Positions 1 to 64,000 of a DNA stretch of 64,000 nucleotides are shown here, one piece after another; the stretch's first letter is position 1; each line of letters starts with the position of its first letter. The stretch covers positions 1-64,000 of the IMG/VR virus record IMGVR_UViG_3300030616_000002; one strand, given 5' to 3'. The DNA is from a virus. A model generated the notes under the pieces. It had not been told where the DNA came from and made no database searches. It worked only from the letters and a program-made list of their open reading frames with translations. The position numbers were made by a program, and so were the translations under genes.

Positions 1-264
1 CCGCTCCACCGCGGACACGCCGCAGTGCAGCGCGTGATTCCGCACGGCGCGATCCGCGATCTGGCCCAACACCGGCTTGAACTGCGAGCCGAGCACCTCC
101 GGGCGCAGCAGCGCCCACAGGCGATCCTCGACCGGCACCGCGTCGAGCCGCGCGATCTCCAGCGGGGTCAGCGACCCCGAAGGCATCAGGAAATAGAGTT
201 GCTCCTCGTCGTAATCCTCGCATGGCTCCCACGCGATGACCTGCTCGACCGTGATGCGTTTCAC
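1..264 (-). CDS. hypothetical protein, N-terminal part (gene continues beyond window start)
   Basis: Own translation of the minus strand. GTG at 264-262 is preceded by GAGGAGGG (276-269), and the frame stays open to position 1 (VKRITVEQVIAWEPCEDYDEEQLYF...). The plus-strand ORF 25..291 is an Arg-rich shadow. Confidence 0.4.
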   Translation of the reverse strand, partial: MKRITVEQVIAWEPCEDYDEEQLYFLMPSGSLTPLEIARLDAVPVEDRLWALLRPEVLGSQFKPVLGQIADRAVRNHALHCGVSAVER

Positions 265-287
265 GCTACCCTCCTCGCCCCGTGGGG

Positions 288-491
288 CTAGTCCTGCTCG
301 ACGATTTCCCGCACCGCGCGGAGCTTCTCTACGGCGTCGCTATCGACGAGCAGGGGGCGGCCGTCTATGAATAGGCGCAGCACGCCAAACGGGATCCGGA
401 TCGCACCGCCGCTTGGCGCAGAGATACACAGATCCCCGCTCGCGTCAGAGTTGAAGTGGAAGCGGTAACCCTCGATCGTTCGCGTGTGCAT
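288..491 (-). CDS. hypothetical protein
   Basis: ORF track, 67 aa. Packed head-to-tail with neighbouring minus-strand ORFs (1-2 nt gaps). Confidence 0.5.
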   Translation of the reverse strand: MHTRTIEGYRFHFNSDASGDLCISAPSGGAIRIPFGVLRLFIDGRPLLVDSDAVEKLRAVREIVEQD

Positions 492-492
492 G

Positions 493-846
493 CTACACTC
501 TCCTATCTATCCCGCCGAGTTCAGCGCAGCGGTTACAGTGCCAGCGATGGCCGCGCTCTGCATTGAGACTGTCGGCATAGAACTCCTGGGCGATAGGGCT
601 GTGTTCCGTAATGTTGGGATTGCCCTCGTCGTCTTCCCCGTCGCAGTGAAAAATATACGTCTCATACAGCGAATCAGGATCGCCGTGAAGCGGGTAGGCC
701 GCTTCGCCAGTGTGTTGAATATAGTAGCCGATTGTGCTTATGAGATAGCCGCCGATCCGCGTGCATAGATGATAAGCGCACTGGTCACGGCAGACGAAGT
801 GCCCGCCGAATCCGTACCAGACCCACTCTGACTCGGGGATCCGCAT
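493..846 (-). CDS. hypothetical Cys/His-rich protein
   Basis: ORF track, 117 aa with balanced composition. Abuts 288..491 and 848..1183. Confidence 0.55.
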   Translation of the reverse strand: MRIPESEWVWYGFGGHFVCRDQCAYHLCTRIGGYLISTIGYYIQHTGEAAYPLHGDPDSLYETYIFHCDGEDDEGNPNITEHSPIAQEFYADSLNAERGHRWHCNRCAELGGIDRRV

Positions 847-847
847 G

Positions 848-1183
848 CTACTCCCTACTCGCCCGGTCCTGTAGTGCCCCGATCTTGATCGGAGTAGCTA
901 CAGCACAGAGAGAGACTAGGCGCCTCGGGTGCCTCCCGCCCGGGCTCCGGGTATCGTCCTGCTCTATCGCTCTCGCGATTCGGGAAGAGCCCCCGGCCCA
1001 CCACATATAGCCAGGTTTGGGTGGGGATGCCCTATCCCGTCCTGCCATATGGGCTGAAGTGCTCGCCGTACCGGTATCGCGGCAAGGTGATCTTACGGCT
1101 GGCGCGATCCCTCCCGACAGGATCAACGCAACCAGCAGATCAGCCGCAATAGCGATAGCGAGCAGGAAAATCCGAAGCATCAT
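848..1183 (-). CDS. hypothetical protein with N-terminal hydrophobic segment
   Basis: ORF track, 111 aa. The N-terminus MMLRIFLLAIAIAADLLVALIL looks transmembrane; the rest is low complexity, so the extent is uncertain. Confidence 0.3.
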   Translation of the reverse strand: MMLRIFLLAIAIAADLLVALILSGGIAPAVRSPCRDTGTASTSAHMAGRDRASPPKPGYMWWAGGSSRIARAIEQDDTRSPGGRHPRRLVSLCAVATPIKIGALQDRASRE

Positions 1184-1188
1184 ACCTC

Positions 1189-1431
1189 CTACAAGCTCCG
1201 TACTGGATCGTCGAGCAGGGCCCGCTTGACCCGCTCCTGCTCCGCGTCTCGACCCTCTGCGCTCCGCACGCAGAGCATGAAAAAATCAGAGTCCCGTGGA
1301 TCGCCGACCAGCGCAGCCGAGTAGGCCTTGATTCGGCAGCGGCGTATATACGCCAAGTCTCGCTTGCCTAGCTTGCCTACCGCGCGCACTGCGGCCGAGT
1401 AAGCCCTATCGTCTCCGCCCTGATCGCTCAT
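1189..1431 (-). CDS. hypothetical protein
   Basis: ORF track, 80 aa, in the minus-strand block. Confidence 0.45.
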   Translation of the reverse strand: MSDQGGDDRAYSAAVRAVGKLGKRDLAYIRRCRIKAYSAALVGDPRDSDFFMLCVRSAEGRDAEQERVKRALLDDPVRSL

Positions 1432-1443
1432 ACCGCGCCCTCC

Positions 1444-1797
1444 CTACAGCACTCGTAGATCGTAGTGCGTTTCCAAGCGCAGGAAGTTGGGCCGCTGCTC
1501 GGCCGGCTCCTCCCACCACACCTCGCCGCCGAAGCGCTCCTCTAGTCTGCCGCCGAGCCCCTGGATCAACTCCCGCAGATCGTCGCGGTGCATCAGACAC
1601 GAGACTCCCGCCGGCCACGGGCCGACCGCTACGTGCAGTAGATCGGGTCCTCGCGTGAGTCCCCGGCGGATCATCTCGGCAGCTCCCCCCGCCGCCTCCG
1701 ACAGTGGGCCCCCCGAGGCAGACTCTAGGATCTGCAGATCAGCGAGCACCCGGATCAGTGATACCTGGATCGATTGTTTTTCGCGGCAGCAGTGCAT
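1444..1797 (-). CDS. hypothetical protein (first gene of leftward block)
   Basis: ORF track, 117 aa. Start faces the divergent intergenic region 1800-2090. Confidence 0.5.
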   Translation of the reverse strand: MHCCREKQSIQVSLIRVLADLQILESASGGPLSEAAGGAAEMIRRGLTRGPDLLHVAVGPWPAGVSCLMHRDDLRELIQGLGGRLEERFGGEVWWEEPAEQRPNFLRLETHYDLRVL

Positions 1798-1923
1798 CTG
1801 TCGCCCCCCCTAGCCCAGCAAGCCTTGCAAGCCCTGTGCGAAAAAAAGATAGCACCGCTCCGGGAATTCCGTCAAGCTCCGTTGCAATTCCGCCATATGC
1901 CCGCCCTCCGTTGCTAGATAGAC

Positions 1924-1952
1924 TAGTTACTATAGCTAGGATCGGTTGTCAA
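1924..1952 (-). promoter_or_regulatory. candidate leftward sigma70-like promoter
   Basis: Minus strand reads TTGACA (1952-1947), 17 nt spacer, TAACTA (1929-1924). It lies upstream of the minus-strand gene block. Confidence 0.35.
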
Positions 1953-1983
1953 GCAAAAAGTTTTTGCCGCTTTTTACGGGCGC

Positions 1984-1993
1984 GCAAATTTGC
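1984..1993. promoter_or_regulatory. palindromic operator-like site, 10-bp core GCAAATTTGC (copy 1 of 5)
   Basis: Read directly. Lies between the divergent promoter candidates. Confidence 0.6.
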
Positions 1994-2030
1994 ACGACGG
2001 CAAAAACGGTACACGCGCGCGCGAGGAAAA

Positions 2031-2066
2031 TAAAACCTTGACACCGCTTGGCAAGCCCTTTATCTT
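2031..2066 (+). promoter_or_regulatory. candidate rightward promoter A (A-rich tract, -35 TTGACA, -10 TATCTT)
   Basis: TAAAACC TTGACA (2038-2043), 17 nt spacer, TATCTT (2061-2066). The spacer end CCCTTTATC is shared with promoter E at 34421-34449. Confidence 0.5.
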
Positions 2067-2089
2067 GCTCGTGGTTGGAGGGCCTCGAT

Positions 2090-2317
2090 ATGGGCGGCAA
2101 GGTTAACAGGACCAATAAACCCACGGCGTTAGTGACGCCGTACGCGAAAAAGCTCCTGCAGATCTACCGGGGTTACGAGGGGTGCCGGGATGCCGAGGTG
2201 GTATCTCCGCTGGTGATCGAGTACGTGCAGCGCTGGGCAGAGGAGCGGGGGATCCCGATCCCGACCGAGGCCGAGTACGAGGCCGAGTTCCGGGCCAGCA
2301 ATCCAGAGACCGACTAG
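2090..2317 (+). CDS. hypothetical protein
   Basis: In frame with ORF 2048..2317. I prefer ATG 2090 because GGAGGG (2077-2082) sits 7 nt upstream and 2048 lies upstream of the predicted -10. Confidence 0.5.
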   Translation: MGGKVNRTNKPTALVTPYAKKLLQIYRGYEGCRDAEVVSPLVIEYVQRWAEERGIPIPTEAEYEAEFRASNPETD

Positions 2318-2368
2318 ATTGAGACCCTCGGCGGAGCCCTGCTTACGAGCGGCAGTGTCTGTGGTCGT

Positions 2369-2399
2369 GCGGGCTAGCTAGGGTAGCGAGGCAAGCATG
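2369..2399 (+). promoter_or_regulatory. conserved leader GCGGGCTAGC..GAGGCAAGCATG (also at 39016-39038)
   Basis: Read directly. The same leader precedes the start codon of 2397..3377 and the 5' end of the tRNA-Ser gene at 39037. Confidence 0.5.
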
Positions 2400-3377
2400 C
2401 CGTATCGCATCCGTGACTGGGACAATAATTTTGAGAACGCGAGATCTAGAGCTATAGAAAAATGCAAATGGGTACCGATGCCGAACAAGCAAGACGGAAT
2501 GGGATTTACTCGCGTCATAGCAGAGCCGGACGGGGCCGCGATCTACGGCATCTGGTGCCTGATCGTCGGCGCGTGCTCAAGGCAAAAGGCAGAGCGCGAT
2601 GGCTGGCTAACAGACGACGGCTTGGAGACCGGAGCCCCGTGGACCGCGAGTGATCTTGCCCTACGCTGGCGGCGACCACTGGAGGAGGTTGAGCGGGCCC
2701 TGGCGTTCCTGTCGAGCGATAAAATCGGATGGATCGAGGCTATCGGCGAAAGTCACCAAAACGATACCCGGGCGATACCTGGTACCGCTCAAAGCGACAC
2801 CCGGGCGATACCCAGTACCTCTCGGGCGGCACCGGATGGATCCTGCCTATCCAGATCAGGAATAGAAGGGAAGGAAGGGAATAAGTACTCTGTCAAAGCG
2901 CAAGCCGTCTTTGAGTGCTGGAAAAACGAAATGGGCAAGGCCCCCAATACGAAGTTCAAGCCGAAATCCAAGAGATACAAAAATGTAGTCGCTAGAATCA
3001 AAGACGGGTTTTCAGTAGAAGACCTCTGCTTGGCCGTACTAGGTTGCAAGAACACGCCGCACAACATGGGCCAGAACGACCGCAGCGAGAAGTACAACGA
3101 CCTGGAGCTTATCTGCAGGGACGTTGAGCACGTAGAGCGCTTCATAGAAAAAGCTACGGGCCAGGACGGCGAGGATCAGGATGATTGCTGGACCGCAGCA
3201 ACAAAAGAATTGATAGCTCTCTGCGAGTCCCGGGAACTGAAAGCGAAGATCGGAACGGCATCGAAAGAAGCGCAGCAAGTCTGTAGCAAGATCGGACTCT
3301 CGAAACTAGAGGGCCTAGACATGGCATCGGCACGAGGGGCGATCTACTCGGTCGCAGATCGGCTAGCCGGCAAATGA
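2397..3377 (+). CDS. replication initiation / replisome-organizer-like protein
   Basis: 326 aa, immediately upstream of dnaB and overlapping it by ATGA. The C-terminal segment VFECWKNEMGKAPNTKFKPKSKRYKNVVARIKDGFSVEDLCLAVLGC resembles the conserved C-terminal domain of phage DnaD-like/replisome organizer proteins (recalled, not searched). Confidence 0.5.
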   Translation: MPYRIRDWDNNFENARSRAIEKCKWVPMPNKQDGMGFTRVIAEPDGAAIYGIWCLIVGACSRQKAERDGWLTDDGLETGAPWTASDLALRWRRPLEEVERALAFLSSDKIGWIEAIGESHQNDTRAIPGTAQSDTRAIPSTSRAAPDGSCLSRSGIEGKEGNKYSVKAQAVFECWKNEMGKAPNTKFKPKSKRYKNVVARIKDGFSVEDLCLAVLGCKNTPHNMGQNDRSEKYNDLELICRDVEHVERFIEKATGQDGEDQDDCWTAATKELIALCESRELKAKIGTASKEAQQVCSKIGLSKLEGLDMASARGAIYSVADRLAGK

Positions 3378-4693
3378 ACGATAGGATACCGCGTAGCGAA
3401 ACCGAGGAGCGAGCAATACTCGGGATCCTACTGTACAACCCGCAGATAATGGATGATTGTATCGAGCTTGCACCGGAGGATTTTTACGTCGCAGCGCACG
3501 GCCGCATTTACAGGAGCATGCAGAAACTCTGGCGCGATGGAGTCCATTTCGATCTCCCTGCCTTGTGGGAGTCGATCAAGGATGATCAGGGCGTTGTTAG
3601 TCTGGGCGGGGCGAAGTACGTTGCGCGGCTCCTTAACGACTGCGTCGCAGAGGTCACAGCACCGAAACACGTAGAGACGATAAAAACGTTATCCAGGGAT
3701 CGGACGCTACTAGAAGCGGTAGATATTTTTAGGTCGGATATCTTGAACGGAAACGCAGAGCAGGCGGTCTCCGGGATGCAAGCGGCCCTCGCCGATTCTA
3801 TGCGGGCTAGTAGGGTTACGTGGTCGACCGTAGGCGAGATGGCATCGAAGCGGGCGCAGGAAATCGAGGATCTGCTTACAGGGGAGGCTCAGGGAACATC
3901 GTTTTTGCCGACCGGGATCCCGGGGCTAGATGCGAAGATCGCCGGATGGGCTGCCGGGGATCTGATCTATATTGCAGCGAGGCCAAGCGTTGGAAAGACC
4001 GCAGCGGCGATCCAGTCTGCTGTAGAGGTCGCGCAGCGAGGACACCCCGTAGCCTTCGGCTCCGCCGAGATGTCACGGGATGCGATCATGAATCGCATCC
4101 TTGCCTACAAGACCAGGTTTGAGCACCGGAGTATCAGGCAGAACGATCTGCGGGTTCTCCGCGATGTACAGATACCAGCGCTGAAAACGGCAGAGGAGCT
4201 GTATGATGTCCCGATGTATGTTGACGATCGCTCGGCCCTGAGGCCCGCCGACTTATGGTGGCTGGCCAGGAAATGCGAGCGGCGGTGGGGATCGTGTGCT
4301 GCTATTTTTTGCGACTATATCCAGCTCATGCGGCCGAACAAGGGCAATGAAAGCAAAGAGCGTGAGGTCTCATCTATCAGCGCTGACTTGAAGGCGATAG
4401 CGAAGGATCTCAATGTCCCGGTAATCGCACTCTCGCAGTTAGGGCGGGACGTAGAGAAGCGGGTAAAGAAGGGCCCGCCGATGCTCTCGGATCTCAAGTG
4501 GTCCGGCGATATCGAGCAGGACGCTGACGAGATCCTTTTTCTCTGGACGAAGGACGATACCGACCGCGACAACATCGAGGTCCGCCTAAAAGTAGGCAAG
4601 CAGCGTAACGGCCCGCTGGGTACCGTATATCTGCGATTCGACAAGCCTACGCAGACCTTTGCAGCAGAGGAGAGCCGTTATGAGATTGCGTGA
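3374..4693 (+). CDS. dnaB: replicative DNA helicase DnaB
   Basis: 439 aa. N-terminal ERAILGILLYNP..., Walker A ARPSVGKTAAAIQ, and DYIQLM, LSQLGRDVE, GDIEQDADEI motifs typical of DnaB. Confidence 0.9.
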   Translation: MNDRIPRSETEERAILGILLYNPQIMDDCIELAPEDFYVAAHGRIYRSMQKLWRDGVHFDLPALWESIKDDQGVVSLGGAKYVARLLNDCVAEVTAPKHVETIKTLSRDRTLLEAVDIFRSDILNGNAEQAVSGMQAALADSMRASRVTWSTVGEMASKRAQEIEDLLTGEAQGTSFLPTGIPGLDAKIAGWAAGDLIYIAARPSVGKTAAAIQSAVEVAQRGHPVAFGSAEMSRDAIMNRILAYKTRFEHRSIRQNDLRVLRDVQIPALKTAEELYDVPMYVDDRSALRPADLWWLARKCERRWGSCAAIFCDYIQLMRPNKGNESKEREVSSISADLKAIAKDLNVPVIALSQLGRDVEKRVKKGPPMLSDLKWSGDIEQDADEILFLWTKDDTDRDNIEVRLKVGKQRNGPLGTVYLRFDKPTQTFAAEESRYEIA

Positions 4694-4704
4694 CACAAAG
4701 TTTC

Positions 4705-4735
4705 TTGACTTTCCAGGCTAGCTAGGCTAGGCTGG
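4705..4735 (+). promoter_or_regulatory. candidate promoter B with CTAG-box
   Basis: TTGACT (4705-4710), 17 nt spacer, TAGGCT (4728-4733). Overlaps GGCTAGCTAGGCTAGGCTGG (4716-4735). Confidence 0.45.
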
Positions 4736-4746
4736 CTTGCGGGCTT

Positions 4747-4758
4747 TGCAAATTTGCA
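4747..4758. promoter_or_regulatory. perfect 12-bp palindrome TGCAAATTTGCA (copy 2 of 5)
   Basis: Read directly. Lies 14 nt after the promoter B -10 candidate and 12 nt before ATG 4770. Confidence 0.65.
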
Positions 4759-4769
4759 TGGGGGCTAAC

Positions 4770-4904
4770 ATGGCGGACGAAAAAGAGCGCGACAGGCAAG
4801 AGCCGAAACGCGAGCCCGCGACCGAGCGCGACTGGGAGTACCAGCGCGACCGGGCCGACCGAGACTACCCGGCAGACCCGCACGATCCGGAGGGCAACGG
4901 GTGA
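4770..4904 (+). CDS. small charged ORF (44 aa), hypothetical
   Basis: Own translation: MADEKERDRQEPKREPATERDWEYQRDRADRDYPADPHDPEGNG. Its stop overlaps GTG 4901 (GTGA). Too short for the ORF track. Confidence 0.3.
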   Translation: MADEKERDRQEPKREPATERDWEYQRDRADRDYPADPHDPEGNG

Positions 4905-5485
4905 GATACGAATCCATCCTGATCGACTGCCACTCGACAGCGAACGGTCTGAAGCGGGCGAGGACCAGAGGGGCAGCCGTAGTAGAACTACACAGGATCC
5001 TGGCCCTACTAGCCGGTCGCTATCTGGCGGGGGGCGGCCCGGGAATCGCGATCTACGGATCTGGGGATGGCCTACGCCGAGACGTAGCAGACACTGCCCA
5101 GCATTTAGGCCTGCCATTGGTGACGGGAAGGCTACAGGATCAGTTGCTGTTAGCGCTAGTATCGGACCATGCGAAGCGCGGTACAAGTTGCCTGATCGTG
5201 AGCGACGACCTCGGGGCTGCAGCGCACCTGGCAGATACCCCAGTACCGATCCACTGGCTAGAGGGCGTGACGGATACGCAGCGGCTCTGGACGCTGGCGG
5301 GGTTCATGCGACAGGGGCACGGCCGACCATTCGCCCAGAGCGACGGCAACGGCAGAGGGACGATCATAATCACAAGGCCGAGGGCAGATCTACAAGCACA
5401 TAGATGGTGGCTCGCCTCGTGCGGGGCGGAGGCGGCGTTGATGCCGGACTGCTGGCGGCGAATAGAAAGGCTGGCCCGTGACTAA
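4901..5485 (+). CDS. hypothetical protein (possible NYN/LabA-like fold)
   Basis: ORF track, 194 aa. The pattern ILIDCHSTANG ... CLIVSDDLGAAAHL is reminiscent of NYN-domain proteins; this is a weak call. Confidence 0.45.
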   Translation: MRYESILIDCHSTANGLKRARTRGAAVVELHRILALLAGRYLAGGGPGIAIYGSGDGLRRDVADTAQHLGLPLVTGRLQDQLLLALVSDHAKRGTSCLIVSDDLGAAAHLADTPVPIHWLEGVTDTQRLWTLAGFMRQGHGRPFAQSDGNGRGTIIITRPRADLQAHRWWLASCGAEAALMPDCWRRIERLARD

Positions 5486-6158
5486 CGAGCGATTGACCGG
5501 TCCGAGAACGCCCGAGGAAGACGGGCTGATTGTCTACGGGATCGACCCCGCGTCTCTGGGCGCGTGGCCCGATTTCGCCGACCGCGAGATCCGGGATCCT
5601 GCGCTGCCCCCAGACGTGATCCCGCGAGTAGAGGAGAGGCCGGATGGGACCGACTTGGACGCGCTGATCGACAAATATCTGGCCTACGAAGAGGATCGCT
5701 ACGTGATCCGATTCGCGTTACGGGGCAAAGGGCCGGCGGAGATCTCTGCTGCGTTCGATGCTATCGGCTGGCCGTGTCCAAAGGGTACGATAAAAGAGCG
5801 GCTCAACAAGTCAGTCGCGGTGTTATCCGCCGCCTACAAACTAGAGTGCGTAGACCGAGAGATCCGCGTATCGGCGTTGACCGAAAAGCAACATGCGATC
5901 TGGCGGTACTACCGGGCGGGCGAGACCTATCGGGGGATAGCCGAGGCGCTGGGATGCGGGACGCGCTTCGCCTTCGAGCAGATGGCTACGATAACCGAGA
6001 ATCTGCGAGCGGCCGGCTACGGCGAGATCGTTGACGCCGTAGACGCGCTAAGAAAAGCGATGGCCCCTGGGGGCCGAGGAAACATAAGCCGGATTAGTCC
6101 GGACGGAGGACACGATGGAGCCACATCCGATAGCGGGACTGTTCCCGCCGCTTCCTGA
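5478..6158 (+). CDS. HTH protein (LuxR / sigma-70 region-4-like C-terminal half)
   Basis: 226 aa. LTEKQHAIWRYYRAGETYRGIAEALGCGTRFAFEQM looks like a region-4 type helix-turn-helix. Confidence 0.4.
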   Translation: MTNERLTGPRTPEEDGLIVYGIDPASLGAWPDFADREIRDPALPPDVIPRVEERPDGTDLDALIDKYLAYEEDRYVIRFALRGKGPAEISAAFDAIGWPCPKGTIKERLNKSVAVLSAAYKLECVDREIRVSALTEKQHAIWRYYRAGETYRGIAEALGCGTRFAFEQMATITENLRAAGYGEIVDAVDALRKAMAPGGRGNISRISPDGGHDGATSDSGTVPAAS

Positions 6159-7158
6159 TGCCGAGTATCAGGAGCTAGTACAAGACATCCGAGATAACGG
6201 GCAGCGAGATCCGATCACGGTCTGGAAGGAAAACGGCAACGAGTGGATCGTTGATGGGTGCTCGCGGTTCAAGGCGTGCACCGAGATCGGGGCCGCGGTC
6301 AAGGTCGATTACGAGGAGTTCAGCGGCGACGGCGAGATCTTCGCGTTCGTTATGAGCCGGAATATGCGGCGGCGTCACATGGGTACGTCACAGAGATCGC
6401 TCCTCGCGGCCGAGCTAGCCCAGTACTACATGGACAATATCGCCCGGGACGATAGCGAGCAGAGCGCGAGCGCCGCGCTCAAGGAAACGGCGAAGGCACA
6501 GAGGGTATCCCCGCGCTCCGTTGCCTCGGGTAAGGCGCTAGAGATCGCTGGGGTAGATGAACTAGTCGCGCTGGTCAAGGGCGGAGACCTTGCGGTCAAC
6601 CCGGCCGAATTGGTAGCGAAGAGTTGTACTCCCGACGAGCAGCGGGCGCTAGTAGAGGCTGGGCCAAAGGCGGTCAGAAAGAAGGCAAAGGAGATCCGCG
6701 AGCAGAAGAAAAAGCAGCGGGCCGCGGAGAAGGCGTTGCGTGAGGCCGAGGCGCAGGCTGGTGTAAAGCCGGCGGAGGACGCTGCGCCAAGGCCTGATCC
6801 CGACAAGCCGCGAAAGAGCATAACGCTCGGCGCAGACAAGCCGCAGGGGCGCGACGCGATAGTTGAGTCGGAGCCGGAGCTAGAGCCCGAGGTTGAGCGC
6901 GACGACGCGATCTGCGGCGGTCCCGACTGCGGGCTGGTAGTCGACCCGGATCAGTGTATCCGGGCTGACGCCGATGGCTCGCGCGGGTATTTCTGCTCGC
7001 TAGCCTGCTTGCTCTCCGCAATGCTGGCGGGGATTGCGATCATAGATATCGAGATCATCGGCGGTAGCACGGCAGCGGAATTTCTCGCCGCCCTCGATAT
7101 CCCCGAGGCCAGGGCCGAGGCGGTGCGGGATGCCCTGAACAAGGCGCGCGTCGGATGA
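6115..7158 (+). CDS. ParB-like nuclease domain protein
   Basis: 347 aa. N-terminus HPIAGLFPPLPDAEYQELVQDIRDNGQRDPITVW...IVDGCSRFKAC is ParB/Srx-like. It has a Lys/Ala-rich linker and a Cys-rich C-terminus (CGGPDCG...FCSLAC). Confidence 0.7.
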   Translation: MEPHPIAGLFPPLPDAEYQELVQDIRDNGQRDPITVWKENGNEWIVDGCSRFKACTEIGAAVKVDYEEFSGDGEIFAFVMSRNMRRRHMGTSQRSLLAAELAQYYMDNIARDDSEQSASAALKETAKAQRVSPRSVASGKALEIAGVDELVALVKGGDLAVNPAELVAKSCTPDEQRALVEAGPKAVRKKAKEIREQKKKQRAAEKALREAEAQAGVKPAEDAAPRPDPDKPRKSITLGADKPQGRDAIVESEPELEPEVERDDAICGGPDCGLVVDPDQCIRADADGSRGYFCSLACLLSAMLAGIAIIDIEIIGGSTAAEFLAALDIPEARAEAVRDALNKARVG

Positions 7159-7571
7159 CTTGGCGGGACGCCAAGATCGGGATCGTTTGCGCGCTGATCG
7201 GGATGGCAGCCGGGGTTGTTGCGTACGCTATCGGAGCGCGCAGCGTTGAATCTGGGATCTCGGATCGCGTTGCTACCCTAGAAGCCTGCCTCTCTGCTGA
7301 CATGCTAGTGGAGGCGTCCCCTGATCCGTGTTTCCAGATCAGGGAGCGGATCCGTAACGAACGTACTGCCCTCTCCCTGGCCAAGGTATCGCTACGGTTG
7401 ACCCACAGGGTAGACGAGACAATGCGTACGCTCGACTCTACCTACTCTCAGCACGAGGCGGGTAGGCAGCGCGTGCCGTGGGTTAGGCGTGCGCTATGGC
7501 GGGCGGCGTATTGGATCAAGGGGGCCGGGGTAGGGGCACCAAGGCCAGAGGAGGTGGACCGTGGCGACTGA
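7155..7571 (+). CDS. membrane protein, hypothetical
   Basis: 138 aa with one N-terminal TM helix (IGIVCALIGMAAGVVAYAIG). ATGA overlap with the ParB-like gene. Ends in the EEVDRGD tail encoded by the junction motif. Confidence 0.5.
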   Translation: MTWRDAKIGIVCALIGMAAGVVAYAIGARSVESGISDRVATLEACLSADMLVEASPDPCFQIRERIRNERTALSLAKVSLRLTHRVDETMRTLDSTYSQHEAGRQRVPWVRRALWRAAYWIKGAGVGAPRPEEVDRGD

Positions 7572-7598
7572 CAACGAACAGGCTGACAGAGGGAGGGC

Positions 7599-7700
7599 AT
7601 GATGCGGGCAGAGATCCATCTTTGGTGTCTGTATTTGAGCTTTGTTCTGATGGCCGAGGCAGGGCTATTGCTTGCGTCGTTGAGGTTTTCCGGATGCTGA
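7599..7700 (+). CDS. hydrophobic micro-ORF (33 aa)
   Basis: Own translation: MMRAEIHLWCLYLSFVLMAEAGLLLASLRFSGC. GGGAGGG lies just upstream, and its stop overlaps ATG 7694 of the next gene. Confidence 0.3.
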   Translation: MMRAEIHLWCLYLSFVLMAEAGLLLASLRFSGC

Positions 7701-8548
7701 GTTCTACGCCTCGTCTGCCGACGATGGACTTCGCTGCGGATCTTGCAGAGTCGCTTGAGGTGCTGCGCGAGCACGAACCGGCAGAGGGCTACTACGGGCT
7801 ATTCTCCGGCGGCAAGGACTCGGTTGCGCTCAGGCACCTAGCCAAGATGGCGGGCGTCAAGGTGGCATGGCACTACAACGTCACCATAGACCCCCCGGAA
7901 CTTGTTCGCTTCATGCGTGAGCACTACCCGGACACCACCTGGCGTCGCTCGCCACACGGACCGTTCTTCAGGCGAGCAGCGGAGGTCAAGGGATTCCCGA
8001 TGGTGCGCCCGTGGCGAAACCGCTGGTGCTGTGATGAGTACAAGGAGCAGGGGAGCCCTCGGGGCGTGACGCTGCTGATGGGCGTGAGGGGCGAGGAGTC
8101 GGCATCGCGCGCCGCTGGCTGGGATGTCGTGGGGGAGTTTCGCAAGACCAAGACCAAGACGGTTGCGCCGCTCTATCGCTGGCCGAGCGATGACCTTTGG
8201 GACTTCATCCGTGGCGAGAGCGTGCCGTATTGCTCGCTCTATGATGAGGGATTCAAACGCCTAGGGTGCGTGGGCTGTCCCATGCCGGGTGCGGACGCAA
8301 GGCGCGCAGAGTTTGCACGTTGGCCACGGTTCGAGCAGCGATGGCAGTACGTTATTAAGCGCACATGGGAGCGCCGCAGCGGTACGACGCAGCGCGACGG
8401 GCAGCCGTGGTTCGGGTCGGCGTATTTCAAGGATTGGCGCGGGCTGTGGGAGTGGTGGCGTGACGGCTGTCGAGGCTTGCCTGCACCGAAAGACCCTTGC
8501 GGTATGAGCGCGGGGCCCTCGGAGCAGAACCAGGGAGGTGCGCGATGA
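7694..8548 (+). CDS. PAPS reductase-like PP-loop ATP pyrophosphatase family protein
   Basis: In frame with ORF 7496..8548. YYGLFSGGKDSVALRHLA is the SGGxDS PP-loop, and the C-terminal half is Cys-rich (WCC...CSLYDEGFKRLGCVGCP). Start chosen at ATG 7694, coupled to the upstream micro-ORF. Confidence 0.75.
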   Translation: MLSSTPRLPTMDFAADLAESLEVLREHEPAEGYYGLFSGGKDSVALRHLAKMAGVKVAWHYNVTIDPPELVRFMREHYPDTTWRRSPHGPFFRRAAEVKGFPMVRPWRNRWCCDEYKEQGSPRGVTLLMGVRGEESASRAAGWDVVGEFRKTKTKTVAPLYRWPSDDLWDFIRGESVPYCSLYDEGFKRLGCVGCPMPGADARRAEFARWPRFEQRWQYVIKRTWERRSGTTQRDGQPWFGSAYFKDWRGLWEWWRDGCRGLPAPKDPCGMSAGPSEQNQGGAR

Positions 8549-8569
8549 CCGCCATCGAGGAGGTGGACC

Positions 8570-8842
8570 GTGACTAGCCCTCACCTGACCCTGCTCCGCG
8601 TGGAGCAGATAGACGAGCAGTGCGCCGAGCGCGGCAACCAGTGGGCGCTGTGCCAGGACTGGCGGTGGTCTTTCGCCGCGCTGGCTGCGATGCCGTGTGA
8701 GCAGCGGCGTTATCTCGCGTGCGAGCACTGCGGAGAAACAGGGTGCGAGAATTGCAACGGCAGCGGCCTTGTTCCCGGCCCCGACTGCGGCTCCTGCCCT
8801 ACCTGCAAGGCGCGGAAGGCGCTTGAGGTGGACCGTGGGTAA
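8570..8842 (+). CDS. small Cys-rich zinc-finger protein (DnaJ-type CxxCxGxG-like repeats)
   Basis: 90 aa. CEHCGETGCENCNGSGLVPGPDCGSCPTC. The GTG start is defined by the junction motif at 8557-8572. Confidence 0.55.
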   Translation: MTSPHLTLLRVEQIDEQCAERGNQWALCQDWRWSFAALAAMPCEQRRYLACEHCGETGCENCNGSGLVPGPDCGSCPTCKARKALEVDRG

Positions 8843-9056
8843 GAGGACAGCATTCGACGACGAGCGCGCGGTCCCTCGTTGTTCTGCGGTCGGAGACTTG
8901 GAGTGGACGCTGCGCTACGGATATCCGACGCGGGACGACTTGTTGTTTGCGGCGTCGGTGTGCAATGTCTATACCACCATGTGCCTGGCCCGCAACGTAA
9001 AGCAGTTCAAGGCTATCGTTGATTTAGCCATGACGGAGGAGGTGGACCGTGGGTGA
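8835..9056 (+). CDS. hypothetical protein
   Basis: Tail of ORF 8697..9056. Start reassigned to the motif-defined GTG 8835 (MGKRTAFDDE...). Ends EEVDRG. Confidence 0.5.
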   Translation: MGKRTAFDDERAVPRCSAVGDLEWTLRYGYPTRDDLLFAASVCNVYTTMCLARNVKQFKAIVDLAMTEEVDRG

Positions 9057-9381
9057 CAAGGTGGTGCTCATTTCTGCTCACCCGCGATTCCAATACCAGA
9101 GAGGCAGGCGGCGCGGTGGCAATTACAATCAGGTGCTCGCCGCGCTGGGGGTCGTTGATGCGGACAAGGTGCCAGAATGCGTTTACGCTCGCGGTTGCGG
9201 CGCGAGGGCCGAGGTCTGGTTGCGGTTTATTGGAGGCCTTTCCGTAAACAAGTCACGGCTATCCGGAAAGCATTTCAAGGACAAGGCCGAAGCGAATGAG
9301 TGGGGCCGCATTCTGGCCAGCAACATGAAACTGCCGTTCTACAAGCGCGAACCGCGGCGAGAGGAGGTGGACCGTGGGTAA
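9049..9381 (+). CDS. hypothetical protein
   Basis: ORF track, 110 aa. Motif-defined GTG start; ends EEVDRG. Confidence 0.55.
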   Translation: MGDKVVLISAHPRFQYQRGRRRGGNYNQVLAALGVVDADKVPECVYARGCGARAEVWLRFIGGLSVNKSRLSGKHFKDKAEANEWGRILASNMKLPFYKREPRREEVDRG

Positions 9382-9745
9382 TCTGAGCAAGAACGCACAG
9401 CATATGTTGCTACATACCCTCGGCCTGACGAATAGCGACGAGATCTATCGAAACCATTTCGTTGCTGGCGATGTTCACTGCGACAAGCCGTATCTCGCAG
9501 AGCTAGTAGGTGCGGGATTGATGGTCGAGCGAACCGCGCCCGCGTTCTGTTCGGCCGACGACCGGCTATTCATGGCTACCGAGGAAGGGCGCGCTGCAGC
9601 ACTTCGAATCAAGCACGAGAACACGCCAAAGCTCACACGCTCACAGGAGCGCTATCAGCGGTATCTGCGCGTTGCAGATTGCTTCGAGAGCTTCCGCGAT
9701 TTTCTTAAATGGGACGGGGGCCGAAAGGAGGTGGACCGTGGGTGA
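9374..9745 (+). CDS. hypothetical protein
   Basis: ORF track, 123 aa. Motif-defined GTG start; ends KEVDRG. Confidence 0.55.
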   Translation: MGNLSKNAQHMLLHTLGLTNSDEIYRNHFVAGDVHCDKPYLAELVGAGLMVERTAPAFCSADDRLFMATEEGRAAALRIKHENTPKLTRSQERYQRYLRVADCFESFRDFLKWDGGRKEVDRG

Positions 9746-10127
9746 CGCGCGGGACCCGTTAGCTTCCGTGTTGGCCGAGGTTCGCCAAGAACGAGCGCTT
9801 CAAGATAGGCGCTGGGGCGAGCAGAATCACAGCCCCGCGCAGTATTTGGCAATCCTAGCTGAAGAGTTCGGCGAGGCTGCCAAAGAGGCGGTTGAAGCCG
9901 AGTTTGAGAAGCCCTGGGGAGATCCACGCGCCCGGTTGCGTGAAGAGTTAGTGCAGACGGCAGCCGTGGCAGTAGCATTTATCGAGTGCCTAGATCGAAA
10001 CGTGCCAGAGCGCATCGTGGCACGCAGGTTGTTCAATGCTGTTGCGGAGTGCGCAACGCAGAAATGGGCAGAAGAGGTATCCGAGAAATACCCCGGTCTT
10101 CTGTCCAGCGGGGAGTATCACCGATGA
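9738..10127 (+). CDS. MazG-like nucleotide pyrophosphohydrolase (candidate)
   Basis: Tail of ORF 9672..10127 from the motif-defined GTG 9738. RRWGEQNHSPAQYLAILAEEFGEAAKE...ELVQTAAVAVAFIE matches the EExGE / helical pattern of phage MazG-like proteins (recalled). Confidence 0.5.
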   Translation: MGDARDPLASVLAEVRQERALQDRRWGEQNHSPAQYLAILAEEFGEAAKEAVEAEFEKPWGDPRARLREELVQTAAVAVAFIECLDRNVPERIVARRLFNAVAECATQKWAEEVSEKYPGLLSSGEYHR

Positions 10128-10221
10128 GTGACGCGCGGGAGCTGCAGAAGCGATTGCGCGTCGAGGAGGTGGACCGTGGCGACTGACCTCGAACAGGCTG
10201 ACAGAGGGAGGGGGGAGCAGG

Positions 10222-10494
10222 ATGCTATCTGACGAAACGATTGAGGTGCTGCGGAATGGCGAGAGACTTCGCGGCTACATGCTGCGCTCTGGCGGGAAGT
10301 GGCTCGGCGCGGCGCGAACGTGGTTGCAGTGGAACCGCATCAACGGCGAGCGCGTAACGTGGGGCAGCGACGACGTGCTTGAACCACACTTCACTGCTCG
10401 CGATGTCGAGGAACTCGCCGCAGAGGTAGCGGCAGCAGCAATGACGGAGGCGGCGCGAATCCTCGCTGAGCCGGAGGAGGTGGACCGTGGGTGA
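10222..10494 (+). CDS. hypothetical protein
   Basis: ORF track, 90 aa. GGGAGGGGGGAG lies upstream. Ends EEVDRG. Confidence 0.5.
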   Translation: MLSDETIEVLRNGERLRGYMLRSGGKWLGAARTWLQWNRINGERVTWGSDDVLEPHFTARDVEELAAEVAAAAMTEAARILAEPEEVDRG

Positions 10495-10825
10495 CAGCAA
10501 GCCGTTGACCGAGGCCGAGGCGAAGCGACTCGTAGAGTGGTGGCGCGAGGAGATCGGGAATAGCGATGTCACCATCGAGACTGACTTCGCCGTAGATGTT
10601 GCTGATTGCTTGGCCGGATTGCTGGACGCCGCGCGGGCCGAGATCGAGCGGCTGCGGCGGAGGCGGGACGAGGCGGCGTGGACCTCGGATCAGGTGGAGG
10701 CGGCGCTTCGGGACTTTGTGAACGCGGCGAACCTGCTGACAGAAAAACGAGGCCTCATCCAACCGTTTCTCGCGCTGTTCGTGAGGCACGCTGAAATCAT
10801 CGCCGCGTTGGACGGAGGTGAGTGA
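10487..10825 (+). CDS. hypothetical protein (paralog of 10822..11145)
   Basis: 112 aa. Shares RDEAAWTSDQVE and the ALDGGE C-terminus with the next ORF. Confidence 0.55.
   Translation: MGDSKPLTEAEAKRLVEWWREEIGNSDVTIETDFAVDVADCLAGLLDAARAEIERLRRRRDEAAWTSDQVEAALRDFVNAANLLTEKRGLIQPFLALFVRHAEIIAALDGGE
10664..10700 (+). repeat. 37-nt perfect direct repeat, copy 1 (CGGGACGAGGCGGCGTGGACCTCGGATCAGGTGGAGG)
   Basis: Read directly; identical to 10984-11020. Confidence 0.9.
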
Positions 10826-11145
10826 TGCTGCGGCTGACAGATGAGGAGCGAAATCGTTGGCCCGATGTGCCTTATAGAAAATCAGAGGAGAATGAATTAC
10901 GCCGATGGCAAAAAAGCGGGGGGCGACAGCAGACCGTTGAGCAACGTCGCATCTGGGCCACGCTGGACGCCGCGCGGGCGGAGCGGGACGAGGCGGCGTG
11001 GACCTCGGATCAGGTGGAGGAGGCCGTCCGGGGCGCGTGCACCTGCGGGGGCGGCGGGCCTGGTGACTGCTGTCCTGCGTGCGAGGTGTGGCATCGGCTC
11101 GTGAGCGGTGCGCCGTGGGATGCGGCGCTGGACGGGGGTGAGTGA
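10822..11145 (+). CDS. hypothetical protein (paralog of 10487..10825)
   Basis: 107 aa; ATGA overlaps on both sides. Confidence 0.55.
   Translation: MMLRLTDEERNRWPDVPYRKSEENELRRWQKSGGRQQTVEQRRIWATLDAARAERDEAAWTSDQVEEAVRGACTCGGGGPGDCCPACEVWHRLVSGAPWDAALDGGE
10984..11020 (+). repeat. 37-nt perfect direct repeat, copy 2
   Basis: Read directly; identical to 10664-10700. Confidence 0.9.
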
Positions 11146-11408
11146 TGCTGACGCGCGTCCGAGTGGAGCAATGGCTAGTAGGTATGAGTAGCGGCGAAGC
11201 GGAGAAACTCTTTGTTGTGCAACTCGCACGCGACTGGCTCACCCTGAAGGCCGAGCGGGACTGGGCCGTCGAGGCGCTGGCGGGGATGCCGTGCCAAAAG
11301 CCCGTCGAGCCAGAACCCGGCACCGAGGGATGGCTCGACTGCGGGCAGGTGCGAGGCCGAGAACTCTGCCCTCCCTGCAAGGCGCGGGCGATGCGAGGTG
11401 AGCGATGA
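11142..11408 (+). CDS. hypothetical protein
   Basis: ORF track, 88 aa; ATGA overlaps. Confidence 0.5.
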   Translation: MMLTRVRVEQWLVGMSSGEAEKLFVVQLARDWLTLKAERDWAVEALAGMPCQKPVEPEPGTEGWLDCGQVRGRELCPPCKARAMRGER

Positions 11409-11848
11409 AGTTTAAAGTGCTGTGTAGGCGGCTTGGCGATCTTGACGGCCATACGTGGGAAGAAAATTACGAGAAAGACGCCGTGAAGACAATTGCCGAT
11501 GCGTGGCAGTGGGCCGAGGCAACGGTAAAGAGCTTCAACGATACCCTTCGAGCAGGAGAACATGCCCGCGAGGTTGTTGATGTGGAGGCAGATGAAAGCA
11601 CGGCCGCCTTCAAGAAGGAACACGACTGGGAGAAAACAAACAAGGTGACCATACTCAAGGGCGGCTTAATGTACGACACCTATGTTTGTACGGCATGCGG
11701 GATCACAGCGAAGCGCTATTCCTTGTCGTGGCCACCCACGATAGACAGCAAGTACAGAGCCAAAGTGTACAGAAGATGCGACACAGCGCAAAGGCATCTT
11801 GAAAAACGAGCCCGCGCATTAGAGGGCGATGAAGGAGGCCAGCGATGA
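11405..11848 (+). CDS. hypothetical protein
   Basis: ORF track, 147 aa. Visibly lower GC than neighbours. CxxC pair (YVCTACG). Confidence 0.55.
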   Translation: MKFKVLCRRLGDLDGHTWEENYEKDAVKTIADAWQWAEATVKSFNDTLRAGEHAREVVDVEADESTAAFKKEHDWEKTNKVTILKGGLMYDTYVCTACGITAKRYSLSWPPTIDSKYRAKVYRRCDTAQRHLEKRARALEGDEGGQR

Positions 11849-12078
11849 ATGAGCGGACCTGCGAGACCTGCGTGTGCAAACCGGTGTGCATTCTCACCGA
11901 CACGGATCAGATGGGGAGCGACAAGTTCTGCGAGCACTGGCGCGGCGACGACTCGGCTGTCGTGGAGGCGGCGAGGGAGGCTGTGGCACTTGGTCACAAC
12001 GACGACTGCATGTTCTGCGGCTTCAAAGATAAGGCGCTATTAGCCGCGCTCGACGCGCTGGAGGTGGACCGTGGGTAG
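11845..12078 (+). CDS. small Cys-rich protein (tandem paralog 1)
   Basis: 77 aa. The RTCETCVCKPVC...CEHWRGDDSAVV pattern is shared with the next ORF. Ends LEVDRG. Confidence 0.55.
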   Translation: MNERTCETCVCKPVCILTDTDQMGSDKFCEHWRGDDSAVVEAAREAVALGHNDDCMFCGFKDKALLAALDALEVDRG

Positions 12079-12295
12079 AACCTGCTCGACGTGCGCGCAC
12101 CTAGAGGTGTGTCGCTACACGCCGCTGTACGCTGGAGGCCGAGCTATCGGGTGCGGTGACGGCCTGCCGCACTGGCGCGGCGACCGCGAGGCTGTGGTGG
12201 GTCTGTTGCGAGAGACACTGGAGTGGGTGCCAGATATGGATATGAGGAACAGGATACGCGCCGCGCTCGCCGCGCTGGAGGTGGACCGTGGGTGA
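12071..12295 (+). CDS. small Cys-rich protein (tandem paralog 2)
   Basis: 74 aa. RTCSTCAHLEVC...HWRGDREAVV. Ends LEVDRG. Confidence 0.55.
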   Translation: MGRTCSTCAHLEVCRYTPLYAGGRAIGCGDGLPHWRGDREAVVGLLRETLEWVPDMDMRNRIRAALAALEVDRG

Positions 12296-12316
12296 AAAAC
12301 AAAAAGGAGAAGCGAG

Positions 12317-12523
12317 ATGAAGATCAGCAGGACAAGCACGATGGAACTCAGATACGAAATGAGTTTCAAGGAGTTCGTCAGGGCGATGTGGGGATCGGTT
12401 GATGGCGACAGTCTCCCGGAAGACGGAGAAGGAGTCGTGGTCGAGAATATAGTCATCGACGCAGATGCGGAATTTGTAACCATCGACCTCCGAGCCTCCG
12501 GCGAAACAGAAATCGAGAAGTGA
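12317..12523 (+). CDS. hypothetical acidic protein
   Basis: ORF track, 68 aa. AAGGAG lies upstream. The ATG overlaps the stop of a 10-codon mini-ORF opened by the motif GTG at 12288. Confidence 0.45.
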   Translation: MKISRTSTMELRYEMSFKEFVRAMWGSVDGDSLPEDGEGVVVENIVIDADAEFVTIDLRASGETEIEK

Positions 12524-12534
12524 AGAGGTGGACC

Positions 12535-12798
12535 GTGGCGACTGACCTGCGAGAAAAGATCCGTCAGCGAATCAAGACCATGTCACCGGCACAGCTAGGT
12601 CAGTGCTACGATGCGCTGTTCAGTCGTCGCTGCCTGTCCTGCGCACAGGTCGAGCAAGGCGATGGCGACCTGGCCGAGGGCAAGAACTTCATGGACGATG
12701 GAGGCGACGGGCTTGTCTATTGCCAGCGATACGAAATCTGGGTGTCGGGCTGGCACAACAAGAACCCGCACTGCTACGAGGAGGTGGACCGTGACTGA
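12535..12798 (+). CDS. hypothetical protein
   Basis: In frame with ORF 12520..12798. Start moved to the motif-defined GTG 12535 (MATDLREKIR...). Ends EEVDRD. Confidence 0.5.
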   Translation: MATDLREKIRQRIKTMSPAQLGQCYDALFSRRCLSCAQVEQGDGDLAEGKNFMDDGGDGLVYCQRYEIWVSGWHNKNPHCYEEVDRD

Positions 12799-14452
12799 TA
12801 GGACTTGCGATAGCTGCGAGCACCTCCGTGCCGAGCTGGCATCCGCGTACGACGACCTGCGGAGCAAGGGCGAGCGGATAGCGCGGCTGGTAGAGGCGGC
12901 GCAGGCGCGGCGGTGGACTACCGAGCCGCCGGCAGAACCGGGGTGGTACTGGTTTCGGTTGACCCCTCGCATAATTGAGGTTGTAGAAGTAGTGAGGCAC
13001 CCGCAGCGGGCCGGACTGCTATTCAAGACAAAAACGTCACAATGGATGAAGATCGAAGAAGGCGGCGAGTGGTGCGGCCCCATCCCCGCCCCCGACGCCG
13101 CGCAGCCGACAGGGGATCCCGCGGAGCCCTGCAGCCTCGCTGATGCGGCGATCTGCCCGCACAGCGATCCGGAGCGAGATGCGCTGGAGCCCTGCGCTAC
13201 GTGCGGAGGCGAGCGACGGCGGCTCGTGCGCGCCGAGGGGCACGAGGGCATGGTCTGGGTAGATTGCCCCGACTGCGCGCCCGCAGCGGAGAGCATCGAG
13301 GAAACCATCGAGCGTCGGGCAAAGGAGATGCCAGTGGAGCCCTGCGCTGAGCCGTGTGACAGAGCGCACGCAATCGGCTGTCCTGACCTGGATTCGGATC
13401 GCTGCGTGAAGCCACACGAGCGTTCTGCGGAAGCGGCCGAGCCCGCAGCGGAGAGTAATGGGTATCCCGACCGAGCAGATATCGCCCGCGAGCAGTTCGC
13501 GGAACTGGCTGACACCGCGCCCGCAGCGGAGAGCAATACCTGCGGGGAGTGCGCGGAGTGGCCGCTGGACGAGCGCGGCAAACCCGTCCTCTACTGGAAA
13601 CTGCCGACCTGTGGAGCCAAGCCAGAGAGCGGAGCGCTGAACCGTGACGCGATACCCTGCGAGCACTTCCGCCCCCGCACCGAGGACAGCGCAGAGGCGA
13701 TCACGTTCACGGTCAGCTATCACCCCGAGCCGCCCGGCGGATACGCTACCGTCCTGGAGTGCCCGGGCTGCATCTCGCAGGGCACCACGCGGGACAGGTG
13801 CATTGCCTCTACGCTAGAGGCCCTGGCTAACTGGTGGCGTGCGGATACCGACACCGACACGGACGGTGATACGGAATCACAAGAGAAATCCGATTCGGAT
13901 ACGGAAAACCCCAGTGATTCTGACACCGACTCCGACACGGACACGGACACCGACACGGAAGACAATTTAGGAGCCGTGGCCCTGCGCCGGGACCTCGACG
14001 CCCTGGCCGAGAAACTCGAACATGCTGACGCCGGGTTATCGGTACAGATCATGAAGCTGCGCTCCGACCTCGCGGCGCTGCGAATCGACATGGGGAAACA
14101 CTGCGCGACAGCGACGGACCTGGAGGAGCTGGCCGAGAAACTTTTTCTAGCAGAGGAGCACTGGCAGACGGACGTTGGTGTGCTACGGGGCACGCTAGAG
14201 GGCAAGTGGCCGCCGGATTCTGTAGCCAGGCTGGCCGAGAAGGTGGAGCGGCTGGAGCGTGGCGTCCACCCCCGCTCCACGCAGATAAAAGCACTATTCG
14301 GGCGCCTCGACGCGCTGGAGAACGCGGAGCCCTGTTGCCACGAGCGCGGCGCGAGCGGCAAGCCGGTGCCGTGCGATCTTCGCTCCCTAGAAGCCGACCT
14401 CACCGAGCGCATCGAAGCCTTGGAGCGCGCCCTAGAGCGCGAGGAGGAGTAG
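12791..14452 (+). CDS. large multidomain protein (Cys clusters, HicB-like segment, Asp-Thr/Asp-Ser repeat, C-terminal coiled coil)
   Basis: In frame with ORF 12611..14452, from the motif-defined GTG 12791. ITFTVSYHPEPPGGYATVLECPGCISQGTTRDRCIASTLEAL resembles the HicB/UPF0150 fold. DTDTDTDGDT...DSDTDSDTDTDTDT is an acidic repeat, and the C-terminus is rich in heptad-like LxxL/E. Confidence 0.6.
   Translation: MTDRTCDSCEHLRAELASAYDDLRSKGERIARLVEAAQARRWTTEPPAEPGWYWFRLTPRIIEVVEVVRHPQRAGLLFKTKTSQWMKIEEGGEWCGPIPAPDAAQPTGDPAEPCSLADAAICPHSDPERDALEPCATCGGERRRLVRAEGHEGMVWVDCPDCAPAAESIEETIERRAKEMPVEPCAEPCDRAHAIGCPDLDSDRCVKPHERSAEAAEPAAESNGYPDRADIAREQFAELADTAPAAESNTCGECAEWPLDERGKPVLYWKLPTCGAKPESGALNRDAIPCEHFRPRTEDSAEAITFTVSYHPEPPGGYATVLECPGCISQGTTRDRCIASTLEALANWWRADTDTDTDGDTESQEKSDSDTENPSDSDTDSDTDTDTDTEDNLGAVALRRDLDALAEKLEHADAGLSVQIMKLRSDLAALRIDMGKHCATATDLEELAEKLFLAEEHWQTDVGVLRGTLEGKWPPDSVARLAEKVERLERGVHPRSTQIKALFGRLDALENAEPCCHERGASGKPVPCDLRSLEADLTERIEALERALEREEE
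13844..13963 (+). repeat. imperfect GAC-ACN/GAT-TCN microsatellite-like repeat encoding (D-T/S)n
   Basis: Read directly: gataccgacaccgacacggacggtgatacg...gacaccgactccgacacggacacggacaccgacacggaagac. Confidence 0.85.
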
Positions 14453-14456
14453 GACG

Positions 14457-15296
14457 ATGAGGTGGCCCAAAGCCCCAACCCGCTGGATAGAAGGGCGAAC
14501 GCTGTTTGTATCGGTGCCATTCACCTGGGACCTGCCTGCGCTTCGGGACGAACTACAGCAGGGAGATCTAGCGTGGGATTCGGTTATAGTCGGTGGCCCC
14601 GCAGTGGACATGATGCCAGGATGGTTCAATGATCTGCCGCACGTTCACACCGGACACGGGATGCCGGGCGCGATGCAGCGGGTGAACCCAGAGGCTACCA
14701 AGACCAGCGTCGGATGTATCCGCCGCTGCGAGTTCTGTGCTGTGCCGCAGACAGAGGGCCGCCTGCGTGAGTTGGATGACTGGCCCGATTTGCCGATCAT
14801 CACAGATAACAATCTGCTTGCATGCTCGCGCCGCCACTTCGATCGCGTGATCGAGCGGCTGAAGGGGCACGGGTGGGCCGACTTTAACCAGGGCATCGAC
14901 GCGCGTCTGCTGACAGCCCATCACGCGCAAGCCATCGCGGAGATCGGCAAAGTGACGGTGCGGCTGGCCCTCGATTCAATGTCACATCGGGCAGCGTGGG
15001 AGAATGCCGTCGATACCCTGACAACCAACGGCGTCCCGAAGTCGCGCATCCGATCCTATGCGTTAATCGGCTTCGACAGCAGCCCCGAAGAAGCATGGAA
15101 CCGCTGCCAATATATCGAACAGCACGTCCGCATGGTGCTGCCGATGTGGTTTCACGAACTGAACGCCCTGGAGTTAAATTCTGTGACAAAGGAGCAGGGC
15201 AAGCTCGGGTGGTGCGACAAAGAACGGCTGCACATCATGCGCTATTACTACCAGCACCAGGGCGCAGCCCTGAAAGCCGAGCCGGAGCCCGAGTAG
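14457..15296 (+). CDS. radical SAM domain protein (candidate)
   Basis: 279 aa. VGCIRRCEFCAV carries the CxxxCxPhiC cluster motif; the preceding ~70 aa could be a cobalamin-binding-like domain. Confidence 0.6.
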   Translation: MRWPKAPTRWIEGRTLFVSVPFTWDLPALRDELQQGDLAWDSVIVGGPAVDMMPGWFNDLPHVHTGHGMPGAMQRVNPEATKTSVGCIRRCEFCAVPQTEGRLRELDDWPDLPIITDNNLLACSRRHFDRVIERLKGHGWADFNQGIDARLLTAHHAQAIAEIGKVTVRLALDSMSHRAAWENAVDTLTTNGVPKSRIRSYALIGFDSSPEEAWNRCQYIEQHVRMVLPMWFHELNALELNSVTKEQGKLGWCDKERLHIMRYYYQHQGAALKAEPEPE

Positions 15297-15317
15297 GAGC
15301 GGGAGAGGAGTAGGACG

Positions 15318-16265
15318 ATGGCTCGTGTACTGGTAACAGGCGGCGCTGGATTCATCGGATCGCACCTCTGCGATGCGCTGCTCATCCGCGGCGACGAGGT
15401 AGTCTGCCTTGATAACTTTTTCTCGGGTAGCCGGGACAACGTACAGCAGCATCGCGAGAATCCGCGCTTCGAGCTAATCCGCCACGATGTTGTTGAGCCT
15501 ATTTTGCTTGAGATCGATCAGATCTATCACCTGGCGTGCCCTGCCTCGCCGATCCACTACCAATACAACCCGGTCAAGACGACCAAGACTAACGTAATGG
15601 GAACGCTGAACATGCTCGGCTTGGCGAAGCGGGTAGGGGCGCGGCTGCTGCTAGCCTCTACCTCCGAGGTGTACGGCGATCCCGAGGTGCATCCACAGCC
15701 TGAGGATTACTGGGGACGGGTGAACCCTATCGGGCTGCGTTCCTGCTACGACGAGGGCAAGCGCGTAGCCGAGACGCTCTGCTTTGACTACCGCAGGCAG
15801 AACGGCGTGGACGCGCGCGTAGTGCGGATCTTCAATACCTACGGCCCGCGTATGGCTGCTGATGACGGCCGGGTAGTAAGCAACTTCTGTGTGGCGGCGC
15901 TCACCGGCAAGCCCCTGCTGGTATATGGGGACGGTAGCCAGACGCGGTCGTTCTGTTACGTACGCGACTTGGTCGACGGGCTGATCGCCGCGATGAATGG
16001 CGAGGCCGAGGGTATAGAGGGGCCGATCAATCTCGGCAACCCGGATGAGCGGACGGTACTAGAGCTGGCGCAGAAGATACTCTCCCTTACCCCGCCTGGG
16101 CCCGGCATCGAATACCGCGATCTGCCGGCAGACGATCCGGTCCGGCGGAAACCGGTAATAGATCGTGCTCGCAAGATCCTATGGTGGCGACCTACCGTCT
16201 CCCTAGATAGCGGCATAAGGACTACGTTAGAGAGCTTCCGCGAAAAAAACCTTGCTAAAGGCTAG
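15318..16265 (+). CDS. UDP-glucuronate decarboxylase (UDP-xylose synthase), SDR family
   Basis: 315 aa. [14 protein letters not shown] (Rossmann GxxGxxG), [15 protein letters not shown] (YxxxK) and [11 protein letters not shown] are characteristic of UXS-type enzymes. Confidence 0.88.
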
Positions 16266-16283
16266 CAAGGCTAGTAAGGCTAG
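16243..16283 (+). promoter_or_regulatory. candidate promoter C with CTAG-box
   Basis: AAAAAAACC TTGCTA (16252-16257), then GGCTAGCAAGGCTAGTAAGGCTAG (16260-16283). Overlaps the 3' end of the UXS gene. Confidence 0.4.
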
Positions 16284-16287
16284 TCAC

Positions 16288-16758
16288 GTGGCAACGCTTG
16301 GACGATCTGTGCCGAAGCCCGATCCGCCGTGGCGGTCGGAAGAGTACCGCGCGTACGTAGCAAGTCACAGGTGTTGTCTATGCCAGAAAAAACGGGGCCC
16401 ACAAGGGGGAGTCGTCGCGGCGCATATTGGATCGCGGGGAACCTCGCAGAAGCCGCCAGACTACCAGACAGTACCGCTCTGTTACGATTGCCACGCGAGA
16501 GAGCACGGGCGACCTGGATACGAGCCGCTATCAAGGGACGAGCGGGAGCACCTGGTCTGGGTCGCGTTGAAGCTAGCTGGTAAATTCATCGCAGCGATCC
16601 GATCCGAGACCCTAGATATCGAGCCTGGGGAAGCGCTGTCCTACCGAGAGCAGATAGAGGCGGGTAGGGAGCAGGTTCGCGCGCGCAGGAAAAAGAAAAC
16701 GAAGATCGGCCAGCGCAAGCCAGATAGCCGGCGGCCTAGAAACAAGGGGATCCGATGA
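16288..16758 (+). CDS. HNH/DUF968-like zinc-binding protein (candidate)
   Basis: In frame with ORF 16252..16758. I prefer GTG 16288 because it lies after the CTAG-box. CCLCQKK...AAHIG...PLCYDCHAREH resembles the DUF968-type motif. Confidence 0.4.
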   Translation: MATLGRSVPKPDPPWRSEEYRAYVASHRCCLCQKKRGPQGGVVAAHIGSRGTSQKPPDYQTVPLCYDCHAREHGRPGYEPLSRDEREHLVWVALKLAGKFIAAIRSETLDIEPGEALSYREQIEAGREQVRARRKKKTKIGQRKPDSRRPRNKGIR

Positions 16759-16985
16759 ACGCATGGGTTCGGTATCAGTATCTTGGATCCGACGAGGTCC
16801 AGTTTGACTTGTTGACGGAACGCGGCGAGAGGCAGGAGTCGCTAGGGTCCGTTGTGCTAGATGCCGATCGGTTTTTTGCCGACGATAAAACCGGCGTTGC
16901 AGAGGCGGCGGGCGCGCTCGGCGTTGACGCGCCAGTTGTACGCTATGCCATGCGGCACGGCCGCTCAAGGGATATCAGACTATGA
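16755..16985 (+). CDS. hypothetical protein
   Basis: ORF track, 76 aa; ATGA overlaps on both sides. Confidence 0.45.
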   Translation: MNAWVRYQYLGSDEVQFDLLTERGERQESLGSVVLDADRFFADDKTGVAEAAGALGVDAPVVRYAMRHGRSRDIRL

Positions 16986-17581
16986 GGCGCGGCGGGGCGA
17001 CCGAGGATCTACTGCTCGGGCCGAACGTAAAATACATACCAGAGGGCAAGGGCAGGATCGTCAAACGGGAACAGGCTACCAGGTGGTCTGCGAAGCGGGG
17101 TGGACTGATACCGACAGAGAAGGGCAGGCCAGATTATAGCGGATCGTGGAATGGGCTCGCTTTTGAAATAGAGGCAAAAGAGGTTACTAGCGGGACGAGC
17201 TTCAAATTTGCGGGCCCACACACGCGCGGGGCGCAGACGCTCATGGCTCAGATCAAAGATCTAGAGGAGAACGCAAGGGCGGGGGCCCTGTCGTTTTTCG
17301 TCGTGCATTTCGCTGTTTTCAAAAAGGGGATTCGCGAGGCGTACTTGTGGGAGATCGGTAAGTACCTCCGTGATCTGAACTGCCCGTTTCTGGCCTATGC
17401 CTTCGGTATTCCCGGAGCGGGGAAGCCGATTTCGTTACAGTGGTTTCGGGACAACGCGCTTCGAATCTACGAGAAGAACGGCGGGTTGGACTGGGGCACG
17501 GGGATACAGCGCGTAATTGAAGCCAAGGCAGCGCTCGCCGCGCAGAACGGCGGTCTATTGGCTGCGGGCAGGTTGGACTAA
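16982..17581 (+). CDS. RecU-like Holliday junction resolvase (candidate)
   Basis: 199 aa. RPDYSGSWNGLAFEIEAKEV...GAQTLM...GALSFFVVHF follows the D..G..FE.KE...Q...G..F pattern of RecU/PD-(D/E)xK resolvases. Confidence 0.5.
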   Translation: MRRGGATEDLLLGPNVKYIPEGKGRIVKREQATRWSAKRGGLIPTEKGRPDYSGSWNGLAFEIEAKEVTSGTSFKFAGPHTRGAQTLMAQIKDLEENARAGALSFFVVHFAVFKKGIREAYLWEIGKYLRDLNCPFLAYAFGIPGAGKPISLQWFRDNALRIYEKNGGLDWGTGIQRVIEAKAALAAQNGGLLAAGRLD

Positions 17582-17596
17582 CGGGGGCGAGTTGGG

Positions 17597-17989
17597 ATGT
17601 TCGGCGTGAGCGAGAATTGTTGCCGTTGCCGGGTGCGGAAAATCCGCACGATCGAGACTGAGGATACAAGCGGGCCAGCAGAGGACAGCCTGTGTATCGG
17701 GTGCTCTCTGTATGCGGGGAAGCACAAGCTGCGAGAGTTCGCCGAGACCTTACTGAAGATCGGCACGGCGCAGGGCCTGTCGGATATGATCCGGATCTTC
17801 GTGGCAACGATGTTCCCGACGCAAGAGGAACTAGCGCGAGCGATCGGGGGACGCTGCTACACGGCCGAGCACCATGCAAAGCTAGCGGCCGAGCACCTGA
17901 TAGCGTTGGCCGAGTTTATTCACGGCGACGGCTGGGTGCCTCCGACGCCGAAGCCGAAAAACAAACCGTGGGTGATGAACAGTGGATAG
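17597..17989 (+). CDS. hypothetical protein (N-terminal Cys4 cluster)
   Basis: ORF track, 130 aa. CCRCR...CIGC. Confidence 0.45.
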   Translation: MFGVSENCCRCRVRKIRTIETEDTSGPAEDSLCIGCSLYAGKHKLREFAETLLKIGTAQGLSDMIRIFVATMFPTQEELARAIGGRCYTAEHHAKLAAEHLIALAEFIHGDGWVPPTPKPKNKPWVMNSG

Positions 17990-18206
17990 CGACAACCTTT
18001 GTCCTGGCTCCGGTCTGCCGTTCTTCGGCAGCGTAATAGATAGCGACGGGCGGCGTCTTTGCGGCGTCGCTTGTCTCTGCGGGCGGTTTTTCAGGGCTAG
18101 CGATTGTCCGGGCGGTGTGATTCCAGATCACGAGGGCAAGCCGGAGCCTCTACCGGACTCGAACAAGATGACAACGGATCGGATCGTGGTGAAGCCGGAT
18201 GGCTGA
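17982..18206 (+). CDS. hypothetical protein
   Basis: ORF track, 74 aa; 8-nt overlaps on both sides. Confidence 0.4.
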   Translation: MDSDNLCPGSGLPFFGSVIDSDGRRLCGVACLCGRFFRASDCPGGVIPDHEGKPEPLPDSNKMTTDRIVVKPDG

Positions 18207-18453
18207 TCTGTGGAACATTGAGGAGATCCGTTTATTGCGGCACGCGCGTAGGCGTTTGATTGAGCAGTACGGCGATTATGAGCGCGAGTTTAGATCAGTA
18301 TTTGCCGATTCTAGATTCAAGGCATGGGCCAAGCCGCTGGTCAGGGCGATGCTGGAGCGCGAGCAGCAAGGGACAGACTGGTCCTGGCTTGCGCGGAAGG
18401 TTCAGTCCGAGGCGTGGGCGCGGGTCAAGGCGATAATAGCGGAGGGGGAGTGA
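18199..18453 (+). CDS. hypothetical protein
   Basis: ORF track, 84 aa. Confidence 0.45.
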   Translation: MADLWNIEEIRLLRHARRRLIEQYGDYEREFRSVFADSRFKAWAKPLVRAMLEREQQGTDWSWLARKVQSEAWARVKAIIAEGE

Positions 18454-19103
18454 GCGCCAATCGAGCGAGGCGTCGCGTATTGCATGCGGCTACGGCGCTA
18501 GATGCTGTTGAGCGATGGGCCGATGGCTGCATGCTGTTGCGTGAGATCGGTTTAGTAGAAAACGGACGGATAGACGGGGCGCTTGTGCCGCTGTCTATCG
18601 ACTCGCCAGGAGTCAAGAACAATCCCATGCGGAAGACTGGTCGCCCGTTCTGGGATCGCATGGGACTGCTCGGTGTTGAGGTAAAGCTGCACCGCTCCGA
18701 TTTTTTACGTGGGCTCAAGGAAAAGCAGTTTGAGCGCTATGCGCCGAGTTTCATCGGTCTATATATCTGCACGACGCTGGACGTATGCAAGCCGTCAGAG
18801 ATCCCGCGCGAGTACGGCCACCTAGTAGTAACGTGGAGTGATGAGACCGAGCGCGACTCGTATAAACGAATCCCGGTTTGCGTATGCAAGCGCCACCCGC
18901 AGTTCAAGGCGGTTGAGTTAGATCATGAAACCATGTGGCGGGTTCTTTGGCGTAGCGGCGAGGAAATGCGCAAGCGTGCAGCCGAGGCCGAGGCGAAGTA
19001 TGCAAGGGCTACGGCGCGCGTTGGGTCGCTTGCGTCTGAATATATTTTCGGCGCTGTCAAGGCACTTGAGAAAAGAGCCGAGCGCGAACTGGAGGGCGAA
19101 TGA
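18450..19103 (+). CDS. PD-(D/E)xK nuclease-like protein (MmcB-like, candidate)
   Basis: In frame with ORF 18324..19103. GTG 18450 overlaps the upstream stop (GTGA). GVEVKLHRSDFLRGLKEKQFERY...GLYICT resembles the MmcB-family core. Confidence 0.4.
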   Translation: MSANRARRRVLHAATALDAVERWADGCMLLREIGLVENGRIDGALVPLSIDSPGVKNNPMRKTGRPFWDRMGLLGVEVKLHRSDFLRGLKEKQFERYAPSFIGLYICTTLDVCKPSEIPREYGHLVVTWSDETERDSYKRIPVCVCKRHPQFKAVELDHETMWRVLWRSGEEMRKRAAEAEAKYARATARVGSLASEYIFGAVKALEKRAERELEGE

Positions 19104-19402
19104 GCGCCAAGAAATGCCCCCATGATCCGACGTTCCCGACGGGATCATTCGGCCTGTACGTTGATCACAAGGCCCAGTGCATCGGACCCGATTGCGCGCT
19201 GTGGGATCCCGAGACTAACCGCTGCGGAGAATTGCTGCGCGCGCAGTCTGGGAATAGGCGCGTATGTCCTGATTGCGGCGGCGCTGGGGATTGCCCGGTG
19301 CTCGGCGACGAGGGCGAGGTAGCCAGCGTAGAGCCCTGCGAGCGATGCGGCGGGTCGGGCATGCTCTTGATCATCACGAAGGAGGCCCCACATGATCGTT
19401 GA
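19100..19402 (+). CDS. small zinc-finger protein (CxxCGGxG repeats)
   Basis: 100 aa. CPDCGGAGDC and CERCGGSG. Confidence 0.5.
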   Translation: MSAKKCPHDPTFPTGSFGLYVDHKAQCIGPDCALWDPETNRCGELLRAQSGNRRVCPDCGGAGDCPVLGDEGEVASVEPCERCGGSGMLLIITKEAPHDR

Positions 19403-19832
19403 TATGAGCGCAGTAGCCCGATACTTCCGCGCGCGGGGCGAATTTGATCGGGCTCGGGCGGTCGAGGATTCTTACTTCCGTTACGCGCAGGAGATGACGA
19501 GGGGGGAGTCGGAGATAGTCTGCGAGTTGAAGCTGCCGAACGTCGAGGGGCAGAACGCAGGGCGCAAGCTGTTAGAGGAGGAGAGCCTACGGCGAGAGGT
19601 GCTGGCGCTGCGCGAGGACGTGGACGCGCTGAAGGCGGGTGGTAAAGCGGGGGCGTACGATAAACCAGTGTGGGTTAGCGAGCGGAGCGACTGGGATGCG
19701 GTACTAGATGCTGCAATAAAACGGTTGGGTGCGATGTCCGGAACGCCGCTGACGGTCAAGACGATATCGGGGCTGTGCGAGATCCGCGATTTCCTCCGTT
19801 CCAACGATATCCGAGGACCGGAGCACGCATGA
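19392..19832 (+). CDS. hypothetical protein
   Basis: ORF track, 146 aa. Confidence 0.5.
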   Translation: MIVDMSAVARYFRARGEFDRARAVEDSYFRYAQEMTRGESEIVCELKLPNVEGQNAGRKLLEEESLRREVLALREDVDALKAGGKAGAYDKPVWVSERSDWDAVLDAAIKRLGAMSGTPLTVKTISGLCEIRDFLRSNDIRGPEHA

Positions 19833-20122
19833 GGCAGGGAGTAATAATTTGTCCCGTAAAGGGTGAGCAGGCTTTGGCCAAGTGCGACTGGTGGCGGCGG
19901 CGTGGGTTGAAGGCTTGCTTGACTTGCAAGGTGCGGCCTTTGTACCTATCGAAGCACAATCACGGCGAGCGGCTACGGCCGGCAGAGACGTGCCCGCGGT
20001 GCGGTCGGTATAAGCACGCGGATTCGAAGTTCTGCGGCGAGTGCTCGAAGTCCATGTTTCATCTTGGGGGCGGCGAGCGGGTCTTTGATACCGAGATCGA
20101 AAGCGAGGCGAGCGATGAGTGA
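19829..20122 (+). CDS. hypothetical Cys-rich protein
   Basis: In frame with ORF 19775..20122. ATG 19829 overlaps the upstream stop (ATGA). Confidence 0.45.
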   Translation: MRQGVIICPVKGEQALAKCDWWRRRGLKACLTCKVRPLYLSKHNHGERLRPAETCPRCGRYKHADSKFCGECSKSMFHLGGGERVFDTEIESEASDE

Positions 20123-20546
20123 TGCCGATCTGGTTCTCCCTGGCAGCCACTACACCGAACTGGCGCGCGGAATCGTGAACGCAGCGGCCGATGGTCTCCC
20201 CTCTGTAGGCCAGCCGCGCGAGGATCAGTCTCATCCGCGGACGATCAAGATCCTCCCCGATATGTCGATCCTAGTCTGGCACTACGATTCAGTAGAGGCG
20301 CGGGGCGGTCTCTTGCGGCCGGACGGCGAGCCGCTAAAGAAGCTCGGGTTGGTTTGCGATCTACTGGATCCGGAGCAGGCGTTTGATTTCTTCCATCGCA
20401 ACGCGCTCAACTTTGCGGAGTTCTTGGTCGAGCGGGACAAGGCGATTGCGGCGGCGAAAGCGGGGCGCGATGAGAAGCCCAAGAAGCAACGCCTGCCAAA
20501 GAGCGAGCGGAAGGCGCGGCGAAAGAAGATGAGGGGGCGGCGATGA
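20115..20546 (+). CDS. hypothetical protein with basic tail KKMRGRR
   Basis: In frame with ORF 20064..20546, from ATG 20115. The C-terminus is encoded by the 33-nt repeat. Confidence 0.45.
   Translation: MSDADLVLPGSHYTELARGIVNAAADGLPSVGQPREDQSHPRTIKILPDMSILVWHYDSVEARGGLLRPDGEPLKKLGLVCDLLDPEQAFDFFHRNALNFAEFLVERDKAIAAAKAGRDEKPKKQRLPKSERKARRKKMRGRR
20514..20546 (+). repeat. 33-nt junction repeat, copy 1 (GCGCGGCGAAAGAAGATGAGGGGGCGGCGATGA)
   Basis: Read directly. Identical to 22128-22160; a 16-nt version (GAGGGGGCGGCGATGA) is at 21543-21558. Each copy ends in an ATGA stop-start overlap. Confidence 0.9.
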
Positions 20547-20893
20547 GCAAACAGCAGAAGCCGAACAAGGTGGGCTGGTGGAGATTTTGGCTGCCTAATA
20601 AGCGGCGGCCAGACATGGCGTTTGTCTCGGTGGCGCACGATGGGATGACGTTCTACGTTCACACGCACCGCTCTACTAGGAACGCGGCAACCCATCCAGC
20701 GAGACGGTGGGAGTTCGTTGATAATAAGCGCCGAGGAGTAGCGTGTTTAGAATGTGAACAGAAGCGACTCCGTAGGCCACGGTACAATCGCTGTCGATCT
20801 TGCTGTGATTCGCTTGAGGCCTGCCCTGATTATGTAAAGGGGCTCGGCGCAAATACGGGGATGGGGGATTTCGCCATGAAGGTCAGGAGATGA
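20543..20893 (+). CDS. hypothetical protein
   Basis: ORF track, 116 aa. Confidence 0.5.
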   Translation: MSKQQKPNKVGWWRFWLPNKRRPDMAFVSVAHDGMTFYVHTHRSTRNAATHPARRWEFVDNKRRGVACLECEQKRLRRPRYNRCRSCCDSLEACPDYVKGLGANTGMGDFAMKVRR

Positions 20894-21207
20894 GTGAAAT
20901 GAAGGTGACGAGATCACTCTTAGGGCGCGTTTTGTTCGCCCCGGCCATGAGCCCGCAGTCGGCAGTGTGGTTGTTTCTAGGGCTCGTGTTGATAACAGGC
21001 GCATGCGGCGCGGTGCTGGTTGCTCTTGGTTTCTACCCGGTCGCAATCGGCTGCTTTTTCGTCACCTATCTTTTAGAGCGTGCTCTTACGGATCAAATGC
21101 ACCGAGTCGATAGGCATCTCTGGAGCGAAGAAATCGAGCGGAGAAACGAAGTAGAAAAGGCGCTGCTTCAACGAATCAAAAAAGGGGGGGGGCGCAGCGA
21201 TGAGTGA
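20890..21207 (+). CDS. membrane protein (2 predicted TM segments)
   Basis: 105 aa. Hydrophobic stretches AVWLFLGLVLITGACGAVLVALGFYPVAIGCFFVTYLL. A G9 run at 21184-21192 lies near the 3' end. Confidence 0.5.
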   Translation: MSEMKVTRSLLGRVLFAPAMSPQSAVWLFLGLVLITGACGAVLVALGFYPVAIGCFFVTYLLERALTDQMHRVDRHLWSEEIERRNEVEKALLQRIKKGGGRSDE

Positions 21208-21219
21208 CGGAAAGGAACT

Positions 21220-21558
21220 GTGATGATCGAAGCGCTGATCGGATGCGGGATAGCATGGGCTGGCGGTTTCGCTATCGGTCTCTGTGTTGGACATCAGATA
21301 CGGTGTCGCTCTGTATCGAGCAAGCCCCAGCCGAGACCGGAGCGCCAGCACGATCCTTACCGCGCCACGTTGGCCGGGCACGCCGTCAGGGTCGGGTATG
21401 ATCACCCGGAGCGCTACCCGGGCCTATACGAAGCGGCCGGTGAGGTGTGCAGCGAAGAGTCCACGCTCAAGCAGACCGCCGACGTCGGCGGCTTCACGGA
21501 CCTGGACGAGATCGCAGAAGCGTTCTGGAAGTACGAGGAGAAGAGGGGGCGGCGATGA
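21220..21558 (+). CDS. hypothetical protein with N-terminal TM segment
   Basis: ORF track, 112 aa. MMIEALIGCGIAWAGGFAIGLCVG. Confidence 0.45.
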   Translation: MMIEALIGCGIAWAGGFAIGLCVGHQIRCRSVSSKPQPRPERQHDPYRATLAGHAVRVGYDHPERYPGLYEAAGEVCSEESTLKQTADVGGFTDLDEIAEAFWKYEEKRGRR

Positions 21559-22160
21559 CCTGCATCGTAGGGTTGCGCGCGCCAGATGGCGTGGTCATGG
21601 GCGGCGATAGCGCCGGCATCGGCAATATGGATCTACATGTGCGCGCAGACGAAAAGGTCTTTGCTCGGAGCGGGGGCGGTGCTGACTGGCTGTTCGGATT
21701 CACGTCTAGTTTCCGCATGGGCCAATTGATTCGCTACTCGCTGAAACTGCCGAAGGTGCCGGGCCGAGACGGCGATCTCTATCGCTACATGGTAACTAAG
21801 TTCGTTGATGCCTGCCGCGACTGCTTTAAGAGCGGGGGCTTTGCCCAGAAGCATAAAGAGGAGGAGTCTGCCGGGACGTTCCTTGTCGGTGTTCGCGGAT
21901 CGCTGTTCACCGTGTACGGAGATTACCAGGTGGCGCAGGAGGCGTGCGGCTTTGCCTCTGTTGGTTGTGGCGGTGAGATCGCGCGTGGGTCATTGCATGC
22001 AACAGCGGTTGCGGCGCGCGAGGCGCAGCCGTGGCGAATCGGTCCGCGCAGGCGAGTAGAGATGGCGTTGCAGGCGGCCGAGCAATGCAGCGCTGAGGTT
22101 CGCGGGCCGTTTGTAATCTTGGAGGGTGCGCGGCGAAAGAAGATGAGGGGGCGGCGATGA
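21555..22160 (+). CDS. proteasome/HslV-type Ntn-hydrolase peptidase (family T1-like)
   Basis: In frame with ORF 21447..22160, from ATG 21555 (ATGA overlap). MTCIVGLRAPDGVVMGGDSA puts Thr right after Met as the predicted nucleophile, and a later FASVGCGGEIARGSL (GxGxxxA-like) fits proteasome beta-type folds. Confidence 0.55.
   Translation: MTCIVGLRAPDGVVMGGDSAGIGNMDLHVRADEKVFARSGGGADWLFGFTSSFRMGQLIRYSLKLPKVPGRDGDLYRYMVTKFVDACRDCFKSGGFAQKHKEEESAGTFLVGVRGSLFTVYGDYQVAQEACGFASVGCGGEIARGSLHATAVAAREAQPWRIGPRRRVEMALQAAEQCSAEVRGPFVILEGARRKKMRGRR
22128..22160 (+). repeat. 33-nt junction repeat, copy 2
   Basis: Identical to 20514-20546. Confidence 0.9.
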
Positions 22161-22951
22161 CACTAGGCGAGTGGGTAGTATTGGTCGCAGGTGTCGTAAT
22201 CGCGGCCGGGTTCTTGAAGCGCCTACTGCCGCCGGCGGTCGATTACTCCGATAGGCTATTTGTCAAAACTGACTTCAATCCTGGCCCACCGAAACCGATA
22301 CCGGAGCCCGTCCCGGACTCCATGTTGTTGGTGGTGAGGGAAGCCGGTAAGGTGGACGCAAACGGAAATGTGTATACCGAGGAGGCGCTGCGCAAGGCCG
22401 TGGATAACTGGCATAAGAAGTACAGTAAGGACAAGCCGATGCCGGCCGGGGAGCCGTCCATATACGGTGGGTCCGAAGTCAGCGTGATGGGGATAACCCA
22501 TTTCGTGGAGGACGTGTTCATCGGGTATGCACCTAATAGAAAGGCGTTGGCGGCCAGTGTGAAGTTCTTCGACACCGAAACATCCCGTGCGGTGGCGCAT
22601 GGGCTGGCCAATGGATATTTCCGCCTGGGATTGTCCGTTAGGGGGAGTATGGAGCGCAAGGACGATCATTGGGAGGTGGTTCCCAACGACGACCTGGAAA
22701 TAACCAACATCCACGTCCTGCCGGCGGACGCTCCGGCACCACCAGAGCCAGGGCCACCGCCGCCGCGTACCGCCCGCCGCGCCGGCTACCAGCCAAGCCC
22801 TGGCGAGAAGCCGCTGACAGATGGGTATCAACCCTCGCACCGAGTTACGGGAGAGATCGTTTGCACTCCGTTGCCGCCGAAACGAAAGCGCGCTGGCATC
22901 GAGGCCAAGGTTCCAGCGACGCGCTGCCCCCACTGCGGGAGGGATCTGTGA
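22157..22951 (+). CDS. membrane-anchored hypothetical protein with Pro-rich linker and C-terminal CxxC
   Basis: 264 aa. N-terminal TM helix (WVVLVAGVVIAAGFL). The central part, DANGNVYTEEALRKAV..., loosely resembles the N-terminus of 51043..52515. Confidence 0.5.
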   Translation: MTLGEWVVLVAGVVIAAGFLKRLLPPAVDYSDRLFVKTDFNPGPPKPIPEPVPDSMLLVVREAGKVDANGNVYTEEALRKAVDNWHKKYSKDKPMPAGEPSIYGGSEVSVMGITHFVEDVFIGYAPNRKALAASVKFFDTETSRAVAHGLANGYFRLGLSVRGSMERKDDHWEVVPNDDLEITNIHVLPADAPAPPEPGPPPPRTARRAGYQPSPGEKPLTDGYQPSHRVTGEIVCTPLPPKRKRAGIEAKVPATRCPHCGRDL

Positions 22952-23412
22952 TGAACGGCGACGCCGTAATCATCCGCTGCCAGAACTTGCGCACGCTGTA
23001 TCACTCGGAGCAGTTCTGGATGAGCGATGCGGCGATCCATGACGAATCAATGCGCGAGCTATCGGACCAGGCATACGGGGATGTTATCTGCGGGGGCTAC
23101 GGTCTCGGCCTATTGCAGCGGCACTTGACGAACAATCCCCGCGTGACCTCGGTAACCACGGTGGAGATCAACCCGGACGTGATCCGTGTGGTGTTGCTAG
23201 ACGATCAGTGGATCTGGGGCTCGGTGGTAATCGCGGACTTCCTCTCCTATCGGCCTGGCCGAAAGTGGGATTGCGTGATTGGAGATCTTTGGGCCGACGT
23301 GCCTAGCGATACGGAGTCGCTAGACGCGGAACTTTATCGCGGGTTTTTGGCGCGTGCTTCGGATCTAGTGAAGCCGGACGGCCGGGTGCTCGCGTGGAAC
23401 GGGAGTTGGTAG
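22951..23412 (+). CDS. class I SAM-dependent methyltransferase-like protein (spermidine-synthase-like fold, candidate)
   Basis: In frame with ORF 22669..23412, from ATG 22951. DVICGGYGLGLLQRHL ... VTTVEINPDV ... DCVIGDLW. Confidence 0.45.
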   Translation: MNGDAVIIRCQNLRTLYHSEQFWMSDAAIHDESMRELSDQAYGDVICGGYGLGLLQRHLTNNPRVTSVTTVEINPDVIRVVLLDDQWIWGSVVIADFLSYRPGRKWDCVIGDLWADVPSDTESLDAELYRGFLARASDLVKPDGRVLAWNGSW

Positions 23413-23413
23413 G

Positions 23414-23704
23414 ATGAAAAAAATCATTTGGGTTCAGTGGGTTGATGCCGAGATCGAAGATGAAAAGGTGTTGACCTTGGCGCAGGCCAAGAAGTTGAAA
23501 TGCCCTATCATCGAAACGGTCGGCTGGTTGGTTGACGACAACGGCGAGCGGACGATTCTCTGTGCCGATATAGACAGGTCCGATGACTGGCACAGGGGCA
23601 CCGTGGTTATTCCCAATGTATGTATCGTCGACCACCAGATTATCTCAATAGGCAGGCAAAGAAAGAAGGTCAGTAAGAAGCCGAGGCGAAGGCGGAAGGG
23701 ATAG
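23414..23704 (+). CDS. hypothetical protein with basic tail
   Basis: ORF track, 96 aa. Confidence 0.5.
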   Translation: MKKIIWVQWVDAEIEDEKVLTLAQAKKLKCPIIETVGWLVDDNGERTILCADIDRSDDWHRGTVVIPNVCIVDHQIISIGRQRKKVSKKPRRRRKG

Positions 23705-23710
23705 GGCGGC

Positions 23711-23806
23711 GTGACCGACTTCGGCGCGATAGCATTCGGCTTTGCCTTGGGTGCTCTCGTGGGGTTTTGCTCTGGGATCTGTATTGCCGCCGCGGTGCTA
23801 TCGTGA
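23711..23806 (+). CDS. hydrophobic micro-ORF (31 aa)
   Basis: Own translation: VTDFGAIAFGFALGALVGFCSGICIAAAVLS. Its stop overlaps GTG 23803 (GTGA). Confidence 0.3.
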   Translation: MTDFGAIAFGFALGALVGFCSGICIAAAVLS

Positions 23807-24144
23807 GCGATTACGATCCGCTGTTAGAAGAGGACTTGGATCTGTGGGAGCGGGAGTTTTCCGTATTCGAAGGGGGCCTGGGGTATTCGCAGCGGCACTT
23901 TGTCGGTCGGCTGATAGCTACGGTGCGGTTGGGTTTTGCGATCGAGCGGTATCGGGGTCGAATGCGGTGCAAGAATTGTGGTGCGTGGGATCGGGATAGT
24001 GGCCCGGGGCCGCTGGGCGGGGAGTGGCGGGAGTGCCAGAAGCTATGGCGGTACTTTCCTCCTTATTTCGGTTGTCCGTATTTCGAGGAGCGGGACGAAA
24101 AAAACCTTGCTTCTCGGCGCGGTTCTGGTAGTGTGGCTAGCTAG
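23803..24144 (+). CDS. hypothetical protein
   Basis: In frame with ORF 23767..24144. Start uncertain; GTG 23803 is coupled to the micro-ORF. Confidence 0.4.
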   Translation: MSDYDPLLEEDLDLWEREFSVFEGGLGYSQRHFVGRLIATVRLGFAIERYRGRMRCKNCGAWDRDSGPGPLGGEWRECQKLWRYFPPYFGCPYFEERDEKNLASRRGSGSVAS

Positions 24145-24158
24145 GCTAGGCGGGCTAG
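24098..24158 (+). promoter_or_regulatory. candidate promoter D with CTAG-box
   Basis: AAAAAAACC TTGCTT (24107-24112), 16 nt spacer, TAGTGT (24129-24134), then GGCTAGCTAGGCTAGGCGGGCTAG (24135-24158). Confidence 0.4.
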
Positions 24159-24311
24159 ACGGGAGGCACGAGACGATTACGGATCTCGCTTGGCACGTGG
24201 CTTCTCTCTTTAGAGCCGAGCCCATGTGCTGGTCTTTAGTGAGTCCGGATCTTAAGACGCGAATCGGGTACGAGTGGATCGGAGAGAAGAGAGGGAGCAA
24301 GGGGAGCAATC

Positions 24312-24461
24312 ATGGCTACAGGTAGCAAGGATGGATCGGGCAAGGGCAAGGGGCGTCCTGGCGGCGGCGGTCGGAACCGGAACAAGGGTCCGGGGACTCG
24401 CGGCGGCCCCGGTTACGGGAAGGGCGGTGGTCGCGGGAAGGGCCAGGGGCGGGGCAAGTAG
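24312..24461 (+). CDS. Gly/Arg/Lys-rich small basic protein (49 aa)
   Basis: Own translation: MATGSKDGSGKGKGRPGGGGRNRNKGPGTRGGPGYGKGGGRGKGQGRGK. AGGGGAG lies upstream. It is the first ORF after promoter D and is too short for the ORF track. Confidence 0.4.
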   Translation: MATGSKDGSGKGKGRPGGGGRNRNKGPGTRGGPGYGKGGGRGKGQGRGK

Positions 24462-24510
24462 CCCTGTTCTCCCCTAGAGAGCGTGCGCTAGAAGGGGCGA
24501 GGAGGCGAAG

Positions 24511-24795
24511 GTGATAAGGGCGAAGCTGTTTGATTTGATCGCATCGCCCCTGCTGAGCCTTGGGCAAGTTGTAATCTTGGCTGGGCACGAGGCGCCCTCT
24601 GCTTGGATAATGCGGTGTCAACCATTGCCCGGATTGCCGCCGCCCCCGCCGAGGAAGCCAGAGCCCGGACCGATTGTCTGCACGCTGCGCGGCGACGATG
24701 GAAAAGAAGTTGAGATTCGTGCGGGCGACATCGTGTGCGTTCACCCGGATCACTTGGATGCGATACAGCGAATGATCGAGGAGGAGGCCCCATGA
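24511..24795 (+). CDS. hypothetical protein
   Basis: ORF track, 94 aa. GGAGGCGAAG precedes the GTG. Confidence 0.45.
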   Translation: MIRAKLFDLIASPLLSLGQVVILAGHEAPSAWIMRCQPLPGLPPPPPRKPEPGPIVCTLRGDDGKEVEIRAGDIVCVHPDHLDAIQRMIEEEAP

Positions 24796-25034
24796 ACCGC
24801 CGTGACTTCGTACGAGCGCTAGGGGTCGGCGCTGCTGCTGCCCTTCTCCCCTGTAAGCCGAGCGAACAGAGCGGCGGGTGGGTCGCGCTGATATCTGACA
24901 ACCATATGGGGCGAGTTGCGGGGTCGAGCCACAACTGCCGATTTGACTACAGCCGCTATGTCTATTTGCGTTTTACCTCTCGCTGTGAGGTGTTCAGGAC
25001 TCGGCGGGACGGGACGTGGGAGAGGGTGCAATGA
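24792..25034 (+). CDS. small predicted Tat-signal lipoprotein
   Basis: In frame with ORF 24735..25034, from ATG 24792 (ATGA overlap). MNRRDFVRALGVGAAAALLPC has a twin-Arg motif plus a lipobox-like LLPC. Confidence 0.45.
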   Translation: MNRRDFVRALGVGAAAALLPCKPSEQSGGWVALISDNHMGRVAGSSHNCRFDYSRYVYLRFTSRCEVFRTRRDGTWERVQ

Positions 25035-25140
25035 ACAAGGTCACGGGTCAAGTTGGAGCCGGTGCGATGAGTGTGCGGGGCTCGCAGGCACAGGGAGAGC
25101 CTTGTGGTAGGCGTTCGAGATCATGCGGAGCAGACCCCGA

Positions 25141-25152
25141 TGCAAATTTGCA
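25141..25152. promoter_or_regulatory. perfect 12-bp palindrome TGCAAATTTGCA (copy 3 of 5)
   Basis: Read directly; 28 nt upstream of GTG 25180. Confidence 0.65.
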
Positions 25153-25179
25153 TAGCGGTAAAAAGCAAGGTGGTGGTGA

Positions 25180-25692
25180 GTGAAGTTCAAGCCCGGCGAC
25201 ATCGTCAAGGCGCTGCGAGATAGCGAGCGCTATTTGCACTTAATGGTTACTCCCGCGGGCAGCCTGGGGTTAATCACTGGCGCTTTTGTGGACTCATGGA
25301 GCGGGAGGCAGAAGTATTGGATTGACTTCGACCACGTGCGCGTAAACATGATTGAGAGCAATCTTGTAGCTGCTACGCCGGCCGAGGCATTAGCGTTTCG
25401 AGAGCGTGGGTCGTTTGCTCTGAACGGGCATGTAGAGAAGCGCGCCTATACGCTAGAGAATACGTATTGTGATTACGGCCACATGAGCAATCCTAGCGAG
25501 CACTACGGCGAGAGGGAGAACCCGCACGTTCGGCTTGCGCGGATGATGGGCCAGCCGACCTGGGGAAATGTGCACGACGCGCTCAATGCGGGGCGTCCGA
25601 GTCCGGATAAGCGCGACTGGTCAAAGAGCAACCGCGAGGTCATGGTTGCGTATCTTCGCCAGCGGGCTAGCAAGGCAAGGGAGGGAGCATGA
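25180..25692 (+). CDS. hypothetical protein
   Basis: ORF track, 170 aa. Confidence 0.55.
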   Translation: MKFKPGDIVKALRDSERYLHLMVTPAGSLGLITGAFVDSWSGRQKYWIDFDHVRVNMIESNLVAATPAEALAFRERGSFALNGHVEKRAYTLENTYCDYGHMSNPSEHYGERENPHVRLARMMGQPTWGNVHDALNAGRPSPDKRDWSKSNREVMVAYLRQRASKAREGA

Positions 25693-26348
25693 GGTACTCC
25701 AAGGAGATACCTGACAAGGACGGAATCTACCCTGTCCGGTACGCGGCAGGAGAGGGTGAATTCATCTATGCCGTGGCAACTAGACCTCGTTCTGGGATAG
25801 TGACGCTGCTCCACCTGGACGGCGTGCGCCAGACGCTCAACGAATGGGCGGTTGAGTGGGGGCCGGCGATAGAGTTCAGGGAGACGCAGCATATATGCCT
25901 AGAGTGCGTAGAGCCGTGGCGGGTAGATATGGGCGGAGAGAATCCGTGTCGTTACTGGACCGACGACGATGTGGACGGAGATAGTCCTGCCTGCGAGAGG
26001 TTCAGACAGAATGGAGCAGCGGTGGGATCTTGCGTTACTCCCGATGGAGACGACTTCGCCACCCGCGAGTATGTGGACGAGGGTACGAAGGCGCTAGAGC
26101 AGCGTATGATCCGCGAGCGCGTGCACAAGGAAGTCTGCGGCGATACGCGGCTTGAGGTAGCGCAGCGGCTAGAGAAGTTAGAGCAGATTGTCGGGAGGTT
26201 GTCTGGCCATACGCACCCGGCGAGTGTGAGTGTCGGCGCTATCCCGGATCAGATCAGGCTTGTATCGGTAGGGCCGCCGAGGGCTGCAGACGAGGGCCTC
26301 ACGCCAGCCCGGGGTGCGGGGTGGTTTCTAATCACCCCAGATTTCTGA
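25689..26348 (+). CDS. hypothetical protein
   Basis: ORF track, 219 aa; ATGA overlap. Confidence 0.55.
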   Translation: MRYSKEIPDKDGIYPVRYAAGEGEFIYAVATRPRSGIVTLLHLDGVRQTLNEWAVEWGPAIEFRETQHICLECVEPWRVDMGGENPCRYWTDDDVDGDSPACERFRQNGAAVGSCVTPDGDDFATREYVDEGTKALEQRMIRERVHKEVCGDTRLEVAQRLEKLEQIVGRLSGHTHPASVSVGAIPDQIRLVSVGPPRAADEGLTPARGAGWFLITPDF

Positions 26349-26485
26349 TGAGCGTTGCTGCCCTCGTCGGCTCGCCATGTTCTTCGTGCCCTTGTGGTAT
26401 GGGCTCGTCGGGCGTAGTGGTAGCGCAAAAAGCCGGCCGCATGCCTACGAGGGAGACTATCAGAATTGAAGGGGTGGGCGCATGA
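26348..26485 (+). CDS. micro-ORF (45 aa, Cys-rich)
   Basis: Own translation: MSVAALVGSPCSSCPCGMGSSGVVVAQKAGRMPTRETIRIEGVGA. Stop-start overlaps at both ends. Confidence 0.3.
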   Translation: MSVAALVGSPCSSCPCGMGSSGVVVAQKAGRMPTRETIRIEGVGA

Positions 26486-26637
26486 GCGAGTATTGCAGTG
26501 GCTGCAAGGAGCGGCGGGAAGAGGTTGAGCGGCTGCGAGCGGAGCGGCCTTCGTCCGGGCCCGAAGTGCAGAGAGAGCCTTGCGGTATGAGTTCGGACGG
26601 CAACGAGGCACCGCAAAAATCCGGCCGGGAGGACTAG
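26482..26637 (+). CDS. micro-ORF (51 aa)
   Basis: Own translation: MSEYCSGCKERREEVERLRAERPSSGPEVQREPCGMSSDGNEAPQKSGRED. ATGA overlap with the preceding micro-ORF. Confidence 0.35.
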   Translation: MSEYCSGCKERREEVERLRAERPSSGPEVQREPCGMSSDGNEAPQKSGRED

Positions 26638-26641
26638 CATC

Positions 26642-26995
26642 ATGAGCACAGAGATCCGGTCTCCCAATTTGCATGGAGATATCAAGTCTCGGCTGGCTGC
26701 CTCGTTCGGCCCGATAGGTCTCCGCTGGGACCGGGAGCGGTTCGCGTTGATGGTAGAGGTGGGGCGGACGGTTGGCCGTTTTGACTGGCAAGCGCTGTCT
26801 GATATGGCGCGGTACTGGCCGGGCGAGTTTGAAACCATCATAGCCGTAACAGTAGATCACGAGAACCGGATTCGCGGGGAGGCAGAGGAGCTACACTTGC
26901 GGGTTGACGGTGAACGTATCACGGCGGCCGCAGAGTGGATCAGGGGGGAAGTGTTGCCAGTAGCTAGACGACCACTGGCCCAAAGCGGACAATAA
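26642..26995 (+). CDS. hypothetical protein
   Basis: ORF track, 117 aa. Confidence 0.5.
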   Translation: MSTEIRSPNLHGDIKSRLAASFGPIGLRWDRERFALMVEVGRTVGRFDWQALSDMARYWPGEFETIIAVTVDHENRIRGEAEELHLRVDGERITAAAEWIRGEVLPVARRPLAQSGQ

Positions 26996-27032
26996 CCGGA
27001 CGGAAAGCGGACACAGAGAGAAGGAGCATGAG

Positions 27033-27473
27033 ATGAAAGAAAATTCCACACTGCTATTAATTGAAGTCAGTTCAGAATATGGTGGCACATACGTAGATGA
27101 GTCGGAGATCGATGATGTGATTCGAGTAATTAGTTGTATTCGCGGAGTGGGAGACGTCTCCCGCGTCGGCATAGATATTACCGCAGAGGTCGAAAGAAGG
27201 CTATCTGCTGCCGGACTGTTTGACCTTTTGCCAGGAGAACCGCCAGTTATGAGTAGGTATGATGAGGGAACGCCCAGGCAGTTCATCTTGTCGCTACAAG
27301 CGCTGTCTTTGGTGGGGCTTCTCTGCTCGGATTTGAATTTGTCTGATCCATTGAGCGAAGATAATAGGGGGGCAGTAAGCGAAGTATTTTGTAGGTGTAG
27401 GGAGTGGTATGTTGCGGCGAAAAGCAAACAGCGCAAGCGAGCGGAGGAGGGCGTCGGCAATGGCAAGCATTGA
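27033..27473 (+). CDS. hypothetical protein (AT-richer island)
   Basis: ORF track, 146 aa. Visibly lower GC than the flanks. Confidence 0.5.
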   Translation: MKENSTLLLIEVSSEYGGTYVDESEIDDVIRVISCIRGVGDVSRVGIDITAEVERRLSAAGLFDLLPGEPPVMSRYDEGTPRQFILSLQALSLVGLLCSDLNLSDPLSEDNRGAVSEVFCRCREWYVAAKSKQRKRAEEGVGNGKH

Positions 27474-27642
27474 CATGGTGCCCAAGAGTTTCCAGGACAC
27501 ACACAAGCGGGCGATGTGGGGGCGCAGCCGCAAGATGGCGATCTTCGCGTTCTGTGCCGAGTGTATGGGGTGGGAGACCAACGCACAGCGCGGCAAGGGA
27601 AACACGAAAGGAAACGCAAGGGAAACATGGCTCGAAAGGTAA
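27460..27642 (+). CDS. small hypothetical protein (CxxC)
   Basis: In frame with ORF 27409..27642, from ATG 27460. KMAIFAFCAECMGW. Confidence 0.35.
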   Translation: MASIDMVPKSFQDTHKRAMWGRSRKMAIFAFCAECMGWETNAQRGKGNTKGNARETWLER

Positions 27643-28448
27643 CAACAACGCCGGAAACGGAAACAGAGATCAGGCGGCTAGCCGCCGGCGGCAAGACATA
27701 CCGAGAACTGTCAAAGATGTTTGGCGTCTCGACCAAGGTGATCGGACGCGTGCTCAAAGCCAAAGAGCCCCACGCGCGCGCGCACGAGGGGGGTATGCAC
27801 GTGCGTAAGAACACAACCCCGCCAGCGCGGGGCACGGCGGCGGGGATTATCAAAACGTGGGCGGAGGTCGGGAGCCAAACACGAACGGCAGAACTGCATG
27901 ATGTCTCGCGGTGGGTGGTGCGCAGGGTATTATCCGATCCAAAGAACAAGAGTGCAGTTGAGAGCGCCAAGCGCAGCGCGGAAGAGCAGGTCGCAGAGAT
28001 TATTGATGATGCGTTGGATCGGGCCGAGGTCGAGCATGTAAAAGAAAACATTGCACCTGTTTTGCAGATTAACCGCAAGGATGAATTAGACAAGAGTTTG
28101 GATGCGATTCGGATTGTAGAGGGATGCAATCTCATGGCGCTCAAGGCGCTATACCGGGAGGCGATAGATCCGGATACGGGAAAGATTGCTGATAGGGATG
28201 CCCTGGCTCTTATGTGGGGAAAGAATAGCGGGAAGGTAGTTCTTGATGCGGTTAGCGCTCGTGACAGGGTGGTCAACAGAAGATCTGTTCCGACGATGCA
28301 TTTCAATACATTCGTAGCGCGGGTTGCAAACGGGCTTGCTGAAAGAATCAAGGACCCGGATGTCAAGGTTTCGGTTCTTACTATGCTTAACGCGCAGTTA
28401 GCAGAAATGAAGATGGCAATCAGGCAGGGGCGAGAAGCAGAGCAATAG
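27627..28448 (+). CDS. terminase small subunit (candidate; two HTH-like segments)
   Basis: In frame with ORF 27516..28448, from ATG 27627. TYRELSKMFGVSTKVIGRVL and TAELHDVSRWVVRRVL are HTH-like. Sits immediately upstream of the large terminase. Confidence 0.55.
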   Translation: MARKVTTTPETETEIRRLAAGGKTYRELSKMFGVSTKVIGRVLKAKEPHARAHEGGMHVRKNTTPPARGTAAGIIKTWAEVGSQTRTAELHDVSRWVVRRVLSDPKNKSAVESAKRSAEEQVAEIIDDALDRAEVEHVKENIAPVLQINRKDELDKSLDAIRIVEGCNLMALKALYREAIDPDTGKIADRDALALMWGKNSGKVVLDAVSARDRVVNRRSVPTMHFNTFVARVANGLAERIKDPDVKVSVLTMLNAQLAEMKMAIRQGREAEQ

Positions 28449-28451
28449 GGC

Positions 28452-30722
28452 ATGTCACAGAAAACGGCGGATGAGGCCATAAGCGCTGCGGAAGCGCTGG
28501 TGCGAGACATGATAGCTGGCGTTGAGCGCACTCGCGGCGGCGGGGAGTTGGGCGAGGAGCGTCGCAAGAACTTTGATTCAATCCTTCGATTTGCAAAAAA
28601 AGCGTTCCCGCACTGGGTGCCGGCGAGCTTCTCTGATTTGCATCGGCATCTAGACTTTGTCGGGCGCATGATCGCGCTCGGCGGGGGCGGTGCGAAGCGT
28701 GTTACCCTGGCCCCTCGCGGCAACGCGAAGTCAACTATCGTCTCCAAGATCTATACGATGTGGGCGATTGCTCACCAGGAGGAGATTTTCAACGAGTCGG
28801 GTCGACGGATCGATTGTATTATTCTGTTGAGCTATGCCCTCGCGCTGCCCGTTAGCTTCATGCTCGATATCAGGCGCGAACTAGAGAGCAATGATTATTT
28901 GCAGGAGTACTATCCCGAGATCTGCGGGCAGGGGGACCGCTGGACGGAGCGGCACATACGCACGCGCAACGGCGTGCACGTGGGCGCGGGCTCGACGGGC
29001 GGCAGTATCCGCGGATTCATCAAAGAGGCGTCTAGGCCGAAGCTGGTTATCTGTGACGATCTAGAGTCAATGGAGCATGCGCAAACTATCGGGCAGAGAG
29101 ACAAGGCCGAGAAGTGGTTGGATGAGGACGTGATACACGCGTCCGCTGCCGATGCGGACGTATGGGTTGTCGGGACGTTGGTGCACAGGGATTCGCTGCT
29201 CGCGCGGTTGGCCAAGGGCAACTGGGACGAGTCTCGATTCGAGGCGGTAATTCGGTGGGCAGACAACCAGGATATCTGGGACGAGTGGCGCGAGATCTAC
29301 CTTGATAAAGAGGGGGAGTTAGCGGACTCGCAGATCTACGCGGATACGCTGTGGAAGGCTACGGGCACCTGGCTCCGGGCCGAGGCGGCGAAGGGCGGAG
29401 AGATCGAGCAGATCGCATGGCCCCTGCTGCCCCGGTTCGAGGAAGACTGGGGCCGGGTTGTTGGCGAAAAGCCGAAGCGGCGGATGGCGCTTCGCAATTC
29501 TTTGATCAGTGCTTTGAACTTCTGCCGCAACTTTAGCGTTGAGATAGAGCGGGGCGATTTCTCGGAGGTCGTTGACTTCTGGGAGCGCTGCGTGTTCGAG
29601 CCGATCCGAGAGATCAAGGGCCGCAAGTCAAAGGCGTGGGAGTTCTTTCAAGAGCACAAGAGGGAGATGCTGGCCGGAACAATGGTGCTCTGGCCGGAGG
29701 TCGAGCCCTACTACAAGCTCATGTGCCAGAAGGCGGACACCCGGCGGGTAGCCTCGTGGTTCCAGGAGAAGCAGAACAAGATTCTCGCATCCGAGGACGC
29801 GGTATTCGGAAAGAACGTATGGACGTTCTGGGAGGCACCGAAGAACCCGGGGCCCCGCAATATGCTAGACACCATCATGGCGGACGCTGCGCAGCAGCGA
29901 TCGCAGGGGCACAAGTTAGACCTCGTTCTATTCATGGCCCTTGATCCGAGCATGGGCAAGGAATCCAAAAAGCATGACCCTGCGGCGATCGGGATCGTAG
30001 CCCGCATGCCTAACGGCCGCTGGCGGATCGTATGGGCTTTTATCCGTAGGGACAAGCCCAGCGCTATGTTTACGAGGCTATTGGATTACCAGCGGATCTA
30101 CAAGTGCAAGGTCGTTGTTATCGAGGCCAACCAGTTTCAGGAGTTATACGCAGACCAGATCGGCGATGCCGCGAGGGTTCTCGGCGAGCCGCTGCCGTAC
30201 AAGAAAAAGAAGAACCTAGAGAAGAAAGAGCTTCGGATCATGGGCCTTGAGCCCCACGTGGCGGCTGGTAATATTGAGTATCCGGCGCGCATAGTAGGAG
30301 ACGGAGAGCGGCAGGAGGCGATACCCGCGCTCCCCACCCTCTGGGAGCACTTCTCCTGCTTCGGCGAGACCGATGTACACGACGACGGGCCAGACGTAAT
30401 CGAGATGGCGTTTAGCGGCGGCATGAAGTGGCTTGAGGGCGTGCCCCTGCTGGCCGAGACCGAGTACGTGGGCGACGGGGTACTGGATGACATGGAGGCC
30501 GTTGTATTCGAGGATCCCAAAGACGCCGAGTGCCCGCATTGCGGGGCGCGCTTGATCGAGGGCTCGTATGTCTGCACTGAGTGCGAGCTGGAGATCGAGG
30601 GCGGGGCGAAGATTCCCGGGCCTTACCGGGATCCGGCCGAGGAAGAACGGCAAAAAGCAAGACAGGCTAGAGCGCGCAAGATGAGCATGATACAAAAAGC
30701 ACTCCTGGGTAAGTTCCGGTAA
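28452..30722 (+). CDS. terminase large subunit
   Basis: 756 aa. LAPRGNAKST (Walker A-like), LVICDDLES (Walker B-like), and a C-terminal RNaseH-like nuclease part (ALDPSMGK...VVVIEANQFQ...DDGPD). Confidence 0.85.
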   Translation: MSQKTADEAISAAEALVRDMIAGVERTRGGGELGEERRKNFDSILRFAKKAFPHWVPASFSDLHRHLDFVGRMIALGGGGAKRVTLAPRGNAKSTIVSKIYTMWAIAHQEEIFNESGRRIDCIILLSYALALPVSFMLDIRRELESNDYLQEYYPEICGQGDRWTERHIRTRNGVHVGAGSTGGSIRGFIKEASRPKLVICDDLESMEHAQTIGQRDKAEKWLDEDVIHASAADADVWVVGTLVHRDSLLARLAKGNWDESRFEAVIRWADNQDIWDEWREIYLDKEGELADSQIYADTLWKATGTWLRAEAAKGGEIEQIAWPLLPRFEEDWGRVVGEKPKRRMALRNSLISALNFCRNFSVEIERGDFSEVVDFWERCVFEPIREIKGRKSKAWEFFQEHKREMLAGTMVLWPEVEPYYKLMCQKADTRRVASWFQEKQNKILASEDAVFGKNVWTFWEAPKNPGPRNMLDTIMADAAQQRSQGHKLDLVLFMALDPSMGKESKKHDPAAIGIVARMPNGRWRIVWAFIRRDKPSAMFTRLLDYQRIYKCKVVVIEANQFQELYADQIGDAARVLGEPLPYKKKKNLEKKELRIMGLEPHVAAGNIEYPARIVGDGERQEAIPALPTLWEHFSCFGETDVHDDGPDVIEMAFSGGMKWLEGVPLLAETEYVGDGVLDDMEAVVFEDPKDAECPHCGARLIEGSYVCTECELEIEGGAKIPGPYRDPAEEERQKARQARARKMSMIQKALLGKFR

Positions 30723-30774
30723 CGTAAAAACGGCGATACGGAAACAACCCGCACCCTGGCGCGGTAATAGGTGC
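30719..30774 (+). promoter_or_regulatory. repeated intergenic element, copy 1 (GTAACGTAAAAAC..CGGAAACAACCCGCA..GCGGTA)
   Basis: About 80 percent identical by eye to 50658-50715. Follows the terminase stop and precedes the portal gene. Confidence 0.6.
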
Positions 30775-30811
30775 AAGGGTCGCGCGTGTCGCCCGCATCC
30801 ACCGTGGCCCC

Positions 30812-30860
30812 GCGGGTCGCGGTTGGATCGTCCTCCCCGGCCGCGACCCGCTCCTTTTAT
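30812..30860 (+). terminator. candidate hairpin terminator/attenuator
   Basis: GCGGGTCGCGG (30812-30822) pairs perfectly with CCGCGACCCGC (30841-30851), with an 18-nt loop, followed by TCCTTTTAT. Confidence 0.4.
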
Positions 30861-30941
30861 CCTCTACTAATAGTAAGGGGACCCACAAAGGCTTCGGACG
30901 CTGAGCCAGATCAGCGTCTGATCTACTGTACGGGAGAACAC

Positions 30942-32591
30942 TTGCCTGACCTCCGCTCTCGCCTATCCGACCTTGCCGAAGGCTTCGCCGACGCGGCGAA
31001 CCAGACGCTAGCCAACCTCGGACTAACCCTCTACAACTTCGGTACCAAAGATATGAGCGCCGCAAACGCGGTAGCTCAAGCCGTCGCGCCAAAGGCCGAG
31101 CCCAAGAACTCCGAGGATTACCCGCCGGACCAAACCAGCCGACGCGGGCTCTCGATCGATGATGGCCGTATAGGCGGTAGCGCGTACGACTGGTACGATA
31201 AACACACCAAGACCTCGAAGAGCCGCAAGGCGGTTTATGCCGACTGCAGGCAGATGGATTCCGAGAGCCCGGAGCTTCACTCTGCGGCTAACGTAATCTC
31301 CCGTAACCTGTTCAGTTCCGAGGAAGGCGACGAGGTTACCTACAAGGTTGAGGCAGAAGACAAAAACGTAAAGCGGATCCTCGACGACCTAGACCACCGT
31401 ACGCGGCTACCACGCAGGGCCCCGGTAATCGCCCGAGAGCATATCTGTATGGGCGACGCGTTTACCGAGATCGTTGTAGGCGAAGAGCGCAAGCCGCTGA
31501 TCTGGGCAATCAACGAACTCCCGCCGACAACGATGCTCCGCAACGAGGACCACGGGCACCTGGAAAGCTTCCAGCAGGTCGACTCGGCGGGCAATCCGGT
31601 TGTGACCTGGGATCCGTGGGCCATCATGCACCTGCGGTACAACCGGCCCTTTACATCCAAGTATGGCCAGTCGATCTTCTACCCGATCCGCAAGGACTGG
31701 CGGCGGATATCCGCGCTAGAGGACAGCACCGTAGTCATGGTGTTAGAGCGCGCGTCACAGGTCCGCGTCCACAAGGTACCGGTACCGGGCGACCGCTCGC
31801 AGCAGGGCTCCGCGATGAATGACTACAAGGCGCGGAACCGGCGTAAGCGTTCGTGGAACGCGAACAATTCGACCCTGGTAGCTACCTACAATCCGATGGA
31901 TACGGCCGAGATCTACATACCCGTACCGATGGGTATGGAGAACTACCCGAAGGATCTCGGGATCGACACGCTAGACGGGCAAGCGAACTTCCGAGAAGTG
32001 ATCACGGTCGACGAGTACTTCCAGCGCAAGTGTCTGATCCCGCTTGGCGTGCCTCCTAGCTACATGGGGATCGAAAAAGAAACGCACAGCCGCGCGATCA
32101 ACATGGCGCAAGAGGTCGAGTTCGGGCGTATGCTCCGGCACATCCAATACACCCTGGCGACCGATCTAAAAGAATGCGTTTACAAGCTACAGCTACGCTT
32201 CGCCTACGGGAAAGACATCCCGGATGAGGACTATTGGCTTGAGTTCCCTCGCCCGTCAAAGATCGACGATAAGGTCAAGGCGGAGATCATAGAGATCCAG
32301 GCGAAAGCCGCAGCCCTGATCGGCAATACGTTCGGGGTGCCTCTAGATCTAATCCTGATCCACTTCTTTGGCTGGGGCGAAGAGAAGGCGGCAGAGGTCG
32401 CCGCTACCCCCGGCATTTCATCGCAGGAGACCGAGGGGCTGTCAAAGCAGGAGGCCAAGAGCCTGCTCGGCGATGTGCAGCGGGCCGTATCTGAGGACTC
32501 CGAGCGGGCGCGGGAACTCGGGGGACTGCTAGAGAGCATGGCCGACGCAGCAGACTACCTACTGGAAACCAAGGACCCCGTGCGAGTCTAA
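30942..32591 (+). CDS. portal protein
   Basis: In frame with ORF 30771..32591. Size and position after the terminase fit a portal. Start is ambiguous: TTG 30942 follows GGGAG, and ATG 31053 is an alternative. The stretch 30771-30940 covers the repeat element and hairpins. Confidence 0.65.
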   Translation: MPDLRSRLSDLAEGFADAANQTLANLGLTLYNFGTKDMSAANAVAQAVAPKAEPKNSEDYPPDQTSRRGLSIDDGRIGGSAYDWYDKHTKTSKSRKAVYADCRQMDSESPELHSAANVISRNLFSSEEGDEVTYKVEAEDKNVKRILDDLDHRTRLPRRAPVIAREHICMGDAFTEIVVGEERKPLIWAINELPPTTMLRNEDHGHLESFQQVDSAGNPVVTWDPWAIMHLRYNRPFTSKYGQSIFYPIRKDWRRISALEDSTVVMVLERASQVRVHKVPVPGDRSQQGSAMNDYKARNRRKRSWNANNSTLVATYNPMDTAEIYIPVPMGMENYPKDLGIDTLDGQANFREVITVDEYFQRKCLIPLGVPPSYMGIEKETHSRAINMAQEVEFGRMLRHIQYTLATDLKECVYKLQLRFAYGKDIPDEDYWLEFPRPSKIDDKVKAEIIEIQAKAAALIGNTFGVPLDLILIHFFGWGEEKAAEVAATPGISSQETEGLSKQEAKSLLGDVQRAVSEDSERARELGGLLESMADAADYLLETKDPVRV

Positions 32592-32622
32592 CCCATCCCA
32601 ACCCAATGAACGGAAAAGAACC

Positions 32623-33213
32623 ATGACGCAGCAGCGATCAACGGCAGAGGTACGCGCGCTTCTCGGCGATGAGTTCTTCGAGCAAGACGGCTTTGAGGAC
32701 TGGCCGGTCGAGCGGACCAAGCTCTCCGACTACAAGCCTGCGGACTATAACCCGCGGACGATCAGCGATGCCGGCCTGAAGAAGCTCGCCCGCTCCCTAA
32801 AGGCCAACGGGCGTCTCGATACGGTCGTCGTGAATCGGAGAACGGGCAACGTCGTATCGGGGCATCAGCGGTTCTCTGTCCTACTTGCTGCCGGCCTGAC
32901 CGAGACGTGGGCAACCGTGGTTGACGTCCCCGAGTATCGAGAGAAGGGGATGAACGTTGCTGCGAACAACCGGGATGCTCAGGGCGAGTTTGAGATGGAG
33001 GGGCTCGCGGAGCTACTGGGCGAACTGCAGGAGATAGACGCCCCGGATTTCAGCATCGAGGACACAGCGTTTGAGATCGGGGAGGTGGAGAGTATCGTCG
33101 CGACGGGCAACCTGCCTGCCACAGGACCGGAGCCCGATCCCGCGGAGCAGTCTGGCGGGGGCCGCACGGTCGAGTGCCCCAACTGCGGACACAGGTTCAA
33201 CCCGAATGACTAG
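32623..33213 (+). CDS. ParB-like nuclease domain protein (second copy)
   Basis: 196 aa. LSDYKPADYNPRTISDAGLKKLARSLKANGRLDTVVVNRRTGNVVSGHQR is a ParB N-terminal domain pattern. C-terminal CPNCGH zinc ribbon. Confidence 0.65.
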   Translation: MTQQRSTAEVRALLGDEFFEQDGFEDWPVERTKLSDYKPADYNPRTISDAGLKKLARSLKANGRLDTVVVNRRTGNVVSGHQRFSVLLAAGLTETWATVVDVPEYREKGMNVAANNRDAQGEFEMEGLAELLGELQEIDAPDFSIEDTAFEIGEVESIVATGNLPATGPEPDPAEQSGGGRTVECPNCGHRFNPND

Positions 33214-34384
33214 CTTCGCCGACAAGCTCCGCGCCGCAGCCCGCTTCGCTCGCCTGGTAGAGCGGCACCCAGACCTACTGGTAGAGGGCAAGAGCTTCGT
33301 GGACGCGGGCAACGGCTACGCCGACGTAGCGACGCAGAAGTTCAAGGATCTGTCAAAGGCCACGGCAACGAAAGTCGGAGATACGATCGCGGATCTCGGC
33401 GCAGGCAAGCTGACAGGGGATCAGGCGTTCAACCAGGCACACGCGGACCTGATCAAGGCGCACAAGCGAGCATACACGCTGGGCAAGGGCTCGATGTTCG
33501 GGAAGGCAGCGGCGCTCAACGCGGATGATCTGTTCTACCTGCGGCGGGCAATGGAGGTCGAGGCACAGTTCCTCAAGGGCTTCATAGACGACGTGGTGAG
33601 CGGGCGGATAGATCTCGCGGGGAAGATGGGGGCGGGGAGTCGTGCCGACCTCTACTCGCGGAGCCTGCGGGGATCCTGGTGGAACGCGAAGACCGAATGG
33701 GCGGGGGGCGGCGACGACGGGGATGGGTATGAGGTGATCTGCTTTTGGGAGATGTCGCCGGCCGAGCATTGCGAGGATTGCGTAGCACTTGCGTCAATGT
33801 CTCCCTGGCCCCGCGATGCGCTCGCCACCGTGCCCGGTGCTGGTGACACGGCGTGTCAGGCACGCTGCAAATGCAGCCTCCGCTACGAGCGCCGCCGCAT
33901 CCCCAAGTCAAGGGCCAAGGGCAAGCTGATCCCCATGCGGCCGAAGGCGGTTAGGGACGTGTTCAGGCTGCCGCCCGCGCCCGGCAACCTCATGCACCCA
34001 GCGCCGCTAGAGAGAGCAGCGGTCGAGGAGCTACGGCAGAAGGTCAACTACTGGCGGCGGGTCGCAGCGGACGAACTCGCAGCCGGTAACGAGGAAGCCT
34101 ACAGGCAAGCGCTCTCGGCGCGGCGAGTAGCCAACGGGAAGCTCAACGAGTTTCTGAAGGACAACAAGTTGTACAGCCCGCCAGCGTTCGGCGTTGACGA
34201 CGTGCTCTCGGGGCGCGTGCTCGACGAGCGGCTGGTCGATGCCCTGATGAGCCTTGGTTTAGACGGCGCGTCGATCGCGTCAATGCCGAAGGCCCAGTAT
34301 CGTGAGATCATAGATGCGATCATAGATGAAGCTGGTTTATTGGATGCGGAGATCAAGCAGGTCTTGGTCCGCGCCGGCAAGTAG
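33206..34384 (+). CDS. head morphogenesis protein (SPP1 gp7 / Mu F-like minor head protein)
   Basis: In frame with ORF 33071..34384, from ATG 33206. EHCEDCVALASMSPWP...ACQARCKCSL resembles the conserved Cys/His core of this family. Position is right after the portal region. Confidence 0.6.
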   Translation: MTSFADKLRAAARFARLVERHPDLLVEGKSFVDAGNGYADVATQKFKDLSKATATKVGDTIADLGAGKLTGDQAFNQAHADLIKAHKRAYTLGKGSMFGKAAALNADDLFYLRRAMEVEAQFLKGFIDDVVSGRIDLAGKMGAGSRADLYSRSLRGSWWNAKTEWAGGGDDGDGYEVICFWEMSPAEHCEDCVALASMSPWPRDALATVPGAGDTACQARCKCSLRYERRRIPKSRAKGKLIPMRPKAVRDVFRLPPAPGNLMHPAPLERAAVEELRQKVNYWRRVAADELAAGNEEAYRQALSARRVANGKLNEFLKDNKLYSPPAFGVDDVLSGRVLDERLVDALMSLGLDGASIASMPKAQYREIIDAIIDEAGLLDAEIKQVLVRAGK

Positions 34385-34411
34385 AAATCTGAAAAACGGA
34401 CAGGGGCGGCG

Positions 34412-34475
34412 AAAAAAACCTTGACTGGGATCCCCGGTCCCTTTATCAATGGCAAGCAAGGCTAGCTAGGCTAGC
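34412..34475 (+). promoter_or_regulatory. candidate promoter E with CTAG-box (best match to sigma70 consensus)
   Basis: AAAAAAACC TTGACT (34421-34426), 17 nt spacer, TATCAA (34444-34449), then GGCAAGCAA GGCTAGCTAGGCTAGC (34460-34475). Confidence 0.55.
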
Positions 34476-34492
34476 GAAGGCGAGGGCGGAAG

Positions 34493-34792
34493 ATGGAACT
34501 CACGGCACACGATCTTTTCCTCTGTGGGATCTTGGGCGGCATAACGGCTGCAGCGATGTTTGGCGTCGTTGAGATCGCGGCGCGCTACTTCCGGCGATGG
34601 TTCAAGCGTGCGCCCGTGGACTACCTCACCATCGAGGTCTCGACGGTCGGCGTCGACGAGGCAGTAGCCGAGCTAGAGCGCGCCCGCGCCGCAATGGAGA
34701 AGACGGCCGAGTCCGCAGACTACCTCACGGGAGCGCTGGAGCGGCAGGATCGCCCTCTCCCTGAAAGCCAGTCCGAGGGCGGTAGCGAGTGA
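34493..34792 (+). CDS. membrane protein, hypothetical
   Basis: 99 aa with an N-terminal TM helix (LFLCGILGGITAAAMFGVVEIAA). Confidence 0.5.
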   Translation: MELTAHDLFLCGILGGITAAAMFGVVEIAARYFRRWFKRAPVDYLTIEVSTVGVDEAVAELERARAAMEKTAESADYLTGALERQDRPLPESQSEGGSE

Positions 34793-34968
34793 GCGAAAAG
34801 AGACAACAGCAATTAGAACTGGCATGGGAGCGCTGCTCTAGATGCGGGCGGCTAGCGCCGCGCTTGGTGGGCGGCGTGCTGGTGCGTGACTGTGAGTGCG
34901 ACGCGGAGCCGTGCTTTGATGATCTTGGGCGCTACCTTGAGCCGCCACCTGCAGGGGTAACGCTGTGA
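34789..34968 (+). CDS. small Cys-rich ORF (59 aa)
   Basis: Own translation from GTG 34789 (GTGA overlap): VSEKRQQQLELAWERCSRCGRLAPRLVGGVLVRDCECDAEPCF... Confidence 0.35.
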   Translation: MSEKRQQQLELAWERCSRCGRLAPRLVGGVLVRDCECDAEPCFDDLGRYLEPPPAGVTL

Positions 34969-35288
34969 TGTGGAATAGCTACAGGGAGCTTACAGGGGAA
35001 GAGCAGGCGCGAGTTATCGCCGGGGAGTGGAACGGAGATCCCATCCCTACTGGCCGGTTCGTAGCGACGATCCAGTTGCTCTTGTCGCGACTAGCTGCCG
35101 CCGAGGGCCGGGCCGACTTCAATGAGACGCGAGCCCTAGAGGCAGAACAGCGCTTAAAGGATAGGGAGGATCGCCGCTGCCGCTCCTGCCACTACTGGCG
35201 CGACGAGGTGTGTACGCACGACGGGATTCTCTGTGCGGAGTTTACCCCGCCTGGCTTCGGGTGCACGGACTGGAGGGAGAGCGAGTAA
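34968..35288 (+). CDS. hypothetical protein
   Basis: ORF 34965..35288; ATG 34968 overlaps the upstream stop. Confidence 0.5.
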   Translation: MWNSYRELTGEEQARVIAGEWNGDPIPTGRFVATIQLLLSRLAAAEGRADFNETRALEAEQRLKDREDRRCRSCHYWRDEVCTHDGILCAEFTPPGFGCTDWRESE

Positions 35289-35452
35289 TGGCCAAGGGTA
35301 CGAAGAAAGAAGCCCACGCGCCGCCGTGCCGGAAGATCCGCTATCCGGCAGACCTGCGCGCCCTGAATCGTGGGCGGATCTGGGTCCCCTGGCCGAACCC
35401 GAGGGCTGGCTGCAACCCGAATCTGATCAAAGGAAAGGGGCAGAGCAAATGA
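35288..35452 (+). CDS. small basic ORF (54 aa)
   Basis: In frame with ORF 35210..35452, from ATG 35288 (TAATG overlap). Confidence 0.35.
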   Translation: MAKGTKKEAHAPPCRKIRYPADLRALNRGRIWVPWPNPRAGCNPNLIKGKGQSK

Positions 35453-35814
35453 ACGAGCAACTAGAGGTAAAGAGATCCGTCATTCACGCGAGCCGAGAGA
35501 AACCAGACTGCGTTGCGGATCTTGACGAGCGCGGCGTCTGGCACTTCACGAATACCAAGACGGGCGAGTCGGTAGCGTGTCCTTTCTGCATCGTGCTTTG
35601 CGATGTAGTTCACGACTGGGTCTATCACGATACAGTCGGCTATACCGATCCTCTCACATACCTTCGGATCTGCCGGAAGTGCGGAGCCGGCGGGTTCACG
35701 GAAGAGAAGCCAACCGGGGTAGTCAAGCCCGGTGAGTTCCAAAGCGTGCGCGAGGATCTCGCAAAGACAATGGAGCATGTAAGGCTCAACAGCACGCTAC
35801 GGATTTGGGGTTGA
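35449..35814 (+). CDS. hypothetical Cys-rich protein
   Basis: In frame with ORF 35233..35814, from ATG 35449 (ATGA overlap). Confidence 0.5.
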   Translation: MNEQLEVKRSVIHASREKPDCVADLDERGVWHFTNTKTGESVACPFCIVLCDVVHDWVYHDTVGYTDPLTYLRICRKCGAGGFTEEKPTGVVKPGEFQSVREDLAKTMEHVRLNSTLRIWG

Positions 35815-35816
35815 GC

Positions 35817-36242
35817 ATGACCATCGCCGATTTGGTCCAGTGGTTTGCGCAGCGGGATAAGCGTGGACCGCTACTCTTGGAACTCAAGCACAAGATCTGG
35901 CGGTTGCGAGATTGGGCGTGGCGCGGATCGCTCTGCCCTATCTGCGGTTCTCGTGAAATCGCCCGAGTGCGGATGTGCTCGCGGGTCTCTCGGTCCGGGG
36001 CAGGCGGCATATTCCCCCGCTGCAAGGCGTGCGGGTGGGATAGCGATAGGAGAGAGGAGTCGAGGTCACTCCGCAGAACGCTGATTCAGCGCGCTGTGTA
36101 TCGGCTGCTGATGGGCATGTGCTACCCGGGGAACAAGGGATTGCCGGGACTGCGCGGCTTCGAGTTTGAGCACATACACGAAGTCAAGACAGAGCCAATC
36201 AAGATAGAGGGCGTCAAGATTGAACCGATGAGGTTGCCATGA
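35817..36242 (+). CDS. hypothetical protein (N-terminal paralog pair, MTIADLVQWFAQR)
   Basis: In frame with ORF 35805..36242, from ATG 35817. The first 13 codons are nearly identical to those of 36239..36616. Confidence 0.5.
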   Translation: MTIADLVQWFAQRDKRGPLLLELKHKIWRLRDWAWRGSLCPICGSREIARVRMCSRVSRSGAGGIFPRCKACGWDSDRREESRSLRRTLIQRAVYRLLMGMCYPGNKGLPGLRGFEFEHIHEVKTEPIKIEGVKIEPMRLP

Positions 36243-36616
36243 CCATCGCTGATCTAGTCCAGTGGTTCGCGCAGCGAGGGGTAGCGCTGCTGTGCGACTC
36301 GGCGCGGCGGTACGAGAGCGAGCCAGCGCCAGCAGATAGGAAAAATCTGTGGAGCGGTAATCTCTATTCGCTTGAAACGGAGATCGCAAGCATTAAAAAC
36401 ACAGCGCATCAAAACTTGCTAGAGTGCTTGTGGTGCGTGAATCGTAGCGACGGCAAGATCGACGTCGAGGGGATCAAGAACACGATAGACGAGCACAGGC
36501 AGCGAGTGGCGGATCTCGCGATGAACGCACTCGCGATGCTCAAGTCATTGGACGACGCCGATCCCGAGCGCGTGCCCGGCGCCCCCCCCGAAAGCCAGTC
36601 CGGAGACGATGCTTGA
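36239..36616 (+). CDS. hypothetical protein (N-terminal paralog pair)
   Basis: ORF track, 125 aa; ATGA overlap. Confidence 0.5.
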   Translation: MTIADLVQWFAQRGVALLCDSARRYESEPAPADRKNLWSGNLYSLETEIASIKNTAHQNLLECLWCVNRSDGKIDVEGIKNTIDEHRQRVADLAMNALAMLKSLDDADPERVPGAPPESQSGDDA

Positions 36617-36870
36617 CTACCCATCACTACTTCTTTGAGTCCAACGAGGCCCGGATCTCCGGTCTGGTCTGCATCCTAGACGAGATGCGCTCTGGAGACT
36701 GGAACGAGATCCAGGTAGGGGCGATAGACACAGAGCTTGCTAGCATGCTCGGGTTCTTGATCCGGGCTCGCTCTCCGGATCAGCTACAGGCATTCAGGGA
36801 TAAGGCAGAGGGACGGATGCGGGATTCCGGGGTTGAGTTCGCCGGCAAGCCGTGGACGGCGCAGAGGTGA
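36613..36870 (+). CDS. hypothetical protein
   Basis: ORF track, 85 aa. Confidence 0.45.
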   Translation: MTTHHYFFESNEARISGLVCILDEMRSGDWNEIQVGAIDTELASMLGFLIRARSPDQLQAFRDKAEGRMRDSGVEFAGKPWTAQR

Positions 36871-36872
36871 GC

Positions 36873-37145
36873 ATGTTCAAGCGAATCCTGGGGCAGCTTG
36901 GTTTCTGGGTCGGGCTTGCGCTTGCTGCGTGGCCGCTACTATTTGCTGCGTGGTGTGCAATCAGGGGCGAGAATGGTGCACTAGAGGCCGCCACTCTTTT
37001 CCTATCCTCCGCGCTCGGCGGCTGGCTCATTCGCTCCGCCTACGGCAACTGCCGCAACATCGAGATCCGGACGCCAGAGGGCTTTACCGGGTTCAAGCAT
37101 GTTGACGGGACGGGCGACGTGCTTGTGACCTTTGTTCGGGACTAG
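36873..37145 (+). CDS. membrane protein, hypothetical
   Basis: In frame with ORF 36852..37145. ATG 36873 follows GAGGTGAG. Two hydrophobic segments. Confidence 0.45.
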   Translation: MFKRILGQLGFWVGLALAAWPLLFAAWCAIRGENGALEAATLFLSSALGGWLIRSAYGNCRNIEIRTPEGFTGFKHVDGTGDVLVTFVRD

Positions 37146-37157
37146 GGCGGAGAAGGT

Positions 37158-37376
37158 GTGGGCGTGAGCAAAACACTCTACGAGACGATCGAGGAAATGG
37201 AGACGGCGGTGCGCGAGCGGCGCGAGCGGCGCGAGTGGACCGGCCCGATCTGGATCGCAGACTCGCTTTGGAATCGGCTTGTTCGTATGGAGCAGATCCG
37301 CTCCGAGGCCTGGGTCGGCTACGTCGCTGCTGTGTTCTTCCCTCTACTCGCTGCGCTGGGATGGTGGGCGGCATGA
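37158..37376 (+). CDS. hypothetical protein with C-terminal TM segment
   Basis: ORF track, 72 aa. Confidence 0.4.
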   Translation: MGVSKTLYETIEEMETAVRERRERREWTGPIWIADSLWNRLVRMEQIRSEAWVGYVAAVFFPLLAALGWWAA

Positions 37377-37627
37377 AGATCGATCTTAATGATCCCGAAG
37401 CGCGTCTAAATCTGATCAGCAAGATACTAGACGAGAAGGCACGATGGGCCGTCGCATGTGCTGGCGGGAACTTCGCTCCACAGATCAACGATTGTGATTT
37501 TCCCCTGTTAGTTGCTGGCCACTGGGGGCCTGGTATTGACGGTTACGATCTAGATCCCGCAATGACTTACTGGGAGCGGCTGCGAGCGCGAAGCAGTTGT
37601 CCCTATTCTGGCAGGTGTGGGGCATGA
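37373..37627 (+). CDS. hypothetical protein
   Basis: In frame with ORF 37235..37627, from ATG 37373 (ATGA overlap). Confidence 0.45.
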   Translation: MKIDLNDPEARLNLISKILDEKARWAVACAGGNFAPQINDCDFPLLVAGHWGPGIDGYDLDPAMTYWERLRARSSCPYSGRCGA

Positions 37628-37794
37628 GGACGTTCAAATATTTGTCACTCGTTGCGGGCAGTATCTTTTATGGCGTTCTAATGGGGCTTGTCGTGGCGCT
37701 CTGTCAGGAAGCCGGTCTTGAACTTCCTCCGCATACTTGGGTTACGCTCACAGCAACGGGGACGGCGTTCACATTCTGGGGGTTCGACCTATGA
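37624..37794 (+). CDS. small membrane protein (56 aa)
   Basis: In frame with ORF 37597..37794, from ATG 37624 (ATGA overlap). Two hydrophobic segments. Confidence 0.4.
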   Translation: MRTFKYLSLVAGSIFYGVLMGLVVALCQEAGLELPPHTWVTLTATGTAFTFWGFDL

Positions 37795-37847
37795 GCTACG
37801 GGATCTCAAGGTGGAACGCATGAGAACAGGCTTTTAAGGAGGGCGGC

Positions 37848-38405
37848 ATGAGCCTTAACTATAGCAGTCCGAGTCGTTGGTATGGCGGCCAGGAGAAAAA
37901 GAAGCGCAGCAAGCGCAAAGCAAAGAAGCCCGAGCGCAATTTTCTAAAGGTCGGCGATGTATTTACGTCGCGACGTTTGGAGTGGATGAAGCGAGAGGGA
38001 GGCTGTCTCTACCCGCTATATGAGGGCCAGACAAGCGAACCTGTGACCTATTGCGAGACGGTTACGGCGAAGGATGCTGATGGCAACGAATACGAGGTGA
38101 TGAAAGAAGACGAGCGCGACGATGCGAGGCACAGTCCGGCGCGCGGAAAGGCCCGCTTTGTGGTGCTGCGCGTAGACATGTGCGGCGGTGGTTACGCGCA
38201 CGGACCCGGCGATTACTTTTCAGACGGCCTGCACGTCACCGCGCGCAAGCTAAAGAAAGACGGCTCATTCAACCCACGCGGCGAGAAGGTGCGGTTCTAC
38301 ATGAGCGGAGATTTTATCGGAATGATTGAGCCCGAGGAAGTCGAGATCGTCGGCAGGATGAAGATGAACTTCAAGCCAGATACTACACAGGGAACGCCGG
38401 CATGA
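37848..38405 (+). CDS. hypothetical protein
   Basis: ORF track, 185 aa. AAGGAGGG lies upstream. Confidence 0.55.
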   Translation: MSLNYSSPSRWYGGQEKKKRSKRKAKKPERNFLKVGDVFTSRRLEWMKREGGCLYPLYEGQTSEPVTYCETVTAKDADGNEYEVMKEDERDDARHSPARGKARFVVLRVDMCGGGYAHGPGDYFSDGLHVTARKLKKDGSFNPRGEKVRFYMSGDFIGMIEPEEVEIVGRMKMNFKPDTTQGTPA

Positions 38406-38605
38406 GCGTCAAGCCCAACCCTTTTCGCCAGCGCGACGGCGGGCGGGACGAATACGAGCCGGGATGCTACGGGCGGTCTCCGCTATTTGCTTCATTCAAG
38501 CCGTTCAAGAAATACGAACTGTTGTGTAAGGCGTTCGCTGTGTGGCGTATGGAAGAGGCTCGGTTAGCCTGCGAGCGTTTGGGAATCAAGACAGAGGGGC
38601 GATAA
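38402..38605 (+). CDS. hypothetical protein
   Basis: ORF track, 67 aa. Confidence 0.45.
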   Translation: MSVKPNPFRQRDGGRDEYEPGCYGRSPLFASFKPFKKYELLCKAFAVWRMEEARLACERLGIKTEGR

Positions 38606-39015
38606 TGGGAACCAACTTCTATTTATATGACCAGCCGCCGTGCGAAAAGTGCGGAAGACCGTTCAAGCCCAAGCATATCGGCAAGTCAAGCGCGGGGTGG
38701 TGCTTTACTCTGCACGTCGAGCCGGACGAGGGTATCCACGACCTCGGCGACTGGCGAGAGCGATGGGCCAAGCCCGCGGCCTACATCGAGAACGAATATG
38801 GGGATCGGATCTCTCCCGAGGAGATGGATTCTATCATTACCAAGCGCGGACCCGGGCGGCATACGCCGGACGAGCCCGATCCGTGGTCGCCTCGGGACTA
38901 TGAGCAGAACTACGCCGTACCTGGACCCAATGGCCTCGTCCGCCACAGGATCGGACGCTTCTGCGTGGGCCACGGCGAGGGCACTTGGGATCTTGTGGTG
39001 GGTGAGTTCTGTTGA
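38605..39015 (+). CDS. hypothetical protein (CxxC, HIGKSSAGW motif)
   Basis: In frame with ORF 38542..39015, from ATG 38605 (TAATG overlap). Confidence 0.5.
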   Translation: MGTNFYLYDQPPCEKCGRPFKPKHIGKSSAGWCFTLHVEPDEGIHDLGDWRERWAKPAAYIENEYGDRISPEEMDSIITKRGPGRHTPDEPDPWSPRDYEQNYAVPGPNGLVRHRIGRFCVGHGEGTWDLVVGEFC

Positions 39016-39036
39016 GCGGGCTAGCGAGGCAAGCAT

Positions 39037-39122
39037 GGATGGTTGGCCGAATGGACTATGGCGCTGGTCTTGAAAACCAGTGGTCGAAAGACCTGGGGGT
39101 TCGAATCCCTCACCATCCTCCA
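39037..39122 (+). tRNA. tRNA-Ser (anticodon UGA), encoded CCA
   Basis: Hand-folded. Acceptor GGATGGT/ACCATCC; 3-bp D stem GCC/GGC; anticodon stem CTGGT/ACCAG with loop CTTGAAA; long variable arm GGTC-GAAA-GACC; T arm GGGGG-TTCGAAT-CCCTC; then T-CCA. Confidence 0.85.
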
Positions 39123-39124
39123 GG

Positions 39125-39210
39125 GGAGCGGTGCAGGAATGGCAACTGACCGGAGTGCTAATCCGAGGTCACCGGAAGGTGTGGAGGTTCGAGTCCTCCC
39201 CGCTCCGCCA
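39125..39210 (+). tRNA. tRNA-Ser (anticodon GCU), encoded CCA
   Basis: Hand-folded. Acceptor GGAGCGG/CCGCTCC; D stem CAG/CTG; anticodon stem CCGGA/TCCGA (one C-A mismatch) with loop GTGCTAA; long variable arm CACC-GGAA-GGTG; T arm GGAGG-TTCGAGT-CCTCC; then G-CCA. Confidence 0.7.
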
Positions 39211-39323
39211 GAAGAGAACAGTTTACGCGCTCGGTGCGGGTTGACCTCGGACGGCGGCGGCACCGCAACAGGGGGGAGAGGCCTAGCCAGCCCACCGCAC
39301 CGGGCGCAACAGGAGGGGTTGGT

Positions 39324-39542
39324 ATGAGATGCCAGGTTTGCGGGGCGCGGTTAGAGTTCTCGATGTGGGATCCTGACCTCTGCGAGATGGCGGCGTATTG
39401 CTGCGGTCACTGGTATCACGCGGCAGAGGACTGCAACTGCTGTCCGGTAGATAGTACGGCCTACGTGTTCAGCGGACCAGAGACTAGCGAATTACAGCAG
39501 CGCCTTGAGCGCGAACGGGCATTTAATAGGAGGACACGATGA
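39324..39542 (+). CDS. small Cys-rich protein
   Basis: In frame with ORF 39234..39542. ATG 39324 follows AGGAGGGG. Confidence 0.5.
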   Translation: MRCQVCGARLEFSMWDPDLCEMAAYCCGHWYHAAEDCNCCPVDSTAYVFSGPETSELQQRLERERAFNRRTR

Positions 39543-39802
39543 ACCGCAGAGATCGAGGGCCGGCGCTTCTCCGGTGTGAGCGCTGCCGAGCGTGGACCAA
39601 GCACCAGTTCGCCGCGGAGAAGAGCACGAGAGAGAAAGCCTTTGTCAAGGAGATCTACCGTTGCGGTGTCTGCGACGAGGAGCGCGTCTGGGGGCTCGGC
39701 ATGAGGCCGCGTGAGTATGCCGCGCTGATGAGGCAGATAGGGGGGCCGGTGGCGTTCGTCGATACCGGCACCGTGGACGCTGCTGTTTCGGCCGAGGGGT
39801 AG
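39539..39802 (+). CDS. small zinc-ribbon-like protein
   Basis: 87 aa. CERC...CGVC. ATGA overlap. Confidence 0.5.
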   Translation: MNRRDRGPALLRCERCRAWTKHQFAAEKSTREKAFVKEIYRCGVCDEERVWGLGMRPREYAALMRQIGGPVAFVDTGTVDAAVSAEG

Positions 39803-39806
39803 CCTG

Positions 39807-40190
39807 ATGAATGCAGATGCGCAGGTTGCGAACGTCGAGATCACGCAATACAAGAAGTGGCACCCCGTGATAGATCGCTTCATTCCTGTCGTCGAGGCGG
39901 AGCTTTGGTATCCGCCATACGAGGACGCTGATATCGCAGAGGACAAGGTAAAGCACGTAGAGATCGCCCTGATGCATACGCGCGCCGCAGACAGCATCCG
40001 CGTGAGTTATGATCTGCATAGGGACGGCTGGGTAATAGAGCAGGCGTCCCGTTTCGTGTGGGCGCCTGGCGATGAGGAGATGGACGAGGACTGGCAAGAG
40101 GTCGCATACGTTCCGGCATGGGGGCGCGAGGAGAGCAAGGAAGAATCGATCAAGCGGCTCGGCTTTGATCCGAATCCGGGCGACCAGTAG
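39807..40190 (+). CDS. hypothetical acidic protein
   Basis: ORF track, 127 aa. Confidence 0.55.
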   Translation: MNADAQVANVEITQYKKWHPVIDRFIPVVEAELWYPPYEDADIAEDKVKHVEIALMHTRAADSIRVSYDLHRDGWVIEQASRFVWAPGDEEMDEDWQEVAYVPAWGREESKEESIKRLGFDPNPGDQ

Positions 40191-40194
40191 CCAG

Positions 40195-40206
40195 TGCAAA
40201 TTTGCA
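40195..40206. promoter_or_regulatory. perfect 12-bp palindrome TGCAAATTTGCA (copy 4 of 5)
   Basis: Read directly; 39 nt upstream of the -35 of promoter F. Confidence 0.65.
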
Positions 40207-40237
40207 AAGGAACATAAAAACGGATCGCGAGGACCAG

Positions 40238-40286
40238 AAAAAACTTGCCGCTAGAGCACAGGGCTAGTAAGGGTAGCTAGGCTAGG
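40238..40286 (+). promoter_or_regulatory. candidate promoter F with CTAG-box
   Basis: AAAAAAC TTGCCG (40245-40250), 17 nt spacer, TAAGGG, within GGGCTAGTAAGGGTAGCTAGGCTAGG (40261-40286). AGGAGGA and GTG 40297 follow. Confidence 0.4.
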
Positions 40287-40296
40287 AGGACGCGTA

Positions 40297-40755
40297 GTGC
40301 TAAAGAACTTCCTACTGCAGGCCAAGCACGGAGTCGACGCGGCGATGCGCAAGCTGCAAGCGGGCCCGCTGTCTGCCTACACGGGGAAGACGGTAATGCG
40401 GCACGGGAAGATCCTGCACGTGCTCTCGGCCTCGCGGCGTAAGGGAGTCAAGGTGCTCAACCAGGCGGGCGAGACCAACACGCTATCGCGGGACTCGTTT
40501 CTCTCGCGGAAGATCGTAATCGTGCCTACCCCGCCGGAGATGAGAAAGAAGCTCGCGCCGAGGTCGGTCCCCGACCAGGCCCACGATATCGCGATCAGCA
40601 CGGAGATCCCGGGGCCGACCAAGATCCGCCGCCTCTATGCGCTACGCAAGCAAGCGGACGAGGACGGGGATACCGCGGGCGTGAAGGCGTGCACTCATTA
40701 TATCGGCTTGCTCAAGCGGGGCGAGCCGATCAAGCGATGGAAGCCAGACCAGTAA
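40297..40755 (+). CDS. hypothetical protein
   Basis: ORF track, 152 aa. Confidence 0.55.
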   Translation: MLKNFLLQAKHGVDAAMRKLQAGPLSAYTGKTVMRHGKILHVLSASRRKGVKVLNQAGETNTLSRDSFLSRKIVIVPTPPEMRKKLAPRSVPDQAHDIAISTEIPGPTKIRRLYALRKQADEDGDTAGVKACTHYIGLLKRGEPIKRWKPDQ

Positions 40756-40767
40756 GGAGGGCGGGCG

Positions 40768-41184
40768 GTGAAAACAACAGACGCCCACGCCGGGACCGTC
40801 TATTACCCTAACTGTTTCTACTGCCCGGATCGCTACAGTGGCAAGTGTGGCGACGGGACGGAGGTCGCGCCCGATCCCCCCGGACCGTTCGATTTCGTAG
40901 CCGATCCTACGCAATACGTTACCTGTGGCCAGAAGTGGGAGCATTGCAAGGAATGTCTGGCCGGGGGCCACGGGACAGTGCTACGAATGCTCGCACCTCC
41001 CGACGTGATCTGTTTCCGGATACTCGCATTCATGCGCTCGCTAGACGGCTTGGCCGAGCAGTATCCGGGTAAGTTCGTTGAATTCGACTGGGAGAAAAAC
41101 GAGATCGTCAAGATCTGGGATAGCAATCCTCACGATAGGCGCTTGTCGATCAAGAACAGACTCGTCAGGCTTCGTGGCGACTAG
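40768..41184 (+). CDS. hypothetical Cys-rich protein
   Basis: ORF track, 138 aa. Confidence 0.55.
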   Translation: MKTTDAHAGTVYYPNCFYCPDRYSGKCGDGTEVAPDPPGPFDFVADPTQYVTCGQKWEHCKECLAGGHGTVLRMLAPPDVICFRILAFMRSLDGLAEQYPGKFVEFDWEKNEIVKIWDSNPHDRRLSIKNRLVRLRGD

Positions 41185-41192
41185 GAGGACAC

Positions 41193-42299
41193 GTGAACGC
41201 AACAGCAAACAGGAAAGACCTTGCCGACACCGTGGGCGCGGTGCTCGGCTTCGCAACCCGAACGGGCTCCATGCCGATCCTATCGACCGTCCTGCTCTCG
41301 GCAGACGAAAGCACGGGGATCCTTGTCTCCGCTACGGACCTGGAGATCGGAGCGACGGCAGACTGCGAGGCGGTGGTATCGCAGCCGGGCAAAGTAGCGG
41401 TAACGGCCAAGATGCTGTACGCCGTGCTCAAGTCGCTACCAGACGAGACCGTAGAGCTAGCAGACGAAGGGGCAACGCTCGTGCTCAAGAGCGGGGCGTC
41501 GGAATTCAAGTTGGCGACGCAGAACGCTGATGACTTCCCGGGGCTGCCGAGCGCGGCAGAGGTTGCGTTCTCGGATATATCCGCGCCGCTGCTCGCCGAT
41601 ATGCTGGGGCGGGTAGGGTTCGCGGTGTCCACCGACGAGTCGCGCTACATGCTCAACGGCGTACACTTGGAGACGCGGCCGGGTCGTCTATTCGCAGCGG
41701 CGACGGACGGACACCGGCTAGCGCAGGTAGAGCGCGAGGGCGAGTTCCCCGCCGAGCTGCCGGCGAACGGGATCACGATCCCGCGGAGGGCCGCGGCCGA
41801 GCTGCTGAAGGTCATGGAGCGGGTAGAGGGAGAGGTCGGGATCGGCCTGCACAAGAACTCTCTCTACCTGCGGGCACCGGGCCTTACGATGTCGGCGCGA
41901 CTGATCGACGGCGAGTTCCCGGATCCCAATGCGGTGATCCCCGAGTCCACAACGCGAGAGGCGATCATCGACACAGAGTTTCTGGTAGCAGCGCTCAAGA
42001 GGGCGTCCGTGCTCTCGCAGGACAAGGCGTGGGGGATCCGTTTTGATCTCAAGGGCGACGGCCTGGAGATCAACTCTAGCAACCCCAACGTTGGGGACGC
42101 GCACGACAAGCTGGACCTCGCCGAGTATCGGGGCGAGCCTCTGAACATCGGTTTCAACCCCCGCTACGTACTAGATGCGCTATCCGTGATCGACTGCGAG
42201 CACGTGCGGGTACGGTTCGATGATGAGCTGCGCCCCTGCATTGTCCAGGCAGCCGAGGACGACGGCTACCTCTGCGTCGTGATGCCGATGAGGATCTAG
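41193..42299 (+). CDS. dnaN: DNA polymerase III beta subunit (sliding clamp)
   Basis: 368 aa. PILSTVLLSADESTGILVSATDLEIG, ...DESRYMLNGVHLE...FAAATDGHRLA..., ...LIDGEFPD..., ...EPLNIGFNPRYVLDAL...PMRI are typical DnaN landmarks across three domains. Confidence 0.9.
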   Translation: MNATANRKDLADTVGAVLGFATRTGSMPILSTVLLSADESTGILVSATDLEIGATADCEAVVSQPGKVAVTAKMLYAVLKSLPDETVELADEGATLVLKSGASEFKLATQNADDFPGLPSAAEVAFSDISAPLLADMLGRVGFAVSTDESRYMLNGVHLETRPGRLFAAATDGHRLAQVEREGEFPAELPANGITIPRRAAAELLKVMERVEGEVGIGLHKNSLYLRAPGLTMSARLIDGEFPDPNAVIPESTTREAIIDTEFLVAALKRASVLSQDKAWGIRFDLKGDGLEINSSNPNVGDAHDKLDLAEYRGEPLNIGFNPRYVLDALSVIDCEHVRVRFDDELRPCIVQAAEDDGYLCVVMPMRI

Positions 42300-42312
42300 G
42301 GAGAGGCGAGCA

Positions 42313-42876
42313 ATGAGCGCACCCGAGATCGCCGCCGTTGTCATCGCCTGCGTTGCCGGCGCTGCTATCATCGCATACGGGATCTACCAGATCGTCCGGG
42401 CGATTAGAGCGAGGCCAGCTTACAGGACAGCGAGAGGGCTAGAGGTCCACGAGAACGGCGTAACCGATCCGCCGAGCCGGGCCGAGGCCGAGCGCTACCT
42501 AGATCGGGTCGACGTTGATCTCGCGCAGTGGCGTATCAGCATGGGCCAGTTACCGCCGACGCCAAACTTCTTTGCGGGGCTGATCTTGTTTTGGATGCCC
42601 GCTACTCGCTGCGCACTTAGGCCCAGCGGCGTGATAGAGCCGGACCCGAACGGCTCACTATACATGTTCAGGGATCCCGAGGACCGGAGGCCCGGTCGCA
42701 AGCACGACTGGTACGCGGGTCGCCGCAAGGGCAACGTGCTGTGCGTGGCCTGGCCCTACTCCCTAAAAAGCTCTGCTCTGGCCCACGAGGTCGGGCACGT
42801 CATAGCGGAGATCGTTACCGGGAATCCAGATACGGCTCATATCCTCTACCCGGAGTTGTGGGAGGTGGTGGGATGA
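42313..42876 (+). CDS. membrane-anchored protein with HExxH zinc-metallopeptidase motif
   Basis: 187 aa. N-terminal TM helix, with ALAHEVGHVIAE near the C-terminus. Confidence 0.4.
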   Translation: MSAPEIAAVVIACVAGAAIIAYGIYQIVRAIRARPAYRTARGLEVHENGVTDPPSRAEAERYLDRVDVDLAQWRISMGQLPPTPNFFAGLILFWMPATRCALRPSGVIEPDPNGSLYMFRDPEDRRPGRKHDWYAGRRKGNVLCVAWPYSLKSSALAHEVGHVIAEIVTGNPDTAHILYPELWEVVG

Positions 42877-43208
42877 TACCGGACAAGCCGGGCTGGTGGT
42901 GGATTGCGCGCGACCATCATGTGCCGCGTGTTATTCCGCTTCTGGTGTGGGTCGATCCGACGCTGGTCGAACTGCGGTGTATCGATCCAGATTACTCGTA
43001 TGGTGCGGTTAGCGTGAGCAGGGCCGCTGGCCAATGGCTTGCCCCTGTGCTCAGACGCGAACAAGCCGACGAACTCCAGCGCCACGCAGCCGCGCTAGAG
43101 GCGCAGATCGAGGACTTGGAACAACGGCTTTTTTTAGACCACGAATTCATGGACGATGAAGGATATCGAGGGTCGCACAAAATCGCAGAGGCTATGCGCG
43201 ATGAGTAG
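42873..43208 (+). CDS. hypothetical protein (tandem paralog 1, PGWWWI...RDE)
   Basis: In frame with ORF 42741..43208, from ATG 42873 (ATGA overlap). Confidence 0.5.
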   Translation: MIPDKPGWWWIARDHHVPRVIPLLVWVDPTLVELRCIDPDYSYGAVSVSRAAGQWLAPVLRREQADELQRHAAALEAQIEDLEQRLFLDHEFMDDEGYRGSHKIAEAMRDE

Positions 43209-43518
43209 CAACACTATCCCCGTCGAGCCCGGCCTGTGGTGGATTCGGCGAGGCGACTCGGTTCGGATTGCGGCGTTCGCGCACATCCCGCGGGTTATCG
43301 GCGAGACGCTTACCGAACTTTGCTGCGCAATAGAGCTTTACATCGCAGATGATGGGTACGCCGTGAATTTGGAATTTCCAACCGACAGAAAAGAGCGGCC
43401 TATGGCTCCGATGGAATGCGATATAACCGTACGCAAGACGCCGAGGGATATGTTCCGCGAGGGCGTTCGGTTTATCAGGCCGGCTGAGCCGTACGCGGAG
43501 GCCCTGCGCGATGAATGA
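43201..43518 (+). CDS. hypothetical protein (tandem paralog 2, PGLWWI...RDE)
   Basis: In frame with ORF 43156..43518, from ATG 43201. Shares the junction sequence GAGGC.(A/C)TGCGCGATGA with the previous gene. Confidence 0.5.
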   Translation: MSSNTIPVEPGLWWIRRGDSVRIAAFAHIPRVIGETLTELCCAIELYIADDGYAVNLEFPTDRKERPMAPMECDITVRKTPRDMFREGVRFIRPAEPYAEALRDE

Positions 43519-43615
43519 CGCCCCGGCAATCGCAGACACGTTCGGGCTGCTGGCGCTCGTTATCGCTATCGTCCTGATCTATATGTACAACAAGTACCCA
43601 CCGGAGAGCCCATGA
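43511..43615 (+). CDS. hydrophobic micro-ORF (34 aa)
   Basis: Own translation: MNDAPAIADTFGLLALVIAIVLIYMYNKYPPESP. The start lies in the repeated junction, and the stop overlaps ATG 43612. Confidence 0.35.
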   Translation: MNDAPAIADTFGLLALVIAIVLIYMYNKYPPESP

Positions 43616-43794
43616 AACGAAGAGAATCCGAATTCTGCGGACTGATCAACATGAGGGTCCGATTCAACGGCGAGGGGCATCCGCTCTGCCACTGGTACGA
43701 GGACGGTAGGTGCAAGCGGCAAAGCGGGCGCTGCGTACTGGAGCGGTTCGTGGAGCCCCTAGAGAGGGACAGCAAGAGGAGGCTTTTAGGGTGA
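43612..43794 (+). CDS. small Cys-containing basic protein
   Basis: ORF track, 60 aa. Confidence 0.4.
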   Translation: MKRRESEFCGLINMRVRFNGEGHPLCHWYEDGRCKRQSGRCVLERFVEPLERDSKRRLLG

Positions 43795-44522
43795 GCTACA
43801 TCGAGAATCCCAAGACCGCGGGCTCCGGTGTTATCGGCGCGATCCCGCACGCGGGCCTATGCCCTAACGGCTGTAAGGACTGCTTCTTTAACCGGGCCGA
43901 TGGATACCTGCACCCGCTCTCCGAGAACCTGCCCAACATGCCGACGCCAGATCAGGCAGAGGGTAGGGTAGTGCGCGTCAACGACGGCCACGATTCCAAT
44001 ATTGACCGCGAGATGGTCATGGAGGCGTGCAGGCCCTACGCGCAGAAGTTCTACAACACCAGTATCCCGCGAGACCTCGGCGGATTCGACGCCCCGGTCG
44101 TGCTTACGGTCAACCCGGGGGCCAAGACGGACAAGGGCTGGCACCGGATAGATCCGATCCCGCCGAACCTGATGTTTGTCAGGGTCCGCACGAATATGTG
44201 GAACCTCTGGCTTGTTGACGAGGTGGTGGACTACTACACGGAGCGCGGCGTATCTGTAGTGCTTACTTTTATGGCCTACTTTGAGCAGCCGATCCCGGTT
44301 GAGCACAAGCTAAACTATATCTCTAGGACGCGAACGATCAATCGCTACATGGCGATAACGACCGATGCGTGGCGTTGGGTAATGAAGCGCTACGAAGACA
44401 ATGTTTTGGTTTACTCCTGCGGCAAGATCGAGGGCGAGCGCGGGACTACGAAGTGTAGGTATTGCGGAAACTGTGTCCGGGAGTTCCACTCCGCGCAGGA
44501 GAGGCTAGCTAGGCTAGTATGA
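43791..44522 (+). CDS. Cys-motif protein, possible radical-SAM-like/Fe-S enzyme
   Basis: In frame with ORF 43710..44522, from GTG 43791 (GTGA overlap). GLCPNGCKDCFF is CxxxCxxC but lacks the aromatic residue before the third Cys. C-terminal CRYCGNC. Confidence 0.35.
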   Translation: MSYIENPKTAGSGVIGAIPHAGLCPNGCKDCFFNRADGYLHPLSENLPNMPTPDQAEGRVVRVNDGHDSNIDREMVMEACRPYAQKFYNTSIPRDLGGFDAPVVLTVNPGAKTDKGWHRIDPIPPNLMFVRVRTNMWNLWLVDEVVDYYTERGVSVVLTFMAYFEQPIPVEHKLNYISRTRTINRYMAITTDAWRWVMKRYEDNVLVYSCGKIEGERGTTKCRYCGNCVREFHSAQERLARLV

Positions 44523-44731
44523 GAAGCGAGATCATCACGGGCGACGTAACGGAGGTGCTAGCCGGTATGGCTGCGAAGTCGGTACACCTGTGTATCACGT
44601 CTCCACCGTACTGGGGGCTGCGGCAATACTTAGTTGACAACGCGGTTTGTTTGCGCCACGATTTGACGGAAGATGAGGTAGCGTTCGTCACAAAGGAGCT
44701 TGAAAAACATGGCGTCAAACCGAAACTCTGA
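44519..44731 (+). CDS. DNA N4/N6-methyltransferase, N-terminal fragment (motif IV SPPY)
   Basis: 70 aa. CITSPPYWGLRQY (to 44629), then an unrelated tail and a stop. The conserved enzyme sequence resumes at about 45298. Confidence 0.65.
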   Translation: MRSEIITGDVTEVLAGMAAKSVHLCITSPPYWGLRQYLVDNAVCLRHDLTEDEVAFVTKELEKHGVKPKL

Positions 44732-45297
44732 TGGTACGTTCAAAAAGGGCAGTCATTGGCGAAAGCCGAAGCTATACTGGAATAAGAAGTGGCTTCTACG
44801 CGAGTACGTCACCAAGCAGCAAAGCGCCAAGGAAATTGCAGATCACGCCGGATGTTCCGAGAACAGCATTTTTAACTGGTTAACAAAACACGGCATTAGG
44901 CGACGTTCTATTTCCGAAGCGCGTTCAATTAAGTATTGGGGAGCACAAGGATCAGCCAATCCAATGTTCGGTCGTTGCGATAAGGCTAATCCAAATTGGC
45001 GCGGTGGTGTCTCGCCGGAACGGCAGAAGTTGTATGCACGCTCAATGTGGAAGGCGATCAGAAAGGCAGTGTTCTCTCGGGACAATTTCTCTTGCCGCCG
45101 ATGCGGAGAAAAACCAGTCGGGCACAAGCAACTTCACACTCACCACCTAAGAGCATGGGCTAGAGACCCCGCGTTACGATTCGACGTGGACAATATCATT
45201 ACTCTGTGCCGGGGATGTCACGAGTGGATTCACAGCAAGGAGAACAAAAACCGTGAATTTCTGGAGTAAGGACGAAATACCGATCCACCTTCAGGAG
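44630..45297 (+). mobile_element. HNH endonuclease insertion 1 splitting the methyltransferase gene
   Basis: Bounded by a duplicated TACTT (44627-44631 and 45298-45302). Visibly lower GC. Contains the HNH ORF with its own SD. Confidence 0.55.
44709..45269 (+). CDS. HNH homing endonuclease
   Basis: In frame with ORF 44700..45269. ATG 44709 follows AAAGGAG. CRRCGEKPVGHKQLHTHHL...NIITLCRGCHEWIH is an HNH motif, and the N-terminal part has an HTH-like segment (SAKEIADHAGCSENSIFNWL). Confidence 0.8.
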   Translation: MASNRNSDGTFKKGSHWRKPKLYWNKKWLLREYVTKQQSAKEIADHAGCSENSIFNWLTKHGIRRRSISEARSIKYWGAQGSANPMFGRCDKANPNWRGGVSPERQKLYARSMWKAIRKAVFSRDNFSCRRCGEKPVGHKQLHTHHLRAWARDPALRFDVDNIITLCRGCHEWIHSKENKNREFLE

Positions 45298-47235
45298 TAC
45301 TTTAGGCCGGCACCGCAACTCGGCCTTGAGCCGGTCCACGACTGCCTCGGCTGGGCAACCGGCAACCGCTGCGGCGAGTGCTACGTGTGCAGGATGGTCG
45401 AGGTGTTCAGGGGCGTGTGGCGAGTGCTGCGGGACGACGGCCTGTGTTTCGTCAATTTGGGTTCGTCCTACGCTTCGCGTGATATGCCTGCCAGCCAGTC
45501 TCGCCGCGCTTGGAGTGGATTCTCATGTGGCAGCGATGACACAGAACGATCAGATTCTGGAGACTCTGATCGCGCTTGTCCCCATTGCGATGGTGAACGT
45601 CAAGCCGACTCTCCGATCCATCGTGACCGCACTCCTCGCACTGGCCAACAGCATGGCGCAGACGAGCCGCCCCCTTCGCTGACAGTCCATGATAACGCGC
45701 AAGAGGATTCAGTTTCAGCATCTCCTGGCGCTTCTCCTCCCTGCGCTCCGGGGTCCAGAACTCCTGTTTCATGTACTGCGAGTGCTTCGGACGCTTCCGA
45801 CCCCGCATGTGCGGTCGAGGTTTTCCTTTTAAGCGCTCAGACATCTTCTTCCGCCACGCGCCAGTGCGCTCATACGGTTGAACGCAATTCCGGCAAACCT
45901 TCGCTTCAGCCGATTTCGGCTGACCACACTGCGGGCACGGCACCTTCTTCCTTGGCATGTCATTCTCCTTTTGGTAGCGCTTCCAAAACATGCCCATATT
46001 ATAGCACCACGCCCCCTGGACTCAAGCAAAAAGACCTGAGCCTGATCCCCGCCCGCGTAGCCCTCGCCCTACAGGCCGACGGGTGGGTTCTGCGATCCGG
46101 CATCACGTGGGCCAAGGGCGTCTCGTTCTGCGAGCACTACTCGGGATCGGTCATGCCCGAGTCAACCCGCGACCGGCCTACCAGCGCATCGGAAATGATC
46201 TGGATGCTGGCCAAGTCGAACACGGCCCAGTACTGGACGCACCGCGACCTGCCCGGCACGAGAACGAAGCCGAAGCCGGATTATCGGTACGTGCACGCGA
46301 CAGGAGCAGAGCAGGTCGAGGAACCGGACAACTGGAAGACGAGCAAGGTGCTCTGCCCGGCGTGCGGCGGATCGCGCAAGGTCACGGTGCAACTTGAGGG
46401 AGACCTGATCGGCGAGACCGTGATCCCCTGCGAGCTGTGCAAGGGCAAGAAGGGCTCGATGGTTCCGGAGTGGAAGCGGATCAATCTCTGGCAGGGGCAC
46501 GATTACTACTACGATGGTGAGGCGGTGCGGGAAGCATACAAGATGTCATCTTGGACCGCGAAAACAGACAGCGAAGGGTCAACCAAGCGCGGGAAAGACG
46601 GCATTAGAAGCGGAGGAAAAGGAGCGGCACGAGCAGAAGGCGCGGCAGACGGATCGACCTACGGATCAACGTCGATGCAAAAGGCATACAGCCACGGCGG
46701 CCGCAACCTCCGCAACGTGTGGACACTGAACCCGCAGCCCTTCGCGGAGGCGCACTTCGCGACCTTCCCTGAAAGCCTCGTACGACCTTGTATCCAGGCG
46801 GGGAGCAGCGAGCGGGGCGTGTGCCCGGAGTGCGGGGCTCCGTGGTCCAGAGTGGTCGAGCGCGGCGAGCCAGACGACGAACAGCGCAGCGCTTGCGGGG
46901 CGGACTCGACCGGAGGCTATTCGGGGCAGGCAACCAAGAACTACGCAGCGGGTAGGGCTGAAGATCCGAGCGCAGTCAAGGCGCGGATTCTGGAAGGCAT
47001 GCGCGAGCGCCGCACGGTGGAATGGAGACCGACCTGCGGGTGCGAGGCAGGGGCCGTCGTGCCTGCGACTGTGCTAGATATGTTCGCCGGCAGCGGGACC
47101 ACGCTGCTGGTAGCCGAGAAGCTCGGGCGTGACAGCATCGGCATCGAACTCAATCCAGAGTACGCGGACATGGCACGGAAGCGGATAGAAGAGGGAACAA
47201 AGCAGGGAGACCTGCTGCTAGGGAGGGCGCAATGA
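45253..47235 (+). CDS. DNA N4/N6-methyltransferase, main part, containing a ~178-codon in-frame insert antisense to a second HNH gene
   Basis: 660 aa. VFRGVWRVLRDDGLCFVNLGSSYAS, then a low-complexity insert, then KDLSLIPARVALALQADGWVLRSGITWAK...PESTRDRPTSASEMIWMLAKS...NVWTL...HFATFPESL...VLDMFAGSGTTLLVAEKLGRDSIGIELNPEY. AAGGAG (45237-45242) precedes GTG 45253. Confidence 0.7.
   Translation: MNFWSKDEIPIHLQEYFRPAPQLGLEPVHDCLGWATGNRCGECYVCRMVEVFRGVWRVLRDDGLCFVNLGSSYASRDMPASQSRRAWSGFSCGSDDTERSDSGDSDRACPHCDGERQADSPIHRDRTPRTGQQHGADEPPPSLTVHDNAQEDSVSASPGASPPCAPGSRTPVSCTASASDASDPACAVEVFLLSAQTSSSATRQCAHTVERNSGKPSLQPISADHTAGTAPSSLACHSPFGSASKTCPYYSTTPPGLKQKDLSLIPARVALALQADGWVLRSGITWAKGVSFCEHYSGSVMPESTRDRPTSASEMIWMLAKSNTAQYWTHRDLPGTRTKPKPDYRYVHATGAEQVEEPDNWKTSKVLCPACGGSRKVTVQLEGDLIGETVIPCELCKGKKGSMVPEWKRINLWQGHDYYYDGEAVREAYKMSSWTAKTDSEGSTKRGKDGIRSGGKGAARAEGAADGSTYGSTSMQKAYSHGGRNLRNVWTLNPQPFAEAHFATFPESLVRPCIQAGSSERGVCPECGAPWSRVVERGEPDDEQRSACGADSTGGYSGQATKNYAAGRAEDPSAVKARILEGMRERRTVEWRPTCGCEAGAVVPATVLDMFAGSGTTLLVAEKLGRDSIGIELNPEYADMARKRIEEGTKQGDLLLGRAQ
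45452..45997 (-). CDS. HNH endonuclease nested antisense within the methyltransferase ORF
   Basis: 181 aa. CPQCGQP...CRNC zinc ribbon plus CEECGHDGSESRLDVHHRNGDKRDQSLQNLIVLCHRCHMRIH (HNH). On the minus strand, TTGAGT, 16 nt spacer and TATAAT (46003-45998) abut the ATG. Confidence 0.75.
   Translation of the reverse strand: MGMFWKRYQKENDMPRKKVPCPQCGQPKSAEAKVCRNCVQPYERTGAWRKKMSERLKGKPRPHMRGRKRPKHSQYMKQEFWTPERREEKRQEMLKLNPLARYHGLSAKGAARLRHAVGQCEECGHDGSESRLDVHHRNGDKRDQSLQNLIVLCHRCHMRIHSKRGETGWQAYHAKRRTNPN
45478..46011 (-). mobile_element. HNH endonuclease insertion 2 (antisense, keeps host ORF in frame)
   Basis: Lies between the conserved methyltransferase blocks NLGSSYAS (ends 45477) and PPGLKQKDL (starts 46012). 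Confidence 0.5.
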
Positions 47236-47483
47236 GCGAAGGATCAAGCACGTCGATCTCCGAAGATCGGCCTACGGTCTATACGTTCTCGACCACGGAT
47301 ATAGGCGAGGCCAAGCGGGCGCTCAACGCAGTCGCGCTAGAGGGTATCCTTTGGGATCTAGTAAACGAAACCCGCACCTGGCTCAAGCACGGGCACAGCT
47401 TCGAGGACGCGGACAGCGCAATAGAGGCGATCCGCCAACGTATCTTTGACGAACTCGCGGAAGCGGGGATCGTCCTTGGCTGA
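47232..47483 (+). CDS. hypothetical protein
   Basis: ORF track, 83 aa; ATGA overlap. Confidence 0.5.
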   Translation: MSEGSSTSISEDRPTVYTFSTTDIGEAKRALNAVALEGILWDLVNETRTWLKHGHSFEDADSAIEAIRQRIFDELAEAGIVLG

Positions 47484-47696
47484 CCAGAATAGGGCGCGCG
47501 GAGACGCATTTCCGAGCCCTGGCGCACTCGCCGCAGAGTGGGCCGCGCGCCACACCTCTCACCGCTCTGCGGACCTCCGAGGGAATGGGCAGCCGGTCCG
47601 CCAGCCCGAAACAATGCGCCAGACACCGGCACGCTGGGCCGCGTCAACGAGGGCGCGGCCTAGCTCTACAAAAGAGGGGCTAGAGAGAGAGAAGCT

Positions 47697-48647
47697 ATGA
47701 AGCGCAATGTTGAGATAGCAGCAGAAATGGCGCAACGCTTGATCGAATACGCCGAGAGCGACAAGAACAAGCCGATCAGAAAGTACAAGCCGCCCAAGCG
47801 AGACCGTAGCAAATCGGCAGACGAGGAAACCCTGGTTCTACTTCATTCGGACAGCCAGATCGCACACCTTACGCCAACCTACAATTTCGAGATCTTCAAA
47901 CAGCGCAACACAAGGCTGGTAGAGAGAACCCTGCGGGTCGCGGACCTTGACCGCAAGGGCCGACCGATCAACCACGTCGAGCTGTTCTTGCTCGGTGATA
48001 TCATACATGGAGAGCGGGTAGGTAGGACCGTCGACCTTGATGAGCTAGAGGATACGGTTGCCGTTGCCATGTTCGACGTGGCGCTGCCGGGCCTCGAATA
48101 CGTAATAAACAACCTCGCACAGAATTTCAATTCTGTTGGAGTTCGTTGCGTCCGCGGCAACCACGGGATCGTGAGCAGGGACAACGCCCTTACGACCAAC
48201 TGGGACTATATAATCTGCAAGATCTTGGAGCGCGAGTATCGCAACAACCCGCACGTCAAGTTCTCTGTACCGAGTACGTTCTACCATATTCAGGACGTGA
48301 TGGGCTGGCGGTTCTTCCTTGCGCACGGGGACAAGATCAACATGTGGATGAACGTCCCGATCTACGGGATCGTCCAGAAGCTCATGCGCTGGGCCGGCAG
48401 TATCGGCGCGTTCGATTACGCCACGTTCGGCCACTTCCACAACCACGCGGACATGGACTGGAACGACAAGCGCTTTTTCATCAACGGCAACTTCACAACA
48501 GATGACCAGTGGGCGATCAAGACGCTCGGGCTCAAGGGCTCGTGCTCGCAGATGTTGCTTAACGTGCACCGGAAACTCGGGGTCGTCAATCAGCGGAAGA
48601 TCCACCTTGAGCAGTTCGAGCGTAGGACAAAGCAGGAGGCGTCATGA
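47697..48647 (+). CDS. calcineurin-like metallophosphoesterase
   Basis: 316 aa. LLHSDSQIAH, LLGDIIHGE, VRGNHG, LAHGDK and GHFH are the metallophosphoesterase signature blocks. Confidence 0.75.
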   Translation: MKRNVEIAAEMAQRLIEYAESDKNKPIRKYKPPKRDRSKSADEETLVLLHSDSQIAHLTPTYNFEIFKQRNTRLVERTLRVADLDRKGRPINHVELFLLGDIIHGERVGRTVDLDELEDTVAVAMFDVALPGLEYVINNLAQNFNSVGVRCVRGNHGIVSRDNALTTNWDYIICKILEREYRNNPHVKFSVPSTFYHIQDVMGWRFFLAHGDKINMWMNVPIYGIVQKLMRWAGSIGAFDYATFGHFHNHADMDWNDKRFFINGNFTTDDQWAIKTLGLKGSCSQMLLNVHRKLGVVNQRKIHLEQFERRTKQEAS

Positions 48648-49267
48648 TGCAGTTAACCGAGGGGCAGGAGGCGGCGCTAGAGGTACTGCGGGCCAGCGAA
48701 CAGCCCATGACCACGGCATCCGTATTCGAGGGGTCTGGCGGGCTCGTATGCAAGAGCAGGAGCAATACGCGGCGGGTCCTTGTGGGCTTGGTCAAGCGGG
48801 GGCTTGTCGCTCGCGTAGGGACTGGCGAGTGGGCGGCGGTAGAGAACGGAGCGGCTAGCCCCGAAAAAGGGTCTATTTTTGTGACAGACGGCGAGGCAAA
48901 GCAGATCATCGGCGCTGCTCTGGCGTTCTACTTTGAATCCCTGCTCAAGACGGATCCCGAGGGGGCAGCGCGGGTAGCCTATACGGCAGGGCTACACAAG
49001 GTCGGGATGCCGCGGAGGACGCAGAAGAAAGCGGATGAACCGAAGCCGGAGCCGAAGCGTAAGGCGCTCCCTAAAAAGCTGACGCTTCAGAAGTTCTGCG
49101 GGAAGGCGGAGGCCGCATATCGGGCTGGCCGTTTTTCGTTAGACGAGTTGAGCGACGCGACGGGGCTCGGCCGCGACTACCTGCGGAAGATCATCCAGGG
49201 CAAGGCGCACCCGAGAGACGAGACCCTGGAGAAGATCTACGCGGCGGTAGAGGAGCACTTGTCATGA
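48644..49267 (+). CDS. DNA-binding protein (winged-helix N-terminus, HTH C-terminus; candidate)
   Basis: 207 aa. RRVLVGLVKRGLVARVGTGEW and LSDATGLGRDYLRKIIQG. Confidence 0.4.
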   Translation: MMQLTEGQEAALEVLRASEQPMTTASVFEGSGGLVCKSRSNTRRVLVGLVKRGLVARVGTGEWAAVENGAASPEKGSIFVTDGEAKQIIGAALAFYFESLLKTDPEGAARVAYTAGLHKVGMPRRTQKKADEPKPEPKRKALPKKLTLQKFCGKAEAAYRAGRFSLDELSDATGLGRDYLRKIIQGKAHPRDETLEKIYAAVEEHLS

Positions 49268-49674
49268 AGATCATCCGCCCCCCTCGCAGGATCAGCGTCG
49301 AGAGGCTAAAGCAGATCCACTACCACATTGACGTGTGCCACGGGCCCTACGGATCGCAGTGCGCCAACGGACACCGCTACGAGCCACAGGTCAGGACCAG
49401 CGATCAGGGAGAGCAGACGGTAGAAAAGCCTCCGCCTGTAGGTGTCCCGTGCCCGAAGTGCGGGGAGACCCTGGAGCGCGGACCCGAACGGTTCGTCGCG
49501 TTCCTGTATCGCGGCGGGCTGGACCTAGAGGCTCATGAGGCGCTGGGCGAGTGCTTGGACGTAGGCCCGGCCCGCAGCACGCAGGCAGAAGCGGCGGCAG
49601 ACGCCCGCGACATGGAGGACAGGCACGTGGGCAAGGGCAAGCGGCGGCACTTCCTGGTTACGGGGATCGCGTGA
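49264..49674 (+). CDS. hypothetical protein (zinc-ribbon CPKCG)
   Basis: ORF track, 136 aa. Confidence 0.5.
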   Translation: MKIIRPPRRISVERLKQIHYHIDVCHGPYGSQCANGHRYEPQVRTSDQGEQTVEKPPPVGVPCPKCGETLERGPERFVAFLYRGGLDLEAHEALGECLDVGPARSTQAEAAADARDMEDRHVGKGKRRHFLVTGIA

Positions 49675-50382
49675 GCTGGGAGATCATCACCGGCGACTGC
49701 CTCGACTGGCTGCGGGAGCGCGAGGCGGGGAGCGTCGATGCGGTGGTGACGGATCCGCCGTACGGCACAGGGGCATGGAAAAGACAGACTAGCGGTGCGG
49801 GAAGCGATCCAACGGCGAAACTAATCCGCGAAAAGTGGGACGTGTGGACAGAGGACTGGATCGAGCAAGCGCGGCGAGTAGCGAGGTGCGCCTTTGGTTT
49901 TTTTATCCCGTGGTCAGTCCGCCTAAAGAAACCCACGGGGGGGGGGGCGACTGTTCGTTTGGATTAAACCAGATCCTAGACCGCGGGCTGGCGGACAGCC
50001 GGCGTATGGCTTTGAGCCGTTCTATCTCGCAGGAAAGGTTCAGAACATCGGCGGGAATGATTGGTTTGAACACACGGCGCCTCGGCTCAATCGCGATCCA
50101 GAGGCGACAGGACACCCGCATCAGAAGCCCGTTGCTGTCATGGAGTGGCTATTGAGGTTAGCATGTCCTGTCGGCGGGTCTGTTCTTGATCCGTACTGCG
50201 GCAGCGGTAGCACGGGCGAAGCCGCTGTGAGGCTTGGGCTTGATTTTATCGGCATCGAGATCAACCCCGAGTATGCCGACATCGCCCGCGAGCGGTGCGC
50301 GAAGGCAGAGAGACAGCCTGACCTGTTCGTCAAGCCCCCGAAGCCCGAGCAGCTAGAGATAGGGACATATCCTACCCCTTAA
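49671..50382 (+). pseudogene. DNA N6-adenine/N4-cytosine methyltransferase interrupted by a +1 frameshift at a G11 tract (possibly phase-variable)
   Basis: Frame 1 (GTG 49671): VVTDPPYGTG... stops at 49965-49967. Own translation of the next frame from 49948: RLFVWIKPDP...GHPHQKPVAVMEWLL...VLDPYCGSGSTGEAAVRLGLDFIGIEINPEY, running to 50382. Removing one G would fuse them. Confidence 0.7.
49937..49947 (+). repeat. G11 homopolymer at the frameshift point
   Basis: Counted directly in acccac-ggggggggggg-cgactg. Confidence 0.9.
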
Positions 50383-50462
50383 CGGCGATACGGGGCAATA
50401 AACCGCCCATAGATCGATCAAAACCGCAAAAAGCAACCCGCCACATAAGATCGGAGAACGCC

Positions 50463-50666
50463 ATGACCCGCCCCGAGGCGCTCCGCGCTGGAGCGTGCGC
50501 ACTACGCGAGAGCAAGCACGAGTTCGCCGCGCAGGCGCTAGAGCTAGCGGCCCACGCCGCAGAGATCGTTGTCGATACGAGCCAGAGCAACGAGGAATAT
50601 ACGGAGAGCCTACACCAGGCGCTCAACGCGCTCTGGACCCACGTGAGGCGAGGGACCGTAACGTAA
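50463..50666 (+). CDS. hypothetical protein
   Basis: ORF track, 67 aa. Confidence 0.4.
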   Translation: MTRPEALRAGACALRESKHEFAAQALELAAHAAEIVVDTSQSNEEYTESLHQALNALWTHVRRGTVT

Positions 50667-50715
50667 AAACTGCAAACCGGAAACAACCCGCAACCGCTCG
50701 CGGTATATGGCGTGG
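50658..50715 (+). promoter_or_regulatory. repeated intergenic element, copy 2
   Basis: GTAACGTAAAAACTGCAAACCGGAAACAACCCGCAACCGCTCGCGGTATATGGCG aligns with 30719-30774. Precedes GTG 50712. Confidence 0.6.
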
Positions 50716-51050
50716 AGCCACCGCGCAAAAAAACCAAGCAGCACTATCGCACCGTACAGCAAGCGATCCGAGACGGCTGGCCTGACACCCTGCAAGGGAT
50801 CGATCTAACCGTCTCGAATTACAACCTGCTTGGCGATCTAGCGGCAGAGCTTTTCCGGGCGAATCCGGGCCGAGACGCAGCCGAAGTTCGCAAGGTAGCA
50901 ATCAACGCCTTTGTCAAGCGGTTGTGTGTCCCCCGCAAGGGCAAGTGGGTTGTAAGCACTACCTACACGCTAGCCAGCGGGCTTCAGTTTCCCAACCCGA
51001 GAGCGCCGCAACCGAACCTAGAGAAAGCCAACAGAGGGCAGCATGGATAA
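50712..51050 (+). CDS. hypothetical protein
   Basis: ORF track, 112 aa. Confidence 0.5.
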   Translation: MEPPRKKTKQHYRTVQQAIRDGWPDTLQGIDLTVSNYNLLGDLAAELFRANPGRDAAEVRKVAINAFVKRLCVPRKGKWVVSTTYTLASGLQFPNPRAPQPNLEKANRGQHG

Positions 51051-52515
51051 AAAGCGCCTGCAAGAATTCTGCGCCATTCGGGTAGAGATCCTCGAAGGCG
51101 AAGAGAACGAAAAGAAGGCGCAGGAGAACGGCTTTCTAATGATGGTGCGCGGCGTCGGTATGAACGCCGGGCGCGTAACTCTCAATAAGACCCTGTACCC
51201 GCGCGAGATAGTTTATCGAGAGGTCAGGAATATCCGACCCCGCATGGATGCCGGGCGCGTAGTTGGGCTCGCCGATCATCCTAGCATGTTCGGCGGTAAC
51301 GAGGTTCGGGACTCGGCCATCCGCTGGACCTCGGCCAAGATCAACGAGGACAACGACGTCGTCCTAGAGGGCGGCGTGCTCGATACCGAGGCTGGCAATG
51401 TGATTGCCGGCGCGTATCGGGGCGGCGTTCGTTATGGCATCTCGTCTCGCGGCTACGGCTCTGTCCGAGAAGTCGAGATGGACGAAGAGCATCCCGAGTG
51501 GGAACTGAACAAGGATCGCAAGGGCGAAGTCGTTTTGGAGATCCAAGACGATTACGAGCTTGAGTCCTGGGATATGGTCCTGAAGCCGTCCAACGAAGAC
51601 GCGTGGACGGAATCGGAAATCAAGCAAGCGCTAGCGCGGCTGGAGGCCGCAACAAACACCCATCAGGAGGAAACGATGGATATCAAGGATCTGAAGACTC
51701 TCCGTGAGTCGGTCTCCGCCGAGGTCGTGGACAAGATCGTGGCCGAGATGACCGAAGGCATGGTCAAGGCAGAGGACGCCGACAAGGCGAAGGCCGACGC
51801 CGTGACCGAGGCGCTCGCCGACAACGAAAAGGTCTGCGAGGCGCTGGGCATTTCGCCCAAGCTCGCCGCCTACGCGAAGGACAACAGCGACAAGCTGGAG
51901 CCCTGCGCAGAGGCCAACTATCCGCTCGACGCCCTCGACCCGACCAAGGTCGACGAAGAGAAGACCGAGCTAGAGAAGCAGGTCGAGGCGCAGACCAAGC
52001 AGATCACCGCGCTCACCGAGAAGGTCGCCGAGATGACCGACAAGGCGACGAGCGCAGAGAAGACCCTGCGAGACCGCGAGCGCGCCGAGGCGCTCTCCGG
52101 GATCGTAGAGGCGCAGACGGTCGGCGGCCGGTGGGCCGAGAAGCTCGCCGAGTGCGCCAATGACGATCTAGAGCTGCCCGAGGACTACGACGGCAGCGAC
52201 GCTGCCAATCAGGCAGCGGAGAAGATGGTCGAGACCTACCTTGGCGACAAGCGCGCCGAGTTCGAGGGCATCGCAGGTGCTGTAGAGCCGAAGCCTGGTA
52301 AGGGAACGAACGAAGGCGGCGGCGAGAAGCCTGAGGCCGATATGGTCAAGGCGGCTCGCGAGGACTTCGCGAAGGACTACCCGGCGCTGGTGCCGAACAA
52401 GTACAACTACGAGAACGCCAAGGGCGCTGCGGCCCGCGCAGGATACGGCGCGGAGTTCATGGCGTGCTACGGCCCGGCAGCGCAGGAAATCCTGCCCCTC
52501 GACGAGGTCGACTAG
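51043..52515 (+). CDS. prohead protease / scaffolding protein fusion (candidate)
   Basis: 490 aa directly upstream of the major capsid gene. The N-terminal ~170 aa are globular (NKTLYPREIV...GLADHP...GISSRGYG), and the C-terminal ~300 aa are Ala/Glu/Lys/Asp-rich and predicted helical, like scaffolds. Confidence 0.5.
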   Translation: MDKKRLQEFCAIRVEILEGEENEKKAQENGFLMMVRGVGMNAGRVTLNKTLYPREIVYREVRNIRPRMDAGRVVGLADHPSMFGGNEVRDSAIRWTSAKINEDNDVVLEGGVLDTEAGNVIAGAYRGGVRYGISSRGYGSVREVEMDEEHPEWELNKDRKGEVVLEIQDDYELESWDMVLKPSNEDAWTESEIKQALARLEAATNTHQEETMDIKDLKTLRESVSAEVVDKIVAEMTEGMVKAEDADKAKADAVTEALADNEKVCEALGISPKLAAYAKDNSDKLEPCAEANYPLDALDPTKVDEEKTELEKQVEAQTKQITALTEKVAEMTDKATSAEKTLRDRERAEALSGIVEAQTVGGRWAEKLAECANDDLELPEDYDGSDAANQAAEKMVETYLGDKRAEFEGIAGAVEPKPGKGTNEGGGEKPEADMVKAAREDFAKDYPALVPNKYNYENAKGAAARAGYGAEFMACYGPAAQEILPLDEVD

Positions 52516-52530
52516 CCCTCTTCCGTTTCT

Positions 52531-52542
52531 GTTTCCGGAAAC
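52531..52542. promoter_or_regulatory. 12-bp palindrome GTTTCCGGAAAC upstream of the capsid gene
   Basis: Read directly; 27 nt before ATG 52569. Shares CCGGAAAC..ACAACC with the 30719 and 50658 elements. Confidence 0.45.
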
Positions 52543-52568
52543 CAAGACAACCGAAAGGAAGGCACACT

Positions 52569-53858
52569 ATGGGTGCTACCCCCGCATACGCGAAGCTCCT
52601 AGAGCAGGCCAACGGGTCGGACCAAGACCGCCAGGGCCTCCACGAGCAGCTCAACCGCCATGCCTTCCAGCGCGCCCGCCACGAGCGCTGGAAGCCCGTG
52701 ATCGACGGCACCAAGCCCGGCAAGTTCGACGAGGACTGCAAGCGGCAGGGTGGCCTCAGTGATCGCGGCGTCTCGGCTCTCCGCGCCATCGCAGAGAACT
52801 GCATGGACAAGATGGACAAAGAGTTCGACGACCCGCGGAACCGCAGCTATCTGAAGGCGTTTGCCGAGAAGGTCGGCGCGGGTCCGAACGGCCGCGCGAT
52901 CTACGAGTCGACGGACGTGGGCGACATCGCCGCGTTCCGTGACTTCTCGTTCGGCATCGTCAAGGAGATCTGGCCCAAGTTGGCACCGCTCGCCCGTATG
53001 ATCGGCCTGTTCTCCATGCCGGGCCCCTCGGAGCGGATCTTCTACCTGAAGACCTACGGCACCGATGCTAGCGGCAGCTTCTACAGCGCTGACTGGCGGC
53101 TCCGCAACCAGAACGACCCGGCCTACATCGACTACACCTGTGGCACCGAGGCCAACGAGGTCGAACTGGAGATCACCGGGGCCAACGTGACCGCGAGTGC
53201 ATACGCGCTGCTCGCCCGCTGGGATCTCTGCGCCGAGCAGGATGCCATGTCGCAGCACGGCGAGTCCCTGCAGTCCAACCTGCAGAACATCATGGCCGCG
53301 TATATCGCCCGCGCCACCGTGGGCAAGGTGCGCAACATGATCTCTGGCGGTGCTTCGGGTGGCAACAGCTCGTGGACCGCGACCGCGGCTTCGCCCTACA
53401 CTCTCGATTCGTTCGGGCCGCGTGCACACCTCCGCACGCTGGGCGACGCGATCATCGACATGGAGGGCCTCGTGCGAGCCAAGCGGTACGCTCCGCTCGG
53501 TTGGCTCTGGTGCTCGCCCGACGTGTCCCGCCGGTTCCAGAAGTTCGAGGACATGAAGTTCCGTCCCGCCGAGGACTTCTACGACGGCGAGATGGAGGGC
53601 CAGACGAGCTTTGCCGGCACCATGGGTCGCTGGGCCGTCTTCAACGACGACGACGCTCCGAGCGGCACTCTGCTCGGCGGCACGTCCCCGGTCGGCGGGA
53701 TCTCGAACATCGGCCTCATGCTGGCGATGTACATCCCGCTCATGTTCACCGGCCGGTTCATGGACCCCGCGGAAAACATCCCCCGCGAGGCCGCGCTGAC
53801 CCGCTACGCCCTCCACATGGTCGACTCCGGGCGGTTCGGCAAGGTGCTGATCAGCTAG
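52569..53858 (+). CDS. major capsid protein
   Basis: In frame with ORF 52464..53858. ATG 52569 follows AAAGGAAGG. 429 aa, positioned after the scaffold-like gene. The function call rests mainly on synteny and size. Confidence 0.7.
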   Translation: MGATPAYAKLLEQANGSDQDRQGLHEQLNRHAFQRARHERWKPVIDGTKPGKFDEDCKRQGGLSDRGVSALRAIAENCMDKMDKEFDDPRNRSYLKAFAEKVGAGPNGRAIYESTDVGDIAAFRDFSFGIVKEIWPKLAPLARMIGLFSMPGPSERIFYLKTYGTDASGSFYSADWRLRNQNDPAYIDYTCGTEANEVELEITGANVTASAYALLARWDLCAEQDAMSQHGESLQSNLQNIMAAYIARATVGKVRNMISGGASGGNSSWTATAASPYTLDSFGPRAHLRTLGDAIIDMEGLVRAKRYAPLGWLWCSPDVSRRFQKFEDMKFRPAEDFYDGEMEGQTSFAGTMGRWAVFNDDDAPSGTLLGGTSPVGGISNIGLMLAMYIPLMFTGRFMDPAENIPREAALTRYALHMVDSGRFGKVLIS

Positions 53859-53963
53859 TCGCGAATCCGGGGAGCCCCGGTAGCCCGCCAGCAACCGCCC
53901 CCGCTGTTCTGACTGCCGGGCTCCCCTGGTTCTTTCTCACCCTTTCCTGGGAGGACACCCCAA

Positions 53964-54554
53964 ATGGCAAGCAAGAAAACTGACGCGGGCAAAAAGGCCG
54001 CAACCGAGACCCCTGTTCCCGCAGAAAACATCCCGAAGGATACTGGCGGCAATCCGATCTTCATCGAAGAGAAGGTCGGAGACAAGATCGTCCGTAGGCC
54101 GAACCCGAAGTACATGGCCACTGCCGAAGAGGAGCAGGGCAAGTATAACCCCCGCGAGATCTACGAGTTCGTCTATATCGGCCCCTCGGATCACAAGCTC
54201 CCGAAGATCGAGAAGGTCGAGAAGGACGGCAAAGACCACTGGATCCAGACCGGCGGCGAACTTTGGCTAGGACCCGGCCAGCGAGTCAAGTATCTCGGCT
54301 GGATCGGCAACCACCGAGAATCTGATTTCGTGCTCGCAGACGATAAGGCCGTTACCGACGACTGGCTCTACCCCTGGTCCGAAGACACGATCATCGAACG
54401 GTTCAAGCGAGTACCGCCGGAGCTGTTCGATAGCTTCGTGCGGGCCTACCTGAAACTTTTTGGCGATCGTCGGCTCAAGGTGCAGGACTTCTACATGACA
54501 ACCTCCATAAAGCATCGCCAGGAAATCGAGGCTCGCCAGACCGGCGCTTTCTAG
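53964..54554 (+). CDS. head-associated hypothetical protein
   Basis: ORF track, 196 aa, immediately after the capsid gene. Confidence 0.5.
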   Translation: MASKKTDAGKKAATETPVPAENIPKDTGGNPIFIEEKVGDKIVRRPNPKYMATAEEEQGKYNPREIYEFVYIGPSDHKLPKIEKVEKDGKDHWIQTGGELWLGPGQRVKYLGWIGNHRESDFVLADDKAVTDDWLYPWSEDTIIERFKRVPPELFDSFVRAYLKLFGDRRLKVQDFYMTTSIKHRQEIEARQTGAF

Positions 54555-54563
54555 GAGTAGCAC

Positions 54564-54923
54564 ATGCTTCTGACTAAGACCCCGCACTGGCCGCACGCGC
54601 GTACGGCAAACCGAGTAGCTAACGACACCGTAGAGCGGCATACGTTTAACTCTGCGGCCGAGATCGTGGGGTTCTACGCAGAGGCAGAGACGTTCATCCG
54701 GATCGGAGACGGCGCGGTCGATATCCCAGCTTACAACGCCAACGATGTTGTTAGGATCCCCGCTGGACACTGGACCGTCTTATCTCTCGTCGGTTGGGCC
54801 GAGCGCGGCCCGGCCAAGACCAGAACCACCGTTGCGTTCCGAGCACCCGTCAACAACCGCCTGCAGATCATGGAATGGGACAACCCGGAGATCGACGTGG
54901 GCGCTACCGGCGGCAGCTACTAG
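54564..54923 (+). CDS. hypothetical structural-module protein
   Basis: ORF track, 119 aa. Confidence 0.5.
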   Translation: MLLTKTPHWPHARTANRVANDTVERHTFNSAAEIVGFYAEAETFIRIGDGAVDIPAYNANDVVRIPAGHWTVLSLVGWAERGPAKTRTTVAFRAPVNNRLQIMEWDNPEIDVGATGGSY

Positions 54924-54926
54924 CAG

Positions 54927-55652
54927 ATGGGTGCGATCGCTTCAGAGACGGTCCTAAAGGCGATTATCCGCAAGCGCTGCGATGGTGCCGATACGGATCT
55001 ACTGTCCGACGCTACCCTCGACAACTACCTAGACGACGCAGTCAACCGGGTTAACGAGTTGAACCCGCGCCTCATACTCTCGCAGCTAACCACGGTCGCG
55101 AATACCCAGGACTACCAGTTGACGGGCGGCGGCGCGAATCTCTCGAACTTCCTCGGCCTAGAAGCCGTATTTTATGATCAGACGAACACCGGGTTTCTCG
55201 CCGACGAGTTTCCTACCCTCTGGAGCCGCGGGCTCTACTCTCCGATCGCAGAAGGTATCTCGGTCTTCGACAACCCGTCGCTGGTCGAGATCTACTACCG
55301 CAAAGACGCCGCGTACGCCAAGGCCTTCGATGGTTCGTGGACCTACGTAGAGAAGGCGAGCGAGGCATACATCCGCCTTGAGCCAGCACCCGGCGTCGGC
55401 GATTCCATTGTCCCATACCTGTGGTGGCAGAAGCGAACACTAGACGATATGGAATCGTGGTTTCAGCAGAAGCTAGTTGATCTAGCCGCCGCCTATTGCC
55501 TGCAGTCAATCGGTAGTCGCCTTGAGATGCACCCCGAAGTTTCAATGGGGGGCTTCAAGGGCAAATCTACCGGCGCTCACCTTATCAGGCGCGGCGAGAA
55601 GTTAGAGCAGAAGGCCGAAGGGCGACTCATCCTACCACCTCTATTGGGGTAA
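54927..55652 (+). CDS. head-tail connector/adaptor-like protein (weak)
   Basis: 241 aa. The call rests on position and on an N-terminal helical segment like gp6-type connectors. Confidence 0.4.
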   Translation: MGAIASETVLKAIIRKRCDGADTDLLSDATLDNYLDDAVNRVNELNPRLILSQLTTVANTQDYQLTGGGANLSNFLGLEAVFYDQTNTGFLADEFPTLWSRGLYSPIAEGISVFDNPSLVEIYYRKDAAYAKAFDGSWTYVEKASEAYIRLEPAPGVGDSIVPYLWWQKRTLDDMESWFQQKLVDLAAAYCLQSIGSRLEMHPEVSMGGFKGKSTGAHLIRRGEKLEQKAEGRLILPPLLG

Positions 55653-55663
55653 TCAAGGGCAAC

Positions 55664-58273
55664 ATGGCCAAAGAAAAGCTAACGCTGGTTAGACGCCAGA
55701 ATGGGCCAGATCTCGTCTTCTACGATGACGCGTGGGAACCCCGCGTAATCAAGATCGGCGAGTGGATCTCCGCCGTCGATCCGGTAGCCAAACTACCAGA
55801 GTTAGGCAGGCCGGAGCCGTTGCCTGGCGACGCAGAGCCAGCGGGACCGGTGTTCGTAAAGGGCGGCGTCAGGGTTCAGATCTTCCGCTCGCAGAAGAGT
55901 AGGGAAGCGCAGCAGGCAGCAGATGATAGTCCGGGGATCGATCGGCCAGAACGACACGGAGAACTCGCCAAGATCCGCGGGGGCAAGGAAGACTTCACGG
56001 CGACAACCGCGATTCTAATTCCCGAGGGCGGCCCGCGATCCGCTGACGCTGAGGGCTCTTGCGTAAGAGCGAAGGCTATAAGGATAGGGGAAGATGGGAT
56101 CCCCGCCGCGCTAAAGGACTTATCGCCGGATATCTACTGGGTGCTCGTACTCAACGGGCCAGAGCCGCCGCAGCAGGGGCAGCTTTTAGCAGCAGTTGAG
56201 AAACTAGACAGGAGTAGCGCGGCCCTCATCCAGATCTCGTGTGGCGTGGTGTGCTCGGCCCAGACGCTCAAGAGCCTACCTACAGACGCAACGACCAAGG
56301 CAAGCGATTTACCGAAAATAGCAGCGGCAAAGGGCGCTGCTACGATCAACGGCAAAGAGATCGTGATCAAGCTGCCTGGTATTACTGTGCCCAAGGGTCG
56401 GCCGAAAAAGTCGGCGGTCGGCGTAGTGGTCACGGTCCACAACGCGCTGCGGGCTACGTCGTACTGCCTCGAATCCCTGAAGCGCTTTGACTTCGGCGGC
56501 GGACTGAACCCCCGCGTGATCGTGGTCGACGACGAATCAGCGCCACACGTCGAAAAGAAACTCCGCGCTATCTGCGGGGAGAACAAGTGGATCTACAAGC
56601 GCAACATAACCCGGCAGGGATATACGCGCACGGTTACCTCCGGGCTAGATCACGCAGTTAAGCTCGGCTGCAAGTGGATCTGTATTCTCAACTCGGATAC
56701 ACTGGTTACTCCGGGCTGGCTCTACAAGCTGGTAAGGGCCGGTGAAACGGATCCAAAGATCGGCATGGTCGGGCCCTACTCTAATGCAGCGGTCCACTTG
56801 TCTCTGCCGCAGTGGCTACTAAAGGGAGAGGACCCGGTATCTATTGCGGGCAAGCTCGCGCTCACCTCGAAGCGCTGCTATCCCGATGCCCTGACCCCTA
56901 CCGGCTTCTGTCTGCTCCTTTCAAGCGAGGCGTGGAAAAAGCACAGGCCATTCCGGGACGATATCTACGGAGAGGCGTACGGCGAGGAAACCGAGTTCTG
57001 GGCGCAACTGGTCAAGGGCGGGGGGCGCGCGATCTTGGCCGACGACGCCTTTGTCTGGCACCAGGGCCACGCGTCCTACGGGCAGGAGCAAGGCCACGTT
57101 GCCGAGGGATTCGCTGTTGCAAAGTTCAAGGCACGGCACGGCGCATTGCTCCAGCAGAAGGCCCACGACTTCAACGCCACGGCGCACGAGCGGATACTAT
57201 ATCAGGCCAATAGGTTCCCGCAGGGGACGATGAGCAGGCGTCCGCGGATCGCGTTCTTCGCTCACGAATATGGGTTGTACGGCGGCGTCCTGGCTATCGC
57301 CAATATCGTTAACCGCCTGATCGTGCTCGGCTGGGATGCACGGATCGCGGTTCGGGTTATCCGCAACAAAGCGATCGACGCGTTGCCCCTGCTTACCCAC
57401 CCGGTACCGTTCGGCTCCAAGGCCAACTTCATGAATCACTTTGCGTCGGAGATGTTCGATAGCGGGATTCTCTGCGCTACGGTTTGGGATACGGCGTTCC
57501 CGGTTGCCGAGGTAGCGAAGATCAACAAGGGGATCAAGCCCTGCTACTTCATCCAAGACGATGAAACCACTTTCACGGATCCCGATGGCGAACGGTTTGT
57601 TTCCGCAGGCCCGGTAATCGAGTCCTACTCCCACATCCGAAAGAAGATCGTTAACTCGAAGTGGGTCGTTGATCGGATCGCCGGAGAGCACAAGGTCGAC
57701 GGCTGTGTCTATATCCCGGTCGGAGTAGATACCAACCTATTCCACCCGCGGCATAGAGAGGACTCGACGCCAACGGTACTGTTCTTCTGCCGTCCAGAGA
57801 CACCGCGCCGCGGGGCAGATCTAGTACAGCGGGTATGCAGCGAGTTGACCGCGCGCTACCCGGATCTCCGCCTTGTAACCTACGGCGGGACACTGCCGAA
57901 TATGCCGGCGGCCGTCGAGCAACTAGGAACGATCCCGCAGGAAGAGGCCGCGCAGATCTACTCGCAGGCAGACGTATTCCTGGAGGCTTCGCACACGCAG
58001 GGATTCGGATTGCAGGGGCTAGAGGCGATGGCCTCAAGATGTGCGGTGGTATCAACGCGTAACCGCGGAATCGACAACTACGGGCGGGACCAGCAGAACT
58101 GCACGCTCATAGATATTGGCGATCAAGAAGCGGCCGTAGGCGCGATCGTAGAGCTGATCGAAGATCATAGCAAGCGCCAGCGCTACGTTGATGCCGGAAT
58201 GGAGACCGCTGCCGAGTTCGATTGGTGGCGGATTGCGGAGCAGTGGGACAAGGAATTGAGGAAGCTGTTGTGA
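55664..58273 (+). CDS. bifunctional glycosyltransferase (unknown N-domain + GT2 + GT4/GT1-type domain)
   Basis: 869 aa. GT2 part: VGVVVTVHNA...VIVVDDESAP...ILNSDTLV (DxD-like). C-terminal GT1 part: VLFFCRPETPRRGADL...ADVFLEASHTQGFGLQGLEAMASRCAVVST (E-x7-E type motif). Confidence 0.8.
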   Translation: MAKEKLTLVRRQNGPDLVFYDDAWEPRVIKIGEWISAVDPVAKLPELGRPEPLPGDAEPAGPVFVKGGVRVQIFRSQKSREAQQAADDSPGIDRPERHGELAKIRGGKEDFTATTAILIPEGGPRSADAEGSCVRAKAIRIGEDGIPAALKDLSPDIYWVLVLNGPEPPQQGQLLAAVEKLDRSSAALIQISCGVVCSAQTLKSLPTDATTKASDLPKIAAAKGAATINGKEIVIKLPGITVPKGRPKKSAVGVVVTVHNALRATSYCLESLKRFDFGGGLNPRVIVVDDESAPHVEKKLRAICGENKWIYKRNITRQGYTRTVTSGLDHAVKLGCKWICILNSDTLVTPGWLYKLVRAGETDPKIGMVGPYSNAAVHLSLPQWLLKGEDPVSIAGKLALTSKRCYPDALTPTGFCLLLSSEAWKKHRPFRDDIYGEAYGEETEFWAQLVKGGGRAILADDAFVWHQGHASYGQEQGHVAEGFAVAKFKARHGALLQQKAHDFNATAHERILYQANRFPQGTMSRRPRIAFFAHEYGLYGGVLAIANIVNRLIVLGWDARIAVRVIRNKAIDALPLLTHPVPFGSKANFMNHFASEMFDSGILCATVWDTAFPVAEVAKINKGIKPCYFIQDDETTFTDPDGERFVSAGPVIESYSHIRKKIVNSKWVVDRIAGEHKVDGCVYIPVGVDTNLFHPRHREDSTPTVLFFCRPETPRRGADLVQRVCSELTARYPDLRLVTYGGTLPNMPAAVEQLGTIPQEEAAQIYSQADVFLEASHTQGFGLQGLEAMASRCAVVSTRNRGIDNYGRDQQNCTLIDIGDQEAAVGAIVELIEDHSKRQRYVDAGMETAAEFDWWRIAEQWDKELRKLL

Positions 58274-59031
58274 ACTGGGACAAGCCAGACCGCAACTTCG
58301 TGATCATGGGCATGGCCCGGAGCGGGACTAGCCTTGCCTGTAAGCTGGTCAGTGAGCAGGTAAGAAACTCCTACTGCCTCAACGACGCAGAGATCAACTT
58401 CAACAAGGTGCCAGCACTGCTGGCCGAAACCCGTAGGTGCCTGGTCAATCGAGAGCCCGTCACTAACCGCTTCAGGGGCGATGAGCTTTCAAGCGATACG
58501 GTTCGGGTACTAGCTCCCTTGGAGCCGCGAGTAGCAACCGGAGACTTTAATAGCAACGCCGCAGTCGGCGTGAAAATGATCCCGGAGTACCGCAAGGCGA
58601 TTGCTGCTGGGTATCTCGTAATCGCTATGCTTCGAGATCCGGTCTATGCGATCGCTAGCTGGGGAAGCCACGATATCGCGTGGGCCCACGTTACCGACGA
58701 CGACATGGATCCGATCTGGCGATATAGGGGGATCAAGTTCAAGATGAGTTCGCAGGTCGAGCGGCAGTGCGAGATCTGGGAGTTCTTTGCAAAGCAGATC
58801 CTAGAGGCCAAGGCTAGCGGCAAGGTACAGGTTGATGTCTGGAAATACGAGGGCCTTGTAGCGTTGCCCGATCTTCATATCCGAGACTTTGCTAGCTACT
58901 TCGGGCTCGCGGCAAAGCGCGGAGTCCGCCTGGCCAACCTGAACGACCCATCGCGATTCTACGGAATAAGAACAATCCGTGACGCCGTCGCGGAGCTTTG
59001 CCCATCAAGGCTGGAGTTCGGTTATGCCTGA
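58270..59031 (+). CDS. sulfotransferase family protein (type B paralog 1)
   Basis: In frame with ORF 58222..59031, from GTG 58270 (GTGA overlap). MGMARSGTSLA is a 5'-PSB-like loop and AMLRDPVYAIAS is a 3'-PB-like motif. Confidence 0.7.
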   Translation: MNWDKPDRNFVIMGMARSGTSLACKLVSEQVRNSYCLNDAEINFNKVPALLAETRRCLVNREPVTNRFRGDELSSDTVRVLAPLEPRVATGDFNSNAAVGVKMIPEYRKAIAAGYLVIAMLRDPVYAIASWGSHDIAWAHVTDDDMDPIWRYRGIKFKMSSQVERQCEIWEFFAKQILEAKASGKVQVDVWKYEGLVALPDLHIRDFASYFGLAAKRGVRLANLNDPSRFYGIRTIRDAVAELCPSRLEFGYA

Positions 59032-59803
59032 CCTCGTAATTACTGGCCCGTGTCGCAGCGGTACGGCACTATTGCACACGCTGGTCAACGATTATGTGCC
59101 CAACGCGATCTGCACCAATGAGGTGGTGAACAAAGGAATCGCTGGGCTGAAGGCATACTTCGCTGCGACCCGCAAGGCAGTCAACGCGGGCAAGCCGATC
59201 GCCAATCGCTACGCGCGAGACGGGTCCTTATCTGATAACTCCTGGCGCAAGGGCGCGGAGATACAACGCCGCGTAGTCGAGAAGCCGCTAGAGGGTGACT
59301 GGCTTATGGCTACAAAGGTCATGCTTGGGTGCATGGATCATATTCCCGAGATCGTTGACCTCGGATTCCCCGTTGCCGTGATAGTCCGAGATCCTGTCTA
59401 TACTCTGGGCTCATGGGGGGACCCGAAGACCAGGGGACAGACGGTCGGGCGTATCACGGAAAACGACATGCACAAGTGGTGGGAGAAACACCCGTTCCCG
59501 TTCAACAGGATCGATGCAATCGGAAGACGAGCGGAATACTGGAACTACCTGGCCAGCACGATCTACGAGTCGATCTGTATTGCCCCTAAGGGCACGGTAC
59601 GATTGTTCCGTTACGAGGATCTCGTAACCGATACGATTGGCGAGTTGCAGAAGATTACCAAATGGTTTGATATGGACGATCCGATCGGTGCGCCAAAGCT
59701 CAAGAGCGCCAACAGAGACGATCGATACCCAGTGAGGATGGGTGAGATCAAAAAGGTTGTCGGGAGGCTTTGCCCGATACGGGATAAGTTTGGATACAAA
59801 TAG
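59024..59803 (+). CDS. sulfotransferase family protein (type B paralog 2)
   Basis: In frame with ORF 58979..59803, from ATG 59024. TGPCRSGTALL and VIVRDPVYTLGS. Confidence 0.7.
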   Translation: MPDLVITGPCRSGTALLHTLVNDYVPNAICTNEVVNKGIAGLKAYFAATRKAVNAGKPIANRYARDGSLSDNSWRKGAEIQRRVVEKPLEGDWLMATKVMLGCMDHIPEIVDLGFPVAVIVRDPVYTLGSWGDPKTRGQTVGRITENDMHKWWEKHPFPFNRIDAIGRRAEYWNYLASTIYESICIAPKGTVRLFRYEDLVTDTIGELQKITKWFDMDDPIGAPKLKSANRDDRYPVRMGEIKKVVGRLCPIRDKFGYK

Positions 59804-59812
59804 GAGGGACTG

Positions 59813-60922
59813 ATGCGCTTTCTGTTCATAGGCGCGCACTATCCAGCGCTGCGAAGGGAACTGCGGAAGCTCGGCCACGAGTGCAAGGACGTTGACCACT
59901 GGGCCCTCTTCTGCAGGCGCGGGGCGCTGGCTGCCGCGGAGTCTTGCCACCCAGAGGGTACCGAGGGCGGTACGCAGTCGGCAGTCAATGATCATGTTCG
60001 CCGCGTAGCGCTTGAGTACAAACCTGATGTTATCGTGCAGTGGAAAGGCTGGATCGACGGGGCTCGCTTTATTCTCCCCGATACGATCAGCTACCTGAAG
60101 GATGAGTTAGATTGCCTGACCGTTTACTGGAGCGTTGACGATCCCGATTTCGTCGGCTTCTGGCGGCAGCACATGAGCGGGATCGGCGTCTGGGATGTGG
60201 CCCTTACCTGCTGCGCTGCGAGCAAAGAGATCTACCGAAAGGCTGGAGTCAGATATCCTCACTATTTCCTGCCGGCCTTTGATACCGAGTGGCCGATCGA
60301 TACGCTCGAAGGCGAACGCGAAACCGCGGATCTCGTTGTCGCTGGTCACTCCTACGCCCCGATCCACGGGGCAGACATGGGGCGGGCAGCCTTCGCGCTA
60401 GCGGTCAAGCGGGCGGGCTACAAGGTGGAGATCTACGGGCCCAACCCGGAGATGTGGACGACTCCGGGCGGTATCTTGGTAACAGGGCACCCGGAGCTAA
60501 GGGAATGTTACCGGGGCTGGCTACAGCATGACGACGTGTGGAAGGCGTATATCCGCGGCAAGGTCGTGCTCAACAACCATCTGCGAAAGGGCGGGGGATA
60601 CGACAAGCGATACACGGGCTACTGCAACGACAAGATCTTTCAGATCGCCGGGGCCAACGGCGCAACGCAGCTCATGGATTACCAGCCGGGGATCTCTCCG
60701 GACGTATATACTGCGGGCCTAGAGTTCGTACAGTATCGCAAAAGCCTAGAGCCGCAGGAGTGCCTTGATTCGGCTTTTGAGATCTTCGAGGACCTAATCG
60801 CTAACGACGACGTTAGGTACGGCATGCGGGATGCTGCGCGCAAGCGCACGCTAGCCGAGCACACATGGAGACACCGAGCCGAGCAGCTTATGCAAATTTG
60901 CAAAACAGGAGGAAAGGGGTAG
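59813..60922 (+). CDS. CgeB-like glycosyltransferase (candidate)
   Basis: 369 aa. The overall layout and the C-terminal ...RKRTLAEHTWRHRAEQL resemble CgeB/DUF3880-type GT1-like proteins (recalled). Confidence 0.5.
   Translation: MRFLFIGAHYPALRRELRKLGHECKDVDHWALFCRRGALAAAESCHPEGTEGGTQSAVNDHVRRVALEYKPDVIVQWKGWIDGARFILPDTISYLKDELDCLTVYWSVDDPDFVGFWRQHMSGIGVWDVALTCCAASKEIYRKAGVRYPHYFLPAFDTEWPIDTLEGERETADLVVAGHSYAPIHGADMGRAAFALAVKRAGYKVEIYGPNPEMWTTPGGILVTGHPELRECYRGWLQHDDVWKAYIRGKVVLNNHLRKGGGYDKRYTGYCNDKIFQIAGANGATQLMDYQPGISPDVYTAGLEFVQYRKSLEPQECLDSAFEIFEDLIANDDVRYGMRDAARKRTLAEHTWRHRAEQLMQICKTGGKG
60891..60902. promoter_or_regulatory. perfect 12-bp palindrome TGCAAATTTGCA (copy 5 of 5)
   Basis: Read directly; 23 nt upstream of ATG 60925, inside the 3' end of the preceding gene. 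Confidence 0.65.
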
Positions 60923-60924
60923 AG

Positions 60925-61662
60925 ATGCCACGCCCTCTTCCCGCCTGCGCGCGGCTCGTTATGGCGAACAAGGAAAGAAACAAGATCGTTTCGTTTCCCC
61001 GGTCAGGCATTTCGTGGTTGTTCCTCCGGACCAATCGCTTTCTACTGCACCGGTTCGGCATTGAGGACACGAGCCCTACGGCCCGGTTCTTGTCGCACTC
61101 GCACTTGGGCTACTTGCCGCACAACGATAAAACAGTGATTCACCATTCTATGCGACACAAGTTGAACTATCCAGAAGGCACGAGGGTAACGGTACTGCTA
61201 CGAGACGCGCGCTCGATTCTCGCCTCTGTGTATCATTATAGACGGCGAAACGTAAACGGCTGCTGCGAGATTGCTAGTGAGTTTGTAGCTAGTAATACGG
61301 GCGCGTCCTGTTTGAGCGCTTTTCTGAACGACGTCGCTTTGCTTGCGAGCAGGGCAGAGAAAAACAAGTGGGACCTACGATTTATCTACTACGAGGATAT
61401 GCTAGATCCGCTTTTCCTTGATTGTATCCCAGACATTCTCGGGCTCGGGTGCGTGCTGACGGATATTGAGAGGGAAGCCCTAGCCGAGGACAGCAACTTC
61501 ATAGTGCATCCGTCAAGGTTATACGAAAGACTCAATGACGCCGATTCGAATTACCAGAAGAACAAGTACAAGGAAGCATTTGGCGAGAAAGACGTGCGCT
61601 TCATCGAAGATCACATGAAGCGGTTTTGCAAACTGCGGCAATACAGCGTGCGGTATTGCTAG
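60925..61662 (+). CDS. sulfotransferase family protein (type A paralog 1)
   Basis: In frame with ORF 60865..61662. ATG 60925 follows AGGAGGAAAGGGG. SFPRSGISWL, VLLRDARSILAS, IYYEDML. Confidence 0.65.
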   Translation: MPRPLPACARLVMANKERNKIVSFPRSGISWLFLRTNRFLLHRFGIEDTSPTARFLSHSHLGYLPHNDKTVIHHSMRHKLNYPEGTRVTVLLRDARSILASVYHYRRRNVNGCCEIASEFVASNTGASCLSAFLNDVALLASRAEKNKWDLRFIYYEDMLDPLFLDCIPDILGLGCVLTDIEREALAEDSNFIVHPSRLYERLNDADSNYQKNKYKEAFGEKDVRFIEDHMKRFCKLRQYSVRYC

Positions 61663-61671
61663 GGAGGAATT

Positions 61672-62202
61672 ATGGAACCGATGGTAGGGGCGGACGCTTG
61701 GGAGCGTTATTGGTCAACACCGAATCCTGATCGCAGAGACCGCAAGTGGCCGCTATATACGAGAATGGCGCTGCTGGTGGTTGACGTTGCGGAAGGCAGG
61801 CAGGTCAGTGTTGCCGAGGTCGGATGCGGGGTCGGCGGTTTTTTGGATCGCCTGCGTGGTTTGAAGGGGATCAACAAGATCGGCTTTGACATCGCGCCGA
61901 CTGCAGTAGAAGCGTGCAAGAACCGGGATCACAATGCGTTCATCGCGGATGCCGCTGATCTTCCGGTTGACGGCAGCTTTGATATTATCGTCGCGATCGA
62001 TCTGCTCGGCTACCTAGAGGATCCCCACGCTGCCCTACTACACTGGCGAGACCTAACGCCAGGGGGGGAGCTGATTGTCGCGGATCCCTACTACGATACT
62101 GACGTGCTAAAGCAGACAATAGAGGGCGCAGGGTTCAGCGTAACCGACGAGCGCATGGTGACGGCATCTAGCAAGGCGTTTCGGATTGTGGTAGCCAAGT
62201 GA
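61672..62202 (+). CDS. class I SAM-dependent methyltransferase
   Basis: 176 aa. VAEVGCGVGGFL (motif I), GFDIAP, IIVAIDLLGYLEDP. Confidence 0.8.
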   Translation: MEPMVGADAWERYWSTPNPDRRDRKWPLYTRMALLVVDVAEGRQVSVAEVGCGVGGFLDRLRGLKGINKIGFDIAPTAVEACKNRDHNAFIADAADLPVDGSFDIIVAIDLLGYLEDPHAALLHWRDLTPGGELIVADPYYDTDVLKQTIEGAGFSVTDERMVTASSKAFRIVVAK

Positions 62203-62915
62203 GGGCGAGGAGCTACTTTATCTCGTATCCGCGATCCGGTAGTCACTGGATCAAGCAGCGTATACGATTGCTGCTCGCCGGGATCAGCGGAGTCGATAGC
62301 GACCCGGACCAGCGATACAACTGGACCCACTACGGCTATGCGTTCAACCCGAGCCGCAATATACCAGGCCGAAAGGTAAAGCCGCCGAGAAAGTCAAACG
62401 TAGTGCTACTGCTGCGCGATGCTGTTCCGATCGTGGGATCAACGTATCACTTCATGCATACGCGCTTGGTTGAGTTAGGCCCGGAAGATCGCAACCTGCA
62501 GATAGAAAAGGATCATGACGCGTTCGTTAGGGGCGGCTGGGGCGTATCAAGATACTGCGCCTTTTTGAACGAGGTATCAGATCTCATGGAGAGCGCGCAG
62601 GAGCTACGCTGGCGGGTCAAGCCTGTTTTCTACGAGGACCTGTTCAGCGAGGAGTCGATTGCAGAGCTTCCGTGGATACTCGGCTTGAGCTTCTGGGTAT
62701 CGCCAGAAATCAGCAGAGATATCTTTGAGCAAACGAGGCAGCTAATCAACCCGTCCCTGAAAGCGCAGAAGGGCACGATAGCAACGGAGAGATACCAGGC
62801 CACGAAGCACAGCAATGTGATCAGTAAAGAATCCGAGCGATACATTCGGGGCTACATGGACAAGCACTGTAGGCTCGGGCTCTACCGAGAGCGCTACATA
62901 GATAGGGGCGAATGA
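62199..62915 (+). CDS. sulfotransferase family protein (type A paralog 2)
   Basis: 238 aa. SYPRSGSHWI, LLLRDAVPIVGS, VFYEDLF. Confidence 0.7.
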   Translation: MRARSYFISYPRSGSHWIKQRIRLLLAGISGVDSDPDQRYNWTHYGYAFNPSRNIPGRKVKPPRKSNVVLLLRDAVPIVGSTYHFMHTRLVELGPEDRNLQIEKDHDAFVRGGWGVSRYCAFLNEVSDLMESAQELRWRVKPVFYEDLFSEESIAELPWILGLSFWVSPEISRDIFEQTRQLINPSLKAQKGTIATERYQATKHSNVISKESERYIRGYMDKHCRLGLYRERYIDRGE

Positions 62916-63571
62916 AAATGAGAACTCAAAACTTTTTCATTTCGCACCCGAGATCGGGGACGCAGTGGACAAAAAGAAGAATTAAGGCCATTCAAGAATG
63001 GCGCGGCATTGTGCCCGGCAACAGGGTGACGTTCTCGCATTTTGGGTACAACCCCATGACCCCACGAAACCCAAACAAGCAGAGAAACGTCATTGGCCTT
63101 AATGTGACCGTTCTTATGAGGGATCCGTGTGCTTTGTTTGCTTCATATTATTGTTTTTACAACGGTCAGGCCAGGAAACACCGGGATCGCCCGGAGGCAC
63201 GGAGCCCCGTTGAATTTGTTTTGGGTGATTATGGAATTTCGAGACTGTGCTCGTTTTTGAATGATGTTGATCGTGTTGTCGTTCAAGACGCGGCAAGTAA
63301 AAACAACCGGATTAATTATTTGTTCTATGAGGATCTTTTTAATGTGGATCGGTTTGCCAAGATGATGTTGCCCATTATGGACACCGGGCGCGCGCTAGTG
63401 GGCAAAGAGATAGAAATTCTCAGCAAACATCACACGATGGACAGGAATGCGCAAATCAACAAATATCGTGAAACGCTAACGCGCGAAGCAATAGATATAG
63501 TACGCGATGGGATGCGTTCTGGTTGTAGGTTGGCTGCATATCGTAAGCGCTACCTAGAGAAGGGCGATTAG
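62912..63571 (+). CDS. sulfotransferase family protein (type A paralog 3; AT-richer)
   Basis: 219 aa. SHPRSGTQWT, VLMRDPCALFAS, LFYEDLF. Noticeably lower GC. Confidence 0.7.
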   Translation: MKMRTQNFFISHPRSGTQWTKRRIKAIQEWRGIVPGNRVTFSHFGYNPMTPRNPNKQRNVIGLNVTVLMRDPCALFASYYCFYNGQARKHRDRPEARSPVEFVLGDYGISRLCSFLNDVDRVVVQDAASKNNRINYLFYEDLFNVDRFAKMMLPIMDTGRALVGKEIEILSKHHTMDRNAQINKYRETLTREAIDIVRDGMRSGCRLAAYRKRYLEKGD

Positions 63572-63572
63572 C

Positions 63573-64000
63573 ATGGGCCCAGCAGAGCACAAGATGTTCC
63601 AAGCCCTAAACGGCACGTTCCCTGAAAAGATAGACTTGATCAACTCGCCGGTTGAGCGCAAGCTACACTTGGGCTCCGGCGTTGAGGTTGACCCGAAGTG
63701 GACCAACATTGATCGGTCGTACGCAAAGCCGCTGCCGAAACAGGGCAAGCAAGTACAGCTTGACATCTTGCGCCTGAATGAACACTACAAGCCGGGCTCC
63801 GCGGATTTGATCTTGAGCCATCATGTTGTCGAACACCTGAGTTACCGGGTTGTGCTAGACGCGATCAAGCAGTGGGCCGAAATTCTAGCCCCGGGCGGCT
63901 GTATGTATATCTGCGTGCCTGAGGTAGCATGGGCTATTGACTGCGCGCGCGGCGGGCCTCACTGGGCCCTACAGCCCGACTATAGGCGCGGCAAGTTCGA
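63573..64000 (+). CDS. class I SAM-dependent methyltransferase (partial, runs off window end)
   Basis: Own translation: MGPAEHKMFQALNG...LHLGSGVEVDPKWTNID...ADLILSHHVVEHL...LAPGGCMYI. Methyltransf_11-like pattern. Confidence 0.6.
   Translation, partial: MGPAEHKMFQALNGTFPEKIDLINSPVERKLHLGSGVEVDPKWTNIDRSYAKPLPKQGKQVQLDILRLNEHYKPGSADLILSHHVVEHLSYRVVLDAIKQWAEILAPGGCMYICVPEVAWAIDCARGGPHWALQPDYRRGKF

Follow-up and report, generated by a model that had tools for sequence, protein, structure and literature searches.

Glycosyltransferase, sulfotransferase and methyltransferase genes form a conserved island downstream of the head genes of an uncultivated tailed phage

Introduction

What would a tailed phage modify with a battery of sulfotransferases, encoded together with glycosyltransferases (GTs) and methyltransferases directly behind its head genes? 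The question is raised by a locus in a 64-kb stretch of DNA (positions 1 to 64,000 of IMG/VR record IMGVR_UViG_3300030616_000002; the window in the following), which is contained in a 94-kb phage contig and is not host DNA. The source is an uncultivated tailed phage known from a metagenome. Virus-encoded glycosylation of virions is already known; a sulfated, methylated glycan coat has not been described for any phage. A search of 50,697 deposited phage genomes yielded one weak match, and a multi-sulfotransferase battery was found neither there nor in the literature searched, where phage sulfotransferases appear only as isolated cases, their function unknown; a first-pass annotation of the window had likewise named no described phage system with such a battery. 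The best reading of the locus, to which we give about an even chance, is that virion proteins are glycosylated in the cytoplasm and that the glycan is then sulfated and methylated.

Structural context of the island

Nine consecutive open reading frames (ORFs), all on the + strand and with the starts first assigned to them, fill positions 55664-64000. The island had been expected to continue past the window and does so with six more genes, giving 15 in total and a 3' limit at about 68,082 (window-equivalent coordinates). Packing is operon-like, with intergenic gaps of -8 to +11 nt across the 15 genes, 11 nt between the 5' edge and the preceding head-module gene, and a 3' edge that overlaps the next downstream gene by 22 nt. 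Every gene of the window is co-oriented, so that shared orientation says little about co-regulation of the island.

The window also encodes a terminase, a portal, a T4-type prohead protease and a Gp23-type capsid protein. The head module next to the island (51043..55652, + strand; identified by PHROG, PF07068, orthologs and synteny) consists of the prohead protease (51043-52515; PHROG head maturation protease), the major capsid protein (52569-53858 as called; PF07068, Gp23) and three small conserved proteins (53964-54554, 54564-54923 and 54927-55652), which have orthologs in relatives and no family or PDB match. No obvious Ser/Thr-rich tail was seen in the capsid protein or its neighbours. These genes directly precede the fusion GT that opens the island in every relative (orthologs and synteny in contigs L001, L008, L009, L010 and L106), and the fusion GT directly follows a homolog of p241 in all seven contigs that reach the junction (the window contig, L001, L008, L009, L010, L106 and L107). 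Downstream of the island lie conserved unannotated ORFs and a fibre-like protein of 747 aa, all putative virion genes.

The island occupies the same junction in at least five divergent relatives, whose major capsid proteins are as little as 34% identical. Its enzymes are conserved to the same degree as the capsid protein; in the comparison with L106, which gave this lowest capsid value, the island enzymes were 41-50% identical (37% for STa1). A prophage boundary before 55.6 kb, which would have made the region flanking host DNA, is ruled out by the capsid and protease genes upstream, the fibre-like gene downstream and the synteny in at least five related contigs.

T-even phages evade restriction by means of glucosyl-hydroxymethylcytosine, and a similar hypermodification of phage DNA, with glycosylated and further decorated bases, might be suggested by the T4-type head module, by phage-encoded DNA methyltransferases together with a PAPS-reductase-family PP-loop protein, and by an N6_N4 DNA methyltransferase gene inserted into the island of one relative. 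This explanation is barely credible: the ORFs scanned contained neither a hydroxymethylase, nor a thymidylate-synthase-like gene, nor a DNA-GT homolog, the island sits in the structural rather than the nucleotide-metabolism module, its methyltransferases include a sugar O-methyltransferase type, and to our knowledge no sulfated DNA modification exists.

Sulfotransferases

Pfam, comparison of family profiles with the PDB, a fold prediction and conserved PAPS motifs confirm that the five P-loop proteins are sulfotransferases, as first annotated. Each of the five has the xRSG(T/S/I) loop and, about 80-100 aa later as originally described, the (L/M/V)RD(P/A) motif. Single-sequence Pfam matches were weak (three of five below the cut-off), all pointing in the same direction. 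The proposed division into two paralog groups holds, with 29-30% identity inside each group and no similarity between group A (STa1, STa2) and group B (STb1, STb2, STb3) detectable by BLASTP.

STa1 (58270..59031, + strand) and STa2 (59024..59803, + strand) belong to the clade-conserved core and share 29% identity. STa1 is Sulfotransfer_3-like, with a GMARSGTSL PSB loop and an LRDP...S motif, and has orthologs in L008 (48% identity) and L106 (37%); STa2 matched Sulfotransfer_3 with 34.9 bits (cut-off 27) and has orthologs of 35-61% identity (L008, L010, L092, L093, L106). Most of the 45 STa1/group A homologs carry PF13469/PF00685. Against the PDB, the group A profile ranked sulfotransferases highest, with the tyrosylprotein sulfotransferases TPST1/2 at the top (E 0.004-0.02, confined to the cofactor loop GxxRSGT(T/S)L).

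STb1 (60925..61662, + strand; accessory module) is a divergent Sulfotransfer_1/cytosolic-SULT-like protein with the motifs SFPRSGISW, SHLGY (catalytic His) and LLRDA...S, and orthologs in L003 (57% identity) and L093 (61%). The group B (STb1) family profile matched SULT1B1 in the PDB (E 3e-27) with PSB loop, catalytic His and R...S aligned, and 49 of 54 family members matched PF00685. For STb2 (62199..62915, + strand; 43% identical to its L003 ortholog), an AlphaFold model (pLDDT 78.4, pTM 0.78) compared by Foldseek with the PDB gave PAPS sulfotransferases in all 45 top matches (SULT1A1, Teg12/14, StaL; TM approximately 0.5). STb3 (62912..63571, + strand) reached the Sulfotransfer_1 cut-off exactly (22.0 bits, cut-off 22) and is AT-richer, as first noticed, with a GC content of 0.467 versus 0.52-0.60 in its in-window island neighbours. 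Stepwise acquisition, which had been proposed on that ground, is not supported, since all three group B copies have a 1:1 ortholog in L003 and that of STb3 (55% identity) has a normal GC content of 0.569.

The closest cellular group A homologs (34% identity to STa2) are fused to a TPR-GT4, and these fusions adjoin GT2-TPR, flagellin and FliD genes; a TPR-GT beside flagellin is how loci for cytoplasmic O-glycosylation of a self-assembling surface protein are classically arranged. The sugar-nucleotide clusters that hold more distant group A relatives also contain NeuB, HldE-like genes and epimerases. A comparable placement is seen in an unrelated phage with an SPP1-type portal and a Phage_cap_E capsid protein, in which a GT4 and a group-A-like sulfotransferase, 33% identical to STa2, lie between the genes for portal and capsid.

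The nearest structural neighbours of the island sulfotransferases are small-molecule, glycopeptide and tyrosyl-protein enzymes, not carbohydrate sulfotransferases, so that it is from gene context only that we infer a glycan, rather than a protein, to be the sulfate acceptor. Some or all of the enzymes might instead sulfate side chains (Tyr, Ser, Thr or hydroxylated residues) of virion proteins, for example of the fibre-like one, in which case the GTs and methyltransferases would make a separate modification. Teg12/14 and StaL, which with cytosolic SULTs are the nearest relatives of group B, are glycopeptide-antibiotic sulfotransferases that sulfate phenolic groups on peptides, and the best PDB matches of group A are TPST1/2. 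Iyer et al. 2010 (PMC2938197) predicted bacterial operons whose sulfotransferases act on phage tail-collar-like and on collagen-like proteins. We nevertheless regard direct protein sulfation as quite unlikely: the TPST matches are weak and cover only the cofactor loop, in every relative the sulfotransferase genes are interspersed with those for GTs and sugar-type methyltransferases, and the GT4 fusion in the flagellin-locus homologs fits decoration of a glycan better.

Glycosyltransferases, methyltransferases and sugar donor

The signature gene of the island (55664..58273, + strand) encodes an 869-aa fusion GT with Pfam GT2 (residues 254-370) and GT1/GT4 (residues 693-845) domains; residues 1-250 matched no Pfam family, which is in line with the N-domain of about 250 aa first described. 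The first 90 aa or so of this region are beta-rich, and the remainder is possibly a degenerate GT-A-like Rossmann domain (AlphaFold pLDDT 67.6 for the N-domain; Foldseek matches weak and only to GT-A/nucleotidyltransferase folds, E >= 0.1). Related phages have full-length homologs at the same locus (37-63% identity); cellular GT2+GT4 homologs (approximately 30% identity) are without the N-domain and adjoin other GT2 genes in Acidobacteriota. The CgeB-like GT (59813..60922, + strand; clade-conserved core) matched Glyco_trans_1_2 (PF13524) with 70.3 bits, well above the cut-off of 25, and has orthologs of 43-65% identity (L008, L010, L092, L093, L106). PHROG matches class the island GT domains as moron/AMG-type glycosyltransferases and include a weak one to GtrB-like O-antigen conversion; homology to deposited phage GTs was not detectable.

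Both SAM methyltransferases annotated in the window are class I enzymes according to Pfam. MT1 (61672..62202, + strand) matched Methyltransf_11/23/12/31/25 (E down to 3.5e-12) and has orthologs in L003 (57% identity), L106 (41%) and L008 (31%), and MT2 (63573..64000, + strand), cut by the window end, has a full length of 209 aa and ends at 64202. Beyond the window follow a CmcI/rhamnosyl-O-methyltransferase-like methyltransferase, GT4b, MT3, a possible methyltransferase (186 aa) and GT4c; the sequence similarity of the first of these points to sugar O-methylation.

The product of the gene at 15318..16265 (+ strand), first annotated as a UDP-xylose synthase (UDP-glucuronate decarboxylase), is confirmed as such; it matched human UXS1 with 434 bits (E 2.6e-129; phmmer against the PDB), the next family, GalE, with 136 bits, and Pfam Epimerase with 177 bits. 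Located 40 kb upstream of the island, it is likely a sugar-donor supply gene, and gene context suggests xylose in the product. No PAPS-synthesis gene motifs were found in the 73.5 kb of the contig searched.

Polysaccharide pathways are just as typical a setting for the GT2, GT4 and methyltransferase families, and during infection the island might remodel host surface polysaccharide (LPS O-antigen, capsule or EPS), its enzymes working at the cytoplasmic face on lipid-linked intermediates of the host or on those of the ABC-transporter pathway; this would block superinfection, keep progeny from re-adsorbing to lysing cells or alter the infected-cell surface. Prophage-encoded O-antigen modification is well established, CgeB-like GTs are also common in polysaccharide clusters, and the PHROG matches, the Acidobacteriota gene neighbourhoods and the sugar-nucleotide clusters of distant group A relatives fit this explanation. 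It is considered unlikely. No transmembrane-grade hydrophobic segment and no match to lipid-carrier GT, priming-GT, flippase, polymerase, ligase or transporter families was found in any of the 15 island proteins, a lack that is not decisive, since soluble cytoplasmic enzymes also serve in ABC-transporter-dependent O-antigen synthesis. Host-range morons usually vary, whereas the island is fixed at one head-to-tail junction across relatives with as little as 34% capsid protein identity; the GT and sulfotransferase pair recurs in the head module of the unrelated phage; and no lysogeny genes were seen in the annotated part of the window.

Alternatively, the product might be a soluble or lipid-linked small molecule (a sulfated, methylated glycoside, Nod-factor-like compound or glycolipid) that acts on the host or competitors and not on the virion. 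Combined sulfation and methylation of the NodH/NodS type occurs in bacteria, the sulfotransferase folds are closest to small-molecule enzymes, and one relative has a radical SAM enzyme in addition. We rate this as highly unlikely: scaffold-forming families (NRPS, PKS, acyltransferase, lipid synthase) were unmatched in the 15 island proteins, the presence of five GT domains implies that an oligosaccharide is built on an acceptor already in place, and the fixed position in the structural module would be left unexplained.

Proposed pathway

Gene context suggests that the acceptor of the favoured virion glycosylation is a virion protein. During morphogenesis, five GT domains (GT2 and GT4 of the fusion protein, the CgeB-like GT and the two GT4s past the window end) would build an oligosaccharide directly on at least one structural protein of the virion, candidate targets being the capsid protein, a neighbouring head protein and the downstream fibre-like protein. 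One donor would come from the phage UDP-xylose synthase, and the host would provide PAPS, SAM and the remaining nucleotide sugars. The five PAPS-dependent sulfotransferases would next O-sulfate the glycan at distinct positions, and four or five SAM methyltransferases, one of them rhamnosyl-O-methyltransferase/CmcI-like, would O-methylate it. The particle would thereby gain a polyanionic, partly methyl-capped coat of glycan; the biological role of this product is likewise something we infer.

Palindromic element

The 12-nt palindrome TGCAAATTTGCA, reported earlier inside the island at 60891..60902 (no strand assigned), is one of the phage-wide copies. Of the five copies in the window, four are exact and one differs at a single position; 100 shuffles gave none. 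They all lie just 5' of start codons and may mark a candidate regulatory or promoter-associated site. The copy at 60891 lies 23 nt before the start of STb1, where the core part of the island meets its accessory part.

Phage setting and extent of the island

The window corresponds to positions 15-64014 of a 94,112-bp metagenome contig, ena:ERZ27252234:k141_1547066. Its replication and DNA genes comprise a replication initiator, a DnaB-type helicase, a ParB-like protein, a beta clamp, an exonuclease and a DNA methyltransferase, and since its structural genes include a large terminase, a portal, a prohead protease and a Gp23-family major capsid protein, the sequence is assigned to a tailed phage, so far uncultivated. 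The head module is of the T4 type (PF07068 Gp23 on the capsid protein; PHROG matches to head maturation protease, portal and TerL), and in tblastn searches the capsid gene is distantly matched by those of T4-like and jumbo phages. A host flank or prophage boundary, which the first-pass annotation had named as one outcome that would overturn its reading, was rejected because structural-module genes and the same synteny are found on either side of the island in several contigs.

The island begins at 55664, 1.8 kb past the capsid gene, and structural-module genes are contiguous with it on both sides; a gap of 11 nt parts it from the conserved head-module gene on its upstream side, and at its downstream end there is a 22-nt overlap with the following gene. 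Nine consecutive ORFs lie in the window, all on the + strand, at exactly the starts first assigned to them and with spacings of -8 to +11 nt. The island was expected to continue past 64 kb, and it does: the sequence beyond the window holds the rest of the second methyltransferase gene (MT2) and genes for a CmcI/rhamnosyl-O-methyltransferase-like protein, a GT4 glycosyltransferase (GT), a methyltransferase, a possible methyltransferase and a second GT4, for a total of 15 genes and 12.4 kb (55664 to ~68082 in window-equivalent coordinates). Downstream of the island follow small unannotated proteins and a 747-aa protein with tail-fibre-like GDxNTG repeats. PHROGs gave no match for p196, p119 and p241, the three proteins that separate the capsid gene from the island; of seven downstream proteins scanned, six were likewise without a match and the 747-aa fibre-like protein had weak ones; profile searches with p241 and p196 against the PDB returned noise only. 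The three conserved upstream proteins and most of the downstream ones are without a family, PDB or PHROG match.

Glycosyltransferases, methyltransferases and precursor supply

The first gene of the island (55664..58273) encodes an 869-aa fusion GT, whose proposed architecture was reproduced by Pfam, with GT2 at residues 254-370, GT1/GT4 at residues 693-845 and no Pfam match in the first ~250 residues. The AlphaFold model of the N-terminal 250 aa reached a pLDDT of 67.6, and Foldseek returned weak, non-significant matches to GT-A or IspD-like folds (E at least 0.1); a degenerate GT-A domain may be considered here as a lead only. An Acidobacteriota homolog of the GT2+GT4 type (L022) has a neighbouring GT2 and nothing else of note in its context. 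Pfam likewise agreed with the initial assignments of a CgeB-like GT at 59813 (+ strand; Glyco_trans_1_2, 70 bits) and of class I SAM methyltransferases at 61672 and from 63573 onward (both + strand).

The gene at 15318, read at the outset as a UDP-xylose synthase, matched human UXS1 with 434 bits (E 2.6e-129) over residues 3-309, the next family reaching 136 bits; no NCBIfam model reached its cut-off. The similarity marks it as a genuine UDP-xylose synthase (UDP-glucuronate decarboxylase). Two genes upstream of it, at 12611-14452, a Cys-rich protein of 613 aa is encoded, which carries an acidic (T/S)D dipeptide-repeat tract at about residues 412-450 and a coiled-coil-like C-terminus; its only family matches, to SD-repeat regions of staphylococcal adhesins, reflect low sequence complexity.

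A motif search in six frames of 73.5 kb of the contig revealed no APS kinase, ATP sulfurylase or CysN motifs, and PAPS is therefore presumably derived from the host. A PP-loop protein at 7496-8548, downstream of the ParB-like gene (6115-7158), matches the PAPS-reductase family PF01507 (69.5 bits) and contains the sole PP-loop in the 73.5 kb (SGGKDS, at 7805), with no CysH or CysD model above cut-off. It is probably unrelated to sulfate activation, and is of possible interest for occurring in the same phage as five predicted PAPS-consuming sulfotransferases.

Identity of the sulfotransferases

Five P-loop proteins of the island form two paralog groups, as originally described: group A (STa1, 58270; STa2, 59024) and group B (STb1, 60925; STb2, 62199; STb3, 62912), with 29-30% identity inside each group and none detectable by BLASTP between them; hhalign joined the groups at 91.6% probability. 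As single sequences the five gave weak Pfam matches, to sulfotransferase families only. STa2 scored 34.9 bits with Sulfotransfer_3 (cut-off 27) and STb3 22.0 bits with Sulfotransfer_1 (cut-off 22), while the scores of STa1, STb1 and STb2 were under the cut-off.

Family-level comparisons were more informative for group B. Exhaustive HMMER searches of 1.84 billion representative proteins found only 264 group B relatives at E ≤ 1e-3. A family alignment of 54 sequences, used as a profile, matched PDB entries of cytosolic sulfotransferases with E 3e-27; taken one by one, 49 of these sequences match PF00685. The AlphaFold model of STb2 (pLDDT 78, pTM 0.78) was compared with the PDB by Foldseek, and its top 45 matches were all PAPS sulfotransferases (SULT1A1, LGS1, Teg12/14 and StaL; TM ~0.5). 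For group A, the top 26 PDB matches of a five-sequence clade profile were sulfotransferases (TPST1/2, CurM ST and heparan sulfate 3-OST), all of them weak (E at least 0.004), and a single-sequence phmmer search with STa2 returned nothing informative from the PDB. The group A profile retrieved 45 homologs from 5.8 billion proteins; the majority carry precomputed PF13469/PF00685 assignments and a few are named as sulfotransferases in their source.

The 5'-phosphosulfate-binding (PSB) loop is present near the N-terminus of all five proteins, as S(F/Y/H)PRSG(I/S/T)xW in group B and G(M/P)(A/C)RSGT(S/A)L in group A. Reference forms of this loop are TYPKSGTTW in cytosolic SULTs and GxxRSGT(T/S)L in TPST-like enzymes, and in the match of the family profile to the PDB the TYPKSGTTW of SULT1B1 is the aligned partner of the group B loop S-Y-P-R-S-G-x-x-W. 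The 3'-phosphate-binding motif consists of an Arg followed by a Ser eight residues on, e.g. R130/S138 of SULT1E1; RD(P/A)xxxxxS is invariant in the five proteins, 57-111 residues after the RSG loop, and aligns in the profile match with the LARNAKDVSVSYY segment of SULT1B1, which holds this motif. His44 of group B, in the motif SH(L/Y/F)GY, is kept in at least 90% of the 54 relatives and aligns with the catalytic His (THL) of SULT1B1; no residue of the group A sequences is assignable as its counterpart.

The five proteins are predicted to be PAPS-dependent sulfotransferases, sulfuryl transfer from PAPS being itself a prediction from sequence. Their initial recognition from motifs is upheld by the Pfam matches, the group B profile and the STb2 fold, and a kinase identity, the alternative raised alongside it, was dismissed because every fold and profile match is a sulfotransferase. 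The enzyme identities of the island and its phage origin are, jointly, regarded as highly probable. The nearest structural neighbours are small-molecule, glycopeptide and tyrosyl-protein enzymes and not carbohydrate sulfotransferases, for which reason some of the five may sulfate proteins directly; a further point in favour is that Iyer et al. predicted sulfotransferase-type modification of tail-collar-like proteins in bacteria (PMC2938197).

Conservation in related phages

Full-length homologs of the fusion GT, with 37-63% identity, occur in related phage contigs. The gene order protease, Gp23 capsid protein, three small conserved proteins and fusion GT is kept in every contig that reaches this junction (L001, L008, L009, L010, L106 and L107). 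The conserved core of the island consists of the fusion GT, one to three group A sulfotransferases, the CgeB-like GT, methyltransferases and a terminal GT4, and an accessory module of group B sulfotransferases, GT4b and methyltransferase MT3 is present in the window, L003 and L093 and absent from L008. In contig L106 the capsid protein is 34% identical to that of the window, as against 50% for the terminal GT4 (GT4c), 47% for STa2, 43.5% for the CgeB-like GT and 41% for the fusion GT, values which indicate that selection acts on the island no less strongly than on the capsid protein.

Scans of IMG/VR with either group profile (A or B) or with the fusion GT yielded no relatives, and a scan with the capsid protein yielded one 4-kb fragment.

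STb3 (62912-63571) is indeed AT-richer, as had been pointed out (GC 0.467, GC3 0.52; neighbours about 0.57-0.60). The stepwise acquisition suggested on that ground is not supported, in that all three group B paralogs have a 1:1 ortholog in L003 (57, 55 and 43% identity) and the triplication is therefore old; the STb3 ortholog (L003 1540-2193, 55% identical) has a normal GC of 0.569. The low GC of STb3 appears to be lineage-specific, allelic replacement being one possibility.

Individual contigs carry further genes in this region: an N6_N4 DNA methyltransferase gene inserted between the fusion GT and the sulfotransferases in L106/L107 (7849-9210), a radical SAM enzyme inside the island of L003 (4538-5260), and, in L009 (4922-5395), an OrfB_IS605/Cas12f-like TnpB fragment that separates the capsid gene from the head-module gene after it.

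Occurrence in deposited phages and in the literature

Among 50,697 deposited phage genomes, the sulfotransferases and GTs of the window have essentially no BLAST-detectable relatives, with two weak exceptions: Pseudomonas phage Y4, for a sulfotransferase, and a fragment of a GT4. The tblastn search of these records gave one weak fragment, from an uncultured faecal phage, for the fusion GT and none for the CgeB-like GT. In phage Y4 (OQ572406.1, marked UNVERIFIED and without annotation) the sulfotransferase homolog (8001-8627) is 28% identical and a GT4-like region (12968-13789) lies ~4.3 kb downstream.

The literature search turned up neither a multi-sulfotransferase island nor sulfated glycans on the particle of a phage; the first-pass annotation had likewise known of no phage system with a battery of sulfotransferases in the structural region. 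Isolated viral sulfotransferases of the PF13469/PF00685-type superfamily, virus-encoded as in the island, are named in BFVD for Synechococcus phages S-SRM01 and ACG-2014f, Xanthomonas phage FoX4, pithoviruses and Ranid herpesvirus 3, where the comparison is by BFVD name alone. The genes of OM43 phages differ from the island in being single; they were treated as auxiliary metabolic genes, and their function is described as unclear (PMC10580990). For phages, the biochemistry of this large and strongly conserved island is without precedent.

Genomic context of homologs and predicted target

An independent case of a GT and sulfotransferase pair in a head module is found in an unrelated phage (contigs L101 and L099) with a T7-type terminase nuclease domain, an SPP1-type portal and a Phage_cap_E capsid protein. 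Here a GT4 gene is followed directly by a group-A-like sulfotransferase gene (33% identical) between the portal and capsid genes (L101 9029-10717; also in L099). The closest cellular homologs of group A (34%) form the C-terminal domain of a TPR-GT4-sulfotransferase fusion, which has a GT2-TPR protein and a flagellin gene as neighbours, and also fliD in L095. Such flagellin-type loci were seen on 22 contigs (L095 to L097, L111 and L112; L095 1089-9990, L111/L112 470-5374). More distant group A homologs (25%) are accompanied by NeuB, HldE-like, epimerase and radical SAM genes.

The maximum Kyte-Doolittle hydropathy over 19 residues is at most 1.63 in all island proteins, like that of the soluble capsid protein, and none of them contains a hydrophobic stretch of transmembrane grade or matches a lipid-carrier transferase, flippase or polymerase family. 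This bears on the main rival explanation, remodelling of the host surface by the island: sets of GT2, GT4 and methyltransferases are typical of the cytoplasmic steps of polysaccharide synthesis too, but membrane components of the GtrABC type are lacking among the island proteins, and this rival is considered rather improbable. The head-module and flagellin contexts, the lack of membrane parts and the fixed position in the structural module favour direct glycosylation of a virion protein. The island enzymes would thus glycosylate a virion protein directly, and sulfation and methylation of that glycan would come next; on this contextual evidence, a virion protein is given about an even chance of being the acceptor. 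DNA hypermodification by the island is unlikely, no supporting genes having been found among the ORFs scanned, and the synthesis of a small molecule has little support.

More broadly, it is tentatively proposed that the virions of the clade bear a coat of virus-encoded glycan that contains xylose and is O-methylated and multiply O-sulfated, that the variable number of sulfotransferases (one to five per genome) tunes a "sulfation code" for adsorption, matrix sticking or evasion, and that GT and sulfotransferase genes in head modules are a recurrent, independently evolved phage strategy.

A 140-aa protein encoded past the fibre-like gene (L002, the contig of the window, 19974-20396; window-equivalent 72885-73307) has a strongly hydrophobic segment with a Kyte-Doolittle 19-residue mean of 2.95; none of the other proteins in the set of 27 examined from 51.0 to 73.3 kb has a segment that is clearly of membrane type.

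Comparison with known glycosylation systems

To our knowledge, phage-encoded glycosylation of virions has been demonstrated experimentally in a few mycobacteriophages only, where it shields the particles from antibodies. According to the paper that cites this work (Freeman et al. 2023, via PMC12363180), the GTs of Che8 (gp110), Corndog (gp38) and Myrna modify capsid and tail tube subunits in the cytoplasm, which gives the particle a glycan shield. Phage GT genes are associated with structural genes in both systems, and cytoplasmic glycosylation of virion subunits is also the mechanism proposed for the island. In contrast, no sequence homology between mycobacteriophage GTs and the island GTs was detectable by tblastn (fusion GT and CgeB-like GT), so that membership of the island GTs in that family was rejected, and the island is by far the larger of the two, counting five GT domains, five sulfotransferases and four or five methyltransferases. 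As far as the primary paper is represented in the one citing it, no report of sulfotransferases or methyltransferases in the mycobacteriophage systems was found. By analogy, the island would represent virus-encoded virion glycosylation, predicted to work in a mycobacteriophage-like manner, with sulfation as new chemistry.

The flagellin O-glycosylation loci are similar. In their standard layout, a surface protein that self-assembles is modified by soluble cytoplasmic enzymes before it is exported, and these loci and the island both encode such enzymes beside the gene of the surface polymer. The adjoining structural gene is for flagellin there and for the capsid protein here; TPR domains occur there and in none of the phage proteins, whose sulfotransferases are stand-alone and multiplied. 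The function of the flagellin loci is inferred from context.

Giant viruses and chloroviruses build glycans on the major capsid protein in the cytoplasm independently of the host (e.g. with the multi-domain GT/methyltransferase A064R of PBCV-1), and these glycans contain xylose and O-methylated sugars. Compared by description, they share with the island the viral coding, the multi-domain GT proteins, xylose and O-methylation, whereas their hosts are eukaryotic and their capsid lineage is unrelated; we know of no sulfation of these glycans by virus-encoded sulfotransferases. Prophage O-antigen conversion (GtrABC) resembles the island in its phage-encoded glycan modifiers, and the GT2 domain is weakly similar to GtrB-like proteins (PHROG E 1.6e-4). 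Gtr systems are embedded in the membrane, with a flippase (GtrA), a bactoprenol-linked GT that has transmembrane helices (GtrB) and a periplasmic, serotype-specific membrane GT, and are located near attachment/lysogeny regions, whereas the island is without membrane segments and located in the structural module.

Sulfation is otherwise linked to eukaryotic matrices, to algal and cyanobacterial polysaccharides and to haloarchaeal S-layers. If the proposed coating of virions with a sulfated glycan is correct, the island would make the first sulfated glycoconjugate produced by a virus on its own particle, add sulfation to the known chemistry of virion coats and extend elaborate particle glycosylation well past the actinobacteriophages to an environmental phage clade. 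Sulfated and methylated coats would alter the charge, stickiness, stability and recognition of virions, which would matter for phage ecology (how virions adsorb to particles and exopolymers and how fast they decay), for host-range determinants and for phage engineering. For glycoengineering, the island offers a compact set of predicted soluble sulfotransferases, GTs and methyltransferases with defined partners. The shared sulfotransferase subfamily links phage head modules with flagellin glycosylation loci, and the TPR-GT4-sulfotransferase/flagellin loci predict sulfated flagellin glycans in those uncultured bacteria.

Regulatory and tRNA features

Two adjacent tRNA-Ser genes are located at 39037-39122 (anticodon UGA) and 39125-39210 (GCU), and no further tRNAs are present in the window. 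The 105-nt gap that directly follows the capsid gene contains a terminator-like hairpin with a T-rich tail (53915-53930), which could attenuate transcription of the genes further on, the island among them; terminator-like sites in the region are overall no more numerous than expected from shuffles.

The 12-nt perfect palindrome TGCAAATTTGCA occurs in five copies, one of them with a single mismatch (1983-1994, 4747-4758, 25141-25152, 40195-40206 and 60891-60902), and shuffled sequences gave none. Among the first ten loci compared it was absent from all except L002. Each copy is situated ~20-35 nt 5' of a start codon, often with an A-rich stretch after it, and the element is probably a phage-specific promoter or regulator site. 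The copy at 60891, already placed inside the island by the first-pass annotation, marks the start of the accessory sulfotransferase module.
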